Both the position numbers and the translations under genes were made by a program. A stretch of DNA of 64,000 nucleotides, taken from an uncultured Candidatus Poseidoniales archaeon (lineage in GTDB: Archaea > Thermoplasmatota > Poseidoniia > Poseidoniales > Poseidoniaceae). The stretch lies in the NCBI GenBank assembly GCA_964613395.1, contig CAZTGO010000005.1, positions 336 through 64,335 on the forward strand, given 5' to 3'. A model generated the notes under the pieces. That model ran no database searches. It had not been told where the DNA came from and saw only the letters and a program-made list of their open reading frames with translations. Shown piece after piece: positions 1 to 64,000 of the stretch (position 1 is its first letter; each line of letters opens with the position of its first letter).

Positions 1-1388
1 TGCTGACGAATCGTTGACAAGACCTCTCTTGCTTGATGTTCTTGCCCAAGTGCATGCATGATCACTGCAGAGGAGTTGAGCCCTTGAACATTCGAAGGAT
101 GTTGTTGATTGTGAACATTCACAATACCCAGAGCCTTCTCCGCACGGCCACTAGCGTACAATGCACTTGATAAATTCAACAGAATTTCGCTTTGATGTGG
201 TGCTAATTTTGCCGCTTCACGTAGTGCTAAAATCGAACTATCAAACTGTGAAGAAGCAAGATGTTGACTGCTTGAATTCGATTGGAGTTCCTTTGCACGT
301 TCAAACAGTGCTAATCCATAATTATTGAAAACCGCTGACTGTTGAGGGAATTCAGAAGCAAGTCTTTGAAATGACTGAGCTGCTTCAATCCATTGACCTG
401 TTTGAAATGCCATAAATCCTTGTTGAACGAGATGAGCCAAATCATTGCGTGAACCCAAATCTATTGACATTGCTTGGGAGGGATGTAATTCGAGGATTAT
501 TGGTTGATTTAGTGGAAGTTCAGACACCTGAGAATGTTCCAACGGAGAATGATACACAGCATCTGAACCTTCAAAATTATGATCATAAACCACCACGGTC
601 TCTTCGAGTGAAGCGTATTCCATCTCAACGACTTGAGGGGCATCATTGTAAATTTCTTCATAATCTGGAATCTCAGCATCGATTTTCCAATATTCAGGGA
701 TTGAAGATACTCCTTTTTCTTCAGATAGAATTCGAGCTCCCGTCAAACGAACAACATGGGGTTCGGAAGGTATGGCATCAATCACTTCAAGCGTGTTGAT
801 GTGTGGGGAATTTGATAGTTCTTCATCGTCTTGAATCATCAAATCGTCCACTTGAAATTCAAATGTCTCTGTAGGTTCATTCTCGAGGTTCAAATCAACG
901 AACTCTACGGCAGGAGGTACCTCTTGTTCATCGATGGAAACATGTTCAGATACTGACTCTACTTTTTGCTGTGATTCAACTGATTTAGGCTGCTCGAGAT
1001 CATCAATACTCTGTTGAGGCATAAGATCTTCTCGTTTGATTTGAATGTCGAGGTGTTCATCTTCGTCAATCGAATGTTCAACTTCAAACGGCATACCTGA
1101 AGAATAGCTTCCAATACCAAACGGAAGCCCCGGTTCTACAACATTTGATTGTCCCTGAAAACCGAAAGGTAATGTCGATACTTGCTGAGGTTCTGCTATT
1201 GGTTTTTCTTCTGGAGGTTCTGTACCTTCAAAATCATAGAATGAGTCGACTGCGTCATCTAAGCCCGGTACTTCACCAAACTCCTCGGACACATCTTGTT
1301 CTGCAAGGTCTTTTCGCAAGAGGCTGCCACATGCTGGACAGGAATGCCCTCCGAGAGAAAAAAGACCACAAACTTCGCACTCAAACAT
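1..1388 (-). CDS. Zinc-ribbon / acidic linker / TPR-repeat protein, partial (C-terminal end runs off the window start)
   Basis: Absent from the supplied ORF track because it has no stop inside the window. Hand translation from ATG at 1388-1386 gives MFECEVCGLFSLGGHSCPACGSLLRKDLAEQDVSEEFGEVPGLDDAVDSFYDFEGTEPPEEKP..., a CxxC-x10-CxxC zinc ribbon followed by a D/E/P-rich linker. The frame is still open at 360-480, reading ...SQAMSIDLGSRNDLAHLVQQGFMAFQTGQWIEAAQSFQRL (TPR-like helices). I did not translate 480-1080 by hand. Track ORFs 449..799(+) and 1145..1417(+) are antisense to it. Confidence 0.6.
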   Translation of the reverse strand, partial: MFECEVCGLFSLGGHSCPACGSLLRKDLAEQDVSEEFGEVPGLDDAVDSFYDFEGTEPPEEKPIAEPQQVSTLPFGFQGQSNVVEPGLPFGIGSYSSGMPFEVEHSIDEDEHLDIQIKREDLMPQQSIDDLEQPKSVESQQKVESVSEHVSIDEQEVPPAVEFVDLNLENEPTETFEFQVDDLMIQDDEELSNSPHINTLEVIDAIPSEPHVVRLTGARILSEEKGVSSIPEYWKIDAEIPDYEEIYNDAPQVVEMEYASLEETVVVYDHNFEGSDAVYHSPLEHSQVSELPLNQPIILELHPSQAMSIDLGSRNDLAHLVQQGFMAFQTGQWIEAAQSFQRLASEFPQQSAVFNNYGLALFERAKELQSNSSSQHLASSQFDSSILALREAAKLAPHQSEILLNLSSALYASGRAEKALGIVNVHNQQHPSNVQGLNSSAVIMHALGQEHQAREVLSTIRQ

Positions 1389-1445
1389 GGTCGACCCGAC
1401 TCTTTGAATTCGGCTGAATTCTTGAATTCATCCCTTGGTTGACCA

Positions 1446-3155
1446 TCATTCTTCGCTTTCGTGTTTTGATGTCATCTCTCGAATTTCCTGGACGACATCA
1501 TTCAAAATGTTTCCATCTTGGTCGACGAGTGAATCAGAGAAACTTTTACCTCGTGATTTACCTCTTGAGACCTGCCAGATGATGCCAAAGGTGGTTAGAC
1601 CTACAAGAATAAGTTTCATCTCTGTACCGTGTTCTGCTCCACCAACAACGTAAACAAGAATCATGTAAAAAGAAATGATAAGGGTTGTGAGGATCATGAC
1701 TGGAAATCCAGCTTTGAAAAATTCGTTAAACGAAATAGGATGTCCTGCTTCTTCACTTAATCCGGCCGTCACTACATTAGCTGATGCACCGATAAGTGTT
1801 CCATTGCCGCCTAAACACGCACCAAAGGCAAGGGCCCAAATCAAAGGTTCAAGAGGCATGTCAAGATTCGTAGCAATCTGCAAAACGATTGGAATCATCG
1901 TCGCAGTGTAAGGTATATTGTCAAGGAAGGCTGAAACAACCGCAGATACCCACAAAAGAATGAGTACACCAGCAGTGAGGCGAATCACTTCATCTTCACC
2001 GAAGAACTCGATACCCTGTTCAACATATCCTCCGATGTACGTGATGACACCGAGATACTGAAGTGAATGGACAAGTACAAAGAGACCAGCAAAGAAAAGC
2101 AATGTTGTCCATTCGACGTGGTGGAGAGGCTCCTCAAGTTCGTGTCGACTTGTTGCGAGGAGCATCAAAACAGCACCAGTCAACGCTATCCAAGACACAG
2201 CGATTTGAGTGATTGGGTGTGTGAAAAATCCGATAATGACAAGACCTAGAATTGTTCCGGAAACTGCGAGCATTTTTTTGTCTTTAATCCCATACATACG
2301 CTCGAGTTCTTTCACATCACGGATTCGTTGTCCAGAGAAATCTTCAGCATAGAACCATTTGAGGAACATAAATGTCGGAACGATGGTCATCAGAATACCA
2401 GGGGCCATTTCAATGATGAAGTCATTGAACGTTACACCAGAAGAGGACATCGCTGCAATACTTGGGTCTGCGTTCCCCTTAATTTGAGAAGGCGAAAGTG
2501 CCGAACCAATCATGATATTTGGTGGGTCACCTATCATCGTTGCAGCACCACCGATATTCGAAAACAGGACCTCTGCAATTAATATCGGAATGGGCCGTAA
2601 ATCAAGGACTCGTGCGAGTTGAATTGTTACGGGTGTGAGAAGGAGCATCGTCGTAACGTTGTCTAAAAAGGCCGATAGGACGGCTGTAACGACACAAAGA
2701 ATAACAACAAGGGTCCAAATTGAGCCGTTGCTTTTCTTATATGCATAAATTGCAAAATACTCAAACACACCTGTTTGTGATATGACCCCTACCATAACCA
2801 TCATACCGAGAAGAAGACCGATTGTTTCCCAGTCGATCATTGTGGTGACTGCACGGAGAGTCAACGTATCTTCTACAGTGTAATGATTCAAAGCAAGGAC
2901 AGCAAGCAAACCTCCGAGGGCTGCAGCAAGTGTTCGGTGTACGACCTCGGTCACGATGAGAACATACACTCCAACGAGAATTGCTAAACCGACCCAAACA
3001 GCCTGGGAAGGAATTTGACTTTCGTCGAATTTGAGATAGACATCGTATCCAGAACCTCCTCCGGCAGCAGATGACGATTTGAGGAACATCATGAGGCCAA
3101 GAAAGGCCAACATCAATAATGCAGCAATGGATGAGCGATTTCGGCTGTACAGCAT
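1446..3155 (-). CDS. ArsB/NhaD-superfamily (YbiR/CitMHS-like) ion permease, polytopic membrane protein
   Basis: 569 aa with many hydrophobic helices. It carries the duplicated signature of the ArsB/NhaD permease fold: SNIGGAATMIGDPPNIMIGS in the first half and CLGGNGTLIGASANVV in the second. ATG start at 3155. Confidence 0.75.
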   Translation of the reverse strand: MLYSRNRSSIAALLMLAFLGLMMFLKSSSAAGGGSGYDVYLKFDESQIPSQAVWVGLAILVGVYVLIVTEVVHRTLAAALGGLLAVLALNHYTVEDTLTLRAVTTMIDWETIGLLLGMMVMVGVISQTGVFEYFAIYAYKKSNGSIWTLVVILCVVTAVLSAFLDNVTTMLLLTPVTIQLARVLDLRPIPILIAEVLFSNIGGAATMIGDPPNIMIGSALSPSQIKGNADPSIAAMSSSGVTFNDFIIEMAPGILMTIVPTFMFLKWFYAEDFSGQRIRDVKELERMYGIKDKKMLAVSGTILGLVIIGFFTHPITQIAVSWIALTGAVLMLLATSRHELEEPLHHVEWTTLLFFAGLFVLVHSLQYLGVITYIGGYVEQGIEFFGEDEVIRLTAGVLILLWVSAVVSAFLDNIPYTATMIPIVLQIATNLDMPLEPLIWALAFGACLGGNGTLIGASANVVTAGLSEEAGHPISFNEFFKAGFPVMILTTLIISFYMILVYVVGGAEHGTEMKLILVGLTTFGIIWQVSRGKSRGKSFSDSLVDQDGNILNDVVQEIREMTSKHESEE

Positions 3156-3211
3156 ATCTTATCGTTCCTTTCCACTTTTATTGACTCTTTGAGTATTGTC
3201 ATTGATTTCAT

Positions 3212-3478
3212 TCATTTTTTGTAGAAAACGCATACATTTCCTCGAGACAAAACAACCACTGAATCTGAGGCACCAGCAAGATGTGCCCAAACATCTTTTA
3301 GTTGGCTTTTATCAAAAAGTCCTTTATTCACCTTTACCTTGACAATTTTTTTTGTCATCAATTGATCTTGAAGCTCTTTTTCAACCATCCCTGATAAGCC
3401 TGATTTACCGATTCGAACAGTTGGTTGAAAGTCTCTTGATTTTGCTTGTTGCAAAACCCAGTCAGGTACATTACTCAC
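3212..3478 (-). CDS. YhbY/CRM-domain RNA-binding protein
   Basis: Motifs PTVRIGKSGLSGMVEKELQDQL...KIVKVKV match the CRS1/YhbY fold. The track ORF begins at 3532 and overlaps the upstream gene by 62 nt. I prefer GTG at 3478-3476, which sits 7 nt after a GGAGG (3490..3486) and gives an 88-aa product of typical YhbY size. Confidence 0.7.
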   Translation of the reverse strand: MSNVPDWVLQQAKSRDFQPTVRIGKSGLSGMVEKELQDQLMTKKIVKVKVNKGLFDKSQLKDVWAHLAGASDSVVVLSRGNVCVFYKK

Positions 3479-3806
3479 TCTTTTCCCTCCGATGATACTT
3501 TGGACCTCCGCCCATTTTACGCTGATAGCCACATAATTTGCAAGTACGAATAACTTGTCCTGCCCGAATTCTCACGACAAAACTGGTTGATGAAAAATGA
3601 CTTTGGAGACATTTCTTGCAATAATGTGAGTGGGCTTCTCGAGGCACTCTTAACCGATGACGCCTCGATATCTTAACAAAATGTCGAACGAGGACTTGAT
3701 GTTGTTCATGGATTCTTGAAATGTTCATCTGTGCTAGGAGGTGCCCTTGTGATTGAAGTGCAACATCCCTTCTTTGAGATTTTATAGCACGATTATTGCG
3801 AACCAT
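3471..3806 (-). CDS. rnp4: Ribonuclease P protein component 4 (Rpp21/Rnp4 family)
   Basis: Basic 111-aa protein with the Rpp21 zinc-ribbon layout ...RRHRLRVPREAHSHYCKKCLQSHFSSTSFVVRIRAGQVIRTCKLCGYQRK. It starts 9 nt downstream of adk. Confidence 0.8.
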   Translation of the reverse strand: MVRNNRAIKSQRRDVALQSQGHLLAQMNISRIHEQHQVLVRHFVKISRRHRLRVPREAHSHYCKKCLQSHFSSTSFVVRIRAGQVIRTCKLCGYQRKMGGGPKYHRREKSE

Positions 3807-3815
3807 ATGTTCAAC

Positions 3816-4442
3816 TCAGGACAATACGCGGAGGATATCTTGGGTGATGTCGTCGATGTCCCTGTGCCCATCAATTCTGAAGAATATTCCTTGTTCATCA
3901 TAGAATAAAGCCAATGGCGAAGTTTGTTGATGATACGTTTCTAATCGAGAACGTACGACGTTCTCATTGTCATCACTTCGGCGTTGTTCTTCAAATGAAC
4001 CACAAGAGCATCCGCCCTCAGGGACAGGTTGGAACGAATCATGGTATACTGTTCCACAATGACCACATGTGTACCTCCCACAAATTCGTTCGACAATGGC
4101 ATCATCCGGCACCTCGATGGCAATCACATGCGTGATCGGAGTAATGTTGGCTAATGCCTCTGCTTGAGGAACGGTTCGAGGAAAGCCATCGAACATGACG
4201 CCTTGACGGGCATCATCCTGTTCAAGTCTATCTGCGATCAAGGCAATAATGACATCATCAGGTACAAGAGCACCTTGTTCCATGTATTCTTTCGCTTTGA
4301 GGCCTACCGGCGTTCCCGCTGCTACAGCAGCCCGAAGCATGTCACCTGTTGAAATTTGAGGCAAACCCGTTTGATTTGTAATTCGTTGGGCCTGCGTACC
4401 CTTACCTGCTCCTGGTGGGCCAAATAAAACAATACTGCTCAT
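3816..4442 (-). CDS. adk: Adenylate kinase (long form with Cys4 zinc lid)
   Basis: P-loop MSSIVLFGPPGAGKGTQAQ, AMP-binding ISTGDMLRAAV, and lid CGRYTCGHCGTVYH...CSCGSFEEQRRSDD. Confidence 0.95.
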   Translation of the reverse strand: MSSIVLFGPPGAGKGTQAQRITNQTGLPQISTGDMLRAAVAAGTPVGLKAKEYMEQGALVPDDVIIALIADRLEQDDARQGVMFDGFPRTVPQAEALANITPITHVIAIEVPDDAIVERICGRYTCGHCGTVYHDSFQPVPEGGCSCGSFEEQRRSDDNENVVRSRLETYHQQTSPLALFYDEQGIFFRIDGHRDIDDITQDILRVLS

Positions 4443-4478
4443 GGCTGTGCCATGGCATTCTCCTTTTGAACACTGGTG

Positions 4479-7400
4479 TTACTTTTGTCTCTCGAGCCAT
4501 TGGTCGCCGTAATGTATCCATTGCTCCATCGTCCAACCCGCAGGAAGACCTCCAGGTGGAAGCGGTGGCCCGGCATTTGCTTGCACAGGTTGTTGAGCCT
4601 GTGGAATCTGAGGAACACTCTTTCCCGCCGAAGGAGGCATTACATTCGGTAATGTCGCCGGAGGCATTCCTGCTGGTGGAAGCCCCTTAGGTACCTGAAA
4701 GGCAGGTGGAGGCATCGAACTTGGTAGCGATGCCATGCCTGGCGGGAGATTTTTGGGTACACCCGTTGGTGCAATGGGAACGTCCATCGATTGCAAAATT
4801 GCTTGGGCAATTTCGTCTTTGCTCACTTCTGCACTTGCTGTTTTGTTGATTGCATGATCAATATCAAGTGCCTCTTCCCTTCGAGCGTCGAGATGTTCAG
4901 GGTGGCCGTGCATATCTGGCAACCCAAGAGCAGAATCATCTGAAATTAATTCGCCTGATTTTTTCATTTTACGAGCCAATATCACCACGACACCTAGGAA
5001 AATGGCTGCGATTGGCACGCTCACATACACAGGCAAATCTTGGAAGAATCCGGAATCTCCACCTGCTCCATCCGTTGTCAATTCAAGGATTAACGTCATT
5101 GTTTCACCGGTTTTGGTAGTGAGATTTACGTGCAGAAAACCAATGGCAATAGAGGCCCCTTCTTTAGGCGATACTGTAAGTTCAATTTCTACTTCATCCC
5201 CAATTGCTAAATTTTCAACGGAGGATTCCGAAGACGATATGCTCCAATCGGTCCTCACTTCGTCATCTTTGTCAAGCACTACGAATGAAATATCCCCTGA
5301 TAGAGGGACATTACCATCGTTACGAAGAATGAGTGTTGTACGTTCTGAGTCATCAGCATTCATGAGTTGGAACGGTTTATCTCCAGGTTGTTCTAGTGAT
5401 AAATTTCCATACATCGAACTCAGCACACCAACAGTTGTATTTACCGAACTTATGGTTGTACGGCCCAAACTTGTTCCAGTAACAAAGACCTGTAAATTGA
5501 ATGATTCATCAGCGATACTAGCTCCGGCAGGCGGCAAGATGCCAATTCGAACAACACCGGAATCTCTAGGTTCCAAATAATTGATTGGATTTGAAAACCC
5601 GATTGTCCATCCATCAGGTGCTACATTGTTCGACCATTCCAAATTGAGCGGTGTATTTCCTACATTCGTTACAGTGTACTCGCCAAATGTGTAGCCATCC
5701 GAAATTTTGGTCATGATGTTTCCGCTGGCAGGTCCGAGTAAATCCAATGCTAGTTCGTCTTTAACAACGAGTTTCGTCGAATTGCTTCGATAATTTGACG
5801 AAGATTTCTCGGTGCGTATGGTAAAGGTGTTTTCATCTCCTTCATCAGCAGCCTCTGGTACACCAAAGAGAAGTTGAACCACTTTTGTTTCACCCGCAGC
5901 AATGGTGAGAGATAACTGTCGAGGGTCGTCTCGACCATTTTCGGAGAGTTGAGCAATCCACGATTCAAAGGCTGAGATGACCCTAACAGTGAGGGCAATT
6001 TCCCGGTTACCTAGATTCTCAATTGTCAAATTCATGTAGATAAATTGGCCGGAATCTACTGCAACATCGTCTTCTAAGGTCGAAGGCCCGAGGTATCCAT
6101 CATCATTGCTTAGCCTCACCTTGTAATCATCGAATGGGTCCACTGTGACTTGGACAACCTCGGTGTGATTCATTGAGGAATCTGTAAGCGAGGTGACATA
6201 ACAAGTCACGCTATCGACAAATCCTGCGGTTGGCAAACCATTTGCCACCGGTGGAACGACGATACGAATGGCCATAGGTAGGAACTCATGTAGATCAAGT
6301 GGTTCAAAGTCAAGTCGAGAAGAGTTAGAATTCCCAAGCATGATTTGCCAGCGGTTTTCTGATTCACAAAGAACTGAATACTGGGCTGGTGAATTTCCAA
6401 TATTTTTCACTGAGACGGAAAACATAACGGAATTACCCGGTACTGCCCGAAGGTCATTTGTTCCCGCTGAAGCGATCAGTACATCGTGGAATGTCGGCAC
6501 TTCAAGCGTTACGCGTTGCGTATGTGCTACTGTTGGTTGGAATTCGTAACGAACGGAAATGTCAATCACATATGTTCCTGCACGAATATATCTTGGAGAT
6601 TCCGGGTCTGAAAAATCAGCATCCAAATCAAGTAGTTCGAGGTCGATGAAATAGGAGTCGTTTTCGGTTCCCTGTGCAGACATCAACACATTATCGTCTT
6701 TCGAAAAGGTTCGTTGCCATGCATCGATTGAAGGTTCGAGTAGATCTGGACGTTCAGAATTTGGCATTTGAACCATTGATGCAGATATGTCAACCGATTG
6801 ATTTCCAGTTCCTTCGTGAAGAACGACCAGTGGCAAGGTCACCAAAGGTCCATCAGTAACATCGACGGTGATTTTGGAATTGTTTTCCCGCTCACTTTGA
6901 GTTTGAGGAATAGTCCCATCATCGTTTGCTATGAGGACTCGAACACCGAGTGCCATCACTTCGACATCGATGTCGTAGACGTTGTTGTTTGAACCATTTG
7001 TTTCGTCATTGATTTCATCCACTTGACCCATAACATCAACTGAAAGGCGAAGAGAATGTACACCTGTGGTCGAGAATGAATGGTAAATCGTCATTGAATC
7101 TATCCCACCTGGCGATACAGATGACCTGTTTGCTTGAAGCAACGTCTGACCAGTTGTGAGGTCTTCAAATTTGATCATATGTGAACCAGAAGCAGCTGTG
7201 CCTTGATTACCATACGCAACCGAGATTGAGATGACATCGTTTCGAAGTGGATTTGTTGAAGAAAGCACAACACTTCCGTCATAGGTAACGAGGTCAGCAA
7301 TGGTGATTGGAGACGCAATTGCGCTCATTACAAGGGAGAATTTTTGTGTGACTCCGCCCTTGTGTTCTACACGAAGAACCCAGTTATCTTGTCCTGAAAT

Positions 7401-9452
7401 GACGCCAGGCTTGATTTTAATTCGTTCAACATTGTTGAGTGAATCAGCACTACCTCCTGTTGTCGAAACGCCATTTTGGAACACGTTGCCGAGGTAGACT
7501 TGCCCAGAAGGACCTTCGAGAATTAAGTTGAGGTCGTTCACAAGTCGAGATTGCGTTTGTTCGGCGTTTGCACTTCCAGCCTCGTCTGACCAGGCGAGGG
7601 TGATGTCAACCCCTTCATTCATATCCATAATAAATGGATAGGAGAGGGAAAAGCCGGGACGAATGGTCTGCTTATCGTCATAATATTGGTCAAGAACTGT
7701 TGAGCCAGATGTCGGCATGATGGATTGTTCAAGATTGATTTGGCCCCATCCTTCGTTATCGTTTGGAATATCCTGTGTTCCTAAATCAGTAGCACCATTG
7801 ATGAGAACCGCCTTGACGAGTGACCCTGAAGGAGTGAAGATACTCTGCTGTTCTCGGAGATATTCACGAACCAATGCCCCTACACCAGACGCAACAGCAG
7901 TCGCTTGAGAAGTCCCTGACAATGTCATGTACAATGCTGCCCCGTTTGAGTGGAAACCTGTTCCACAGGAAGTTCCAGAAACAATGCTCGATTCCTCTGG
8001 TCGACCTGAGCAAATATTCACTCCTGGAGCAACGAGGTCTGGTTTGATGCGTCCATCCAATGTTGGTCCTTCACTTGAGAACGAGGCCACATCACCCTCT
8101 GCTGCACTTCCACCTGCTCCTGTTGTTGAGGCTCCAATTGAAATCACATTTTTGGCTGTGCCTGGTGAAGTCACTTGTGATGACCCCTGACCACCTCTAT
8201 CCCCGACTGAAAAGAAGGGAATCATGTCAGGATAATCATTCATGAACAGATCAACGCTACGGGCGTCAGCGGTGTACTGTCCGAAATTACCATTGATACC
8301 CCATGCATTGACCGCCACTCTTGCAGTTGCAGTTTCTGCATCTTTGAGCATGTCATAAATTGAACCTAATCGGCCGAAAACACCTGTTGGGTCGTGCTCT
8401 AAGGCGTACATCACAAGTTGTGCACCAGGTGCAACGCCCTTGACCGATGAATCATTGGTCCCGTCACCAAGTACTGTGAGAGCAATATGAGTGCCATGCC
8501 CTGTGTTTTTATCTGCTGGTGAGGAGTCGAGTCCAAATTGTGTGTAAATCGCAATAACGCGGCCGTCGATGTCTGGATGGTCACGGTCGAGTCCTGTATC
8601 TGTGATGGCAATCGTTTCACCACTCCCATCCAAAGTAAATGTGGCGTTGTTGATCACACCTTGGACGCCTGCAATGCTGACTGCATTTGCATTGTGAACT
8701 TCGAGGTCGAAACCAGTCTCCGTCCATATGATTCGTCCATCGTATGCTATTCTTTTTAGCACTTGGAAATACGATGTTGTGTCGGTTGAAAGCGTACAAA
8801 ATGTTGTTCCACACATGACTGCAGTAGCACCACTCGAAAGAAGATCAACGACGAGTAAATTCATTCCTTCATTAGAAACATCTGGTGCGGGAATAAAATT
8901 GAGCACCTCGACTGTAGATGAGCGAGTATCCAAAACTTCTGGGTGGAGTCGCCATTCCGGTTGCATAGAGCCAACCCACCGAACTCGTTCATCGCTGGAT
9001 AGGTCACTAACGAATGTTGTTGACTCTTGTGGTGCTCGAACGAGCCAAACTTCGTTTGAAATAAATTCAAGCGGTGTAAATTCATATGTATACTTCAACT
9101 GATTGAGAATCTCTCCGTTTCGTTGATTGAGTTGGAGAAGATACAAACCGGTGAATTTTCCGTCGTTTTCTCTTGGAAATGTATTCACCGTTGGCTCACT
9201 TTGAATGACTGGGTCGAACTGAACAGAGGCCAGAGAAACTATACCATTTGGCTCCATGAGAGAAATTTGACTCTCAATCGGTTCTTGTAACATGGTCCAA
9301 GGTTTTGCATCTTCATGAGAAGGTGGTGCAGATTGCACATCGTAATCTTGTGAAATTTCTTCTGGATTTTCCAAAGAAAAAGAAGCGTATGGTTGAAGTA
9401 AAAACAATACCGAGAAGAAGACCACAACACCTCTCAATCGTTGCATGTGCAT
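4479..9452 (-). CDS. Giant membrane-anchored subtilisin-like (S8) serine protease with CARDB-like stalk repeats and a cytoplasmic Pro-rich tail
   Basis: Signal peptide VVVFFSVLFLLQPYASFS. S8 triad motifs AITDTGLDRDHPD (Asp), GHGTHIALTV (His) and LSGTSQATAVASG (Ser). A P-domain-like segment follows (LAWSDEAGS...LNNVERIKI...NWVLRVEH). Repeated beta-sandwich modules carry x-N-x-G-N motifs (VKNIGNSPAQY, IENLGNREIAL, VTNVGNTPLNL, LRNDGNVPLSG). Single TM helix VSVPIAAIFLGVVVILA, then a 164-aa tail (nt 4482..4973). Confidence 0.9.
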   Translation of the reverse strand: MHMQRLRGVVVFFSVLFLLQPYASFSLENPEEISQDYDVQSAPPSHEDAKPWTMLQEPIESQISLMEPNGIVSLASVQFDPVIQSEPTVNTFPRENDGKFTGLYLLQLNQRNGEILNQLKYTYEFTPLEFISNEVWLVRAPQESTTFVSDLSSDERVRWVGSMQPEWRLHPEVLDTRSSTVEVLNFIPAPDVSNEGMNLLVVDLLSSGATAVMCGTTFCTLSTDTTSYFQVLKRIAYDGRIIWTETGFDLEVHNANAVSIAGVQGVINNATFTLDGSGETIAITDTGLDRDHPDIDGRVIAIYTQFGLDSSPADKNTGHGTHIALTVLGDGTNDSSVKGVAPGAQLVMYALEHDPTGVFGRLGSIYDMLKDAETATARVAVNAWGINGNFGQYTADARSVDLFMNDYPDMIPFFSVGDRGGQGSSQVTSPGTAKNVISIGASTTGAGGSAAEGDVASFSSEGPTLDGRIKPDLVAPGVNICSGRPEESSIVSGTSCGTGFHSNGAALYMTLSGTSQATAVASGVGALVREYLREQQSIFTPSGSLVKAVLINGATDLGTQDIPNDNEGWGQINLEQSIMPTSGSTVLDQYYDDKQTIRPGFSLSYPFIMDMNEGVDITLAWSDEAGSANAEQTQSRLVNDLNLILEGPSGQVYLGNVFQNGVSTTGGSADSLNNVERIKIKPGVISGQDNWVLRVEHKGGVTQKFSLVMSAIASPITIADLVTYDGSVVLSSTNPLRNDVISISVAYGNQGTAASGSHMIKFEDLTTGQTLLQANRSSVSPGGIDSMTIYHSFSTTGVHSLRLSVDVMGQVDEINDETNGSNNNVYDIDVEVMALGVRVLIANDDGTIPQTQSERENNSKITVDVTDGPLVTLPLVVLHEGTGNQSVDISASMVQMPNSERPDLLEPSIDAWQRTFSKDDNVLMSAQGTENDSYFIDLELLDLDADFSDPESPRYIRAGTYVIDISVRYEFQPTVAHTQRVTLEVPTFHDVLIASAGTNDLRAVPGNSVMFSVSVKNIGNSPAQYSVLCESENRWQIMLGNSNSSRLDFEPLDLHEFLPMAIRIVVPPVANGLPTAGFVDSVTCYVTSLTDSSMNHTEVVQVTVDPFDDYKVRLSNDDGYLGPSTLEDDVAVDSGQFIYMNLTIENLGNREIALTVRVISAFESWIAQLSENGRDDPRQLSLTIAAGETKVVQLLFGVPEAADEGDENTFTIRTEKSSSNYRSNSTKLVVKDELALDLLGPASGNIMTKISDGYTFGEYTVTNVGNTPLNLEWSNNVAPDGWTIGFSNPINYLEPRDSGVVRIGILPPAGASIADESFNLQVFVTGTSLGRTTISSVNTTVGVLSSMYGNLSLEQPGDKPFQLMNADDSERTTLILRNDGNVPLSGDISFVVLDKDDEVRTDWSISSSESSVENLAIGDEVEIELTVSPKEGASIAIGFLHVNLTTKTGETMTLILELTTDGAGGDSGFFQDLPVYVSVPIAAIFLGVVVILARKMKKSGELISDDSALGLPDMHGHPEHLDARREEALDIDHAINKTASAEVSKDEIAQAILQSMDVPIAPTGVPKNLPPGMASLPSSMPPPAFQVPKGLPPAGMPPATLPNVMPPSAGKSVPQIPQAQQPVQANAGPPLPPGGLPAGWTMEQWIHYGDQWLERQK
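4482..4547 (-). other. C-terminal tail peptide LPAGWTMEQWIHYGDQWLERQK (copy 1 of the shared motif)
   Basis: Hand translation of the reverse complement gives GGT CTT CCT GCG GGT TGG ACG ATG GAG CAA TGG ATA CAT TAC GGC GAC CAA TGG CTC GAG AGA CAA AAG. It aligns without gaps to the terminal peptide at 35094..35159. Confidence 0.8.
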
Positions 9453-9513
9453 CCCGAATGACAGTCGACTTTTGAAAACAACCCTAAGTTGAATCGAAGA
9501 TGATGAAATTTAG

Positions 9514-10554
9514 TCATGAAATTCCATTGTATTTTGAGATTGCAGCATCTGTTTTTTCAACTGATGTTTTCCAATCACTCTCGATACCCATAAGAGCTCG
9601 GATAGCGTCAACGTTTTCTGGAATGACATCCGATTCCTGATGTATGGCCTGGAAATAGTACAACGTGTTTCCTGTCAATTTCACGCCATCCTTCCAAACA
9701 AAGATCTCATGCAAATCACCCCATTTCCTACCAATATCGCGTGCAAATTCCATAACCTCGGCAGTGGATGTGATGCCGGTCTCTGCTCCACTCATGAGAA
9801 TGATTCTTGGTTGAGACGCCCATAAATCGATGACTGATTGTGTTGTTAATCCATGACCTTCGGGTAATGTAACCACAATCGAATGACAGTGCATAATTGT
9901 CGTTGGAACTGCAACTGCCATAGAGTTAATTTCAATTTCTGGACGAACAGTCATCACATCAGGGCCATGATGACTAGGAACCTTGAGCACTGGAGTAATA
10001 GCGTTGATTGGCCCCTTCTTTGAATCACCTGGGTCTGCTGCCCTTCGAATCATTGTGCATTCCACTTTAAGCGAGTTACAGTGATTGTACAATGGAACCA
10101 AGGTTCGAGATAGCCCAGTTGTATTACATGACACAACTCTTGTACCTTCAACATTCAAATTTTCAGCGTGATTTGCAGAGGAGGTGTACGACATTTCGGT
10201 CATCGCATGCTTTTCTCCGCCTTGGAAAATCCATTTTACACCCGCTTGTTGATACACCGCTTTGTTGGCCTCACCAACTTTTCCAGGCGAGCAGTCAATG
10301 ACAATATCCGCAACGGAGAGCAAATCTTGAAGGCCGCCGTGGCAGGTATACCCTGCTTTAGAAAACGCTTCGATTTTCTCTGCATCATCATAAGTGCAGT
10401 ACAAAGGATATCCTTTGCGGACGGCGAGGTCGCAACCAAATGAAGGCCGTGTTTTCGTTACACCGATAATTTCCATATCATCTTGAGCATCAACCGCATC
10501 TGCAACTCTTTTTCCAATTGTACCGTATCCATTGATTGCCACTTTAACGACCAT
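9514..10554 (-). CDS. gap: Glyceraldehyde-3-phosphate dehydrogenase, archaeal type II
   Basis: N-terminal Rossmann motif MVVKVAINGYGTIGKRVADAV and catalytic-Cys motif RVVSCNTTGL. The 346-aa length and overall layout fit phosphorylating archaeal GAPDH. Confidence 0.9.
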   Translation of the reverse strand: MVVKVAINGYGTIGKRVADAVDAQDDMEIIGVTKTRPSFGCDLAVRKGYPLYCTYDDAEKIEAFSKAGYTCHGGLQDLLSVADIVIDCSPGKVGEANKAVYQQAGVKWIFQGGEKHAMTEMSYTSSANHAENLNVEGTRVVSCNTTGLSRTLVPLYNHCNSLKVECTMIRRAADPGDSKKGPINAITPVLKVPSHHGPDVMTVRPEIEINSMAVAVPTTIMHCHSIVVTLPEGHGLTTQSVIDLWASQPRIILMSGAETGITSTAEVMEFARDIGRKWGDLHEIFVWKDGVKLTGNTLYYFQAIHQESDVIPENVDAIRALMGIESDWKTSVEKTDAAISKYNGIS

Positions 10555-10691
10555 CGTTCCTTCCCAATGTGAAGCCCTTGCGTGATGTCAATAAACAATT
10601 CCCTGCCGAATGATTGTATCTTCTCATGAATTTTGGATGATTATTGATAATTTGAAGGAGAGTATTTGACTAAGATGTGCGAGGCATTTGT

Positions 10692-12263
10692 ATGGCGGAT
10701 GTATCAGATGTGGTGCAACGTTCGATGAGCATTAATGAAAAATTGCATCCTCGACTTGCAACTGCTGCCGAGCAGAATGCCATTCTCCGCATAGGTTGGA
10801 CCAACGCTGGCGACCCGGTTCCGAAAAACGGAGAATTGGGTCTCTGCCCAGGTCTACCGGAAGGTGCACGGATTAGGGCACTTGGCAAACTTGGCTCATG
10901 GGTCGCCGCATTTGGTCAAGGTGGAAGTTTCACAGTCCAAGGTAGTACAGAACATTTCCTCGGTGCAGGCAACCGGGGAGTTGCAATCACTTGTGAACAA
11001 TTCGCTGGAAACTTTGCCGGATTTATGATGTACGATGGCGTCATCAAAATTTTGGAAGGTGTCGGTGATGACGCAGGAAGCTCAATGCAAGGTGGCACCT
11101 TATTCATTCGTGGCTCTGCAGGCAAACGCCTCGGAGGAGGGATGAATGACGGACTCATCGTCGTCCACGGCGATGTCGGTGAAGAACCTGGCCTCGGCAT
11201 GACCGGTGGAAAAATCATCATCAATGGAAGATGCCCTCAGCCGCCGGAAGGCGTCATTCTTCGACCACTTACAGATAAAGAAATGAAGGCGATTAACAAG
11301 CAACTTGATGATGATATGGAAATCCCAATCGATGCAGTTTGCTTAACAGTTGAGGAAGATTACCTACAACATTCACATGAAATTTACTCAGCATCAGGAG
11401 ATTTGAGTACAGTTGGACTTGTGCCAGTCAATCATGCACCACTCGAACCGTATACATCTGTTGACACGGTCGCTTTGCTCGGCGACCAAGAAGGCATCGA
11501 AGCAATCGCACTACCTCTGCCAATTTTGCCAATGCTTCAATCCGGTGATACGATGAAACCGAAGGAAGATTTACCAGTTCAATTCAAACACATGCTCAAC
11601 AGTCAACCAGCAGTTGTTTGTGCCAATCCTCGAGCGATTGACCTCGCATATGTGTGTAAAGACACGATAGAGAATTTGGCTGAATTGATGGCCGATGTTT
11701 CAGGATTTGTCATCGACTTTGATTCCTTCCCTAGCCTTAGCGCAGAAGAAATTGACGGCCTTCTCGTTGCACTCAAGGGGCTATCAAAACCAAACATTCC
11801 TGTCGTTTCAATTCAATCATTATCGTTTGTTCAAACTCAACATCAACGCAGTATGAGCCACGATATCCATCTTGCTTTGAGCCGATTGGAAGACGGAAGT
11901 GGCTCTCCATACGTTGCAGCTCTTCCAATGATCGGTAGGTCATCAAAATCCAATTTATCATCTACTAATCTGCCAGGTGCATGCAGTGAACTTGCTCTTC
12001 ACGGCCATGACCTTGCAGTTCTGATTGCAAGTGGTATGCCGATATCATGCTGCACATGTCCGGTTGAGCAAACAGAGGACATCGCAATTTGGCTTCACGA
12101 CATCCAATCCGACCTCTCGAATACTTTGAGACGAATTGGTGTATCAACAATAGATGCTCTTTCTCGAGCACACCTACGTGCCCTAGACTATGAAACAGCA
12201 GCACTCAGTGGATTACGACTCGCAGGTTATGAACGCCCACTTCCGCATTGGTTCTCGAGTTGA
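10692..12263 (+). CDS. Glutamate-synthase-like protein: N-terminal GXGXG beta-helix domain (GltB domain 3 / FwdC type) fused to a degenerate GltB FMN-domain-like C-terminal half
   Basis: Repeated Gly motifs GVGDDAGSSMQGGTLFIRGSAGKRLGGGMNDGLIVVHGDVGEEPGLGMTGGKIIING. The C-terminal part, ...HGHDLAVLIASGMPISCCTCPVEQ...LRRIGVSTIDALSRAHL, resembles the end of the GltB TIM barrel. The track start 10677 is GTG; I prefer ATG 10692 (MADVSD). Confidence 0.6.
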   Translation: MADVSDVVQRSMSINEKLHPRLATAAEQNAILRIGWTNAGDPVPKNGELGLCPGLPEGARIRALGKLGSWVAAFGQGGSFTVQGSTEHFLGAGNRGVAITCEQFAGNFAGFMMYDGVIKILEGVGDDAGSSMQGGTLFIRGSAGKRLGGGMNDGLIVVHGDVGEEPGLGMTGGKIIINGRCPQPPEGVILRPLTDKEMKAINKQLDDDMEIPIDAVCLTVEEDYLQHSHEIYSASGDLSTVGLVPVNHAPLEPYTSVDTVALLGDQEGIEAIALPLPILPMLQSGDTMKPKEDLPVQFKHMLNSQPAVVCANPRAIDLAYVCKDTIENLAELMADVSGFVIDFDSFPSLSAEEIDGLLVALKGLSKPNIPVVSIQSLSFVQTQHQRSMSHDIHLALSRLEDGSGSPYVAALPMIGRSSKSNLSSTNLPGACSELALHGHDLAVLIASGMPISCCTCPVEQTEDIAIWLHDIQSDLSNTLRRIGVSTIDALSRAHLRALDYETAALSGLRLAGYERPLPHWFSS

Positions 12264-12267
12264 TAAC

Positions 12268-13959
12268 ATGCCAACCATTACCATTCAACAGACTTTGCTC
12301 AAGCAGTTTCTTGAAGCACAGGGCATTCATCTCGAGCATCAACAAATTATCGACGAATTACCTCTTTTGGGCACAGACGTTGACCGATGTGATGATGATG
12401 AATTGGTTGTTGAAATATTTCCTGACCGCCCGGATTTGCTCTCTGGCGAAACCCTATCCTATGCTCTCGGCCCGTTTCTTTGTAACAAGGAAGCAAATCC
12501 GTCCCTTGACATAAATGAGTCAGATGTTTCGATGACCGCAGACCCTTCGCTTGAACATGTACGCCCATTAGTTTACGGTGCGGTTGTTCGAAATGTGAAT
12601 GTCGATGAATCGCAGGCTGATGATTTTATCAAACTCTTGATGGATCATCAGGAAAAATTGCATTTTGCCATCGGAAGAGGTCGCCGAAGAGCGTCGATAG
12701 GTGTACATGATTTTGATACTCTGAAGCCACCTTTTCATGTGACAACTGTGAACAGAGATTACAAATTCACACCACTTGGTCACGAACAGGATATGACTAT
12801 TGAACAAATTCTAGAAACTCACCCGAAAGGCATCGAATATGCTCACCTCCTGCAAGAAAACGAAATGGTTCCAATCATTCTCGATGCTGACGAAAGAGTT
12901 CTTTCCTTTCCACCCGTCATCAACGGTAGCCACACAACCGTAACAACTAACACGAAGAATTTCTTTATCGATGTCACTGGTTGGGATGCAAAAGCATGTG
13001 AATGCTCAGTGTTGCTCATAGCGTTACAATTGCAGGCATGGGGCGGCACAATCGAAAGCATTCAATTGACCGATATCAATGGCGAGACGAAGATGTTTCC
13101 AATGGACACTCCTGAACGTCATACAATCAAACGCTCATTGGTTCAATCCTTCCTCGGACGAGACTTCACCGACGAGGAATTATCTTCCGCACTCAATCGA
13201 ATGGGTGGCTCGTACATCGCTTCGGACCATGGCGATTCAATTGTAGTCGATATGCCTCGATGGAGATATGATCTGCTCCATCCAGTCGATATCGTTGAAG
13301 ACATTGCCATTGGCCATGGCTATGAAGACTTAGGGGTTCAGCAACCAACCATCGCGATGACTGGTGAACCGAGAAAAGATGCACATCTTCGAAGAAGAAT
13401 CCGAGATTCAATGCAAGGAATGGGCTTTATGCAAGTGCAATCGTTGACCCTTTCAAATGAAGAGGACCAATTCGTGAAAGTGCGTTGGCAGCAAACTCAC
13501 GACGTCACATCGATTGCAAATCCGATCACCACCGAACACACGATGCTCAGACAATTTATCCTTCCGAGTTTAATGAAACTCTTGGCCTCAAACAAACATC
13601 ACGACTTGCCTCAACAAGTCTATGAACTCGGAACAGTTGTGCGAAACCACAAAAATTCGACGAGACTTTCATTCCTTTCCGCTGAGCGAAGTGGAGGCTT
13701 TGCATCTTTGCGTGGACGAATTCAAGCTTTTTGTCGAGACCTCGGCATTACAGATTGGCACCTTGAACCCCTCGAAGCAGGCGATGGACCGTTTCTTGCA
13801 GGGCGAGGTGCAAAATTGTTGGTTCGAGGAACATGGGTTGGATGTGTGGGTGAACTTGACCCACATGTCTCTATGTCATTTGATTTGCGAGTCCCGATTT
13901 CAGGGGCTGACATCGATATCGATGAACTTGCTCTTCTCATCGATGACCCTGTTGGATGA
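12268..13959 (+). CDS. pheT: Phenylalanine--tRNA ligase beta subunit, archaeal type
   Basis: MPTITIQQTLLKQFL...VEIFPDRPDLLSGETLSYAL is a typical archaeal PheT N-terminus, followed by B3/4- and B5-like regions. ATG 12268 lies 5 nt after the upstream stop (12261-12263). The track start 12190 would overlap that gene by 74 nt. Confidence 0.9.
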   Translation: MPTITIQQTLLKQFLEAQGIHLEHQQIIDELPLLGTDVDRCDDDELVVEIFPDRPDLLSGETLSYALGPFLCNKEANPSLDINESDVSMTADPSLEHVRPLVYGAVVRNVNVDESQADDFIKLLMDHQEKLHFAIGRGRRRASIGVHDFDTLKPPFHVTTVNRDYKFTPLGHEQDMTIEQILETHPKGIEYAHLLQENEMVPIILDADERVLSFPPVINGSHTTVTTNTKNFFIDVTGWDAKACECSVLLIALQLQAWGGTIESIQLTDINGETKMFPMDTPERHTIKRSLVQSFLGRDFTDEELSSALNRMGGSYIASDHGDSIVVDMPRWRYDLLHPVDIVEDIAIGHGYEDLGVQQPTIAMTGEPRKDAHLRRRIRDSMQGMGFMQVQSLTLSNEEDQFVKVRWQQTHDVTSIANPITTEHTMLRQFILPSLMKLLASNKHHDLPQQVYELGTVVRNHKNSTRLSFLSAERSGGFASLRGRIQAFCRDLGITDWHLEPLEAGDGPFLAGRGAKLLVRGTWVGCVGELDPHVSMSFDLRVPISGADIDIDELALLIDDPVG

Positions 13960-13965
13960 TTGAGC

Positions 13966-14637
13966 ATGTGCGGACGTTTTGCACTTGCGAATCAATTAAG
14001 CAGCCTCACAGATATCATCGATAACCAACCGACGACAGAATTCATTTCATCCATTGAGCCCTCTTGGAATGTCGCCCCTACACAAAAAGTTCCAACCGTG
14101 ATGTTTGACTCAACCTTGAACCAAACCACCATAGGTCTTGCTTCGTGGGGCTTTCGTCCTTCATGGTCCAGTCCATCAAAAATTGAGCCGATCAACGCTC
14201 AAATTGAAACTGCATCAACAAAACCAATGTTTCGACAAGCCTGGGCGACAAAACGTTGCATCATCCCATTCGATGGTTGGTATGAATGGAAATCGACGCC
14301 TCTTGGAAAACAACCCTTCTATCTTCATGTCCAATCCGAAGAACCGGTTTACTTTGCTGGTCTTTGGGATACTTGGTACGGAGAAAGGAACAACGATGGG
14401 TTGACATCAACGGTCATTTTGACGACTGAAGCAGTGCCTTCATTACAAGAAATTCATCATCGAATGCCGGTCTTGGTGGGTAAATCACAACTTGGTTCAT
14501 GGCTCAACTTTGGACAAATCGAATTGAATGAATCGATCGCATTCGCATTTCATGCAGTATCGAAGAGAGTGAATTCTGTTCAAAATAATGGACCCGACCT
14601 CGTTGAGAGAGTCTCTGGTTTGGCAGATTACTGGTAA
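13966..14637 (+). CDS. SOS-response-associated peptidase (SRAP/YedK/HMCES family), abasic-site processing protein
   Basis: The family-defining N-terminus MCGRFAL, with the catalytic Cys at position 2, appears only if translation starts at ATG 13966; the track start 13960 is TTG. Later motifs are WNVAPTQ, PFDGWYEWK and HHRMPV. Confidence 0.85.
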   Translation: MCGRFALANQLSSLTDIIDNQPTTEFISSIEPSWNVAPTQKVPTVMFDSTLNQTTIGLASWGFRPSWSSPSKIEPINAQIETASTKPMFRQAWATKRCIIPFDGWYEWKSTPLGKQPFYLHVQSEEPVYFAGLWDTWYGERNNDGLTSTVILTTEAVPSLQEIHHRMPVLVGKSQLGSWLNFGQIELNESIAFAFHAVSKRVNSVQNNGPDLVERVSGLADYW

Positions 14638-15086
14638 GGCTTGTACGAACCATCAGGATTTTTCACATATGGTGTCGATTCGTAGCCACCGCCTTCTTTT
14701 TCTTTGTAGTAGTACCCATCGGTGTGATGCAAATACTTCGCTTCTGGCTGGGGTTCCGGAGTTGGTGCAGGCGTTGGTTCGGGCACAGACTCGACTCCTG
14801 ACGTTGATTCAGGTTCAGCAGGGGTTACTTTTTCCGGTTCAGCTGGTTTTTCCATCGTGTTGACAACGCCCTCGTAATTGTCGCTCTGGTTCTCCGATGC
14901 GACGACATCTGTGTTACCTCCCCCGAAAAGTGCAAGTGCGTCTTTGTAGGCTTGGTCATCAACACGCTGCTGTGAATCTCGTGCGAACGGGTCCTCACCT
15001 TTGCTATACACGACCTTTTGAGGTTGTTCGTCGGGTAATCTATCAACGGTTTCTTTGGATTTCTTAAACGGCCAAATTGGTGCCAT
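14628..15086 (-). CDS. Hypothetical acidic, Pro-rich, probably disordered protein with an aromatic C-terminal peptide
   Basis: A 152-aa ORF exactly fills the gap between the SRAP gene and the divergent 15176 gene. No TM helix or signal peptide. It ends ...PEPTPAPTPEPQPEAKYLHHTDGYYYKEKEGGGYESTPYVKNPDGSYKPYQ. Low-complexity composition makes the coding call less certain. Confidence 0.5.
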   Translation of the reverse strand: MAPIWPFKKSKETVDRLPDEQPQKVVYSKGEDPFARDSQQRVDDQAYKDALALFGGGNTDVVASENQSDNYEGVVNTMEKPAEPEKVTPAEPESTSGVESVPEPTPAPTPEPQPEAKYLHHTDGYYYKEKEGGGYESTPYVKNPDGSYKPYQ

Positions 15087-15175
15087 ACCGCCTTGGAGAA
15101 ATTAGGCCTACATCAATGCTCCCACAAGGCTCAACGATGGGTGGGCTTCAAATTCTTTCGTGACCTGGGAATTAC

Positions 15176-17632
15176 ATGCGGTGGGTAAACGTCATACTCA
15201 TTCTCATTGTTTTAACCCCGCTGCTATCAACATTACACGATATGAATGTCGTTGCTGAATCTCAGGATTTCACAAGTGTAGGTCCAAATTCAATGATTAT
15301 ACATCAAAATGAAGAAAAGTCCAGTTATGTCACTATTCATAACACTCGGGGCGAATACCAAAATTTCACAATTGAGTTGTATTCGATCGATGAACCTCTT
15401 GAAGTCGTCAATTTACCGCTATCAGAGATTCTTGTGAACAACCATCTCAAACAATTTCAAATCGGATACTATGCACCTTCGAACGCTTCATTTGGAACAT
15501 ATAGCGTAATCCTTCAAATTTCGAGCAATATCGAATCTGTTGCACCACAATTTTTCTATCTCAACATCACAGTAGCACCATATTCAAACCTCGATTTTTG
15601 GGTCGGTGAAGAATCCGATTTATTGGTTGATGGCGGCATTCGGACATCTGTGGCTGTGAATATTACAAACAATGCGTCCCTCCAAGATGTTGTAACATTT
15701 GACCTTGGTGCAAATGCAAATTGGCAATGGGGGTGGGTGATGACAACGGTCGAAAACAGCTCAGCAATAATTACAATGGAACCAGGGTCACTGCATTATG
15801 TGTATTTTTGGATTGATGTCCCAATGGTGCAGGACGCGATGCCACTATCGGGAACAGGGCCCAAATTTACGCTAACTGCAACTTCAAGTTTAGATTTTGA
15901 AACCACTACATGGGATTTAAACTTGAAAATGAGCACCTTCAGAAATGTCAGCATCGACCGAAGCGATGAGAACATTATTCTCGCACCTGGACAAGATGGG
16001 CGATTGAAAATTGATGTGAGAAACAATGGGAATATCGCCAACAAGATGAACATTACACTTCAAGCAATCGATGAAGATGGTAACGACATTGTTGACATTC
16101 CAGCCTCGGATAGATTCAATGTTGATGGATGGACGATTGCACTTTTTGGTGGTCTCGAGGATATTGAGATTCAACCGAATGCAACGAGGGTGTTGGAAAT
16201 TGGTTTCCAGTCCCCGTATGAATTCGATGGCGATGTTCATGTTCAATTGCAAATTTTCCCCAGCGGTGCGAAGGAAAGAAAACAAACCATCGATGTAACT
16301 GCGTCGATTGAAAGAACCAAAGATCTTGAAAGTACATATTCCACAAGTGGTTGTTTGAATCTCCTCCCTTCAGAATCATGCACAAACAGTATTTCGATCA
16401 CAAATCTGGGGAATGCAAGAGACACCTATGTTCTTCGACAATCCGAACCAGATGACATCGTCGATGTATCCCTTCCAACTGATTCACTCACCATCGTGAA
16501 TGATTTCAGTGATTCATTCGAAAACATTGTCTTCACTGCAAAAAATGATTCAATTGCTTTTGTTGAGGGCGTTATCGAAATTGAAATTCTTGACGATGCT
16601 TTCGAAATCTCGGATTTGATTCGAATACCTTACAAAATTGGACCAAGAGTGCTATGGAATTTTTCGAACGTGACAGAATCCATCGATGATAAAGGAATGA
16701 TGAGTATCCAAATGAATGTGAGAAATGACGGAAACGCCATCGATGGACTTCTTGTGCAACTTCGTTCTAGTCATAACACTGAAATGGCATTCATTCCTCC
16801 ATTTATCGCTGAAGTTGAAGAAGGTGTTGAAAATCCTCGTTCGTTTGAAGTCAATGAAATTCCTTTGGGTTATAATTTCACCATCGAGGCATGGGTACAA
16901 TTACCTATGGATCAGTCTTCCAATGGTACCGTTTACATCAACACTACAATTCGCTCAAAGTTTGCTCCAGAGATTGAATTTGTCCATATGAGTACAGGTG
17001 ATTACCTTGGCATTCCTTGGCAACCTGAACCAAAGGAGGAAGATAAATTCACACTTCCAGAATTTTTTTCGACATCTGTGTTGTACCTCAAAGCCTGGTC
17101 GGGTTTTATCGTGACAGTATTGTTCTCCGGCCTTATCATCTACAAAGCAGTCCTTGATCGGAATAAGCGATTAGAAGAACAAAAAGCACTAGAGATTCCA
17201 TTCGAAGAAAAAACCACTGAAACGGATGCAGATTGGCTAGCTAAATTTCAACGCAAAGAAGTGCAAGAAGATAATTCTCAAAATACAGAAGTTCCAAAAG
17301 ATGCATTTGAGACGATGTTTCGCATGAGGGCCCAACCCAAAGAGGTGGCACAACCGATAGATAGGGATGTAAAAGAACAATCAACAATGGTGTTGCAGCA
17401 AGGAGAACTTGAACGTAGTAAACATCAAGCAAACCGAATTCTCGATACGATTCAACAACAAGGTGTTGCAATGCCACATCCTAACAACAAGGATTTGAAT
17501 GTTCAAGAATTCAACACAGAACGAACACAACGGCATGATACGCAAAATTTGCTACAGCCGGAAGGAAGTCCACACGAATCTCCGAATGATGCGGTGCAAT
17601 TACCTGAAATGATTGACCTCGACGAATTATGA
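15176..17632 (+). CDS. Large surface protein with CARDB/S-layer-like beta-sandwich repeats, C-terminal TM helix and charged cytoplasmic tail
   Basis: Signal peptide MRWVNVILILIVLTPLLSTLHDMNVVA. Repeat motifs are VAVNITNNASL, IDVRNNGNIANKM, ISITNLGNARDTY and MNVRNDGNAIDGL. TM helix AWSGFIVTVLFSGLIIY, followed by a tail of about 170 aa rich in K/E/Q. Confidence 0.8.
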   Translation: MRWVNVILILIVLTPLLSTLHDMNVVAESQDFTSVGPNSMIIHQNEEKSSYVTIHNTRGEYQNFTIELYSIDEPLEVVNLPLSEILVNNHLKQFQIGYYAPSNASFGTYSVILQISSNIESVAPQFFYLNITVAPYSNLDFWVGEESDLLVDGGIRTSVAVNITNNASLQDVVTFDLGANANWQWGWVMTTVENSSAIITMEPGSLHYVYFWIDVPMVQDAMPLSGTGPKFTLTATSSLDFETTTWDLNLKMSTFRNVSIDRSDENIILAPGQDGRLKIDVRNNGNIANKMNITLQAIDEDGNDIVDIPASDRFNVDGWTIALFGGLEDIEIQPNATRVLEIGFQSPYEFDGDVHVQLQIFPSGAKERKQTIDVTASIERTKDLESTYSTSGCLNLLPSESCTNSISITNLGNARDTYVLRQSEPDDIVDVSLPTDSLTIVNDFSDSFENIVFTAKNDSIAFVEGVIEIEILDDAFEISDLIRIPYKIGPRVLWNFSNVTESIDDKGMMSIQMNVRNDGNAIDGLLVQLRSSHNTEMAFIPPFIAEVEEGVENPRSFEVNEIPLGYNFTIEAWVQLPMDQSSNGTVYINTTIRSKFAPEIEFVHMSTGDYLGIPWQPEPKEEDKFTLPEFFSTSVLYLKAWSGFIVTVLFSGLIIYKAVLDRNKRLEEQKALEIPFEEKTTETDADWLAKFQRKEVQEDNSQNTEVPKDAFETMFRMRAQPKEVAQPIDRDVKEQSTMVLQQGELERSKHQANRILDTIQQQGVAMPHPNNKDLNVQEFNTERTQRHDTQNLLQPEGSPHESPNDAVQLPEMIDLDEL

Positions 17633-17638
17633 AGGTGA
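17633..17638 (+). promoter_or_regulatory. Shine-Dalgarno-like AGGTGA upstream of the rnhB ATG at 17643
   Basis: The sequence reads gaAGGTGAgagcATG with a 4-nt spacer. This supports the downstream start rather than the TTG at 17613. Confidence 0.45.
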
Positions 17639-17642
17639 GAGC

Positions 17643-18362
17643 ATGTGGTTGTGCGGAATCGATGAAGCGGGCAGAGGTCCAGTTCTCGGACCACTTGTCA
17701 TAGCGATGTGTTCAATCCCGGACGGAGATGCTCACATGCTAGAAGAACAGGATGTCGATGATTCAAAGAAATTGTCTTTTGCAAGAAGAAACGAATTGGT
17801 TGAATGGTTCAATCAACAAAAAGAAAAAAGAAAATGGCGAAGTCATGTCATCCTCTGTTCGCCCGAAGAAATTGATTGTGCGGTTTATGACCAAGAACTC
17901 AATCTCCTCGAAGCCAAAAAATTTGCAGAAGCAATTGATGGAGGATTGCTTGAGGAACCTACTGTGATTTTTGCTGATGCATGTGATACAAGCACATCAC
18001 GATTCACCCAGAGAATCATCCAGCATTCTACCTCCTGGAACAAGGAATTGTATGCCTTAACAAGCGAACACAAAGCAGATCAGAACCACAGAATTGTGAG
18101 CATGGCAAGTATTCTCGCAAAGTACCACAGAGATACTGCGATGTTGGAGTTACAACAAGAGATGGATGTCGAAATCGGTTCGGGTTATCCAAGCGACCCA
18201 AAAACAAAAATGGCATTGAAAGGACTGGTAAAGCCACCCCAACCTCATGAATCTCTTCGTTGGTCATGGAAAACAGTTGAAACATATTGGAATGAACACT
18301 ACTCGACACCCTTACCTATGCGCAAATCGTATCACTCAACACAACAAACAACGCTCTTTTGA
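17643..18362 (+). CDS. rnhB: Ribonuclease HII
   Basis: MWLCGIDEAGRGPVLGPLVIA (DEAGRG active-site motif), DSKKL and ADACD. ATG 17643 follows the upstream stop at 17630-17632. Confidence 0.9.
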   Translation: MWLCGIDEAGRGPVLGPLVIAMCSIPDGDAHMLEEQDVDDSKKLSFARRNELVEWFNQQKEKRKWRSHVILCSPEEIDCAVYDQELNLLEAKKFAEAIDGGLLEEPTVIFADACDTSTSRFTQRIIQHSTSWNKELYALTSEHKADQNHRIVSMASILAKYHRDTAMLELQQEMDVEIGSGYPSDPKTKMALKGLVKPPQPHESLRWSWKTVETYWNEHYSTPLPMRKSYHSTQQTTLF

Positions 18363-18410
18363 TTGTTTAGAGGAATGGAACATTGATGAAGAAGAGCATC
18401 TCCGGTAGGG

Positions 18411-20138
18411 ATGCCTATGTCTTGGATACCCGATGAGAAGACCAAAAATGAGTTGCGACATTATGCAATTCAAAATGCGATTGAGTATAACGGTAAAGCC
18501 CATGCTAAATCCGTTATTGGAAGGGTCTTGTCATCAAGAGCAGATTTGAGACCTCACGCAAGGGATATTCAAGAGATCATTCATGCAGAAGTGGAGGCTG
18601 CAAATGAGCATGCTGCTCAACACGGCCTTGAATCACTCATTGAAATCTTGGAGAAAGAAGCCCCACAGTTCTTGGAAACTCGAGAAAAGAAAGAAAAGAA
18701 GACCGGCTTAACAGAATTACAACATGCGGAAAAAGGCAAAGTTGTGCTCCGTTTTGCACCAAATCCAAATGGCCCATTATCCATCGGCCACTCAAGAGGT
18801 TTGGTCATCAATAGTCAATATCGAGACATGTATGATGGAGAACTCATTCTTCGATTTGACGACACTGATACAACGATCAAACCTGCATTGCTCGAGGCTT
18901 ACGAACAGATTGTTGATGAAGCAACGTGGTTGACCGGTAAAGAACCAGATCGCATCGTCATAGCAAGTGATCGAATTGAAACCTATTATCAATATGCAGA
19001 ACAAATGATTCGAGAAAATTTTGGGTATGTTTGCCAATGTTCTGGAGAGGAATTCAAAGTATTTCGAGTAAGCAAGAAAGAGTGTCCTTGTCGCTCAAAT
19101 ACTCCTTCTAAAAATCTTGAACTTTGGGCCATGATGTTGAATGGAGAATTCAAGCCAGGTGATGTTGTTGTGCGTGTAAAAACGGATATGCAACTAAAAA
19201 ATCCGGCACTTCGAGACTGGCCTGCATTACGACTCCAAGATACGACGACAAATCCTCATCCAAGACCGGAGATTGGTTCAAAGTACGTTGTATGGCCACT
19301 CTTAGATTTTCAAAGTGCTGTTGAGGACCATCTTCAAGGGGTTACTCACATTATTCGAGGAAAAGACCTCATGGATTCGACACGAAAACAGACATTACTT
19401 TACGAACATTTTGGTTGGACATATCCTGAAACCATGTATTGGGGAAGGGTAAAAATTCACGAATGGGGTGGATTTTCAACATCATCGATCCGAGAATCTA
19501 TCGAAAATGGAACCTATTCATCATGGGATGATGTGCGATTACCGACCTTATCAGGAATTAAAAATAGAGGAATTACTTCAGAAGCAATTCGTTCGTTTTG
19601 GCTTGAATTAGGGATTTCTCAAAAGGATATTTCGGTCCCCTTATCCACACTCTTTGCACACAACACCAAAGCCGTTGACTTCAATGCACCAAGGTTGGCA
19701 TTTATTCGGAATCCGATGAAATTTCAATTCGATTCAACATTCGAACCCCTTGTTCTACAAAACCATCCAAATAATGCCGATCTCGGATCCAAAACTTGGA
19801 CCTGCGACAGTAAAATAATTTATTTAGAATCAGACGATATTGAAAATACAAAGAAGTTGAGATTGAAAGAATGTGCTGATATCGAATTAGAGGACGACAA
19901 ACTTCGATTCCTCTCTATTGAGCGTGGTCAAGAAAAATTACCGATCGTTCACTGGCTCCCTTCGGATTTGAGTTTAGAAGGTGAATTACAATTCACAAAA
20001 GATGATGAAATTCTGACAATTCAAGGACGGGTTGAACAACATCAATTGCCTCCGGGAACTATAGTTCAATTGGAACGAATTGGCTACGCAAAGGTCGTGG
20101 ATGAAACAACCTTGTTTTTATCCTATGAAAATTCTTGA
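18411..20138 (+). CDS. gltX: Glutamate--tRNA ligase, archaeal/eukaryal-type class I
   Basis: HIGH-region RFAPNPNGPLSIGHSRG, LRFDDTD and VTHIIRGKDL. The 575-aa length is typical of archaeal GluRS. Confidence 0.9.
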   Translation: MPMSWIPDEKTKNELRHYAIQNAIEYNGKAHAKSVIGRVLSSRADLRPHARDIQEIIHAEVEAANEHAAQHGLESLIEILEKEAPQFLETREKKEKKTGLTELQHAEKGKVVLRFAPNPNGPLSIGHSRGLVINSQYRDMYDGELILRFDDTDTTIKPALLEAYEQIVDEATWLTGKEPDRIVIASDRIETYYQYAEQMIRENFGYVCQCSGEEFKVFRVSKKECPCRSNTPSKNLELWAMMLNGEFKPGDVVVRVKTDMQLKNPALRDWPALRLQDTTTNPHPRPEIGSKYVVWPLLDFQSAVEDHLQGVTHIIRGKDLMDSTRKQTLLYEHFGWTYPETMYWGRVKIHEWGGFSTSSIRESIENGTYSSWDDVRLPTLSGIKNRGITSEAIRSFWLELGISQKDISVPLSTLFAHNTKAVDFNAPRLAFIRNPMKFQFDSTFEPLVLQNHPNNADLGSKTWTCDSKIIYLESDDIENTKKLRLKECADIELEDDKLRFLSIERGQEKLPIVHWLPSDLSLEGELQFTKDDEILTIQGRVEQHQLPPGTIVQLERIGYAKVVDETTLFLSYENS

Positions 20139-20175
20139 AATGAAACCTCATTAACAACAGAGAGTTTCGCACATC

Positions 20176-20586
20176 ATGGCAAAGACCGTGGGTGACCTGA
20201 AACTTGATGATGAACATTCAACAATTGGATTGGATGATACCCTCCAAGAAGGAGCTAAACGACTGATTACGGTTCAAAATGGAATCCTTGTGGTTCTTGA
20301 TGATGACCAACAAGTGAAAGGCGTTCTAGGAACAAAGCAGTTTCTAAAGGCATTCGCCGATGGAAAAGATTCCAAAAATGAACTTTGCAAAGACCACATG
20401 GAAATGGACTTTCTATTGGTCCACATCTCTGAAAAACTGGATGCAGTCCTTGAAAAAATAAAAAATCGACAACCACAAGCCGTAGTAGCGGTTGATGATG
20501 ATGATACATTCGTTGGCTACTTCTCTCCAAATGATTACCAAGAAGCTCAAAATTTGGTATCAAATTTGAAAAATTTGAGATTATAA
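20176..20586 (+). CDS. CBS-domain pair protein
   Basis: 136 aa with two CBS-like units: ...GILVVLDDDQQVKGVLGTKQFLKAF... and ...QAVVAVDDDDTFVGYFSPNDYQEA. Confidence 0.65.
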   Translation: MAKTVGDLKLDDEHSTIGLDDTLQEGAKRLITVQNGILVVLDDDQQVKGVLGTKQFLKAFADGKDSKNELCKDHMEMDFLLVHISEKLDAVLEKIKNRQPQAVVAVDDDDTFVGYFSPNDYQEAQNLVSNLKNLRL

Positions 20587-22602
20587 TCATGCAACTAATT
20601 TGATTGTCTTTTGACAACCATCACAGGCAAATCGATGCGGTCGTTCATCAGTTGTGACGGCGTTGAGGGTTTGACATGCTGGGCAGGGTATCTTCGGATA
20701 GGCTGCGGCTGCTTGGATGAGCGATGCGTCTCTAGGGCTGAATATTGCAGTAATCCACCAAATCAAAACAATGAAAGCAACACTCACACCAATAAACAGC
20801 GGAGGATATGCAAAGATGTACACCAAAAGGGCAATCGGCATCAATGCCAATTCCATCATGAGAACACGCTTTTTCCGATAGGCAGAAATTTTCAATGCAA
20901 TGTAGAATGCACCGATGAACGAAACTAAAAGAGCAAGACCGAGGATAAAGGGTGAATACCCAATTGATGATGTTGGGATTGACGACAATGTGAAACTTTC
21001 GTCTTGTTCTATACCCTGACCTTTCAAGATAATCGTGTCATAGAACGGCGTACGAATTGTCTGTAATTCAAAGGCATCCGATTCAGATAGCTTTGTGCTT
21101 GTTAAACCAGTCATCATCGATGTTGTGATTTCAAGTTGTAGGTCAAATGTACTCCATATTTTTGCAGGTTGAACCACGACAAAGTCTCGGATGAAATCAA
21201 ATCGCTCTTGATCTTCGATGTGTTCAACGGTTGTGAAAATTAGCGTGATTGGATGAGGTTTTACCGCTGTTTCTCCATGGAGATCGACCGTTACATCAAT
21301 CGCATCGAAGTCATTGAAATCGCCGACGATTTCTTTCGAATCTAATCCCAAACCTTGTGTGATGTACAATGTTCCTAATTTGACAAGTTGGCGTTCGAAT
21401 TCTCCAATCTCTACAGGTTCGATAAATCTACTCACGCGGTCCTCTTCTGTGACACTACCTGCATTAAACGCCCGAAGTGCTGAGGAATGTGCTGGATTAT
21501 CGTCGCCGATATGATCAAGGCCCCAACGCATCCAAAATGCCATTTCATCTTGAATTGTGAGAACTGTTGATTTTTCCATGACAATGCCGTTGGAGTCCGA
21601 AGAAATATCTGCTTGAATATCAACAGTTAATCGACTTCCTACACCGTTTGTTCGCAGGGGCTCATCTGGAGGGTAATATGTACCCGTCCCACCACCTGTG
21701 TCGGTGGTGGTCACCTCAACCGATGTTGAGCCTTGCATGGCAGGACGTCCTTGTTGAAAGACCAGACGAACTTCGATATTAATGACCTCTGAACCACCCT
21801 TGGCATCGGTCCAAGTCCATGTGACTCGGATGAGGTCGCCACTTCCGGTTTCAATGGGGTCACCTGTGACCAAAACACCGTTGACATACAAATCAAGCGA
21901 TTCAGTTAGGGCAAGCGTCGACATGCCCCATGGTGATTCCAATGAAATAGGGATATAGACATCTTTACCCTCGATTTCAGGCTCAATGAGACGAATGTCG
22001 ACAAGCGGAATCGTCACTTCTAGTGACGAATCGAATTCTTCTGTACCCCATCGAAACTCTAGGGCGGAATCGCTTGTTGGAACTTGGAAGACGATTGCCT
22101 GTGCGGCAAGTTCAATCTCAATCGTGTTTGAAGCTGAAATGATAAAAGAATCGACTGGAATGTCAAAGGTGAGTACACCTTCACCTTGTGACAAGAACGA
22201 GTTGCCTGGCGAGGTCACGCCGCTGAAACTTTTCGAACCGATTCTAACAGTGGCAGTTGCATTAATTTGAGCACCTGCAGCCTCCGACAAATCATAGTGA
22301 ATGGAAAATGACCATGTTGAGTCGGGTACTGTCCCAGCCCAAACTGAACTTAATTCCCAAATACCTATGGACTCTTGAGATGCGATTGTCGAAGAGATTG
22401 GGATTGATTGCACGTCATCCCCTAACTCTTGGAGAAACGGTGTCATTTTTTTGTTGCTTTGGCTCCCTATAAGGTACAAATCGACTTCAGATGCATCACA
22501 ACAAATGAGAACATCTTCTCCACTTTGTGCAGCAACATTGTTTGGCAGGGGAACCAAGACAAGGAGGAATAATGCGAAGATAAAGAGAGCACTTTTCTTC
22601 AT
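20587..22602 (-). CDS. Secreted/membrane protein: large ectodomain, three C-terminal TM helices and a terminal cytoplasmic zinc ribbon
   Basis: Signal peptide MKKSALFIFALFLLVLVPLPNNVAAQ; ATG 22602, whereas the track start 22611 is TTG. TM segments are ILGLALLVSFIGAFYIAL, LALMPIALLVYIFAY and IGVSVAFIVLIWWITAIF. The protein ends ...IPCPACQTLNAVTTDERPHRFACDGCQKTIKLVA. Confidence 0.7.
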   Translation of the reverse strand: MKKSALFIFALFLLVLVPLPNNVAAQSGEDVLICCDASEVDLYLIGSQSNKKMTPFLQELGDDVQSIPISSTIASQESIGIWELSSVWAGTVPDSTWSFSIHYDLSEAAGAQINATATVRIGSKSFSGVTSPGNSFLSQGEGVLTFDIPVDSFIISASNTIEIELAAQAIVFQVPTSDSALEFRWGTEEFDSSLEVTIPLVDIRLIEPEIEGKDVYIPISLESPWGMSTLALTESLDLYVNGVLVTGDPIETGSGDLIRVTWTWTDAKGGSEVINIEVRLVFQQGRPAMQGSTSVEVTTTDTGGGTGTYYPPDEPLRTNGVGSRLTVDIQADISSDSNGIVMEKSTVLTIQDEMAFWMRWGLDHIGDDNPAHSSALRAFNAGSVTEEDRVSRFIEPVEIGEFERQLVKLGTLYITQGLGLDSKEIVGDFNDFDAIDVTVDLHGETAVKPHPITLIFTTVEHIEDQERFDFIRDFVVVQPAKIWSTFDLQLEITTSMMTGLTSTKLSESDAFELQTIRTPFYDTIILKGQGIEQDESFTLSSIPTSSIGYSPFILGLALLVSFIGAFYIALKISAYRKKRVLMMELALMPIALLVYIFAYPPLFIGVSVAFIVLIWWITAIFSPRDASLIQAAAAYPKIPCPACQTLNAVTTDERPHRFACDGCQKTIKLVA

Positions 22603-22669
22603 AATTCCCAAACCACCGATGAAACACTATCACTTAAGGGAAACTGTGCATTGTTTGAGTAAAATGCGA

Positions 22670-23020
22670 TTACAGTGCTTTTTCAAGCAATGCACCGAGT
22701 TCTTTTTCGAACAATGTGACGAGGGCATCACCAACTTCACCTTGAAGTTCGTCAGGCAGCATTCTGAGACCGAGACGAGTTGCTGCTCTCGTGGCTTTCA
22801 ATTCAGCATAAATGCTTCGAGCTTTGGAATGGAAATAATACGCCACAGCCTCTCTAATCTCCGCTTTCAATTCCGGATCGTCATCGATTTTTGACCGAAC
22901 GAGAGCTTTGAGTTCATCTTTAACTAAATCTCGAAATGCTTCGATAACAAGATCTTCAGTCGACAAAAGCTCCTTGAGTTGAGATTGAATACTTCCCGTG
23001 AGTAATCGTTCAATGGCCAT
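22670..23020 (-). CDS. Hypothetical small all-helical acidic protein
   Basis: 116-aa ORF with an ATG start, on the same strand and 37 nt downstream of the DHH-like gene. I recognise no motif. Confidence 0.5.
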   Translation of the reverse strand: MAIERLLTGSIQSQLKELLSTEDLVIEAFRDLVKDELKALVRSKIDDDPELKAEIREAVAYYFHSKARSIYAELKATRAATRLGLRMLPDELQGEVGDALVTLFEKELGALLEKAL

Positions 23021-23057
23021 GTTTGCCCGAGGCGATGGTATGTATCAAACTCACGCC

Positions 23058-23969
23058 TCAAACACTAGGGAGTTTTTGAGTGGTAAGCATGACATCTGTT
23101 GATTTGGAAGCGAACATTGCTGCAGATTTTTCATCATTTGGCCAGGCTTTTTTTAGCATGTAAATACTACTCGCAAAATCCATCTCCTCATCTCCGGAAA
23201 GGACTCTATTCCAAATGAGTTCTTCAAATCGTGCCGTTGAAATCTTTTGATTAGAAACACCTACAAGTGCTAATTCGGACAAGGATTGTGAACGTTGGTC
23301 AAAATCCATTTCTGACCAACGATTTGACAAACGAAGTAGCATACGAGGTGAAATTTCCGGAATCATGTCAATAACGGGTTTTGAAATCTCTGGAAGCGGA
23401 ACAACTCGAATTGTGCCTTCTTCTTGTAGGTGATTACGAATCATCGTATACATTGGGTCGATAGTTTGGTCCATGACACCACGACACCACAAACCCAACC
23501 CTGAATATTGCCTCATCGCCCGTGAAACTTTTCCTTGAGGGGCTAAGATTGATGCGATGATACTCGTCATAAAAACCACATCCAACGAGCCAGTATGTTG
23601 TCTTTCAGATTGTTTGAACTCTAGATTTACTTCAATAGGTTGTAATCGAATACTATGTTCATTCATTTCAACATCTGCGACGGGAATATGTTCAGATTCA
23701 ACATCAAGGAGGATGGTCAATCCTTGGAATTGATTGGAGGTCATGGTTTGTTGGTCTTTGGGGAGGTGAATTTTTGAAGGTGTAAATCGACGACTAAAAA
23801 TTTGCTTGGTATCTAGAAACGAAGACTCTAATTGAATTGTTGCAAGCATGCCTTCAATGGTCGATGGGACGATGATTCGTATATTTTCAGCATGTTGAAT
23901 GAATCGTGAGAGGTCGGTAAACCATGACTCCAAATCCTGAAGTGCTTGGAGTTGAAAGAAAGATTTCAT
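23058..23969 (-). CDS. DHH-fold RecJ/Cdc45 (GAN)-like protein with degenerate catalytic motifs
   Basis: NIRIIVPSTIEGMLATIQL occupies the place of DHH motif I ([VI]xIxxHxDxDGxxSxxIL), with DxD replaced by TIE. LTILLDVESE resembles motif II and GLWCRGVMDQ resembles motif IV. No DHH triplet is seen. The gene lies immediately downstream of rps15. Confidence 0.45.
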   Translation of the reverse strand: MKSFFQLQALQDLESWFTDLSRFIQHAENIRIIVPSTIEGMLATIQLESSFLDTKQIFSRRFTPSKIHLPKDQQTMTSNQFQGLTILLDVESEHIPVADVEMNEHSIRLQPIEVNLEFKQSERQHTGSLDVVFMTSIIASILAPQGKVSRAMRQYSGLGLWCRGVMDQTIDPMYTMIRNHLQEEGTIRVVPLPEISKPVIDMIPEISPRMLLRLSNRWSEMDFDQRSQSLSELALVGVSNQKISTARFEELIWNRVLSGDEEMDFASSIYMLKKAWPNDEKSAAMFASKSTDVMLTTQKLPSV

Positions 23970-24031
23970 GACACTCGTTAAAACCTAAAGACAACTCTAC
24001 ATGAAGTTGACTGTACAACAATAATGGGCCG

Positions 24032-24493
24032 TCACTCGACCATCAATCGTAGTTCGTCTCTCTTGTATCGCCATTCTTCAGGAAGTCGGCCTGATTTCTT
24101 GTAGTAATTTGCGAGACGGCGGATTTTACCTTCCGTGAGTTCAAGAGCACGCTTGTTGTGAAGGTCTTTGTGATTTCGTCCAGTTCCAAGATGGTTGATG
24201 ATGCGGACAGCTTGTCGCATGAGGTTCATCATATCCTCTGGATACGATCCTCGGATTCCGTTGTCTTTTAGAATTTGACCAATTCTTTTACCAGTGACGA
24301 GACGGACACTTGGGACAGCATGTTGGTCACGAAGAATTGTTCCAATCTCAGCCGTGGAATGACCTGCCTTTGCTAAGTCAAGGATGGTTGATTCAATTGA
24401 CGACTTGTCGGTATTGGACCATTTTGGTGCCTCTGAGACATTCGGTCGAGATGAACCACTTTTTCCTTTTCGAGAGGTATACATTCGTGCCAT
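24032..24493 (-). CDS. rps15: 30S ribosomal protein S15 (uS15; archaeal S15P/S13e)
   Basis: MARMYTSRKGKSGSSRP is the typical archaeal S15P N-terminus, and the C-terminal S15 helices are present (LMRQAVRINHL...KDLHNKRALELTEGKIRRLANYY). ATG 24493 gives 153 aa; the track start 24526 adds 11 non-conserved residues. Confidence 0.9.
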   Translation of the reverse strand: MARMYTSRKGKSGSSRPNVSEAPKWSNTDKSSIESTILDLAKAGHSTAEIGTILRDQHAVPSVRLVTGKRIGQILKDNGIRGSYPEDMMNLMRQAVRIINHLGTGRNHKDLHNKRALELTEGKIRRLANYYKKSGRLPEEWRYKRDELRLMVE

Positions 24494-24557
24494 AGTGAGT
24501 CCCCGAGTAATTCTCCGAAAAAACACCCCTTCTTAATCGCTTTGCTACTAAATAGAA

Positions 24558-26324
24558 TCATTTCTTCTGATGTAATTTAGCCAATGCACCTATTCCACTT
24601 TTCCATTCCCATCCAGGTGCGAGAATTCTTGCAAGGCCAATTGGCTTTCCGTTTTGACACACAAGCACATCATCATCTTTCCGAAGGTCGCCACCATATG
24701 CTTTGACCATATGAGGAAAAATATCACCTTTCAATTTTACACCTTCATTCAATTCAATCGACTGTAAGACTTCATGCTCAAATAGATGATCAATTGCGGC
24801 TTTTGAAAACGAAAATGCATTCCTATCGATAGACCAAACCGCAATTTGCTTGCCCTCATGTTCAATTCTCCATCTGGGTGGCTTTCCTCGAATATCGCAA
24901 CCATTCAGCCATGATGAAGTGTTTAGATTCTTTTCAGCAATGGATTCAAATCTCTGCATGTTTGAATTGCTTGACTTCATTCTTCGAATATCATATGTTT
25001 CAACTGCATTCTTGATCGACTCATCTAAATTCCTTAACGATTCAGATGATAAAGCACCCAGACCTTTTCTTGTCTCGACGACATTTTCATGTAATTCGGA
25101 AACATCGATTGTTGAATGATTGATAATTTGCTTAAATTGATGGCGTTCAAGGAACAATCTCAATGTTTCTTGGATTCGTGAAACTTCATCATCCGACCAA
25201 GACCCAGTCACAGGAATATCGTAATGAGATGCAGGCCAAACATCCTCAATATTTCGCGGGACGAGACCAAGGGGTGAAGTGACCATCAATTGCTCGATTC
25301 GATGGTTCCCAATGATATCAAGAAACTTCGAATGCGATTTTGATAGTCGATATGGTTTCCTGTCAGAACATGGCAGTAAAAGGAGAACATCTTGATGTGT
25401 ATCACGACTTCGATATTGATGTTGAATAAATGAAGTCCAATCTTGAATGAGCGGGTCAGAAAACGATTGAAACGAATAACACTGGAACGATTGCTGCGCA
25501 TCAACATTTCGTGTTAGAACACCTTTTTCGTTGGAAACGAGGGTTCTGTGATAACGTAGGTGCTCAACAAGTCGAGGGCTATTCAACGCCTGTTGCTCCG
25601 CATATTCGCGAAGTGTTCCATTCTCAAACGAAGAATGGATCAATTTCTTCGACTCTTCCCAATAACGCAGTTGTTCTTCAAATTGGTATTCCTCACCTGG
25701 TAGACATTGGCGTAGGCCATGTGATGTGATGTAAGCGCCCTCAATTTCTGCTTCTCTACACCTAGTAAGGTCGAAGAGGTCCACGCCCAGCCATGAGAGG
25801 ACTGCAACATTGTCTGGACCGCCAATCGCAGGAGTCCACAACAAAGCTCCGGGGAATGCTTTCTTGATCGAAAGGATTGCTTGAACCAACTTACTCCCTT
25901 GTTGCGCAAGTTGTAAAGCATCGGTAAGAACGATTATTTCAGGTTGAACCTCTAAATCCAACAATTGTGGGTCATGGTGCAATCGCTGCCACGATACTGG
26001 AAGGAGCGATGTGGAAGATGCCTTTTCACCGGCATCGGCGTTATCCAACGAAGGTGGCAAGACATGGCCAATATTTGCCTCAAATGTCGGGCCATTAACG
26101 TCAAAATTCGGTGGTTCAAGAGGGAGCAGGCTTCGGACTTGTACTTCTCTTGGCAGAGTGTTTGTGGTCGAGGAAGAAAAAGGAGCAATTGATGGTGACA
26201 AGTCTTCATGTTCGAATTGAACAAGGCAAGGCGTTGTAACAATCGGGTCTTTACGGTCACCAAGACCAATGCAGCGGGCATAGCGGTCTCGATGAATGAC
26301 GACCTTTCCAATCACGCCAGCCAT
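24558..26324 (-). CDS. arcS: Archaeosine synthase ArcS (TgtA2): TGT-like domain + C1/C2 + PUA
   Basis: The PC-x3-KPY-x2-S-x2-H motif is present as PCSDRKPYRLSKSH (nt 25332..25373). TGT-like segment LLWTPAIGGPDNVAVLSWLGVDLFD. C-terminal PUA-like segment GDIFPHMVKAYGGDLRKDDDVLVCQNGKPIGLARI. Confidence 0.8.
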   Translation of the reverse strand: MAGVIGKVVIHRDRYARCIGLGDRKDPIVTTPCLVQFEHEDLSPSIAPFSSSTTNTLPREVQVRSLLPLEPPNFDVNGPTFEANIGHVLPPSLDNADAGEKASSTSLLPVSWQRLHHDPQLLDLEVQPEIIVLTDALQLAQQGSKLVQAILSIKKAFPGALLWTPAIGGPDNVAVLSWLGVDLFDLTRCREAEIEGAYITSHGLRQCLPGEEYQFEEQLRYWEESKKLIHSSFENGTLREYAEQQALNSPRLVEHLRYHRTLVSNEKGVLTRNVDAQQSFQCYSFQSFSDPLIQDWTSFIQHQYRSRDTHQDVLLLLPCSDRKPYRLSKSHSKFLDIIGNHRIEQLMVTSPLGLVPRNIEDVWPASHYDIPVTGSWSDDEVSRIQETLRLFLERHQFKQIINHSTIDVSELHENVVETRKGLGALSSESLRNLDESIKNAVETYDIRRMKSSNSNMQRFESIAEKNLNTSSWLNGCDIRGKPPRWRIEHEGKQIAVWSIDRNAFSFSKAAIDHLFEHEVLQSIELNEGVKLKGDIFPHMVKAYGGDLRKDDDVLVCQNGKPIGLARILAPGWEWKSGIGALAKLHQKK

Positions 26325-26407
26325 GGCATGTCGTCACAACTCGACTTCTTGAATAATTTGAAGAAAATGAGGGCAGATTTTGAAAACCTAGAACTCAAGG
26401 CAACAAC

Positions 26408-28615
26408 ATGCAAGGGAGAAAGAGGTGGTTTCTCCTTTCTGCGATTATTCTCCTTAGTCTAGTCACTGGCATACAAAACACTGCTGCTCAAACGGTTGAC
26501 AATGTCGAAGGAAATATGATGTTTGAAATCCAAGGGCTCGAACAAACAACATACCAATTCTCGCTTGAGGTCATTGAAGGTTTGACAAACATTGTCGATG
26601 TATCTTGCACTTCATGTACCGTGAGTATACTGCTCAACGACGAGGTTACAAATGGACAGCAACAAATCTTCGAAAGCGATGAAAATACAAGTGCGTTACT
26701 CACCATCGAATCTCATGAACGACAATTGATTCAAGTGAAGATTTTTCTTGACGTAAGTCACCACGGCCTAACCACTCGCCCATCGCCGACCCAAACAGTT
26801 GACATGCAAAATCTACCGCTCTGCGACATTCAATCTGTATGTTTCCAGCATGAGCCACAGTCGTTGAGAAATACTCAATTTTTCAATCAACAAGAAGTTG
26901 AAATTTACGCAGGAAAAATAGCGGATGGACTGGATGATTACCTCGTTTTTCCAGCAGCAAAAGGTGCCACGGTTGAGTTGAACTGGCATCATTTAACTGG
27001 TGACCAAACGACAACAGTATATTTTCAGGAAGATGAAAATGAACTCCAGTTACTCCCACCAACACTTGTTCAGCCCAATCAAATGCTGAAACCTCTTGGC
27101 ATCCTTCACAACACCATGTATCTTCAGATTCCCGATGATGGCAGAATTATTGTTAAAATCCAAGGTGAAAATCCCACGGATTATTATGCTCTTTCGTTGG
27201 TTGCTTACCGAAAAATGACAAACATCACAACTGCATTCGATGTCGAGGAATCGACGAACTATATAGGCCATGGAATTCATCAACTTGCGTTCGATTGGCC
27301 AGAGGCCCATGCAATACATTTCGTTAATGGCCCCCATCAAATTGAATTGAACATCACGTTTTTTGCAGGTGTTGAATTACGAGATGATGGACAAGTGATT
27401 TTACCATACGAACAAGTAAAAATTTACCCTTACCCAAACACAACTGCTGGAAAATTCATTATCATCTCAAATCAAACGTACTCCTTCGATATCGAATTGA
27501 GAAACTATTCTGATGCGTCGAGCGATCGGGATGCACAAGGATACCTACCATCCGGAAACCTCAGTCAAATTTCACAAGATTGGGTTCTCCTTAATGTCAC
27601 AGAGAATTACAATGCTCAACTGACCTTATCAATTTTCGATACAAGTGATACATATCTGTTCTACATCGAGGGGTGGGAAGAATCAATCCATTTCGTTGAA
27701 TTTAAGATCGAAGGGACAATCGATGGGCTTCAAGTCCAACTTTGGGACATGAATCCAAACACACATGAACCAATAAATTCCTACATCGGTTTGAAGTCAT
27801 CAACTGAAATTCGAGTTGGGCAGCAAGTCGGCCAAGGCCACCATATTCTCCAAATTCGACATCAAGACCCCCTCAATGTAACACCAACCGAATTTGGCAT
27901 CGATACGCCCCCTATTCAATACACGATAACCTCAACATACCAACTCATCGATGAAGGTGAAGAACCTTGGTTTCCGCCAGATGATGAAGCAAAAGCCTGG
28001 GGAGAAATTGTTCGTTGGATTCTAGGATTTCTGCTGATTGTTCCTGCAATTTTCTTGTTTATAGCAAAGAAAAGAAATGATCGTTTGACTGCAGAAATTC
28101 TTTCCAAAAGAAATCGTCTTGATTGGTTAAAATCTCAACTTGATTCAGGTAATGTCACGTCGAACGGATCGAGAAAAAATCTTCTTCGAAGTTTAACAGC
28201 CCTACAATCTGTTGCATGGAACGAAGGTACAAGTTCGTGGGGTCCGCCGTCGCTACAACATACAACAGAAGGCCTCGAATTTATGGTTTGGGAACTCGAC
28301 AAGAGATTGTCAACAGATGAAAAAGCCACACCATATCTCATAGGCGTGTACGCAAAAGAAGGCTCTTGGGACCTTGCAGTGTTGAAAATCGAGGCTCCTG
28401 AAGGCTCGCCATTTAACATTGTAAATTGCGCACCAAAATTCCTTTTCCGTGGTGAAGAAGTGTTCATCGACACACTTCTGCATGGCCAATTAACCTACTT
28501 CCAAATTGATGTACTCGGTTCATCGAAGCGTGTTGAATTTGAATTGAATGGAAGATTGGATGGACAGCCATTTGCCGCAAAAATCCCTCACTCACTCTTG
28601 TTTGAGGAAGAATAA
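26408..28615 (+). CDS. Large surface protein with a single TM helix and a 182-aa cytoplasmic C-terminal domain of unknown type
   Basis: Signal peptide WFLLSAIILLSLVTGIQNTAAQ. The ectodomain is beta-rich with many N-x-S/T sequons. TM helix IVRWILGFLLIVPAIFLFIA. The tail (nt 28067..28612) looks non-low-complexity. Confidence 0.75.
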   Translation: MQGRKRWFLLSAIILLSLVTGIQNTAAQTVDNVEGNMMFEIQGLEQTTYQFSLEVIEGLTNIVDVSCTSCTVSILLNDEVTNGQQQIFESDENTSALLTIESHERQLIQVKIFLDVSHHGLTTRPSPTQTVDMQNLPLCDIQSVCFQHEPQSLRNTQFFNQQEVEIYAGKIADGLDDYLVFPAAKGATVELNWHHLTGDQTTTVYFQEDENELQLLPPTLVQPNQMLKPLGILHNTMYLQIPDDGRIIVKIQGENPTDYYALSLVAYRKMTNITTAFDVEESTNYIGHGIHQLAFDWPEAHAIHFVNGPHQIELNITFFAGVELRDDGQVILPYEQVKIYPYPNTTAGKFIIISNQTYSFDIELRNYSDASSDRDAQGYLPSGNLSQISQDWVLLNVTENYNAQLTLSIFDTSDTYLFYIEGWEESIHFVEFKIEGTIDGLQVQLWDMNPNTHEPINSYIGLKSSTEIRVGQQVGQGHHILQIRHQDPLNVTPTEFGIDTPPIQYTITSTYQLIDEGEEPWFPPDDEAKAWGEIVRWILGFLLIVPAIFLFIAKKRNDRLTAEILSKRNRLDWLKSQLDSGNVTSNGSRKNLLRSLTALQSVAWNEGTSSWGPPSLQHTTEGLEFMVWELDKRLSTDEKATPYLIGVYAKEGSWDLAVLKIEAPEGSPFNIVNCAPKFLFRGEEVFIDTLLHGQLTYFQIDVLGSSKRVEFELNGRLDGQPFAAKIPHSLLFEEE

Positions 28616-28618
28616 CGC

Positions 28619-29737
28619 TCAACGACGGCGGTCTTCAGAATCTTCTAGGATTCTTTTCAAGATATCCTTTGGGGCAAGTTCATCACGAAGTGATGCAAGT
28701 GCTTTCTTCGCATCTTTTCCTATTTTTTTGGGCATGTGTAATTTCAGTAAAACAACGACATCACCATTTCGTCCTGATCGTGGGTGTGGTAATCCACGTT
28801 TTCGAATAGTTAAGGTTTCACCAGAATTTGAAAATGGTGGCACCTTGATCTCCAAAGTTGAGCCATCGATGTGCTCGAGTTCAACTGTTGTACCAAGCAG
28901 AAGATCGCTATAACCTAAGGGAAGCGACATAATCAAATCCGAACCACTTCGCTCAAACCAAGGATGAGGATCGACTTCAATCTCTATGAATAAATCACCT
29001 GGTTCACCATTTGCAAAGGTAGATGGCTCTCCTTTTCCTCTCATCCTCAATCGAGTACCATTCTCTGCACCCTTTGGTACTTGAAAACGCAAAGTTGTCG
29101 ATTGCAATGTATTGCCTTGGCCTGAGCAATCATCACACGATTGAATCGGTGTTGAACCAACGCCACCACAATCATTGCATGGACGAACTGTCGATTGTAC
29201 AAAAGGCCCAATTTGTTCACGAACTTGGATTTGTCCTTGTCCGCGACAGGGTTGACAAACCTCCAATTTTGCATCTTTTGCACCAGTACCATCGCACGAC
29301 TCACACGCTTGTGGGAGGTCAAGGGTCACTTCTTCCTGCGTCCCATTGTACACATCTGAGTATTCAACAGTATGTCGCACAAGAATATCTGAACCTCTTC
29401 GTTGCCTAGTGCGACGACGGCCCCCTCCGAATAAATTTGAGAACAAATCTCCACCAAACAAATCTTCGAGATTGATGTTGAATCCACCCTCAAATCCTGA
29501 AAATGGGCTGCCAGATGGCCCAGAATGCCCGAATCGATCGTAATGAGCACGTTTTTGACTATCGGAGAGAACCGCATATGCTTCTTGAATCTCTTTAAAT
29601 TTCGACTCCGCATCTGGTTCGGTGCTTCTATCGGGATGATACTTTCGAGCTAACCTACGGAAGGCGTTTTTGAGGTCTTTCTCACTTGCGTCTTTTTCGA
29701 CTTCGAGAGTTTCATAATAATCCCGTTTGTCAGACAT
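28619..29737 (-). CDS. dnaJ: Molecular chaperone DnaJ (type I Hsp40)
   Basis: J-domain DYYETLEVEKDASEKDLKNAFRRLARKYHPD, a G/F-rich region, and four CxxCxGxG motifs (CESCDGTG, CQPCRGQG, CNDCGGVG, CDDCSGQG). ATG 29737 is preceded by GGAGG; the track start 29743 is GTG. Confidence 0.95.
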   Translation of the reverse strand: MSDKRDYYETLEVEKDASEKDLKNAFRRLARKYHPDRSTEPDAESKFKEIQEAYAVLSDSQKRAHYDRFGHSGPSGSPFSGFEGGFNINLEDLFGGDLFSNLFGGGRRRTRQRRGSDILVRHTVEYSDVYNGTQEEVTLDLPQACESCDGTGAKDAKLEVCQPCRGQGQIQVREQIGPFVQSTVRPCNDCGGVGSTPIQSCDDCSGQGNTLQSTTLRFQVPKGAENGTRLRMRGKGEPSTFANGEPGDLFIEIEVDPHPWFERSGSDLIMSLPLGYSDLLLGTTVELEHIDGSTLEIKVPPFSNSGETLTIRKRGLPHPRSGRNGDVVVLLKLHMPKKIGKDAKKALASLRDELAPKDILKRILEDSEDRRR

Positions 29738-29743
29738 CAGCAC

Positions 29744-29748
29744 CCTCC
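29744..29748 (-). promoter_or_regulatory. Shine-Dalgarno-like GGAGG upstream of the dnaJ ATG at 29737
   Basis: The reverse complement reads ggGGAGGgtgctgATG with a 6-nt spacer. Confidence 0.45.
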
Positions 29749-29798
29749 CCGTAATGAGACGACAAAAACCCCCCTTTGAATATCACGCATCGAATTAT

Positions 29799-30722
29799 CT
29801 ACAAATCAAGGCCGCAAGATTGGCAGAATCGTTCACCCGATTGATTTGTAGCACCACATCCACGACATTGAAGCCCTCCAATCGACACAGTTTGAGGTTG
29901 AGATTGGGATGCTGAACTCATCATAGCCATGGATTCAATACTCTCGCTAGGAGTGATTGGTTGGTTCTTCGATATTGCTTGAGAACTTTCGAGCAATTCC
30001 CCGCTCGAAGACAAACTATCATCGATACCTCCCGAATCACTGAAACTCGTGATGCGAATCGCTTCATCATCTGATTCCTGGAGTAATTTCATCGGGGCAA
30101 CCGGGCGTTGAGCTATTACTGGTTTGGAGGATGCCTGGGCTTGTAGTGTTGCATTTTTCTTTCGCTGTCGTTCATTTCTTGAATCACTCCCAAACCATGA
30201 GCCGACAAGATCGAGAAACCTGTCCATAGGTGAAGGTTGACGCACTGCACCAATCGTACCTGTTTGATGATGAGGAGAGTTTTGAGGATCGGCATACAGG
30301 TCACCGGTTGCTTGTCGGACAGTTCTCGACTCAGTTAACATCGAAACTTCGACCTTTTCCTCGCTGTCCAATTCAATTTCTTCTGGCTCACTTGATATCG
30401 AACCCACTTGACCTGCATACGATGTTGACGGCGATAGTGTATCATTGAGGAATACCTCTTTGTCCCATACACCTTCTTCTTCTGCTTTGTACACGTCTTT
30501 GATTTTTTTCATTGCTTTTGACCGATGATATTCATGATCTTTAACAACATTCAATTTTCGTCGTAGCACAAGAAAGATGGCTAAACATATTGAGTAGTAA
30601 ACGACAACACCTATCCACGAATACTCGATTGTCGCTTTCAGAGGTGGAACACTGAAGTGAAAAGAAATAAAGAAAATAAATGGGGATAAACTTAGGAGAA
30701 GATTTGTCAACCCCTTCGCCAT
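29799..30722 (-). CDS. Membrane protein: two N-terminal TM helices, long disordered S/E/Q-rich region, C-terminal zinc ribbon
   Basis: TM helices LTNLLLSLSPFIFFISFHF and WIGVVVYYSICLAIFLVL. The protein ends ...LQCRGCGATNQSGERFCQSCGLDL. Confidence 0.6.
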   Translation of the reverse strand: MAKGLTNLLLSLSPFIFFISFHFSVPPLKATIEYSWIGVVVYYSICLAIFLVLRRKLNVVKDHEYHRSKAMKKIKDVYKAEEEGVWDKEVFLNDTLSPSTSYAGQVGSISSEPEEIELDSEEKVEVSMLTESRTVRQATGDLYADPQNSPHHQTGTIGAVRQPSPMDRFLDLVGSWFGSDSRNERQRKKNATLQAQASSKPVIAQRPVAPMKLLQESDDEAIRITSFSDSGGIDDSLSSSGELLESSQAISKNQPITPSESIESMAMMSSASQSQPQTVSIGGLQCRGCGATNQSGERFCQSCGLDL

Positions 30723-30781
30723 TTCATCACCCTTATCTCATTAGCCATCCATCATTTTAATTGAAAGTATGCTTTTTTTGT

Positions 30782-31855
30782 TCATCTGCGATCGTGTGCA
30801 AATGACCCTTTTCGAATCAAGCCATCAATAAGACCGATTGTAAAACTCGTGTGAAGGAACACAAGACAAAGTGGACACCCAAGGAGTACAGAAAAAGAGC
30901 GGAACCGTACTGCTTGGGAAAAACCTGCCAAAATTAAAACACCAAAATAGAACAAAATTGGAAGCATTGAAAATCTATGATTTGTCAAAAATAGTGCACT
31001 GGTGAGAAGCAATCCAATGAGCGGTAAAAACTCAACAAACCTAACTCGAGAGGGGTATTTTCGAATCAACTTTGTCCTCCAAAAGCCATACCTATGGCCC
31101 ATTTTCCACCACTGAGAAAGTGTTGACCTTTTTTTCATTTGAATCGTAGCGATAGGAGACCTCGCTAAAATGTAACCTGCATCGAGCATTCGCATTGATA
31201 GTTCACTATCTTGGCTCGTAATGAATTCGGGGTCCCAACCTCCCAATTCTTCGATACATGCCCGCCTATGCAAAACAAACGCCGGGGTTTTTGTCGTCTC
31301 AAGTTTGTCAAATTTCGCAAATTGACCATCGCTATGACCAAGCCATGAACTGATTGCAGATTCAATCCATGCTTCTCTTCGAGTCGATAGAGATGAATCT
31401 GGCAGAACTCTAGCCCCAAGGCCTGCAAGTTTCTCTCCATATTTTTGCTCAGCTTCATTCCAAGCCTTCAGTCTTAATTCGAGATAATCTTCATGCACAA
31501 ATGCATGACCAATATGCTCCAAAACATAACGCACCGAATCTGGCAAAGCACTCATAGCGATGTTCCTTGCATGAGAGACCGACCGTTCTGGATTATCGAG
31601 TAAGATTATTTCCGGCATCTCTTTAGTACGTTGTTCTATGAATGCATGAAGGAGTTCAAGTGTTCGATCATTCGACCCACCATCCACAAGAAGAATCGCG
31701 TATGTTCTTGAGTCAATCGTTTGATTGGATAATGCCTTCAAACATCGTTCGATATGTTCTTCCTCATTGTAAATGGGTACGACCACAGCGAGTTCAGGTT
31801 GTGTTCCATTCACAGTGCGGGTTTTGTTGAAATGCTTTTGATTCTTATGTTTCAT
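30782..31855 (-). CDS. Family 2 glycosyltransferase with C-terminal membrane helices
   Basis: LAVVVPIYNEEEHIERCLKALSNQT...ILLVDGGSNDRT is a GT-A fold with DxD-type motifs. Hydrophobic C-terminal helices are FLPLIGLLLTSALFL and LPILFYFGVLILAGF. Confidence 0.85.
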   Translation of the reverse strand: MKHKNQKHFNKTRTVNGTQPELAVVVPIYNEEEHIERCLKALSNQTIDSRTYAILLVDGGSNDRTLELLHAFIEQRTKEMPEIILLDNPERSVSHARNIAMSALPDSVRYVLEHIGHAFVHEDYLELRLKAWNEAEQKYGEKLAGLGARVLPDSSLSTRREAWIESAISSWLGHSDGQFAKFDKLETTKTPAFVLHRRACIEELGGWDPEFITSQDSELSMRMLDAGYILARSPIATIQMKKRSTLSQWWKMGHRYGFWRTKLIRKYPSRVRFVEFLPLIGLLLTSALFLTNHRFSMLPILFYFGVLILAGFSQAVRFRSFSVLLGCPLCLVFLHTSFTIGLIDGLIRKGSFAHDRR

Positions 31856-31891
31856 CTCTTCTGTCGCAACAGTTTCTTGAGGCGTTTGGGT

Positions 31892-32425
31892 ATGGCTCGA
31901 ATGATGTCAGGACCTAGAATCGCTCTCACCGGCATCAATGAAGGTATACAAGTTCGGGTAAAAACCACAACGAAAGGAGCAGAATCTTCAACGAAAATAC
32001 AAGCCGCAATCCAACATATTTTCCCAGATGCAGAACATCTTGACCTTGGAGAACCCACATTTGGTGAAAACAACAATCACACACTCGAGTGGGAAGGGTT
32101 GTCAATGGAAACATTCCTAAAAAAGATACACGAACAACGAATTCTCGACACCTCATTGGACATGATGGCAAGGAAAATCGATGGCAATTCGTCAACGTTT
32201 GACATCTCTCGTCAATCTGCATCAGTTGGAAAAATTTCGTTTCCGATTCCTAATGAATATCCTTTTGGTGGTGTTATTGAGATCACCCTATCCGGTGAAC
32301 ATCTCATCGACTGGATACAATCTGCGACATGGCATTCAGGAAGAGAACGATTTCCAAGATTTGCAGGTGACGATTTCGAAATGCAAGATGATGGCGAATC
32401 AAAAGTTTGGCATGATTCTCGTTAG
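31892..32425 (+). CDS. UPF0201/COG1931-family predicted RNA-binding protein
   Basis: IQVRVKTTTKGAESSTKIQAAIQHIFP...FLKKIHEQRILDTSLDMMARKIDGNSSTFDISRQSASVGKISFP...GGVIEITLSGEHLIDWI matches my recollection of the UPF0201 pattern (...RILDsaR...K..aAvG.lsF...plG.I...vdWl). ATG 31892 avoids the 102-nt overlap with the GT2 gene that the track start 31754 would create. Confidence 0.6.
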   Translation: MARMMSGPRIALTGINEGIQVRVKTTTKGAESSTKIQAAIQHIFPDAEHLDLGEPTFGENNNHTLEWEGLSMETFLKKIHEQRILDTSLDMMARKIDGNSSTFDISRQSASVGKISFPIPNEYPFGGVIEITLSGEHLIDWIQSATWHSGRERFPRFAGDDFEMQDDGESKVWHDSR

Positions 32426-33370
32426 GTATCTCGCCAAATCCCTATCATGAGGCATCCAATCTGTTTCTAGCAGTTCATCGATAGATATCCATTGATATTC
32501 TGCATGTTCAAACAACTGGATGTTTCCTAATGCTTCATTCGTTGCTGATGCAGATGTCAAAAAAAGCGAGTACCATCTACCTTTAATTTCATAGTCCCAT
32601 CGACCCAATGTTTTCAATGGTGTGATATCAAGATTCAATTCTTCTAAACATTCTCTTTGTAAGGCATCTTGAACAGATTCGCCTGCCTCTAACTTACCTC
32701 CTGGAAATTCCCATCCTGATATAGCATTCTCGACCCTATAAGCTGCGAACATCTCATTTCGTTCTGATGTTAAAGCAAGTGCAGCAACAGGGATTGATTT
32801 CACTTTTAGTGATGCAATGATTGAGGTTAATATTCGAATTGTTTTGTTTGTTAATTCGTCGACTGATATAACTGATTCTGGAGGTAAGTGGATGAAGACG
32901 CAGTTTTTCCGAAAGTTCTTTGCTTCAAGGGACAACAAAGTTTGCCTGTATGTTTCGTTACAAACAAATGAACCAGCGTCAATAGATTCTTCTAGATTCT
33001 TTACTTCTTCAAATAAACGATTGAACGGTAGTTCGGAATACACTGCACCGTAATCATCAATGGGTTGTGAACGTATTTGTCGACCTTCATTATCTGGAAT
33101 ACGCATGTCAATCCAATTTGTTGCACGGGTTTCAACGCGGACGTGGGTACAAGATTCGCACAATCCTAGATGAACAACAAGGTCAAATTGCACACCAGAT
33201 TCAATTTGCTCTTTTGCGTAATTTGCTCCTCGTTTTGATACTGGTAATATTTTGAATTGAAAAATTAACTCAGAAGGGAATACATGTTTCATCAACTTTT
33301 GTACAACGAGCATACTCGCATTGGTTGTTGATTCGCCAAAGGGCTCAAAACCTGTCACAAGTATTCGCAT
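32399..33370 (-). CDS. Fusion protein: pyroglutamyl peptidase I (peptidase C15, Pcp) + MutT-type NUDIX hydrolase
   Basis: N-terminus MRILVTGFEPFGESTTNAS, catalytic-Cys motif DAGSFVCNETY and His motif VFIHLPPE define Pcp. The C-terminal part has the NUDIX box GWEFPGGKLEAGESVQDALQRECLEELNL. ATG 33370; the track start 33514 adds 48 implausible residues and overlaps the divergent gene. Confidence 0.8.
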   Translation of the reverse strand: MRILVTGFEPFGESTTNASMLVVQKLMKHVFPSELIFQFKILPVSKRGANYAKEQIESGVQFDLVVHLGLCESCTHVRVETRATNWIDMRIPDNEGRQIRSQPIDDYGAVYSELPFNRLFEEVKNLEESIDAGSFVCNETYRQTLLSLEAKNFRKNCVFIHLPPESVISVDELTNKTIRILTSIIASLKVKSIPVAALALTSERNEMFAAYRVENAISGWEFPGGKLEAGESVQDALQRECLEELNLDITPLKTLGRWDYEIKGRWYSLFLTSASATNEALGNIQLFEHAEYQWISIDELLETDWMPHDRDLARYLTRIMPNF

Positions 33371-33459
33371 GGGTTCCACGAATAAAGTGATGAAAACAAG
33401 AATTTGATTTCTTCGGTAGAAATTCATCGGCACATTCACAAAGAAGATATGGTGAACGA

Positions 33460-33810
33460 ATGAACATGAGCGACCATGACGATGATCATGAATTGGTTGT
33501 CCAATACCCCACAAATGAAAAAAAATCGATCACCAATAGAATCGTTTCTACGTTAAAAACCATTTTTCATGAAATTACCTTTGGGGTAGGGACATGGGGG
33601 GCAATGCGGCCAATGTTCACGGCTGTTTTGGCCGGAATTCCATTTCTTTTCCTTGGACAACACTTCAACAAGGAGCACGGTAAAGCAAGGGATTGGACCC
33701 TTTTGCAAATTCCACTTGCTCTCACCGTTGTCCTTTGGATTGGACTTTGGCTTTTCTCCATTTTTGATGCATGGAAAACCGCTACAGGAATTGTTGCAAC
33801 TTCAAACTAA
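33460..33810 (+). CDS. Small membrane protein (2 predicted TM helices), function unknown
   Basis: Acidic, His-rich N-terminus MNMSDHDDDHE. TM segments MFTAVLAGIPFLFLG and IPLALTVVLWIGLWLFSIF. Its 3' end overlaps the convergent metalloprotease gene by 4 nt. Confidence 0.5.
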   Translation: MNMSDHDDDHELVVQYPTNEKKSITNRIVSTLKTIFHEITFGVGTWGAMRPMFTAVLAGIPFLFLGQHFNKEHGKARDWTLLQIPLALTVVLWIGLWLFSIFDAWKTATGIVATSN

Positions 33811-34595
33811 GGCTTCCATAATTGGTCTGTTGGTTGTATCTTTTCATTTTTCATATCACTTAGGTCTGCAAGGTCATCGGAGTCAAACTCATTTGGTAAA
33901 TCACCGGTGATGAAATTCATCAGTGATGTCGACTCAATGGCCCAATACATGACAGAATCTTCGTTGTTCGAATGACCAGGATGATCCGAATCTTCATGCG
34001 GTCTTGGAGATTCATACACAAGGTTAACCAAGCCTAAGAGATGGCCGACCTCATGAACAACAACGCTATTTTCTACATCTTCTGCTGAAGGCCTCCCAAA
34101 GAAGCCTTCTGCCTCCTCAATACTATCTTTGAAGATGGCGATTGTTGATCCATCTACAGCTACGCCTAGAACAGAATCATCGACATATGTTCCAGACGGA
34201 AAAATGAGTTGCCAATACAACGTTGAAGTGCTATGAGGGTGCCCTTCTTTTAGTTTCCAGCCCTGGTCCCTTACATCATCTGCACTCCAAGAATCGATTG
34301 AAAATGTGGCTTCAATATAATTGAATTTCACACCTGATGGCTTATCACATACATCCAAAATTCTTTCTTCAAGCATGGTTAAACTCGAAGATTCTGGGCG
34401 ATAACCCGATTCAAAAACAATCTCAAATTCGAGACTTTTATGTTGATCAGAACGTAAGCAAGCCATCGTCAATGAACCCGGAATCCCATGGTTTTCCAAG
34501 TCAAGTACTTCTTTGATTGAATCAGTCAGACAACCTGAAAGACTCGTAGAGATGATGAAGAAAGACATCAAAAAAGCAGTCGATAGCCTCTTCAT
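33807..34595 (-). CDS. Metzincin-like zinc metalloprotease, probable lipoprotein
   Basis: Signal peptide with a lipobox-like end, FFIISTSLSGC. Zinc motif VVVHEVGHLLGL, a downstream HPGHS, and a possible Met-turn DSVMYW. Confidence 0.65.
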   Translation of the reverse strand: MKRLSTAFLMSFFIISTSLSGCLTDSIKEVLDLENHGIPGSLTMACLRSDQHKSLEFEIVFESGYRPESSSLTMLEERILDVCDKPSGVKFNYIEATFSIDSWSADDVRDQGWKLKEGHPHSTSTLYWQLIFPSGTYVDDSVLGVAVDGSTIAIFKDSIEEAEGFFGRPSAEDVENSVVVHEVGHLLGLVNLVYESPRPHEDSDHPGHSNNEDSVMYWAIESTSLMNFITGDLPNEFDSDDLADLSDMKNEKIQPTDQLWKP

Positions 34596-34631
34596 AGATT
34601 GTGCTGCATACTGGTCTTAGAAAAATCTTCG

Positions 34632-35078
34632 TCACCAATCATCGGGAATCTCTAGAGGCGAAAACAACTGACCAGGACTTTGAACATTCGACAACTGTGT
34701 GCGAATAACTTGTTCCCATTGACGTAGCATCAATAGAGCACGGTCAAGTTCAATGTTGATTTCAATGAGCGTAACACGAATGAGCGTATCGAGGATATCC
34801 ATTCGTTGAGCATCGGACCGTTCCAATAGTTTGTCTAGGGAAAATTGCTGAGCATTGTTCGTCGAAACCTCCCTAATTTCCCAAGGCTCTGTCAATTCGT
34901 TAGGTAGTTGTTGATTGGAAGTCAAAGCATACTCTTGAAGTGAAGAAAGCAATTGTTTAATGTGCTTTTGAAAAACAAGAGAAACCTCAAACAAAGGCAT
35001 TTTGAGTTGTTGAAGTAAGTTCACAACTCGCTCTTGAAAGACCACCATTCCATCAATAGTGGGCGTATCTTTGGTCAA
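34632..35078 (-). CDS. Hypothetical helical cytosolic protein
   Basis: 148-aa ORF with a TTG start at 35078; the alternative ATG at 35048 gives MVVFQER. It begins 12 nt downstream of the giant gene 35091..40451 on the same strand. No TM helix and no motif I recognise. Confidence 0.45.
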   Translation of the reverse strand: MTKDTPTIDGMVVFQERVVNLLQQLKMPLFEVSLVFQKHIKQLLSSLQEYALTSNQQLPNELTEPWEIREVSTNNAQQFSLDKLLERSDAQRMDILDTLIRVTLIEINIELDRALLMLRQWEQVIRTQLSNVQSPGQLFSPLEIPDDW

Positions 35079-35090
35079 AGGATGACCTCA

Positions 35091-38000
35091 CTACTTCTTC
35101 GAATTAATGTACTGCCAACCATATGCATTCCATTGCTCCATTGTCCAGCCCTCTGGAAGACCAGTTGGTGGAACAGGTGGTGCAGCAGGCATTGGCGCAG
35201 GTGCCGCAGGAGCGGCTTGTGGAGGAGGAATCGTTGGATTTGGTGGTGATTTGATTTCTGGGACAATTTTGTCACCATCATCCATTGACTCAACGACATC
35301 TGCTGTTTGGTCAGATTCATCTTCAAATGATTCCGCAATGAGCCTTCGACGCATGACCATCGACCATACACCAAAGGAAATTGATCCCAATGCAATGATG
35401 AAGAGTACGATGCTAAAGATCCCTTCTGACGCTTGTTGTGAAAGTGCTTCACCATCGCGTATCGTTTGTTCTTTAACAATGAGTGGGTCAACTGTCATCC
35501 TGTCCATCTCAACACCATCAACGAGTACGAGAACTCGATATTCGATGCTTTCACCTGCAACAACATCAGCTGTATCAGATAGCGTTGCGATGAATTCTTG
35601 ATTGGATGTCACGTCAAGGGTAATGACATCAGTTTCAGACCAAAAACCACCTTCAATCAGTCGTTGTAACGATAATTGAACTTGGCCCGTGCCTCCAACA
35701 TTGACTCCTTTGACAATCATACTTGACATCTGGCCTTGGGTAGGACTCGGGTTCGACCATTGCAGCGATGAACTTTCAGCCTGCAGGTCAACCATCGGAC
35801 CAATAAGTGCCAGTGGCCAAGATGCAAATGGTTCAATCATCGAATTACCATTGGTATCAAATGGATTACCTGCTTCATCTGAACCTGAAATCCAAACATC
35901 AACTGTATATGATTGGAGTAATGTCGTAGCACCTGCGTCCGTCAAATCAAGAGAACCTGTCCAAAAGAATTGGTCTCCGAATGGTGTAATCTCAGGTAGC
36001 AAAACGCTGCCTCTCGAAATTTCTGCCTCTCCTGCCTTCACTCTGTAGTGAAGCACTGCAGGTTTATCGAAATCGAAACCATTTTCATCTCTCGTCTCAA
36101 GTTGTACAAGCAAATCATCGGCATTCCCAATCGAGAGAGGCATATTGGGTTCAACACCGCCAAGAGAAATACCGGCTATTGTAGGTTGGTCACTATCGAC
36201 TGCTAGGCGCACTCTTGGAACAAATGGTGATTGATCTTCTGCTAAGCCTGGCAGGTCATCTAGCTTTAGTCGCAAATCAAGATGACCTGAACGTACAGAT
36301 GGAACAAGCAAATCAAGAGAAAATTCTCCATCTAACCTTGTCGAAGTTTCCCATAGGAATTCAAAGTCCCCGAATGTAACATCAAACGCACCGGCTGGAG
36401 CTGGGGTTTCATCCTCTGAGAATAAGACTCTACCTGTAACTCGTAGTGCCTGTCCTGCACCGATGATGGTCTCATAGTTTTCGTCATTGTAGTGATTCAC
36501 ACCATTTCGAAGTTCAACTGCCCGGATGTGACCGCTCTCGGTATCGAATCTGAAGTCATTATCTAAACTCCACCAATCTTCGCCTAAACCGTATTCAAGT
36601 TCGTGACACGGTGTAATTTCACCTACATTGCAAGGACGGTCGGTAATGAGTATTTTTGGAATGAAATGCGACTCTCCGTTTGTGTCAAAAATTTCAGGGA
36701 AGGTCCATGTTAATTGAAATCTTGCTTGAATCAAAATTTTGCTCTCATTTAATGGGTCAATTTCGACTGTTGAGTAAATGTTTGATACTGCAATGTTGGT
36801 TGAACCAGACGCCATCACCGCACGAGGTAGACCGTTGTCATCTTCTTCCATACTGATGAATATTGATGATTCGTCATCTTCGAAATCACCGCTGAGTGTG
36901 AGTTGAATGTATTGGATATCTTTCCAAGTATTCCGATCGCTAACAACGAGTTGTGCAGTGTAAAGAATACCTGGGTGAAGAGGCTGGTAATCATCGTGTC
37001 CGACAATTGTTGAATTGCCGATATCGACGCTGGGTTGGAATTCTTGACGAATCACATAAGTTACGAGATCTGCATCCCAGTCAGGAACTGTCTCTCCAGG
37101 CCTGTATCCACATGATACGCTACTTTGTGGACAAACTGGACCTCCACCCATTGCGACCTGATTGTTTTGACCATCTTTTCCAGAGACATAGAACGATACT
37201 TTTTGTCCGTGCAATAACATTGAATCATCGATCACCCCTTCAAAGATATTCAAGCCACCAACTTGAGTATCAGGTGAACCAATACTCATGAGTTCATATT
37301 CGTCTGCATTTGGCAACCCATCAAAATTGTAGTCAGTGCATCCGATTGCATCGCTTGCCCTACAGCCTATCCAATAGTGGAGTGAGATAGAATTTGGTGG
37401 ATCAACGGAATCTTGTATCGTGATTGATATAGGTTGTCCACCACCGGTCGCAGCGTGTTGTTCTGACCCATCAATTGGCGTCGCTTGAATGACAAGTGGA
37501 GAATTACCATCGAGAACAAGGCGAATGGAATTGTACGAAGGATTCGCAAACACCGAACCGTTCACCAGGTCAACAGCTTGTACGTAGAACACCATTCCTC
37601 CGGGGTGAGATTCTGTCGGTGAAGTGAATGTAAAGTTGTATTCACCGAAGGCAGGATTTACCTCTTCGAAGAGGACCATAGGCTCTCCAATCGGGTCACC
37701 ATCATACGTCACATTTTGACCAATGATACGGATTGAGAAAGACCCTGCTTCTGGCATAAGTTGAGAACTTTCAAAATGAATACCTCCAGTAAATGTCAAA
37801 TTATATCCGCCACGTACCCAGTCAAAAGAATACAACTCTCGCCCAGTTTCTTCAAAGACTCGCAACCCATCAAGTTGAATGTCATTTTCAATGACGAGAT
37901 CCATGTCTGAAGTTATCCATCCGTTTACTGCTACACCAAGACTATCTTCAACCGTAACAACTGCTTCAGCATCGGACTCATCATTCCAACTCCAGTTAAC

Positions 38001-40451
38001 TATCGTTGGTATACGAATCACCAATTCTCCTTTCGAATTGATGGAAGAAGAACAATTTGTGGTATCAAATTGAATAATACCTGCAGCATCTGATATTGTG
38101 CTGCACGAATCACCCAACTGCCACATAAATGACGGTGTTGGTCCATGAGAATTAAGAATTCCAATTGTTGCTTTGGTCACCCTGTCAACATCATCTCCAT
38201 GAGCCACCGTAGCGATTAAATTTCGATAGATTCCATCGGGTGCTGTTAGACCTCCTTCAAATTCGACGCCCACTGCACGGGTTTGCATCTTGTAGGAAAT
38301 ATCGATATTCGAAATCTTAACTCGACCTGATGTGGCAGCCTTGATCGCTATTGGAACATTGACGGTCCCCTCTCCATTTTCAGGTATGAAATCATTGAAT
38401 GCATCGATGAGGGATGGTGCATCTCGCACCACCGAGCCGACAGCTGATTCATCGGTTGCGACGATTGACGATTCATTGAGGAACAACAATGAACGCCAGT
38501 CCCATGTTCCATCGTTACCAATATCAATTTCTGGTCTATCCGGATATCCTTCTTCAAAATTCAATGTGAATTTGTCAATCTTTGGAGTTATTGTAGCATC
38601 ATTGGTGGTAAGGAAAATCGCATACTTGAGTGTGTTTCCAGCGTCCTCTGTTGAGAAACTTGTCTCTTGATTGTTCGGAGCCTCCTTCCAATTGGTGCCG
38701 TTATCATTTGAAACCATTACTGAAATTGAAGTGCCCACCGGTTCATCCGCAACCCATACAGGTCGAACTTTACCGACCTTTGTACCGGTATTGAAATGTG
38801 GACTTGTCCATTCTCCCGAAGGTTGATATTCAGTTGCATATTCAATGTTAACCCACCAGGAAACTGCAGTTGAACCAATAAGTTGTGCTTTCCAAACAAG
38901 TTCGTTACCCGGGTAAGCAAAGTGGATTGTTTCATTGCTCACAACAGGTTCCCAATGCGTCCCATTGTCTGCGGATATCCAATAATCGACACGGTCACCG
39001 ATAGATGATGCTGACCAGTACGCCTTCATGTTGGCTGAAAGAATCTCATCGCCGCTATTCACGACAGGACCATACCATGTGGTTGTTCCGGGAGCAGGTG
39101 TCGTTTTGTAGGTCCAGCCTGTCCCAAATTCTCTGTAGTATAACGTGGAGCCGGACCAGGTGGAATAACCTGAATCAACGGTGATGAATCGCTTTCCATC
39201 ATATTGCAGGCCGTAACCGAGAGGGGAAATTTGGCGAACGCCTTGTTGCGGTACAAGGGAAGATGATTGGCCTGAAATGGACCATGCTTCCAATTGATCT
39301 CTGTCGTTGTAGTACTGATCTTTTTGGCATCGCATAAAGAACGTCGATTCGTTTACTTCGAGACCACGAACAAGTTGGCCTGTTCTTCCACAATCCCAAC
39401 TAGAACCCGATGAGGAGGAGAATGTGTACATGCTGTCACCACGCTGATATTGACCTGTACCATCGCTGCTAAAGGTGTACGGAACGATGGATCGAGCGGA
39501 GTTGTGGACAATCCATACGACATCTCTTGAGTGGTCGTAAGCTATGGCAACATAGTCTTGCAATTGTGGTGAAACATCGTAGGAGTCTATGCATGTCCAC
39601 ACATCGTCTCTTGAAACATCCATCTCGACGACGCGATGGTACATGACTGGGGCTGTTGAACCATAGGGATATTTGTAGCCGGATAAGATGCCAAACAATC
39701 GTTCGTCATCGGTGAGCGTCCAATCTCTAAAACCATACATTCCATAATAACTGCTCGAATGCTTTTGTGGAAGAGTACACTGCGCTTTGTCAAGTGTGAT
39801 TGTTGATTCGATGGTTGCGTTGTTTGGATATAATCTCTTGACGACGTTATGGAATGAAGATGAGGACCATGTTGACAAAAATAACCAATCATGATGCTTG
39901 AGGATTGCTCCTTGTCCTTGAGCCATAAATGTCGTAGCTGTCTTACTAACTTGTTGGGAGAATCTTGATTCAGTTGCGTTTGATGTGTGAGGTTGCCTTA
40001 AGGAAAAGGAACCGTTGTCTAACCATGCATTTGAGTTTGGGTCTTCTATTGCATCGTTTCCGTGAGGATCAAACAATACCGTTGTATTACCCATTGCAAG
40101 TGTTAGGTCATCGCTTCTATCATCAACGAGTGTATCGAGTCCTTTCACCCAATCTTTTCGTTCATCCGTTACCAATTGCGACCATCCTGTTGCTGATGCT
40201 CCCGACAATGTCAAACTGACATCTGTAACCAGAGCACCCTTTGGAATTTGGATTTCAGCTCCTGTATCAGGGTTCCCTCCCTGATAGAGTGCAATATACT
40301 CCGACGAGCCATCCTTGAAATCGTAGATGTGTCGGGCAACGCCAGCAGCTTGTGCATCATCAACAACATTCGTGAAAACAGGCGACCATGGTGTAAACAT
40401 CATAATGAATATGATGAAAATTGCCGCTCGGCTCGACCGAATTGAATTCAT
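35091..40451 (-). CDS. Giant (1786 aa) surface protein with Asp-box-containing beta modules, C-terminal TM helix and Pro-rich cytoplasmic tail
   Basis: Signal peptide AAIFIIFIMMFTPWSPVFTNVVDDAQA. Two Asp-box (S-x-D-x-G-x-T-W) motifs: SADNGTHW at nt 38952..38975 and SNDNGTNW at nt 38688..38711. TM helix IFSIVLFIIALGSISFGVWSMV. 86-aa tail (nt 35094..35351). Confidence 0.85.
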   Translation of the reverse strand: MNSIRSSRAAIFIIFIMMFTPWSPVFTNVVDDAQAAGVARHIYDFKDGSSEYIALYQGGNPDTGAEIQIPKGALVTDVSLTLSGASATGWSQLVTDERKDWVKGLDTLVDDRSDDLTLAMGNTTVLFDPHGNDAIEDPNSNAWLDNGSFSLRQPHTSNATESRFSQQVSKTATTFMAQGQGAILKHHDWLFLSTWSSSSFHNVVKRLYPNNATIESTITLDKAQCTLPQKHSSSYYGMYGFRDWTLTDDERLFGILSGYKYPYGSTAPVMYHRVVEMDVSRDDVWTCIDSYDVSPQLQDYVAIAYDHSRDVVWIVHNSARSIVPYTFSSDGTGQYQRGDSMYTFSSSSGSSWDCGRTGQLVRGLEVNESTFFMRCQKDQYYNDRDQLEAWSISGQSSSLVPQQGVRQISPLGYGLQYDGKRFITVDSGYSTWSGSTLYYREFGTGWTYKTTPAPGTTTWYGPVVNSGDEILSANMKAYWSASSIGDRVDYWISADNGTHWEPVVSNETIHFAYPGNELVWKAQLIGSTAVSWWVNIEYATEYQPSGEWTSPHFNTGTKVGKVRPVWVADEPVGTSISVMVSNDNGTNWKEAPNNQETSFSTEDAGNTLKYAIFLTTNDATITPKIDKFTLNFEEGYPDRPEIDIGNDGTWDWRSLLFLNESSIVATDESAVGSVVRDAPSLIDAFNDFIPENGEGTVNVPIAIKAATSGRVKISNIDISYKMQTRAVGVEFEGGLTAPDGIYRNLIATVAHGDDVDRVTKATIGILNSHGPTPSFMWQLGDSCSTISDAAGIIQFDTTNCSSSINSKGELVIRIPTIVNWSWNDESDAEAVVTVEDSLGVAVNGWITSDMDLVIENDIQLDGLRVFEETGRELYSFDWVRGGYNLTFTGGIHFESSQLMPEAGSFSIRIIGQNVTYDGDPIGEPMVLFEEVNPAFGEYNFTFTSPTESHPGGMVFYVQAVDLVNGSVFANPSYNSIRLVLDGNSPLVIQATPIDGSEQHAATGGGQPISITIQDSVDPPNSISLHYWIGCRASDAIGCTDYNFDGLPNADEYELMSIGSPDTQVGGLNIFEGVIDDSMLLHGQKVSFYVSGKDGQNNQVAMGGGPVCPQSSVSCGYRPGETVPDWDADLVTYVIRQEFQPSVDIGNSTIVGHDDYQPLHPGILYTAQLVVSDRNTWKDIQYIQLTLSGDFEDDESSIFISMEEDDNGLPRAVMASGSTNIAVSNIYSTVEIDPLNESKILIQARFQLTWTFPEIFDTNGESHFIPKILITDRPCNVGEITPCHELEYGLGEDWWSLDNDFRFDTESGHIRAVELRNGVNHYNDENYETIIGAGQALRVTGRVLFSEDETPAPAGAFDVTFGDFEFLWETSTRLDGEFSLDLLVPSVRSGHLDLRLKLDDLPGLAEDQSPFVPRVRLAVDSDQPTIAGISLGGVEPNMPLSIGNADDLLVQLETRDENGFDFDKPAVLHYRVKAGEAEISRGSVLLPEITPFGDQFFWTGSLDLTDAGATTLLQSYTVDVWISGSDEAGNPFDTNGNSMIEPFASWPLALIGPMVDLQAESSSLQWSNPSPTQGQMSSMIVKGVNVGGTGQVQLSLQRLIEGGFWSETDVITLDVTSNQEFIATLSDTADVVAGESIEYRVLVLVDGVEMDRMTVDPLIVKEQTIRDGEALSQQASEGIFSIVLFIIALGSISFGVWSMVMRRRLIAESFEDESDQTADVVESMDDGDKIVPEIKSPPNPTIPPPQAAPAAPAPMPAAPPVPPTGLPEGWTMEQWNAYGWQYINSKK
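35094..35159 (-). other. C-terminal tail peptide LPEGWTMEQWNAYGWQYINSKK (copy 2 of the shared motif)
   Basis: Hand translation gives GGT CTT CCA GAG GGC TGG ACA ATG GAG CAA TGG AAT GCA TAT GGT TGG CAG TAC ATT AAT TCG AAG AAG. The first 33 nt match the copy at 4482..4547 at 29 of 33 positions. Confidence 0.8.
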
Positions 40452-40529
40452 AGCACCGCCCCTCTTGCTAACGCATTAAACTCATAGCCTTTGAAGAATA
40501 CGGTTTCTTGTCATAAGCCATGTATCAAC

Positions 40530-43500
40530 TCAAGTTTCTCGCGAGTCATACCGAATTGGTGAGGATTGGCCACGTACACCATCTTCTTCATCGTCACGTA
40601 CTTCAAACCAATCAACGAGCCAATCGCCATCCGTGTCCCAGTTCATTGGACTGCTACCCTCAGCGAGATGGTCATCATCGAAATCTAGCAGGTACCATCC
40701 AAATTCGTGTTCGCCAACATTTCGATCGGGAGCTGTATGTGGTGAAAATTCATAATAAATCTCCCATGCATCTGTCTTATTCCCTGCAAGAATTATTTCG
40801 TCATCAGAAGCATTGAGTTCAAAGAAACTCACATCATTATCGTTGACGATATACCCGTATTGGTAATCTTGTCCAGCAAATTTATCCATTTTGAGATAGT
40901 TCAAAACAAGTTCATTAGACTGACCGATACCAAGCACTGCTTTCCTCAATTGCCACCACTCCGTAACTAAATTCCCATCAACAGTTAAACCAGATAATCT
41001 CACTGCATTTGGTGACGAGTATTCTTGAAGTGTAAAGGCGTAAAATTCTTGGAAATTTGTATATGGCTCGTATGTACAACCAACTCCGGTGCAGTCCCAG
41101 TTTCCGTCTTGGTCTGGGTCTTGATTCGCATCATTTGGGTCCGCTGGGTCGAGGGTGAACCACGTGTATTCCAAATCAGGTCGTTGAAGTTGCCCAGTAT
41201 CTGAATTGAGCGACAACGGTAAGCAAGATGATGTGGATGTAGTACAGGGACCTCCAGTTCCCGGGTCAATCCATTGAACTTGAATTTTTAAGAAAGAACT
41301 GAAATTATCGTTGGATTCATTCCATCCTAACTTGTATTCATACCAATCTGGCAACATATCTCCATCAGAATCATTATCGCTTGGATTGCTTCCATACTTG
41401 AACACTTCACGACCATCAGAATAATTGTAATCTTGAACATGCGAAAGAACAACGCCATTTTCCACAGTCGTGATGAATGTAACGCTATCACCATCGGAAT
41501 CATTGAGGTCAGGCCTCGTGTTGTTCATCCATTCCATCTGATTGGTGAAAGGTAGATCACCAATACCGGGTTGAATTTGTTGCGAAGAAGGCGTAAACAC
41601 ACGATTGTCCCAAACACCTTGAGTTGCCGGTTGGTCAAAGGTCGTTCGCCCATACCACCCATCATGGTCACCATCATAATTTATGTCAAATGGATTGAGT
41701 GGATTTGAAGACCAGTGGTTGATTGTCGTTGTGTCGTTCATTCCAAAGATTGCGTAACAATATTCCCAACCATCAGGAATACCATCACTGTCTGAATCCG
41801 GGTGTGTTGGGTCAGCGACTCCTCTTAATGACCGATTGAAATTTCCAGAATCGAGTGAATTGATTTTTTCCATTCGATCAAGCGAATCCGGGCCTTTCGC
41901 AATAAAGTCTTGATACAAAGCAAGTTGTGATTGCAAAATCGAGTAACCCAATTCTTCTTGATAAGCGAGCATGGCATCTTCCCCGAAATCGATGATGCCA
42001 AGTTCAAGTGGCACCGTCGCCCTCATGTCGAATTTACCCCACGTTCTCGACTCCCATTCACGTAAATTGGAAAACAGTTCATCTTGTGAGATGTCTCCAT
42101 CTCCATTGCAATCATAACTATCATCGTCTGAGTCAAGGTACACATCTCCATCGATGAGAGGATTCATACTCCATCTATTTTCATCCAAATCCCATGATGT
42201 AAACCAATATTCAAATCCGTCGTACATTCCGTCGCCATCTGTATCGCTTGACGTTGGGTCAGTCATCCCTTGTAGAACAGAAATGAATGCATTCGGAGGC
42301 TCGCCGGATTGCCAAGCATTGAAATCATCAAGGAGGCGTTTTCCACGTGTGTTCTTTGAGATGAGCATGTTGAAAATTCGTTGTGCTTTTTCGGTCGGCT
42401 GTTGAAGATCGCCATCAATATGGAGGAGAGGTGCATCACTCGGATGTTCGATTCCGTTATCGGGCTGCATTGTTGCGAGGGCAAACTCTTGTTTATCGAT
42501 AAGGCCGTCTTCGTCACCATCGAAATTTCCATCGTCTGGCACGAGTGGATTGAGCGTCCACACTTCAGCGGAAGAGTTCCACGCCGTGAAGAGCAACTCC
42601 AATCCGTCGAGCATCCCATCACCATCTGTATCGATGTTGTTTGGGTCTGTCGTCATACCAGATATATTTCGAACTCCTTCATCGATGAAACTACCGAATG
42701 AGGATGATGTTGGAATGCCCGGCCATTGTTGTAATGCGTAGGCTGTGCCAACAGTTGTCACGAACCATTGTGGAGAACTCCTGTTGCTCTGGATCTCAGA
42801 GAAGATTGGATCAATCGAATTGTACTCCTCCCAATTCGTCATACCATCATCATCTGCATCTTCCCAGCGGTCTTTCGAATCGAGGGGATTTAATGTCCAG
42901 CCATCATCGAGTAGATTCCATCGGGCAAACCAAATCTCCCATCCGTCTGGCATACCATCTGTATCCGAGTCAGAATCCCAAGGATTTGCAGCACCGATAC
43001 TGTATGTGGTTTGGCTGTTGTATAGTTCACTAAATGCCCTGTCAGAAAACGTGTCTTCTGGTTCGCCGTAGTCGTAGATGTGGTCGAACAAATTTGTTTC
43101 AAATGCCATGGGGAATTCTTCGCCGTCAAACGTACCATTGCTCACAAACAAGTCACTTCGGAGATGATATTCGAGGTAGTTGACAAATTGCTCGTTCAAT
43201 GTCAATACGCCATCATGGTTGATGTCGTATCCATCACCATCAGGGTTGCCGAGAACATCGGTTGAATTGAGTGGATTGACACCATTGTATTCGGGCGACC
43301 ATGTACAACGTCCGTTTGATTCCCAGCCATCAGGGAGCGAATCTCCGTCTGAATCGATAGAATTTGGATCTGCAACACTCCAATTTGCTACAGCTTCAGG
43401 AACTTCTCCGAAATTTTCAATCAACTCACCCTCCAAGCCTGCAAGCCTCACGAGTGACCATTGATACTCACAAAGGTTGGCAAGCCCATCGCTATCTGCA

Positions 43501-46271
43501 TCCCAATCAGCGTCTTCTGGACGGTGAGGGTCAAGGGTCCAATTATTTCCGCCAGTGAACGTTGTTCCGATCCAACGACGATGTTCAATCTCCCAACCAT
43601 CTGGCATTCCATCCCCATCCGAATCTACATTGGTTGGGTCGGTTCCAAAATCGATGTTCATCTGATTGAGGTATGTCGCGTTGGCTTGCTGACCAACTTG
43701 ACTGTCGCATTGATACACCATTTGAATGGTGTAATAGCACCAAAGCGTGCTTTCCTTGTAGTAAAAGCCGTAGTATTCTGCACCGTCTGACAAACCATCG
43801 CCATCCGTGTCGCCTTCTTGTGGATTCGTTGAATTAAATCCACCTAATGTTCGTTCAACATACCTGTATTCGTCGAGATTGACCCACAATCGTTCTAGAA
43901 CACCATCACCAGATGCATCGAGGTCAATGCCATCGCCGTCAAAATCAAATTGAGCATCCCAAGGATCGGTTGGGTCAAGACCATGCTCATATTCCCAACC
44001 ATCTGGCATACCATCCGCGTCCGAATCATTTGAGAGTGGATTGATGAGCTTTAGATTTGAGAATTGACCTGGTGCTGCTGCAGCAAAGACTGTTGAAACC
44101 CCATCTTGATTCACTGAAATCACCGAAGAGATTTCACCTGGAATTCGGGTTTGGTCTTGCAGCCCATACACTGCAGCATAATCACCAGCAATGGCCCATA
44201 CTCCCCATTCAGAACCAACTAGTATTTCATCACCAGTTGGATATATCGAATGAATGCTATTCGTTTCACGTATTGTCTTTCCTTCAACTCCTGGATGAGC
44301 AAAGAGGCCACTGTGCGTGATTTGTCCTGAATTTGTGTCCATTCGATGAACACCCCCAGGTGTACCAAACCACAAAACCTGGCTATTTGATGCAGAAGGG
44401 CCATCAAAAACAACCGTTCGAATTTCTGCAGGATTCCCTTGTGAACCGATGACCATAGGGCGAACAGCATCGACTTGTGGGCCAAAATTTGATTGCTCGG
44501 GGTCGTAGTACGCCACCCATTCCCCTACAGCTTCATCACGACCAGTCGCTGTTTCAAATATGACCAAACCAACATTCGTTCCAACAGCAAGCAATGATTC
44601 ACCGTTGGAATTTATGCCATGGGCAACTGCGTTGACACTTGCGTTACGTTCGAACAGTGAAGTTACAATCCCGGAGCCAAGTTCATGTGTTGATTCGATG
44701 TCAAAGGCCGAAGATAATTCAACGATGAGCCCCGTTCCCTTTGGACCAAGACCGAGTACTGTTGGCAATCCATCTTGAAATGTCAACATTGTGATTGCGT
44801 TGATTTCGCTTGTTGGTATATGAGTCCATAAATCAAGTGAAGCAAACGAACCATCGGCTAGGAGTGGTACGATGGTCATGCCCTTCGTGGTCGCTAAAGC
44901 GATTGCAAAAATTTCTCCATCCCCAGAGACATACACTGCATCATTAGCTTTCATGCCTTGTGGAAACCATTGGTGATTGGATTGGTTTGTTTCAAGATTA
45001 ACCGAGGTCAAGCCATAAGTTGTAACCACATGAAGCGTTTGTTCAAATGAAAGTAATGAGTTAATATCGTGGTGTATCGATTCGATTCCACCTTGTTGCT
45101 CAAGCATCAATGGATGTCTCACAACCGTTGAATCATTGAGAAGTAACGATGACTTGAGGCCTGGGTAAATCGTATTGCCGTCATCGAAATGAATGTTATA
45201 TTCTTGAATATTTGAAAGGGCTTCGCCAACCTCTAATGCCGTAAGTGTTCTCGATAAATCCTCAGTGATAACACCATCACGGTTGCGATCCCAACCATCG
45301 TTATCTGCATCGACGAGAGAATTGGTTTTATTTAATGGGTCGAGACCAAAATGTACTTCCCAACCATCGGTCATACCATCCCCGAAAGAAGGGAACAGTG
45401 GTCGGATTCTACCCACCCATTCATATCGGTCAGAGTCATCAAGAAGAGGGTCTGTACCCAACCACATATCGTCACCAATCATTCCTGTCGTATTCGTTGT
45501 ACAGGCTTGAAGAATGTTGATGAATGAAGCATTTGAATTCGTTCCGATGTATGGCCAAGAATTTCTGACTGCTCCGTCGGGCAGGCTTGCTTTGCACCAC
45601 AAACCATCGAGTTCGGTAACAAATGATGAATTTGCTCCGTAAATGTATTCTTCTGAAGATGTAAACCGTTCGGGTATAGATAAATCGCCATCGCGATTGA
45701 TGTCAAAACCATCTTGGTCAGGATCGTCGGTCAAATCACTTGCGTTGAGGGGGTCAAAACGCAAACAATTGTATCGCATTTGGATGACATTGTATCCGCC
45801 AATTCGATCGCACATGTATGCCTCAAACCCATCAGGAAGCCCATCACCATCTGTATCTGCAGTTCTCGGGTCAAGGTACATTCTATTCCCGAGTTCATCT
45901 GTTTTTCCAGTCAAACCTCGAGGGAACCCCGGAGCCGTACAATTCGCAGGATATGGCCAACAAAATTCCTCAGTGCTGTTTAATCCATCATGATCAAAGT
46001 CCAATGCTGCATCAGTCGCATCGTTTTTGTCCAAACCTTTGATTGAAATCTCTCTTCCATCAACATTCGTCCAGTTCATCCACTCTTCAAAGAGAGATTC
46101 GTGAACATCGGGAATGAGGTCACCATCGGAGTCCGTGTTTTTTGGTGGCTCTTGTGTCGTGTCATCAGGATGCACGTTTGCCACTGGCGAAACAGCAGGA
46201 AATTGCGACATGAACAACAGGCTGGAGATGACTGCAAGTGTCGTCAAAATCGTTGTCTGACTTCGCCTCAT
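40530..46271 (-). CDS. Giant (1913 aa) secreted protein with about 25 thrombospondin type 3-like calcium-binding repeats and a central propeller-like region; no TM anchor
   Basis: Signal peptide ILTTLAVISSLLFMSQFPAVSPVA. Recurrent D-x-D-x-D-G-x-x-D-x-x-E units include DTDGDGLPDGFE, DSDADGMPDGWEYE, DSDGDGMPDGWEIE, DSDTDGMPDGWEIW, DSDSDGIPDGWEYC and DTDGDWLVDWFE. Residues about 390-760 are G/S/T/V-rich without such repeats. The acidic C-terminus ...RDDEEDGVRGQSSPIRYDSRET has no hydrophobic helix. Confidence 0.9.
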   Translation of the reverse strand: MRRSQTTILTTLAVISSLLFMSQFPAVSPVANVHPDDTTQEPPKNTDSDGDLIPDVHESLFEEWMNWTNVDGREISIKGLDKNDATDAALDFDHDGLNSTEEFCWPYPANCTAPGFPRGLTGKTDELGNRMYLDPRTADTDGDGLPDGFEAYMCDRIGGYNVIQMRYNCLRFDPLNASDLTDDPDQDGFDINRDGDLSIPERFTSSEEYIYGANSSFVTELDGLWCKASLPDGAVRNSWPYIGTNSNASFINILQACTTNTTGMIGDDMWLGTDPLLDDSDRYEWVGRIRPLFPSFGDGMTDGWEVHFGLDPLNKTNSLVDADNDGWDRNRDGVITEDLSRTLTALEVGEALSNIQEYNIHFDDGNTIYPGLKSSLLLNDSTVVRHPLMLEQQGGIESIHHDINSLLSFEQTLHVVTTYGLTSVNLETNQSNHQWFPQGMKANDAVYVSGDGEIFAIALATTKGMTIVPLLADGSFASLDLWTHIPTSEINAITMLTFQDGLPTVLGLGPKGTGLIVELSSAFDIESTHELGSGIVTSLFERNASVNAVAHGINSNGESLLAVGTNVGLVIFETATGRDEAVGEWVAYYDPEQSNFGPQVDAVRPMVIGSQGNPAEIRTVVFDGPSASNSQVLWFGTPGGVHRMDTNSGQITHSGLFAHPGVEGKTIRETNSIHSIYPTGDEILVGSEWGVWAIAGDYAAVYGLQDQTRIPGEISSVISVNQDGVSTVFAAAAPGQFSNLKLINPLSNDSDADGMPDGWEYEHGLDPTDPWDAQFDFDGDGIDLDASGDGVLERLWVNLDEYRYVERTLGGFNSTNPQEGDTDGDGLSDGAEYYGFYYKESTLWCYYTIQMVYQCDSQVGQQANATYLNQMNIDFGTDPTNVDSDGDGMPDGWEIEHRRWIGTTFTGGNNWTLDPHRPEDADWDADSDGLANLCEYQWSLVRLAGLEGELIENFGEVPEAVANWSVADPNSIDSDGDSLPDGWESNGRCTWSPEYNGVNPLNSTDVLGNPDGDGYDINHDGVLTLNEQFVNYLEYHLRSDLFVSNGTFDGEEFPMAFETNLFDHIYDYGEPEDTFSDRAFSELYNSQTTYSIGAANPWDSDSDTDGMPDGWEIWFARWNLLDDGWTLNPLDSKDRWEDADDDGMTNWEEYNSIDPIFSEIQSNRSSPQWFVTTVGTAYALQQWPGIPTSSSFGSFIDEGVRNISGMTTDPNNIDTDGDGMLDGLELLFTAWNSSAEVWTLNPLVPDDGNFDGDEDGLIDKQEFALATMQPDNGIEHPSDAPLLHIDGDLQQPTEKAQRIFNMLISKNTRGKRLLDDFNAWQSGEPPNAFISVLQGMTDPTSSDTDGDGMYDGFEYWFTSWDLDENRWSMNPLIDGDVYLDSDDDSYDCNGDGDISQDELFSNLREWESRTWGKFDMRATVPLELGIIDFGEDAMLAYQEELGYSILQSQLALYQDFIAKGPDSLDRMEKINSLDSGNFNRSLRGVADPTHPDSDSDGIPDGWEYCYAIFGMNDTTTINHWSSNPLNPFDINYDGDHDGWYGRTTFDQPATQGVWDNRVFTPSSQQIQPGIGDLPFTNQMEWMNNTRPDLNDSDGDSVTFITTVENGVVLSHVQDYNYSDGREVFKYGSNPSDNDSDGDMLPDWYEYKLGWNESNDNFSSFLKIQVQWIDPGTGGPCTTSTSSCLPLSLNSDTGQLQRPDLEYTWFTLDPADPNDANQDPDQDGNWDCTGVGCTYEPYTNFQEFYAFTLQEYSSPNAVRLSGLTVDGNLVTEWWQLRKAVLGIGQSNELVLNYLKMDKFAGQDYQYGYIVNDNDVSFFELNASDDEIILAGNKTDAWEIYYEFSPHTAPDRNVGEHEFGWYLLDFDDDHLAEGSSPMNWDTDGDWLVDWFEVRDDEEDGVRGQSSPIRYDSRET
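40601..46133 (-). repeat. Dispersed intragenic repeats encoding TSP3-like Ca-binding loops
   Basis: On the + strand, 43992..44027 (ttcccaaccatctggcataccatccgcgtccgaatc), 43590..43625 (ctcccaaccatctggcattccatccccatccgaatc) and 42936..42971 (ctcccatccgtctggcataccatctgtatccgagtc) are near-copies. Many more diverged copies occur through the gene. Confidence 0.8.
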
Positions 46272-46451
46272 AGTCTCACCTGCGACATGGTGCTAACTGC
46301 CGCTGTCTAAAACTCCACGCGTTTACCTTATGAGGGTGATGGAACATTGTTCCGACAGAACATCATTAAAATCATCATCGACATTTCCAAAAACTTGCGA
46401 AATAGCACAATTTGGAGGGTCAATAGCGGTGTATTCAAAGTCCGTACGCGA

Positions 46452-47294
46452 ATGGCTACGAATATTGGCATGACGTTGAGTATCACCCACCTTGGAACTG
46501 GAAGCAGTGGCAACTCCACATTGCTTGCAACCGAAGATACAAAATTGCTCATCGATCAAGGATTTAGTGGCAGAAAACTTACTCAACGACTTGCCCAAAT
46601 TGGATTGGAACCAACTGATATTGACGCTATTCTCATCACTCATCACCATGGTGACCACGGAGGTGGTGCGAAATTATGTCAAACACGTTGGGGCATTCAA
46701 ATCTATGCGAATGAACGGACAGCATTGGAATTGGACCTTTTACCCCACCACACCACCTATTTTGAAAATCTAGAGTTGCTGGAATTTGGTTCAGGCATCC
46801 GAATTCTACCAGTACCGGTCCCACATGACGGGGCAGATAATGTTGCATTCATTGTTAGTTTCCAACAAGAACGTGCTGCAATCATAACTGATTTGGGCTC
46901 ATGGACTGATGAATTGGTACAGCATGTCCAGGGATGCGAACACATCGCAGTTGAAGCGAATTACGATTCAAAGCGACTTCTGGGCGGCCCATATCATAGG
47001 AAATTGAAAGACCGAATAACAGGTCGAGGCGGGCACTTATCAAATGAGCAAACGGGTTCGTTCTTAGCGCAGGTTTGCACTGAATCAACTCGAAGTATCA
47101 CACTCCTTCACCTAAGCAGTGAAAACAATCGGCCGCATTTGGCAGAATCAACAGTTCTCTACCACATCGACGAAATTTTTTCCGGAGATTTAAGAATATC
47201 AACCCAAGATGGACCGGAATTTTCGACATACATTGGTCAGCAATCTGAAGAAGGGCAACAAAGCAAAATCCATCGATTCAAGGTGAATGCATAA
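46452..47294 (+). CDS. Metallo-beta-lactamase-fold hydrolase (YycJ/PhnP-like)
   Basis: LSITHLGTGSSGNSTLL, the metal motif ILITHHHGDHGGG, VPHDGADNVAF and GRGGHLSNEQ. The start is ATG 46452 or ATG 46470; the track start 46347 is TTG and lies in the divergent promoter gap. Confidence 0.8.
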   Translation: MATNIGMTLSITHLGTGSSGNSTLLATEDTKLLIDQGFSGRKLTQRLAQIGLEPTDIDAILITHHHGDHGGGAKLCQTRWGIQIYANERTALELDLLPHHTTYFENLELLEFGSGIRILPVPVPHDGADNVAFIVSFQQERAAIITDLGSWTDELVQHVQGCEHIAVEANYDSKRLLGGPYHRKLKDRITGRGGHLSNEQTGSFLAQVCTESTRSITLLHLSSENNRPHLAESTVLYHIDEIFSGDLRISTQDGPEFSTYIGQQSEEGQQSKIHRFKVNA

Positions 47295-47318
47295 ATCCAA
47301 CGAAGGACTGGCGTGAGT

Positions 47319-48380
47319 ATGGAAGCCAAGAGAGGTGAAACATTCTCGGCTTCTTCATCCAGGGATGAGCGTGGTGTTAGCGAAGTTCTGGGCGTTGTGA
47401 TGCTTTTAGCAATGGTCATCACCATCATGGGAGGGGTTTGGATTTTCCTCAACCCATACATGAGTGATTTTGAAGACAACACAAATTGGAAATCTGCCAC
47501 TGGTATTACAGAACGAATTGATGATCGAATCAGCGTTGCTGGAAATTCACCAAATGGAACTGGTTTCAAAAACTCGATGTCGCTGGTTTCCACATCCATA
47601 CAAACTATGAAGGGTATAGAATATTGGACTGTGGCTGCTGATTTGACCACTCGAGATGTCATCAAAATCAAACACATGAATGATTCGGCAATTGAAGTGA
47701 CATCGATAAATGAGCGAATTGTAACCATTGAAATTCAAAATCATCTCGAAACCTTAGCCCTCGATGTCGATGACGGTGAAAGCCGATATATTATCAGCCA
47801 CAATCTTTCTCGTCAGAAATGGTTCATGGTCACAGCGTATGATGCAGAGGGCACATCACTCCATAGGCATGTTGATGTCATTCTCTCGGGATTAAAAGTC
47901 ACAACCAGTCTCGGGATGGGTGACCACCAGATCGCTCTCATCAACAACGCCGTCATCGAGAAATTTCCAAATGACCCCTGGACCATTGCTTCTATGCCCA
48001 CCTTGTCGTTCACTCACCTCGCTAATGGTGATGTGAGGTTAGCTATCCTTCTCACTGATGCTCATTCTATTCGTTCATTCGGCGGTGCCGGTAAAACGAG
48101 CATCGAATTTCTCTCTCTCGGACCAATGAACTTATTTTCAGGACCTGCATACAACATCCACTTCTCTGCACACAGTGAACTACATCCAGTCGTTAGTCCA
48201 CAGTATCATGAAACTTGGTTGCAAGACTATTATCTCCATCGCTCATCTGCAACATTGACGACATATGATGGTATAGCTCCCTTTGAACGAGCGAGTGGTG
48301 CTGATGGTTTCACTGTCATGACCACAAGCCCTGTTGTGCATTTCGAAGTTGACCTTCAACGAGTCGAGGTGAACACATGA
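47319..48380 (+). CDS. Pilin-like surface protein with an archaeal class III (type IV pilin) signal peptide, 353 aa
   Basis: The N-terminus ...SSSRDERGVSEVLGVVMLLAMVITIMGGVWIFL (nt 47370..47450) matches the archaeal type IV pilin N-terminal pattern D-x-R-G-V-S-x-V-i-G followed by a hydrophobic helix. ATG 47319; the stop overlaps the next start (ATGA). Confidence 0.7.
   Translation: MEAKRGETFSASSSRDERGVSEVLGVVMLLAMVITIMGGVWIFLNPYMSDFEDNTNWKSATGITERIDDRISVAGNSPNGTGFKNSMSLVSTSIQTMKGIEYWTVAADLTTRDVIKIKHMNDSAIEVTSINERIVTIEIQNHLETLALDVDDGESRYIISHNLSRQKWFMVTAYDAEGTSLHRHVDVILSGLKVTTSLGMGDHQIALINNAVIEKFPNDPWTIASMPTLSFTHLANGDVRLAILLTDAHSIRSFGGAGKTSIEFLSLGPMNLFSGPAYNIHFSAHSELHPVVSPQYHETWLQDYYLHRSSATLTTYDGIAPFERASGADGFTVMTTSPVVHFEVDLQRVEVNT
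48366..48371 (+). promoter_or_regulatory. Shine-Dalgarno-like GAGGTG inside the 3' end of gene 1, upstream of ATG 48377
   Basis: The sequence reads tcGAGGTGaacacATGa with a 5-nt spacer. The start and stop overlap in ATGA, implying translational coupling. Confidence 0.5.
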
Positions 48381-50626
48381 AGACATCCAGCACACTTTGC
48401 AGGGACGAAGATTCTGTTTCAGCAGCTGTAGCAACCGTTCTCCTTTTTGGTGGCGTTCTTTCGATCATCGGCATGATGATGGTATCGATGGTCCCAGTCA
48501 TTGAGGAACTTGAAGGATCTGTCGAACGGCACGACATGTCGGCACAAATGGCACTTCTTGCTCACAAAACCTCATTGCTCAGCGAGACTGGAATGCCAGG
48601 GGATTCCACATCAGCAGAATTGATCCCCGTCGATGGCAATCTCGTTTGGGACCGACTTCGTGGTGGCATGTGGTACTCAGCTACTTGGGGAGAGGACATG
48701 AGTTTACGTGCAAAAAATGTTGTTGACTTTGATGACGAATTCGAAATTCGTCACCCAGAAACCGAAACTGCAGTGGTGTGCACAACGGATTTACGGCTTG
48801 GCATCAATCGCCCTTATTACTATGACATACCCGATTACACAGAGAAACTTCTCATCACAGCAAAACCGGGCCTCGCCTTACCCCTAGGCCCCATTGATAT
48901 CTCGATGTTCGGCGATGATGGTTACGAATATTCCAGTGAACTCCTTGTTGACGAGGTGTTCTCATCTAGTTTCATTTTTCCAGTCGGTAACCTCACAATA
49001 AAATCCACGCATGAACTCAACATATTGGCTCTTGCTGGCGACGAAGGTGCAACCTATATTCCTCCAAATCAGCCCGATGCTGCAAATAAACTCGGGCGTT
49101 CTTGGTCAATCCCGCTACCATCTGGACTCTCGACCGTCTATGTGACGAGCAAAGATGCAAATGAAGTCTCTTTGATTTTAGGTGATGAATCTGCAACATA
49201 CTTCGGAATTCCCGATGAAATTGCAAGAACAGGAACAGGAGTAGAATTACAGTTCAATCAATCGTCTGAAGCGGTTGCTCATATTTTTACCAGTTCAAAT
49301 TCTCAAATTATTTACAGGTATGGTGAATCATCTGGTGAAGGCCTCACATATATTCCCTCAACGACCGGCTCTTACTACGGACAAGAGTTCATCCCTCCCT
49401 ACACAAATAGTACTCTTCGATTATCGAACCCAGGTGAAACAGCATTGACCGTAACTTGGCGTGGAGGAGGAATTACGGTGGCTGCAAATGATGTTGAAGA
49501 TGTTTCATGGCCACCATCAACAACATACACAACCCCACTTGTTCTTGAATCGGACTCGCCATTCTCTGTGCTGTGGTCATCATTTGATCAAAATCAACCC
49601 GTCGACCTTCGAGATGGCATGGTTCATCTCATTGCAAAGGACACTGGATTTTGGACTGGCCATCACTTCAATTACACTTCAAGTCAAGACATAGGCCAAG
49701 AAATCGAAGCATCACTCCGTGGCTATCGCACTGAGATTCTTTGGGAGCAAGGAGGATTGAATGGAACGAATATTTTCATTCAAGACGGTACAACTTCGAA
49801 ATTGTATTCCTTGGCTTCAGAATCATTGAATATTGAAGTGAACAACACACACCCAATCTCGCTCCTACGAGCGGCAGGTGATAGCGGAGCACTCTACATA
49901 CCGCATTCAGGCACCGAGCGTTGTGAATCGGTGGGTACATTAGCGAGTGGCTGGATACCATTGCAACTTGCTTGGCAATCCATGGGTGGCCGCAGCGATT
50001 CAGATGTAGAAAATGCATGGATCGATGGGCGACATCCCTCAAGCGTTCAAATCGATGTGTTTGGTACGATTGATCAAGATTTCAACGCAAACATAGGAAC
50101 CATTTGGGCCTTCCATCTCTCACGCCTATCGTATCAATTCAAAACCTCCGTTGAAGGCATGGAGGTAGCTTACTCTGGAGGTGCAGTCATGACCAATCAC
50201 CCAGAGTTCAATCCATATATCGTGGTTCCACCTTCTGACCGAGGAGGCCCAGGGCCACGATTTGCAGCAACTATTCCCGCATTACATCCATCTTCTGATA
50301 GTGTCATTGGAGGAGGTAAACTTTCGATTGATATTGAGCTAAATTTGCGAACATCTCTCGCATCGACAGATGCCTATGAAATTAGGAGGGGTTGGAACGA
50401 ACCATACGGAGCAGCAATCGCCGAACATGCTGGTGAGGGGCTCGGAGGAAGTGAAGACTGGACAGTGTACCCTGGAAGGCTCGACCTCCTCACCGACTAT
50501 GTTGGTTGGGTCCCAGATCCAAGTTTCGGAACGAGTGAAACCGTATGGCACACCAATGGAGAGGTCATCAAATTCAGCCTTCAACTCAGCGCTCTTGAAG
50601 TCACACTAAGGGAGGCTAACCGATGA
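48377..50626 (+). CDS. Large (749 aa) pilin-like surface protein with class III-type N-terminus
   Basis: N-terminus MKTSSTLCRDEDSVSAAVATVLLFGGVLSIIGMMMVSMVPVI (nt 48401..48502). The rest is beta-rich and hydrophilic with many N-x-S/T sequons. Both junctions are ATGA overlaps. Confidence 0.65.
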   Translation: MKTSSTLCRDEDSVSAAVATVLLFGGVLSIIGMMMVSMVPVIEELEGSVERHDMSAQMALLAHKTSLLSETGMPGDSTSAELIPVDGNLVWDRLRGGMWYSATWGEDMSLRAKNVVDFDDEFEIRHPETETAVVCTTDLRLGINRPYYYDIPDYTEKLLITAKPGLALPLGPIDISMFGDDGYEYSSELLVDEVFSSSFIFPVGNLTIKSTHELNILALAGDEGATYIPPNQPDAANKLGRSWSIPLPSGLSTVYVTSKDANEVSLILGDESATYFGIPDEIARTGTGVELQFNQSSEAVAHIFTSSNSQIIYRYGESSGEGLTYIPSTTGSYYGQEFIPPYTNSTLRLSNPGETALTVTWRGGGITVAANDVEDVSWPPSTTYTTPLVLESDSPFSVLWSSFDQNQPVDLRDGMVHLIAKDTGFWTGHHFNYTSSQDIGQEIEASLRGYRTEILWEQGGLNGTNIFIQDGTTSKLYSLASESLNIEVNNTHPISLLRAAGDSGALYIPHSGTERCESVGTLASGWIPLQLAWQSMGGRSDSDVENAWIDGRHPSSVQIDVFGTIDQDFNANIGTIWAFHLSRLSYQFKTSVEGMEVAYSGGAVMTNHPEFNPYIVVPPSDRGGPGPRFAATIPALHPSSDSVIGGGKLSIDIELNLRTSLASTDAYEIRRGWNEPYGAAIAEHAGEGLGGSEDWTVYPGRLDLLTDYVGWVPDPSFGTSETVWHTNGEVIKFSLQLSALEVTLREANR
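50611..50615 (+). promoter_or_regulatory. Shine-Dalgarno GGAGG upstream of ATG 50623
   Basis: The sequence reads aagGGAGGctaaccgATGa with a 7-nt spacer and an ATGA start/stop overlap with the preceding gene. Confidence 0.5.
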
Positions 50627-51099
50627 CCTTAGATTCAAAATTCACACGTGATGAATCAGGTGCTGCTACTGAACTCGGGTATATCTTCACATTTCTTCTC
50701 GGTGTGCTCCTCATGACAATGTTCAGCATTTGGGCATGGGGAATCGAAACATCCACTCGAGAGCGTTGGAATGATGAAGCAATTATTGCCAACATGGACG
50801 ATATCGTTGAAGCTGTTGAGCGTGCAAATGAAGCAAGTCGAATTGATAATTCAACATATGCCGAATGGGTCTCATGGAGACCAACGGAAGCTGACGAATC
50901 ATTGATGACACTCAAGTTGGAAACAAATACGATTGAACTCGTTGATGAGTCAGAAAGGGAAGGATACACTGTTCAACATTCGGGAACCGGGAATGCAGAG
51001 AACAATGGTACACTCGCCCTGGCAGGTATCACAACAATTTGGGTTGTGCTTGAAGATGGTCAAATCTACCTTTCAGCGGACAGACCGTATTTTTCTTAG
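50623..51099 (+). CDS. Small (158 aa) pilin-like protein with class III-type N-terminus
   Basis: N-terminus MTLDSKFTRDESGAATELGYIFTFLLGVLLMTMFSIWAWGI (nt 50647..50745). Of the three genes, this size is closest to a structural pilin. Confidence 0.6.
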   Translation: MTLDSKFTRDESGAATELGYIFTFLLGVLLMTMFSIWAWGIETSTRERWNDEAIIANMDDIVEAVERANEASRIDNSTYAEWVSWRPTEADESLMTLKLETNTIELVDESEREGYTVQHSGTGNAENNGTLALAGITTIWVVLEDGQIYLSADRPYFS

Positions 51100-53615
51100 C
51101 GACCCATGACCGCTCTGTGAACGAGAGTTTGAACCTCTTTCATCTTGGAACTTGCTCCGAGTTCACGATATACTGCTAAAGCTCGTTGCAAATACTCCAT
51201 CCGTCGCTGACGGTCAGGTGTAACGCCTCCTAAACGCGTCAACAATTCACCAATTTGCATTCGTAAATCGTTGGCTTCTGCAACAACGAGTGCTTCTCTA
51301 TACTGCTCCATCGCCTCTTCTTTTCGCCCAGCATCCTGCAAAACTTCCCCAAGGAGAATGGTAATATCGACCAATGTGACAACATCACCAGTTGTGTGCA
51401 TCGTTTCTAGCGATGACGTATAATGATGAAGTGCCAGTTTAGAATCACCTATCTTAGCATAATATCGACCGAGAACAGACTGAGCTCGTGCATGTAATTT
51501 TTCATCTTCAATCTCTTGTGTGCGTTCATAACAATTCAATGCATGATCTCTTGCGCGTTCAATTTCTTCGAGGTCAATCAAAGCACGAGTCAAGGTAAGA
51601 CGATGTGACAGAAGTGATTCATCATCTGAATCAGAAACAATTTTTTCGACTTCAGCGTATGCTTCAAGTGCTGTGTTTCGGTCATTTTTTCTTCGATATA
51701 AATATCCGAGATTATTGTATGTTCGAGCAGCTAGCCTGTTGTTCTTCAATTTGATATAATGTTCCAATGCTTCAGTGTGGCGTTCCATAGCGAGGTCCAA
51801 ATCGCCTTGTTTTCTTGCAACATCTGCTAGGGAAGACAGGATATTCGCTTGAGACTCGATGCTCTTCGAATCACACAAAGAAATTGCATAATCAAACGCA
51901 GCCTCCGCTTCATCGAGGCGGCCGAGGAGTGAAAACAAGTCTCCTTGGAGTTGCAGAATTTGAATTCGAGATGCAACATCAATACTGTCAAATTCAATTT
52001 TGTTGATATGAGTATGAAGTTCCATATACCCTTGAGATATGAGATCTTTTCCATGATCGATTATATATTGAGATGCATCTTCATGTTGGTTGGAATTAAT
52101 GGCATGATAAATTGTTTCAATGACGTTATGCAATTCATTCGATTGTGATCTGTACCATTCGAGACACTTGAGATGATACTCAGTTTTGAGTGGAGTAGGC
52201 ATACTTTGAAGGAGAAATTCACGGATAAGATCGTGAACATCGTACAATTCCTTGTCAACTCTTCGAGCCAGACCAGAATCAACCAATGAATCGAGTTCAT
52301 CCGTATCAAGGCCTTGTTGGGCTAGTTGACTTAGTGTTGCAGGGTTTCGATAAATTGCAATCGCTGAAAGAACTCTTTTTTGCTCTGCACTGAGTTTCGA
52401 AAAAATTTCAACAGTGACATAATTTTCTAACGTTTCATGGAATGTTCCAGGTGATGCACCACGATTGATAAGTTCTAGAACGAGTGGATGACCTCGTGAT
52501 AAGCCGTGAATGTACAACCATTGTTCATCTTCCATACCGTCATAACTACTCAACAATTTACGTCCAGCATCCGAGTCAAGACCTTCGAGAGGCAGGAACA
52601 AACTTGCAATACGCCCTTCAGCATCCTTCGCTGGCACAACTGGTTTAAACGAGCGTGAGAACAATACAAGTCCTATCTTTTCTTCGGATTCGAGCAGTGC
52701 AAGCGTGATTGCTTGCAACGTTTGATGAAGCAACATATCGGAAACCTTGTGCAAATCGTCGATGACGATGAGTGATTGTGCTCCTTCGATGCCATCAATA
52801 ATCATTCGAGCAGCATCTGCCGGTGATGGATGTGGATTTGCCATGAGGAAATCTGCAAAAGACGAATCGCCAATCGAGGAGAGCCAATCGGCGACCGATT
52901 CAAAAAATGGTCTCGAACCCTCCCATTCTTGGCATCTATGATACAACAAATTTCTTCTGTGCATGAAACGTTCAATTAATTTTGCAGCTACTGAGGTTTT
53001 GCCGATACCTGCAATACCAGGCACAAGAAGAGTCGTTGCACGTGCGTCGAGTAGACTTTCCATATTATCCAATTCTCGATTCCGACCAAAGAAATGTCGA
53101 ACTCGTGGAAGGTCTGTTAGTGAAGTGACAAGTTGTTTTTCGACATGTTTTGAAAGGTCACGTTCAATCAAATCTGCTGAAAGTGTACGTGTGTCTAGAA
53201 TCCCATTATCATCCAAATATCGGATGACATCGACTGGTCGCATTTCAAATGGAAGGGAGGATTTTATTGTACCTAACGTTGTAGATACTGACGTCCCGTC
53301 ATTCAATATGCAGCGAAGAGGATAGGTTTGCAATCTCGTCCAGGTCTCTCCTGCTAATTTAATTCCAATGTCAGTGAGAAAATACGCTTTACGCTTTCTT
53401 GAAACACCCTTGACGTGAGCTTGTCGTTCAATGAGGAGGCCGTCGTCTTTCAAACCTGCAATTGCCCGCGGGACGTTCGACCTAGCGATAGCAACAGCAT
53501 TTGCAATTCCCATCTGGGATAAAGCAAAGGGTACTTCGATACTCGATTTGAAATCCGCATAGTCAAACAAATGAAGCAAAATCCTCTCTTGAACGCTAGG
53601 CTTTGCAATACTCAT
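51096..53615 (-). CDS. STAND-class P-loop NTPase with N-terminal winged-HTH and C-terminal TPR array (MalT/AfsR-like signal-transducing regulator)
   Basis: wHTH-like segment FALSQMGIANAVAIARSNVPRAIAGLKDDGLLIERQ. FFGRNRELDNMESLL precedes Walker A LLVPGIAGIGKTSVAAK; Walker B is SLIVIDDLHKV; the GxP motif is LSRGHPLVLELI. A C-terminal region of about 330 aa has repeated TPR-like A/L/Y helices (ARTYNNLGYLYRRKNDRNTALEAY, AQSVLGRYYAKIGDSKLALHHY). Confidence 0.8.
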   Translation of the reverse strand: MSIAKPSVQERILLHLFDYADFKSSIEVPFALSQMGIANAVAIARSNVPRAIAGLKDDGLLIERQAHVKGVSRKRKAYFLTDIGIKLAGETWTRLQTYPLRCILNDGTSVSTTLGTIKSSLPFEMRPVDVIRYLDDNGILDTRTLSADLIERDLSKHVEKQLVTSLTDLPRVRHFFGRNRELDNMESLLDARATTLLVPGIAGIGKTSVAAKLIERFMHRRNLLYHRCQEWEGSRPFFESVADWLSSIGDSSFADFLMANPHPSPADAARMIIDGIEGAQSLIVIDDLHKVSDMLLHQTLQAITLALLESEEKIGLVLFSRSFKPVVPAKDAEGRIASLFLPLEGLDSDAGRKLLSSYDGMEDEQWLYIHGLSRGHPLVLELINRGASPGTFHETLENYVTVEIFSKLSAEQKRVLSAIAIYRNPATLSQLAQQGLDTDELDSLVDSGLARRVDKELYDVHDLIREFLLQSMPTPLKTEYHLKCLEWYRSQSNELHNVIETIYHAINSNQHEDASQYIIDHGKDLISQGYMELHTHINKIEFDSIDVASRIQILQLQGDLFSLLGRLDEAEAAFDYAISLCDSKSIESQANILSSLADVARKQGDLDLAMERHTEALEHYIKLKNNRLAARTYNNLGYLYRRKNDRNTALEAYAEVEKIVSDSDDESLLSHRLTLTRALIDLEEIERARDHALNCYERTQEIEDEKLHARAQSVLGRYYAKIGDSKLALHHYTSSLETMHTTGDVVTLVDITILLGEVLQDAGRKEEAMEQYREALVVAEANDLRMQIGELLTRLGGVTPDRQRRMEYLQRALAVYRELGASSKMKEVQTLVHRAVMGR

Positions 53616-53636
53616 TCAAGTCACCATGGTTGAGAA

Positions 53637-56600
53637 TTACTGCTGTGGTTGTTGGTAATTTGGGTCTGGCACCCATTGATTGTTTGCAGCATCCCAAAGC
53701 CATCCAGGATGTTGAGAGACTTGCTGAGGCTGTGCTTCCTGTTGGTTCTGAGCTTCTTGTGTAGGTTCTCCTGCAGCAGGAATTTCAACAGCATCGTATT
53801 GTTTCTTTTTGGCCCAAGCATACGGATCTTCTCCGGTTTCTTCAGCTCCATCTTGTAGGACAGCTTCATCAAATTCTTCTTCAAATTCGATGAAGAAATA
53901 TGCACCGATACCCAGAAGAATGATGACACCGATAATGATCATAATAATCATCATCACAGATGAACCAGCGTCAGCTCCTGTTGATACACTTAGACCAAAA
54001 TCAGCTGCTTGAGATTCACCTTCAAATGTGAATTCTTGATCACCCATTTCAAAGAAAATTTCTTTCTTTCCATCAACACCAAGCTGTTGGCTCGAAATTT
54101 CCATTCTCCAAGTTCCGTCTGGTCCAACAACAGTTGCATTCACTCGGACATTACCGTCAGTAAATCTTGCAACAACGGTACTTCCGGGGAGACCTTCCCC
54201 AATGAACACTGCGTTATCGTCCTCAGTTACCAATCCAGAATCTTCGCGCTCAACCTTGAATGAGATAGCACGTACGAGGAAATCAACTCGGTTCGAGTAG
54301 ACCTTCGCCTCTTGCTTGTCTTCAGCAACAAAGATGACCGAATCAAGTGACCATTCCGATATCTCAGATGTGGTGGATGCAATAGAAGATGCTGGATTGT
54401 AGGTTGCGTATCCGTTGGCATCTATGATGACATAGGCGTAGTATAGATCATCCTCTGAAGTTGATGCATCATCGTACACATCGAATTCAAGGGCATCAAC
54501 AGAAGTTCCAATACCATCTGGGTCGCTAAAGAATTGGGCAAGATTGATTCTTGCACCTCCACCACATCGATCAAAACTCTTTGATTTTTCATCGCAGAAG
54601 ATGGTAATTGTGTTCTTCCAACCTGTTTCATTAAACACTGGGTCTATGTTATCCGCATCAGCAGGGTTATTGATAATGATTCGAATTCGTTCCTCTTTAG
54701 AGTATTTGTCGCTATCATATGCCTTGACAACAACCTCATACTGTTGGTCATGGATTAATCGGGAGGTATCCCAAACAGCTGACCAGGCCCCATTTGGTGC
54801 AAATGTAGTGACTGGCAAGGGTCCGTCATTCATAGGGAAAGCACTACCACTTGCAAGGTCGTACACTTCGATGTCAACTCGGGATACTGCTCCATCATTG
54901 TCAACTGCAACCCCTTGAATGACAGTGTCTTGACTTGCTCGAACAACACCCATGTTGAGACCGCCAGTTGACATATCTTGGGCTCCAATCCAGGTTACTT
55001 GTACAAACGGTGCCTGATTTTCGTTGATGATATTGAGTGTTCGCGTCTCAGGCACACACGGATCTGGGTCGTCGATACAGAAATCAGAATCTGCAGCCCA
55101 GACTTTGAAATTGTATGAACCACTTGGTAGTTCATTGAAATCCCAGTCATATTCCCAACTTGGTCCACCTTCCGCATAAAAGTGGCTTTGGTAGTCGTTT
55201 GGACCAGTGATGTCAAACCAAATCTGTTGAATATCGTTTCCTTGAACGCCGGAATATGGATCAAAAGATGTTCCGGTAAAGGTAACAACACCTTTGTCGT
55301 GAGTTGAACCATCGTTCGGTGTTTCAACGAGGATTGTTGGGGGAACGAGATTTAATTTGAAATCTCGTACCTGTACAGGTGAATATTCTAAGCCATCGAA
55401 TGAACGAATCCTAAATGTAACATCTTCTTCACCTTCGGGGTGGGCAGATAAATCCCAATCAAATGACCATGTTTTGAACGGATGGTTTTCTTGCGTGATT
55501 TCAGTGACACCTGAAGTATCAAATGCAGAGTACCAATCTGTTGAATCAGGTGGTTGGATTTCGATGTCATGGATAAGTCCAAACTGCTTCTCATAAGCAG
55601 TGTTGTCATTCGCATATGGCCATTTTACTCCATCCCATGACTCCCCAGTTATTGTGACAATTGTTGCAAATGAAGTTCCATCTGCTTGGTCAACCGATAC
55701 ACCTGGACGGAGATTGTCAAGGTTGATGACATCATCGACAGGTCCTGAAAGGATGTAATCGAAGCTTTTTCGTCCTTTTTCAAATTTAAATGCCTCAACA
55801 GAGTAAAATGGCTTTTCTCTGCCGTTGAGACAATCCGGATCGTCTTCGTCGACAACTGTATCTCCATCGTTATCGATACCATCCGCACATGAGTTCTCAG
55901 CGTCACCTGTTTGAGGTGGGCTCGTTCCTGGAATGACATAATTTATATCACCTACAACGTGATTCCAATTTCTGTCAAGAAGGAAATCTGATGGCAATGA
56001 GACTTGAGGAGTAAATCCGAACACGTCTGTTTGCATGTTAAAGATTGGAAGGCCAGTTGCATCTTTGATGATCACGGTTGCACCGTATACGTTACTGTTT
56101 TTCGCCTTCACTTGATATCGAACCAATTCACCTTTCTGAATTTGAGTACCCCATTCAGTATTTTGGTTTTGAACGTGAATCATAGTTTCATCAAAATTCT
56201 GGACATTGGCAAATGCAAATACAGATGCGTTGTTGAGGAGTTCGAGTGCCAGTGGCATATGCCTCGGTGGCATGTTAGCAGTCATTGGTACGTTCAAACA
56301 TTCGGTCTGGACATAAGGGCACTCTGCACCAAGCCATTGGACCATGACTGGATACTGTGCACCAAATCCTGGCGAAGGCATTTGTTCTGATTGAACTGTG
56401 ACTCGGGATTCTGTAACGTTGTAAACTTGTGAGACATTGGACCAAGAATTGCCTGAAAAGTATGCAATAGAACCATACTTCATGCCGTTGTTGTTGTCAT
56501 AATGTGAAATGTTTCCAGCGTAGCCTCCACTTGATACACCAGTGTTGTCCTGGACATTGACAATGCCACCTCTTGAGCGTATAATGTCACCGTTGCTGTT

Positions 56601-58022
56601 CGAAATTGTGTTACCCATCACTGTTGCGGATGACATGAAAACGTGAACGGCAGGACATGCGAAATCTCCACCGTATTCAACTGAGTTACAAGTTCCAGTG
56701 TTGTTCGAGATGATGTTATTTGCAAGGTACAAACGTGCTTCCGTGGGACGCGGCACGCTCCATCCTTGGTCGTTAAAGTGGTATTCTCCAATCAATACTG
56801 GCTCTTTTGCAGTGTCTTGTATGGTATTATTCTCCGCAACCACGTCAGATTCACCATAAATCCAAATTCCGTTCCAACCACCAATTGGACCGATTGTGTT
56901 GCGGTGGAGTGTAACAATCGAAGAGCGGATCCCAACTCCAGAACCTTGCTCAGCACCAGATATTGTGTTACCAATCGCTAAGACATTTGCTCCATCGTAT
57001 GCTGTTAATCCAGCCCCCTCTGTTGTGGTGATCGTGTTGTCGTACAAACCAAGTTGGTGTCGAATTTCTCCAGTGGTTTTCACATCATTGGTGTCAATGG
57101 CGTTACACTTTGTTACAATTGACGAATTACCCAACAAGCCAGACGTTCTCTTGAGGAAAATACCATATGTGTTGGAACCAAGGTCGAGATTATCCATCGA
57201 AACATATGAGTCTTCGATAAAGATGAGTGATCGACCACCACCTTGTGTTCCACAATCCTTCGTATCATCGCCTGAGAATTGTGAATTGATAATATTGATT
57301 GTGTTTTGAATGCCTATGCCCGCAGAGTATGCTCGTACTGCAGCAGCATCATATCCTCTCCCATCAATTCCTAAGGTGAACTCTGAATTATCAAGGGTTG
57401 GTGCAGCACCATTGACAGCGAGAACGTTGGAGGTGTTCACATCGGTAAACGACAAACCGGAAGCTGTAACTCGCGAGCCATCAAACACCAAAACACCGTA
57501 TTGAATTGATTGCAAGGATTGAATGTAAATCGGGTAGCCGTATGCCTTCTCAAAGTGTGCATTATTGATAGAGGTAATCGCTTCGTCGATTGTGCTACGA
57601 ATAATCATTCCTGAACCACATGCTGTATCTCCGTTGTTGAGTGGGCTTCCTGTTTGATTGGAATAACATCGGCCAAGTTTAGTGTAATCTGTTGGTTGCT
57701 GCCAAATAAATCGAGCCTTGCTGGTTCCAGCCGATGCACCACAATTGCTATCTCCGATACATATAGCCCCACGTACATCAATAAATTTGCCATAAGGTAT
57801 GTTGATTGTCGTACCGGAGTTGATGATGAGTTTCGAACCCTCGGCAACTTCGACATCACCAACAAGGTTCATGGTACCTGTCCATGTTTCAGTTCCGGTT
57901 ACTGTTCCGGATGTGGTTTCATTAACTGCCATTGCTGTTGGTATATTGACAATACCAATCATTGTCGACATGACCATGAGAAACACGAGCATTAGACTTT
58001 TTGTTGTTGTTTTTGTGCGCAT
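53637..58022 (-). CDS. Giant (1461 aa) surface protein: right-handed parallel beta-helix region, Ig-like modules, C-terminal TM helix and acidic/Gln-rich tail
   Basis: Signal peptide MRTKTTTKSLMLVFLMVMSTMIGIVNIPTAMA (ATG 58022). PbH1-like turns ...NTISGAEQGSGVGIRSSIVTLHRNTIGPIGGWNGIWIYGESDVVAENNTI. Acidic Cys-flanked loop CADGIDNDGDTVVDEDDPDC. TM helix VMMIIMIIIGVIILLGIGAYFFI. 84-aa tail (nt 53640..53891). Confidence 0.85.
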   Translation of the reverse strand: MRTKTTTKSLMLVFLMVMSTMIGIVNIPTAMAVNETTSGTVTGTETWTGTMNLVGDVEVAEGSKLIINSGTTINIPYGKFIDVRGAICIGDSNCGASAGTSKARFIWQQPTDYTKLGRCYSNQTGSPLNNGDTACGSGMIIRSTIDEAITSINNAHFEKAYGYPIYIQSLQSIQYGVLVFDGSRVTASGLSFTDVNTSNVLAVNGAAPTLDNSEFTLGIDGRGYDAAAVRAYSAGIGIQNTINIINSQFSGDDTKDCGTQGGGRSLIFIEDSYVSMDNLDLGSNTYGIFLKRTSGLLGNSSIVTKCNAIDTNDVKTTGEIRHQLGLYDNTITTTEGAGLTAYDGANVLAIGNTISGAEQGSGVGIRSSIVTLHRNTIGPIGGWNGIWIYGESDVVAENNTIQDTAKEPVLIGEYHFNDQGWSVPRPTEARLYLANNIISNNTGTCNSVEYGGDFACPAVHVFMSSATVMGNTISNSNGDIIRSRGGIVNVQDNTGVSSGGYAGNISHYDNNNGMKYGSIAYFSGNSWSNVSQVYNVTESRVTVQSEQMPSPGFGAQYPVMVQWLGAECPYVQTECLNVPMTANMPPRHMPLALELLNNASVFAFANVQNFDETMIHVQNQNTEWGTQIQKGELVRYQVKAKNSNVYGATVIIKDATGLPIFNMQTDVFGFTPQVSLPSDFLLDRNWNHVVGDINYVIPGTSPPQTGDAENSCADGIDNDGDTVVDEDDPDCLNGREKPFYSVEAFKFEKGRKSFDYILSGPVDDVINLDNLRPGVSVDQADGTSFATIVTITGESWDGVKWPYANDNTAYEKQFGLIHDIEIQPPDSTDWYSAFDTSGVTEITQENHPFKTWSFDWDLSAHPEGEEDVTFRIRSFDGLEYSPVQVRDFKLNLVPPTILVETPNDGSTHDKGVVTFTGTSFDPYSGVQGNDIQQIWFDITGPNDYQSHFYAEGGPSWEYDWDFNELPSGSYNFKVWAADSDFCIDDPDPCVPETRTLNIINENQAPFVQVTWIGAQDMSTGGLNMGVVRASQDTVIQGVAVDNDGAVSRVDIEVYDLASGSAFPMNDGPLPVTTFAPNGAWSAVWDTSRLIHDQQYEVVVKAYDSDKYSKEERIRIIINNPADADNIDPVFNETGWKNTITIFCDEKSKSFDRCGGGARINLAQFFSDPDGIGTSVDALEFDVYDDASTSEDDLYYAYVIIDANGYATYNPASSIASTTSEISEWSLDSVIFVAEDKQEAKVYSNRVDFLVRAISFKVEREDSGLVTEDDNAVFIGEGLPGSTVVARFTDGNVRVNATVVGPDGTWRMEISSQQLGVDGKKEIFFEMGDQEFTFEGESQAADFGLSVSTGADAGSSVMMIIMIIIGVIILLGIGAYFFIEFEEEFDEAVLQDGAEETGEDPYAWAKKKQYDAVEIPAAGEPTQEAQNQQEAQPQQVSQHPGWLWDAANNQWVPDPNYQQPQQ
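53640..53711 (-). other. Trp-rich C-terminal tail peptide HPGWLWDAANNQWVPDPNYQQPQQ (looser variant of the tail motif)
   Basis: It occupies the same position as the GWTMEQW peptides: the extreme C-terminus after a TM helix, an acidic stretch and a P/Q-rich spacer. It shares the PGW core and spaced Trp residues, but the alignment is weak. Confidence 0.45.
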
Positions 58023-58186
58023 ACTTACACCTATCTCTGCCATCTCAACAGAGAATATAATACTGTGCCTCATTTGTCAATTTAAGAATATCAAAAATGT
58101 GTGAAAGTATCAAATTTTATGCAAGAAATCGGCGATATCTTTCCACATAACTTCAATAAATAATGAAATAGAGGTGGTAATTCGAT

Positions 58187-59404
58187 TCAACATTCACCGA
58201 TTTTACCTACTTCTTGATACCACTTTTCAGCATTCAGCACTCCATATCCTTCCTTCGAATCATGATTTGGGGGCGTATTTTGAGCTGTTGTCGAATCCAT
58301 GAGTGCCTCTTTCACCGCATCAATACACGAGCCATTCGAACTGCTCGTGGGTTTAAATTGTGGATATTCTTGTAGGATTAAAGCAAGTGCACCCGCAACA
58401 AAAACAGTGGAATCCGATGTTCCACTACTGGAATACCAAGCATTTTGTTCACCCGCACTGATGATTTGTACGCCAGGGGCTAGAATTTCAGGTTTCATGT
58501 TGGGATGCTGTCTTGATTCATCCAGATTGAGTGAAGCATTGCCAATAGAAGAATTGCTCCAAACCTCACCGAATCGATCGTGGGAACCCACTGTGATGAC
58601 TCTCGGAACATTACCTGGTGATGACACGTCGCCATCATCATCTGGCCCACCATCGTTTCCTGCTGCAGCAACGACAAAAATACCATTATCAGTAACCTGT
58701 CTCGTAGCAGACACTGATTTACTTTCAGTATCACCTTCCTTCGGTGCCATTCCACCAAGCGATAGTGAGATGATGTCAGCTTTGAAAACTTGGTCACACC
58801 ATCGAATTGCGTCGGCTACAAGAGATTCATCTCCCGTATTCATACCGTTTTCATCTTCTTGAAGTGTTGCAACCATTGCAAATGTCACATTTGGGGCCAC
58901 ACCGATTTGATGATCTTGGGACAAAAGAATACCTGCCATAAGTGTCCCATGAGCAATTGCTCCATATTCTACTGGGGATGTACTTCCTCCAACATAGTCC
59001 TTGAACATAATTGTCCGCCCATTGAATGCAGAATGGGACAAATCTATGCCCGTATCAACCATACAAACATGCACACCTGTACCATCAAGGCCAATGTCCT
59101 GTAAGTCTCGAATTCCTGAATCTTCAAAGGCCCATTCCGAATCAGGAAGTGGTAATTCGATAATCAGCCACTCGAACCTCCAAACAAGCAGGATGATGGC
59201 CCCTAAGATAGCGAGGGCAATACTTCGAGAGACGAGGAAATATGGCCGAGAAACCCGTTTAATTGGTTGAACTATGGCTGGAAACCAGCCAGTCACTTCA
59301 GAGCGCCATGTATCTTCAAATCCAGAAACTGATGGATCAACTGCCGAAACAACACGAGGCTCATTTGGCTCTGGTAAATACTCAACATTTCGAAGTTCAT
59401 CCAT
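58187..59404 (-). CDS. Membrane-anchored subtilisin-like (S8) serine protease (N-terminal cytoplasmic segment + single TM helix, no obvious propeptide)
   Basis: TM helix IALAILGAIILLVWRF. Triad motifs are HVCMVDTGIDLSHSAF (Asp), AIAHGTLMAGILL (His) and SSSGTSDSTVFVAGALALI (Ser). It starts 21 nt downstream of the giant gene 59426.. on the same strand. Confidence 0.85.
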   Translation of the reverse strand: MDELRNVEYLPEPNEPRVVSAVDPSVSGFEDTWRSEVTGWFPAIVQPIKRVSRPYFLVSRSIALAILGAIILLVWRFEWLIIELPLPDSEWAFEDSGIRDLQDIGLDGTGVHVCMVDTGIDLSHSAFNGRTIMFKDYVGGSTSPVEYGAIAHGTLMAGILLSQDHQIGVAPNVTFAMVATLQEDENGMNTGDESLVADAIRWCDQVFKADIISLSLGGMAPKEGDTESKSVSATRQVTDNGIFVVAAAGNDGGPDDDGDVSSPGNVPRVITVGSHDRFGEVWSNSSIGNASLNLDESRQHPNMKPEILAPGVQIISAGEQNAWYSSSGTSDSTVFVAGALALILQEYPQFKPTSSSNGSCIDAVKEALMDSTTAQNTPPNHDSKEGYGVLNAEKWYQEVGKIGEC

Positions 59405-59425
59405 GAACTTCGACCCCGTAATCTA

Positions 59426-62400
59426 TCAGAATCGAGAACTTGAACGTCCACTTCGCACTGCCTTGAATCCAGCATAGATGACAAGACACATGAGTAAGAA
59501 GATGACAAGAGTGACCCAAATCGAATTACCTTCTCCAGTACTACCGGCATAGAAATCGACTGAGAAATCAAAGTCTTCAACTTCAACATCGACATACTCT
59601 GCGTCATCTCCGATCACATCAACACGCACATCGTAGCGGTGGTTGCCTGCCGATGTTGCATTCAGTGTGAAGTCAGCGAACACAATTTCCTGAGCAGGTA
59701 CTGAAATCGTTGTTTGTAGTTCCTCATTTTCATCTGTCGTAAGATAAACAATCACACTGCTCGCATCAAGCATTCCATAGTTTTCGACTGGGATACTTAG
59801 AACAGTTTCGACATCTGCATCTGCAGATTTTGAAATCAAACTTTGGTCAACCTTTAGTTTGATTCGTGCTGCTTGAACTGTAACATCAACTGTTTTCGTA
59901 CTGACGCTATCGCCTTCGCTTGAAACAATGACAGAGAGTTCTTTTGTTCCCTCAGTGAAATTATCACCTGCAAGGATTGTAAAGGACATTTGTCGTGAAT
60001 CATCTTTTGAAATGGTCACACTTGTAAGCATTGGAGTAACGGACCAACCTTCAGGAATATTATCTACAACTTCGAGCGTAAATGTATCATCACCATTACC
60101 CAAATTTTCGATTGTGAATGACATTTGTCGTGAAATCGAAGGTGATAAGCCCACCACCTCAGTTTCATCAACGATTTCGAACTCATGGACTTGAGGAACA
60201 AATACATTCAGCGATATTTCACTGGTCTCAGCAAGTTGAGTTCTCATGTTGAGAAGTATTCGATGTCCTTCGTCGAGATGCCATGTTGTGTTTTGTGGCG
60301 GAAGGGTGATCCTCACAGACACATTTGTGGATTGTGTTACACTTGTGTCACTTGCGTTTTCACCTATACCAAGCTGAACTTGGAGTTCATCAACATATTC
60401 AGTTCCGTTGAAGAATTCAACAATCCAATCAGTCGAATCAGGTGCGGCAACAACTGAACCCGTGAGGGTAAAGAGGTCGTTCACTTCAGTACCATTGTAA
60501 TCAAGGTCGATATCAAATGTAATTTGTTCGTATTCAGTTCCAGATGGAATGGCATCCATTCGTTGTGAATCATTGACATCATAGCCTGCACCTTCAACGG
60601 ATGCATTCACAATTGTCATTGTTGTGTCTGAATTGATTCGACGGTTGTACTCAAGGGTAAGCGGTTGGGAACCGCTTGTTGGCACCGTTCCTGCTGCACC
60701 ACCGTTGTACTCCATTTCAAGTTCAAAATCATGTTGAATGGTGATAAACTCAGAATCCATGGAGACTGAACCCGCTGGTGCGAGGAAGAAGATGGTTCCA
60801 TTTGCGGGAGTTGTTTGAATAAATTCAATTCCGTCGCCGAAACTAAATTCAATTTCAACTTCCTCTGCAATAAGGCTGTAACCAGCGTCATCGCTTCCTA
60901 CGTGGTGGGCTACACCTTGGATATCAGTCCAAGATGTACTGAGGATAAGATATCCACCATTTCTCATTTCAAGGTCGACTGACCCTCCGTTCGAAACTGA
61001 TGCATCGAGCAAACCAATAGCGACACCCCCACCGTTTTCGTCGAGGTTTTGCGAAGTGACATACACGACCCATTCCCCTGGTTGTACTTCGGCTTCCCAT
61101 TCAAGGACTGTTCCGTTCATTGAACCAACGACTTCAATTGGGTCTCGATCGTATGCTGAAGTGGGGTAGAGCAGAATTGTAGCATCAACATTATCGGCAC
61201 CAACCAAATCAACAACGGTACCGCTAACTTGAACGGTGATTGCCTCAACTTCAATATCGTGAGATTCTGAGGCATTTTCAACAACATAGCCAATGCTTTC
61301 GTTGGTTGTTTCGTAGTACACCGTTCCGTATCCATCTTTTGCCACTGTGACATTGTAGGTGTCTTGTATTGGAACAAAGAGACGCCATACTCCGAATTCG
61401 TCTGTTTCAATGGTTTGGTTGACGGTTAATTCGTCGGAACTCAAAACCGAAACTTCCATTCCCTCGATGCCTTTTTGCGTGTCGGAACTTATCTGCCAGT
61501 ATACTTTTCCTCCAATCTGAACTTCCAAGTCAGCTTCCAGAGTCCCGAGGTCGAGATTAAACTCACCATCATGGTCATCTGTGTTAAATGGGTCATTGGA
61601 AGTGTTTAGCATCCAGTGTTTTGTCGATGTTGAATAATTCAATTCAAGACTCCATTGTCCAGGCATGAGGAGTTCAGTCGTGTAACCTGTTTCATTGGTC
61701 TTTTCAAATGTGATTTGACCATAGCCATCTTGACTGATTGCCTTAACTCGCTGTTCTGAGAGATTGTTCTGTGTCAATCCCTCTTGTAGTTGAAAACTCA
61801 CATTTACACCTTGAACAGTCTGTAAGTCCAGAGATGTCCGTAATTCAGCGTCTTCGCTAACACTCACAGGGCTTCTTAGAACTTCGGTAATATCACCTGA
61901 TGAATATGGAGCAACAATAAACAGCCAATCACCTGATGGAACATATTCTGCAAATGTACCATTTTCGTCTGATGCAATGTTGAAGTAATCGTCTTCGTCT
62001 TCATTATACATCAAGAAACTGTTCTGAATTCCATCTCCTGTAGAGTTGGTAAGCGTTCCGTTTACTCTGTAAGTTTCCTTAAACACAAGGTCGATCGCAT
62101 CTTCAGGACCGCTCAATCCAATATCTATAAGGTCGAAGAATGAAAAAGCAACTAGGTCATAATCCGTTGCATTTTCATCTCCAGCAGAAGTTCTGTTGAG
62201 GACAACTTGATAGCTTCCAGGAGTTAACGTAACCACAAGTTCACCAACATCATTGTAATCGTCTTCGGTAATGTTGACTTGAGTTCCAACACCCATTGGT
62301 TGAAGGTTAAAACTTGGTGAAATCTTCGTTCCATTGGTTGAATCAATATCGGCATTTGATGCCATGTACACATTAAGTGTAACTTCGATTTCATCTGGGT

Positions 62401-64000
62401 ATACATAGAATTCAAGGAATGAATTCTGCAGTGTTGTCGAGGTATTCACAATAACGCCTTCGATTGTGGTAGCATTGAGTAATTCATTTTCAAATTCGAA
62501 GTCATAGACGCCGTCAGGGAGCTGAGTGAAAAATCGCCCCTCGCTTGAGACAGTTGTGTTCCATGTTAGTCCATCTTCATTGGTTGCAAATAGATTCTCA
62601 GATTCCCAACCTGGAATAGTTGAATCCCAAAATGTGCCGTTATCGTAAAGATAAAGGAAGCCCTCAATGGTCGAAGTTGGTTCAAGGTAGATTGTTCCAA
62701 GGTCTATATCTTCAACTCCACTGACCTCAAGCAATTCACCATATGCCATCGCTCTGGTCAGTGAGAATATCGTGAAGTTGTAATCATGGCCACTAGGGAC
62801 TCGAATTGAGAAATTTCCTGAATCCGATGACGTCGTTGTGCTAAATTCAAGGTCACCTGAAACCATAGTGATAGGCGTATCTTTCACTGTTTCAGTATTG
62901 ATTAAGAGGAGATCAGGGTTATCTTCTGTTTCTGAATACCATTGGTGATAGTCATTGAGAGCACCGTTGTATGAACGAACAGACCCATTGAGGACTACAG
63001 ATGTTGAATATACGAATTCTTCATTGAGTTCATCATTTGGTTCCACACTAATTTTCTCGTACAGAACCATCGATTCATCGAGATTATCGATAATCGTGTA
63101 CTCTCCTGCAAGCAATTCCACGAAGATAATACCATCTTCGTCTGATGTTGCTTCAATAGGTTCAGCAAATCCGAGACCATCGTCGAAAGTGATCGTCCTG
63201 TTGGCTACATCGATGAGTGGTTCATTAGTGTCCACATCGAGTGGGGAAACCAATTGAATCGTTATGTCACCTGTTGGTGGTACATTGAACCCAAGTGTGA
63301 GGTTCTGCGACTCATCTGTAACGAAGAGTGTTTGATTCATATCGTACCAACCGTCACCATCTGCGTCAACCCTGTAATAATATTCACCAAAGGTGATTGG
63401 ACCGTGAGCAAACGAACCATTTTCATCCGTGACTATTTCAATCATCGAATCTTCTCCAAGAACAACATCAATGAATTCTATTGTCGTGTTTGCAAGAGGA
63501 TTGTTGTCGATATCAATGAGTGTATCACTAAAGTGTGATGCTGGAATTGACATATCAAGGTCGTAGCTAGGTGTAATTCCAACAACGACTGGGTCAGGAA
63601 GGAGTACTTCCTTTCCATTTTCCATCTGTGCAATCATATTGTACGTACCTGGAAGCAAGCCAGTTTTGTAGAATGACCCAGGTTCGACCATTGGTCCGGA
63701 GAATGTCCCGTTTCCAATAAATAGACCTGTTCCGTTGAAAATTCCAGTTCCATAGAAACTTCCTATGCCCTCAAAACTAACTCCGTCATCAAATTCCTGA
63801 ACGAATGTTGTGACACCATCAGAAGTGAGCATACCCTTTCCAACAAATTCTCCGTCGAAGAGATACTCTTGACTACCTTCACCTAGTTGGCAGATGGTTT
63901 GGTTGGCCGGCATGGCAAATTCAGTTGAATTCTCTACTGGCTCACATTGGCTCATATTTGTCGTGTTTTCAAGCCATGTTGCCTTGAAAGTACCTTGTCC
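59426..64000 (-). CDS. Giant (over 1520 aa) surface protein with CarboxypepD_reg-like and CARDB-like beta-sandwich repeats and a C-terminal TM anchor; N-terminus lies beyond the window end
   Basis: Hand check shows the frame is still open from 63955 to 64000 (GQGTFKATWLENTTN-MSQCEP...), so the gene is 5'-truncated by the window. Repeats follow the pattern G-x-V/L-x-D/N-x(n)-T-D-E-N-G-x-F, for example IEFIDVVLGEDSMIEIVTDENGSFAHGPITFGEYYYRV and FLMYNEDEDDYFNIASDENGTFAEYVPSGDWLFIV. CARDB-like motifs are FTIENLGNGDDTF and IPVENYGMLDASS. TM helix IWVTLVIFLLMCLVIYAGF with a short basic tail RSGRSSSRF. Confidence 0.85.
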   Translation of the reverse strand, partial: GQGTFKATWLENTTNMSQCEPVENSTEFAMPANQTICQLGEGSQEYLFDGEFVGKGMLTSDGVTTFVQEFDDGVSFEGIGSFYGTGIFNGTGLFIGNGTFSGPMVEPGSFYKTGLLPGTYNMIAQMENGKEVLLPDPVVVGITPSYDLDMSIPASHFSDTLIDIDNNPLANTTIEFIDVVLGEDSMIEIVTDENGSFAHGPITFGEYYYRVDADGDGWYDMNQTLFVTDESQNLTLGFNVPPTGDITIQLVSPLDVDTNEPLIDVANRTITFDDGLGFAEPIEATSDEDGIIFVELLAGEYTIIDNLDESMVLYEKISVEPNDELNEEFVYSTSVVLNGSVRSYNGALNDYHQWYSETEDNPDLLLINTETVKDTPITMVSGDLEFSTTTSSDSGNFSIRVPSGHDYNFTIFSLTRAMAYGELLEVSGVEDIDLGTIYLEPTSTIEGFLYLYDNGTFWDSTIPGWESENLFATNEDGLTWNTTVSSEGRFFTQLPDGVYDFEFENELLNATTIEGVIVNTSTTLQNSFLEFYVYPDEIEVTLNVYMASNADIDSTNGTKISPSFNLQPMGVGTQVNITEDDYNDVGELVVTLTPGSYQVVLNRTSAGDENATDYDLVAFSFFDLIDIGLSGPEDAIDLVFKETYRVNGTLTNSTGDGIQNSFLMYNEDEDDYFNIASDENGTFAEYVPSGDWLFIVAPYSSGDITEVLRSPVSVSEDAELRTSLDLQTVQGVNVSFQLQEGLTQNNLSEQRVKAISQDGYGQITFEKTNETGYTTELLMPGQWSLELNYSTSTKHWMLNTSNDPFNTDDHDGEFNLDLGTLEADLEVQIGGKVYWQISSDTQKGIEGMEVSVLSSDELTVNQTIETDEFGVWRLFVPIQDTYNVTVAKDGYGTVYYETTNESIGYVVENASESHDIEVEAITVQVSGTVVDLVGADNVDATILLYPTSAYDRDPIEVVGSMNGTVLEWEAEVQPGEWVVYVTSQNLDENGGGVAIGLLDASVSNGGSVDLEMRNGGYLILSTSWTDIQGVAHHVGSDDAGYSLIAEEVEIEFSFGDGIEFIQTTPANGTIFFLAPAGSVSMDSEFITIQHDFELEMEYNGGAAGTVPTSGSQPLTLEYNRRINSDTTMTIVNASVEGAGYDVNDSQRMDAIPSGTEYEQITFDIDLDYNGTEVNDLFTLTGSVVAAPDSTDWIVEFFNGTEYVDELQVQLGIGENASDTSVTQSTNVSVRITLPPQNTTWHLDEGHRILLNMRTQLAETSEISLNVFVPQVHEFEIVDETEVVGLSPSISRQMSFTIENLGNGDDTFTLEVVDNIPEGWSVTPMLTSVTISKDDSRQMSFTILAGDNFTEGTKELSVIVSSEGDSVSTKTVDVTVQAARIKLKVDQSLISKSADADVETVLSIPVENYGMLDASSVIVYLTTDENEELQTTISVPAQEIVFADFTLNATSAGNHRYDVRVDVIGDDAEYVDVEVEDFDFSVDFYAGSTGEGNSIWVTLVIFLLMCLVIYAGFKAVRSGRSSSRF

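Follow-up and report, generated by a model that had tools for sequence, protein, structure and literature searches.

Three consecutive plus-strand genes of a Poseidoniaceae (Marine Group II a, MGIIa) archaeon, order Poseidoniales, are best explained as a Poseidoniales-specific archaeal type IV pilin-like set of Pilin_N-type class III signal peptide proteins. They lie within the 64 kb stretch of DNA analyzed here (the window) and encode P1 (47319..48380, 353 aa counted from the ATG, with an alternative GTG start at 47313), P2 (48377..50626, 749 aa) and P3 (50623..51099, 158 aa). The genes are translationally coupled: the ATG of P2 overlaps the P1 stop codon and the ATG of P3 overlaps the P2 stop codon in ATGA tetranucleotides (48377-48380 and 50623-50626, respectively), while SD-like motifs are found 5 nt before the P2 ATG (GAGGTG, 48366..48371) and 7 nt before the P3 ATG (GGAGG, 50611..50615). 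A first-pass annotation of the sequence had described these overlaps and motifs, along with the N-termini SSRDERG, LCRDEDS and FTRDESG followed by a hydrophobic stretch, and all of them read as it had reported. Both SD-like motifs are complementary to the Poseidoniales 16S rRNA 3′ end (...GGATCACCTCCT, taken from the Tully 2019 supplement). Related loci keep this arrangement, with a 4-nt NTGA stop/start overlap at 74/74 P1/P2 and 65/76 P2/P3 junctions and, ahead of P2, an SD core 5 nt or longer in 64 of 82 unique relatives.

N-terminal leaders and homology to archaeal pilins

P1, P2 and P3 each begin with a short charged leader and a small residue followed by about 30 hydrophobic residues, the hydrophobic segments spanning residues 18-48, 12-45 and 13-42, respectively. 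The P1 leader (aa 1-19) has a putative cleavage site after Gly19 (RDERG↓VSEVLGV, the arrow marking the site) and precedes a conserved hydrophobic helix (aa 20-48, 47376..47462, plus strand, VSEVLGVVMLLAMVITIMGGVWIFLNPYM) that is the best-conserved portion of the P1 alignment (0.81). In P2, the leader (aa 1-13, putative site RDEDS↓VSAAVATV) is followed by a conserved hydrophobic helix at aa 14-45 (48416..48511, plus strand), and in P3 a leader of the same length (aa 1-13, putative site RDESG↓AATELGY) precedes the mature N-terminal alpha-helix (aa 14-71, 50662..50835, plus strand), hydrophobic in its first half and amphipathic in its second. Common to the three families is the motif [L]-x-R-D-[ET]-x-[AG], then an invariant mature N-terminus; in orthologue alignments the leaders differ in sequence yet remain basic, and invariance starts sharply at +1.

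The first-pass annotation had made its reading depend on a conserved Gly or Ser at position -1. A small residue is indeed retained, Ala or Gly being the rule: among unique N-termini it is Ala/Gly in 47/47 for P1, 66/66 for P3 and 55/58 (95%) for P2, the last reaching 58/58 once Ser is included. Ser at -1 in P2 is peculiar to the subclade of the window. A six-frame scan of the window using a FlaFind-like pattern returned P1 as its sole match; the window's P2 and P3 fail the strict pattern because of Ser at -1 and at -2, respectively. Among orthologues, the majority for P2 and slightly fewer than half for P3 conform to it.

Profile searches point in the same direction. P1 matches two Pfam families from residue 18, DUF7289 (7.8e-5) and Pilin_N (0.0085), as well as TIGR02537 (0.0058), all three matches beginning at the -2 residue; P2 matches DUF7289 (0.003), as do some of its orthologues in precomputed annotation, and every one of these HMM matches, including those of orthologues, is below the curated cut-off and spans only the N-terminal 30-70 residues (for DUF7289, only the first 44-71 of 238 positions). 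Among P1 orthologues, 15/16 match DUF7289 and 14/16 Pilin_N, whereas DUF7266 is matched by 3/16 P3 orthologues (best 2.1e-5). Of the Halobacteria families DUF7289, DUF7266 and DUF7287, which are grouped with the euryarchaeal minor-pilin sets, the first is matched at its N-terminus by P1 and P2 and the second by some P3 orthologues, but matches of the window proteins are sub-threshold and the C-terminal domains are found in Poseidoniales only. Aligned to each other with hhalign, the N-terminal profiles connect P1 to P2 (E 1.4e-4) and P2 to P3 (E 6.9e-4), the direct P1-P3 match being insignificant (E 0.065).

When the P1 profile was compared with 177,635 PDB sequences, the top three relevant matches were all archaeal pilins, namely the solved haloarchaeal type IV pilins 8gi2, 8fj5 and 9myg. 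The leader and helix of P1 line up with them position by position (arDERAVSEVLGVvmlLAmV in P1 versus DEERAVSPVIGVILMVAITV), the aligned pilin segment reading DEERA↓VSPVIGVILMV. The RDEx[GS] motif, singled out in the first-pass annotation, is not special: it is the canonical Pilin_N leader of Euryarchaeota, which in Natrinema PilA2 reads D-E-E-R-A↓V-S-P-V-I-G. The class III signal peptide layout itself, also proposed there, agrees with both the orthologue matches and the pilin alignment, and at the sequence level the predicted assignment of all three N-termini to the archaeal class III signal peptide/type IV pilin (Pilin_N) type is supported.

Conservation and predicted structures

The gene block that holds the trio is shared by 80 GTDB species genomes and by at least 8 more divergent Poseidoniales lineages, one of them named Thalassarchaeaceae. 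Synteny and co-occurrence had been suggested earlier as a check, and the outcome is clear: P1, P2 and P3 always occur together and are syntenic, even where P2 identities fall to about 30%, and a P1 orthologue is present in every related locus. P2 belongs to a small family: at 50% identity, a set of 1.84 billion representatives contains only about 12 full-length clusters of it, and the same cluster search returned no relatives of the C-terminal domains outside Poseidoniales. P2 carries a beta-rich middle (about aa 120-530) and a conserved orphan C-terminal domain (aa 576-725). As a sign of an extracellular location, all three are acidic and match neighboring secreted proteins in their density of N-glycosylation sequons.

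The AF2 model of P3 (mean pLDDT 83) has a 62-residue helix (10-71) followed by a 7-strand beta head, while that of P2 places beta-sandwich domains after a low-confidence helix (11-48). Foldseek returned no pilin or minor-pilin structure for either of them (best E 0.12 for P3, TM at most 0.13 for P2).

Comparison with known pilin systems

Over leader and helix, P1 shows the same pattern as the haloarchaeal PilA-type pilins (Pilin_N/DUF1628), D-E-(E/R)-R-A↓V-S-x-V-(I/L)-G-V-(I/V)-(L/M), examples of which are Natrinema PilA2 (PDB 8gi2), PDB 8fj5 and 9myg and Haloferax volcanii PilA1-6. PilA pilins, however, are major subunits of about 145-165 aa, whereas P1 (353 aa) and P2 (749 aa) carry unrelated globular domains, score below the Pilin_N cut-off and belong to a trio for which no filament is known. 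PilA-type pilins are also encoded apart from their PilB/PilC machinery, and in Euryarchaeota neither the evolution nor the genomic location of pilin sets, which include minor pilins 250-550 aa long, is tied to the ATPase/TadC module (PMC4858521). The euryarchaeal minor-pilin sets (arCOG02911, partners of PilB3/PilB4-type loci) likewise consist of adjacent, differently sized class III proteins, with beta-rich members of 250-550 aa, and like the trio they are separable from that module. Large class III signal peptide proteins, stand-alone or adhesin-like, are also known in archaea (bioRxiv 10.64898/2026.04.22.720090). The "oversized" proteins and their detachment from machinery, regarded as unusual in the first-pass annotation, therefore have precedents in both sources; such traits are already described in Euryarchaeota and the trio is a lineage-specific case.

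The Epd pilus of Methanococcus maripaludis offers further parallels, since its minor pilins EpdA-C are essential for piliation and large DUF2341 "PilY-like" proteins, putatively adhesins of the tip, occur together with pilin genes that stand alone outside the main locus. Unlike the trio, most Epd genes lie in an 11-gene locus with an ATPase, a platform protein and a peptidase of its own, EppA (called EpdA in a preprint). Epd pilins have a conserved Gln at +1, and we detected no sequence similarity between the Epd minor pilins or DUF2341 proteins and P1-P3. In bacteria, T2SS GspI-GspJ-GspK and T4aP FimU-PilVWX with PilY1 are small, differently sized sets encoded by adjacent, often overlapping genes; the complex formed via their N-terminal helices caps or primes the fiber, and one member is much enlarged. 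These tip/priming complexes serve us as a working analogy, although they belong to another domain of life with a different peptidase and leader rules, and neither sequence nor Foldseek similarity to the trio was found.

Assembly machinery and possible roles of the trio

As the first-pass annotation had stated, assembly machinery is absent from the window: no ORF of at least 150 aa has a Pfam match to T2SSE/FlaI, T2SSF/FlaJ/TadC, peptidase A24 or archaellin, and no polytopic membrane protein of platform or peptidase type was found there. ATPase, platform protein and peptidase were also missing from ±10 kb at about 90 loci. That machinery serving the trio is encoded elsewhere in the genome is plausible, given that flaI/flaJ are recorded in at least 12 trio-bearing MAGs, on other contigs where accessions are given, that the archaellum operon and the trio lie on different contigs in SAT1329, NAT37 and TMED99, and that flaK is present in 90% of MGIIa MAGs (Tully 2019). 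The archaellum operon occurs in all Poseidoniaceae genera, with a proposed role in adhesion (Rinke 2018). A point against this is that P1 is nearer to pilins than to archaellins, whereas for Poseidoniales only archaellum-type machinery has been reported.

We consider first an accessory/minor-pilin or tip complex of a filament whose machinery is encoded elsewhere, a reading to which we would give an even chance. P1, P2 and P3 would be produced in roughly equal amounts, inserted into the membrane via their N-terminal helices and processed behind the -1 Ala/Gly by the FlaK/PibD-type prepilin peptidase of the genome, whereupon the conserved helices would bring them into a heterotrimeric minor-pilin-like complex. 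Complex formation is favored by the conserved overlaps and SD motifs and by the constant joint occurrence of the three genes. The ATPase and platform of a type IV filament, in Poseidoniaceae presumably the archaellum-type FlaI/FlaJ as the only machinery reported, would load this complex onto the filament, most likely at the tip or as an initiation complex, with the large beta-rich domains of P2 and also P1 exposed so as to adhere to particles or cells. Cleavage and polymerization are what we infer, and tip location and adhesin role are suggested by analogy only. The interpretation in the first-pass annotation, which had offered either such a complex or a pilin-anchored surface complex, is on the whole partly supported.

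That second option deserves attention even if we find it rather unlikely: a pilin-derived but filament-independent, membrane-anchored heterotrimeric envelope complex, cleaved or not, that would work with neighboring surface genes and could possibly help to anchor or organize the glycoprotein coat. In published tables, flaK and flaH are present in only 16-29% of MGIIb MAGs, archaellum genes being reported as rare there, and together with the presence of the trio in many divergent lineages, including Thalassarchaeaceae, this means that the trio may exist without machinery. The lack of nearby machinery fits, and the P2 C-terminal domain is conserved as strongly as its helix, which suggests a fixed partner. 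An approximately 30 kb block also keeps its order as a whole across Poseidoniales; however, every gene of this region keeps its place in the order, so that being adjacent says little by itself about linkage, and the neighboring surface genes are on the opposite strand. Moreover, a conserved -1 Ala/Gly and a canonical Pilin_N leader would apparently have no purpose in an uncleaved anchor.

A further, improbable reading is a short pseudopilus or bindosome-like device, a periplasm-like or surface stalk built by a type IV filament machine, which by analogy with the Sulfolobus bindosome or the bacterial T2SS pseudopilus would present a binding domain for substrate capture or serve the export or anchoring of large secreted proteins. 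The substrate-binding proteins of the Sulfolobales bindosome are large (500-700 aa) and carry class III signal peptides; they share with the trio their pilin-type N-termini and a gene location away from the assembly system. Archaea widely possess class III signal peptide proteins whose C-terminal domains are large and functional and whose genes lie away from type IV filament loci, and giant secreted hydrolase- or adhesin-like proteins surround the trio. P1-P3, however, contain no substrate-binding-protein or enzyme domain in Pfam searches, have no adjacent ABC transporter and lack any homologue outside the order from which a function could be borrowed.

We regard it as very unlikely that P1-P3 are ordinary signal-anchored (type II) membrane proteins whose pilin likeness is convergent, a transmembrane helix combined with the positive-inside rule being its cause. 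All matches to HMMs and structures are sub-threshold and the likeness is limited to about 30 residues, as this would predict, but P1 agrees with the solved pilins at specific residues, including D-E-R-A↓V-S-x-V-x-G-V, the top three relevant PDB matches are all archaeal pilins, one leader motif is kept throughout the order by three families of paralogs, and the modeled P3 helix extends far beyond a membrane span.

Flanking genes

The first-pass annotation placed the trio between an MBL-fold hydrolase and a convergent wHTH-STAND-TPR protein, and Pfam agrees. The MBL-fold metallo-hydrolase gene (46452..47294, plus strand, Lactamase_B 4e-17, generic MBL matches only in NCBIfam) lies 24 nt upstream of P1, precedes it in nearly all loci and may be co-transcribed with the trio. 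On the minus strand, the gene for the wHTH-AAA_16(STAND)-TPR protein (51096..53615) is convergent with P3, with a 4 bp 3′ overlap, and adjoins P3 in every locus compared; its product could be a candidate regulator. An anti-virus defense module, in which a STAND NTPase sensing through its TPRs would act with the MBL nuclease-like protein and with P1-P3 as membrane effectors, is barely credible, as the STAND-TPR architecture and weak generic PADLOC matches of the MBL domain (RTasMBL 7e-6, LmuA, Avs1a) and TPR region are set against a STAND protein with no specific defense-family match, P1-P3 with no PADLOC match at all, a STAND gene that is convergent rather than co-oriented with the trio, and a locus that is a fixed order-wide core block, not a variable island. 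The conserved surface genes in the surroundings encode TSP3-repeat and beta-helix giants, an S8 protease and an STT3/AglB protein of about 3200 aa.

Gene layout and translational coupling

P1, P2 and P3, the three pilin-like proteins whose genes we refer to as the trio, are encoded on the + strand at 47319-48380 (353 aa from an ATG that a GTG precedes by six bases), 48377-50626 (749 aa) and 50623-51099 (158 aa), respectively. Stop/start ATGA overlaps join the genes at 48377 (P1/P2) and 50623 (P2/P3), and the internal starts are preceded by GAGGTG at 48366, 5 nt ahead of the P2 ATG, and by GGAGG at 50611, 7 nt ahead of the P3 ATG. Both motifs are complementary to the Poseidoniales 16S rRNA 3′ end as its sequence is given in a published supplement. 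Checking ORFs and sequence confirmed that these genes, overlaps and SD-like motifs, first reported in the first-pass annotation, are real, and Pfam identified the same flanks that had been named there: an MBL-fold hydrolase and a convergent wHTH-AAA_16-TPR STAND protein. Among related loci the NTGA stop/start overlap is retained at all 74 P1/P2 junctions and at 65 of 76 P2/P3 junctions, and most P2 and P3 starts in the orthologue loci follow an SD core of 5 nt or more.

The MBL-fold hydrolase gene (+ strand, ATG 46452, stop 47294) encodes 280 aa, compared with 270-284 aa in homologues; the TTG at 46347, taken as the start by mechanical ORF calling, probably lies too far upstream. Since its stop lies only 24 nt before the P1 ATG, this gene and the trio may share one transcript; the corresponding gap in other lineages is 47-290 nt. 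An antisense ORF (47237-47728, − strand, 163 aa) running across the P1 start and the MBL gene end lacks homology support and is likely to be an artefact. One metagenome contig (L004, 12713-15221) has the STAND-TPR gene broken into ORFs of 421 and 418 aa, and a near-identical contig (L005, 12713-15238) has it intact (841 aa); the split is a frameshift or assembly error.

Predicted pilin-type N-termini

A single long hydrophobic segment lies near the N-terminus of each protein (residues 18-48 in P1, 12-45 in P2 and 13-42 in P3), and in all three at least 20 hydrophobic residues follow the putative cleavage site, as in class III signal peptides. Across the trio orthologues the leader is short and charged and the residue before the cleavage site (−1) is small: among unique orthologue N-termini it is Ala or Gly in 47/47 P1, 55/58 P2 (the other three have Ser) and 66/66 P3 sequences. 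R, D and E prevail at −5 to −2, with mostly R-D-E/T at −5 to −3, and the leaders differ in length and sequence among orthologues, yet stay basic. From +1 onwards the orthologues share an invariant VSEVLG (P1), VSAAVA (P2) or AATELG (P3). The window's own P2, with Ser at −1, and P3, with Ser at −2, depart from the leader pattern. This P2 Ser (codon 13, 48413-48415) is found throughout the window's subclade (loci L006, L008 and L009 and the library cluster P0002), while other lineages have Ala or Gly at the position, save three loci of MGIIa (the Poseidoniaceae) with Ser (L077, L080, L084).

The top matches of the P1 profile against all PDB sequences were three solved haloarchaeal type IV pilins (8gi2, which is Natrinema PilA2, 8fj5 and 9myg). 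Their alignment, with an E of 0.043 at best though convincing by eye, is exact over leader and helix ('arDERAVSEVLGVvmlLAmV' in P1 against 'SDEERAVSPVIGVILMVAITV'), two elements in which P1 resembles haloarchaeal PilA-type pilins. It follows that RDEx[GS], which had been noted as a shared pre-helix motif, is the ordinary euryarchaeal Pilin_N leader.

The Pfam Pilin_N, DUF7289 and TIGR02537 matches to P1 all begin at the −2 residue. Because only about 30 residues are shared, all family scores remain below the curated cut-offs: P1 reaches 17.4 bits with Pilin_N (PF07790, cut-off 25.2), 16.1 bits with TIGR02537 (cut-off 20) and 22.8 bits with DUF7289 (PF23960, a haloarchaeal family whose function is not known; cut-off 27), and P2 reaches 17.5 bits with DUF7289, these last two alignments covering model positions 1-44 (P1) and 3-71 (P2) of 238 and not the full length. 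Searches of Pfam and NCBIfam gave no Pilin_N or TIGR02537 match for P2 or P3. Among orthologues, Pilin_N is matched by 14 of 16 P1 sequences (best E 4e-4), DUF7289 by 15 of 16 P1 sequences and DUF7266 by 3 of 16 P3 sequences, and some MGIIa P2 orthologues carry a precomputed DUF7289 match. Profile-profile alignment of the N-termini connects P1 with P2 (E 1.4e-4) and P2 with P3 (E 6.9e-4), with no significant link between P1 and P3 (E 0.065). Judged from these sequence comparisons, a predicted class III, pilin-type N-terminus is well supported for P1, while the support is good for P2 and fair for P3.

Homology searches (Pfam, NCBIfam, PDB sequences, PADLOC) for the function of P1-P3 returned weak N-terminal matches only. 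A tblastn of P1 against plasmids, aimed at haloarchaeal DUF7289 loci, gave only noise, and a literature search on the DUF numbers and Poseidoniales pilins found nothing.

Globular domains

The AF2 model of P3 (mean pLDDT 83) consists of a 62-residue helix (10-71) and then seven β-strands, so that the predicted layout is that of the general pilin 'lollipop'. P2 was modelled poorly (mean pLDDT 55.6): its N-terminal helix (11-48) has low pLDDT, residues 120-530 form all-β sandwich domains at pLDDT 60-90 and the C-terminal 175 residues are unmodelled, yet conserved as strongly as the helix. In both models a β-rich globular domain thus follows the helix. Foldseek against PDB returned nothing significant for P3 (best E 0.12) and only generic β-sandwich and jelly-roll folds for P2 (TM ≤0.13), with no pilin or pseudopilin among the top matches of either, and no archaellin (PF01917) or ArlF/ArlG β-sandwich match was found in Pfam, NCBIfam or PDB folds. 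The central β region of P2 (approximately residues 378-507, 49508-49897) weakly matches repeat units (E 1e-6 to 1e-4) of three long multi-repeat proteins of the representative library, P0235 (6 stretches), P0245 (26) and P0247 (12); it probably represents a widespread repeat of the Ig-like or β-sandwich type.

All three proteins are acidic, and their sequon densities, 0.8-1.3 per 100 aa, are near those of secreted neighbours and unlike those of cytoplasmic ones, features that lend support to a predicted extracellular location.

Distribution and the surrounding gene block

Every P2 homologue is an unnamed protein of an archaeon from Poseidoniales (Marine Group II). When one genome was scanned for each GTDB species, 212 of them contained relatives, and the best 80 loci of that scan are all from Poseidoniaceae and all have the same gene block: two giant secreted proteins (−), MBL (+), P1-P2-P3 (+), STAND (−), a 1450-1500-aa β-helix/Big_7 protein (−), an S8 protease (−) and a protein of about 3200 aa with an STT3/AglB domain (−). 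An exhaustive search of the P2 profile against 1.84 billion cluster representatives returned only 135 matches, all of the same family, approximately 12 being full-length clusters (weakest E 1e-141) and the remainder fragments; no distant relative outside the family and no homologue of the C-terminal domain appeared. Divergent P2 clusters, one of them named Thalassarchaeaceae (a divergent Poseidoniales lineage), share 28-46% pairwise identity and have an identical arrangement wherever genomic context was fetched. The 80 best loci, the profile search and the divergent contexts agree, and the trio is therefore order-specific, spread across Poseidoniales and never split. Synteny and co-occurrence thus held when checked: in all related loci with context the three genes stand together in the same block. 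A viral or mobile origin of the trio locus was rejected on account of this fixed order-wide synteny.

In the window the block of about 30 kb occupies 35091-63955 and continues past the window end; its order is conserved across Poseidoniales (loci L001-L093), and it has the look of a cluster of core cell-surface genes in this group. Its giants here are of 1786 aa, 1913 aa with TSP3-like repeats and 1478 aa (β-helix/Big_7), alongside the S8 protease. The ORF at 59426-64000 (− strand, listed as 1509 aa) has no upstream stop inside the window and is the C-terminal part of the STT3 (AglB oligosaccharyltransferase)-domain giant of about 3200 aa seen in relatives; its N-glycosylation sequon density, 2.85 per 100 aa, is the highest in the window. 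One contig with the full Poseidoniales block, L023 (NZEQ01000036.1), whose P2 is 53% identical to the window's, is labelled 'Verrucomicrobiales bacterium isolate ARS100' and is probably mis-binned or from a mislabelled MAG.

Assembly machinery, plausibly in trans

Window ORFs of at least 150 aa gave no match to a FlaI/PilB ATPase, FlaJ/TadC platform, A24 peptidase or archaellin and include no polytopic membrane protein of the platform type; filament machinery is also absent within ±10 kb of the trio in about 90 loci, bearing out the earlier remark that none lies nearby. The tables of Tully 2019 list flaI and/or flaJ in at least 12 trio-bearing MAGs (UBA255, UBA256, SAT1329, IN1219, RS440, UBA433, UBA88, UBA91, TMED99, UBA229, NAT37 and MG2-GG3), and comparing them with the trio loci places trio and archaellum operon on separate contigs in SAT1329, NAT37 and TMED99. 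In the supplement of the same study, 90% of MGIIa MAGs carry a flaK annotation, against 16% of MAGs of MGIIb, the other Marine Group II branch. With flaI/flaJ on other contigs and flaK in so many MGIIa MAGs, machinery elsewhere in the genome is a reasonable expectation for the window's family, Poseidoniaceae.

The size of P1 and P2 and the missing machinery neighbours had been called unusual. They are not, because such sets and large proteins have already been described: in Euryarchaeota the genes for pilin sets are often found separate from the ATPase/TadC module, whose evolution they do not follow, and β-rich minor pilins (arCOG02911, 250-550 aa) belong to these sets, with large PilY-like proteins beside some systems (Makarova et al. 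2016, PMC4858521). A 2026 preprint (bioRxiv 10.64898/2026.04.22.720090) describes stand-alone pilins, adhesin-like proteins of large size in system 2 loci, and large proteins with class III signal peptides, thousands of them, encoded away from any filament locus. The original interpretation is partly supported: the pilin-type N-termini hold up in the sequence comparisons, but the motif is not special, and the size and neighbourhood are not unusual. On present evidence the trio carries a known theme, pilin sets separated from their machinery plus large class III signal peptide proteins, into another lineage and does not amount to a novel type of system. Its novelty lies in being a lineage-specific family set whose globular domains are orphans and which is fixed throughout an order that is uncultured yet globally abundant.

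Possible roles of the trio

Our preferred reading, which we hold with about even confidence, is that the trio may encode a peptidase-processed heterotrimeric minor-pilin-like complex that sits on a filament and displays adhesive domains. Translational coupling would give equimolar synthesis of P1, P2 and P3, which would insert into the membrane and then be cut by a FlaK/PibD-type peptidase after the putative −1 Ala/Gly; the three conserved helices would associate into the heterotrimer, and an ATPase and platform encoded in trans would load it onto the filament, leaving the β-rich P2 and P1 domains displayed for adhesion. The bacterial GspI-J-K and PilVWX-PilY1 tip and priming complexes serve as a working analogy only, and the top Foldseek matches of P2 and P3 showed no likeness to the globular domains of such minor-pilin complexes (GspIJK/PilVWX).

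Clearly less probable, though the strongest of the alternatives, is a pilin-derived membrane-anchored complex that acts independently of any filament and works with the conserved surface-glycoprotein/AglB block around it. A more specific and rather unlikely proposal is that the trio persists in Thalassarchaeaceae without archaellum genes or prepilin peptidase, as a membrane-anchored heterotrimer that would organise or anchor an order-specific coat built from giant glycoproteins. The genes for this coat would be those around the trio, encoding the β-helix and TSP3-repeat giants, the AglB fusion of 3200 aa and the S8 protease. MGIIb-like contigs bearing the trio were compared with the Tully subclades by accession number and GC content; only the cluster P0129 could be placed, its accession lying close to those of MGIIa.1 genomes, and these have archaella. 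Persistence without pilus machinery would mean that pilins are reused as envelope components, and if the coat proposal is true, the archaea most abundant in the surface ocean have exapted pilins as a scaffold of their cell envelope.

A bindosome- or pseudopilus-like device is likewise improbable; against the bindosome variant, P1-P3 contain no substrate-binding-protein domain and the window no ABC transporter. We find it highly doubtful that these N-termini are convergent signal anchors. A STAND (Avs-like) defence module is barely credible, since PADLOC gives generic TPR, AbiEi and MBL matches only and the locus forms a core block that stays fixed order-wide and is no variable island; the anti-phage defence-system reading of the locus was rejected on the negative PADLOC result.

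Poseidoniales, described by Rinke 2018 as the most abundant planktonic archaea of ocean surface waters, have no cultured member. Published genome surveys have proposed particle attachment via an archaellum-type filament, with the adhesin not named; the trio, whose β-rich domains are large, is a concrete candidate for an adhesive or initiating filament part, and it gives metaproteomics, heterologous cleavage assays and structure prediction three defined targets.

Other large proteins of the window

Large proteins encoded on various strands at 4479-9452, 15176-17632, 20587-22611 and 26408-28615 combine a Sec-type signal peptide with a C-terminal hydrophobic anchor. Among them are an S8 protease of 1657 aa that contains CARDB and three proteins lacking a Pfam match. 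The recurring pattern suggests that one mechanism anchors or sorts these proteins by their C-termini.
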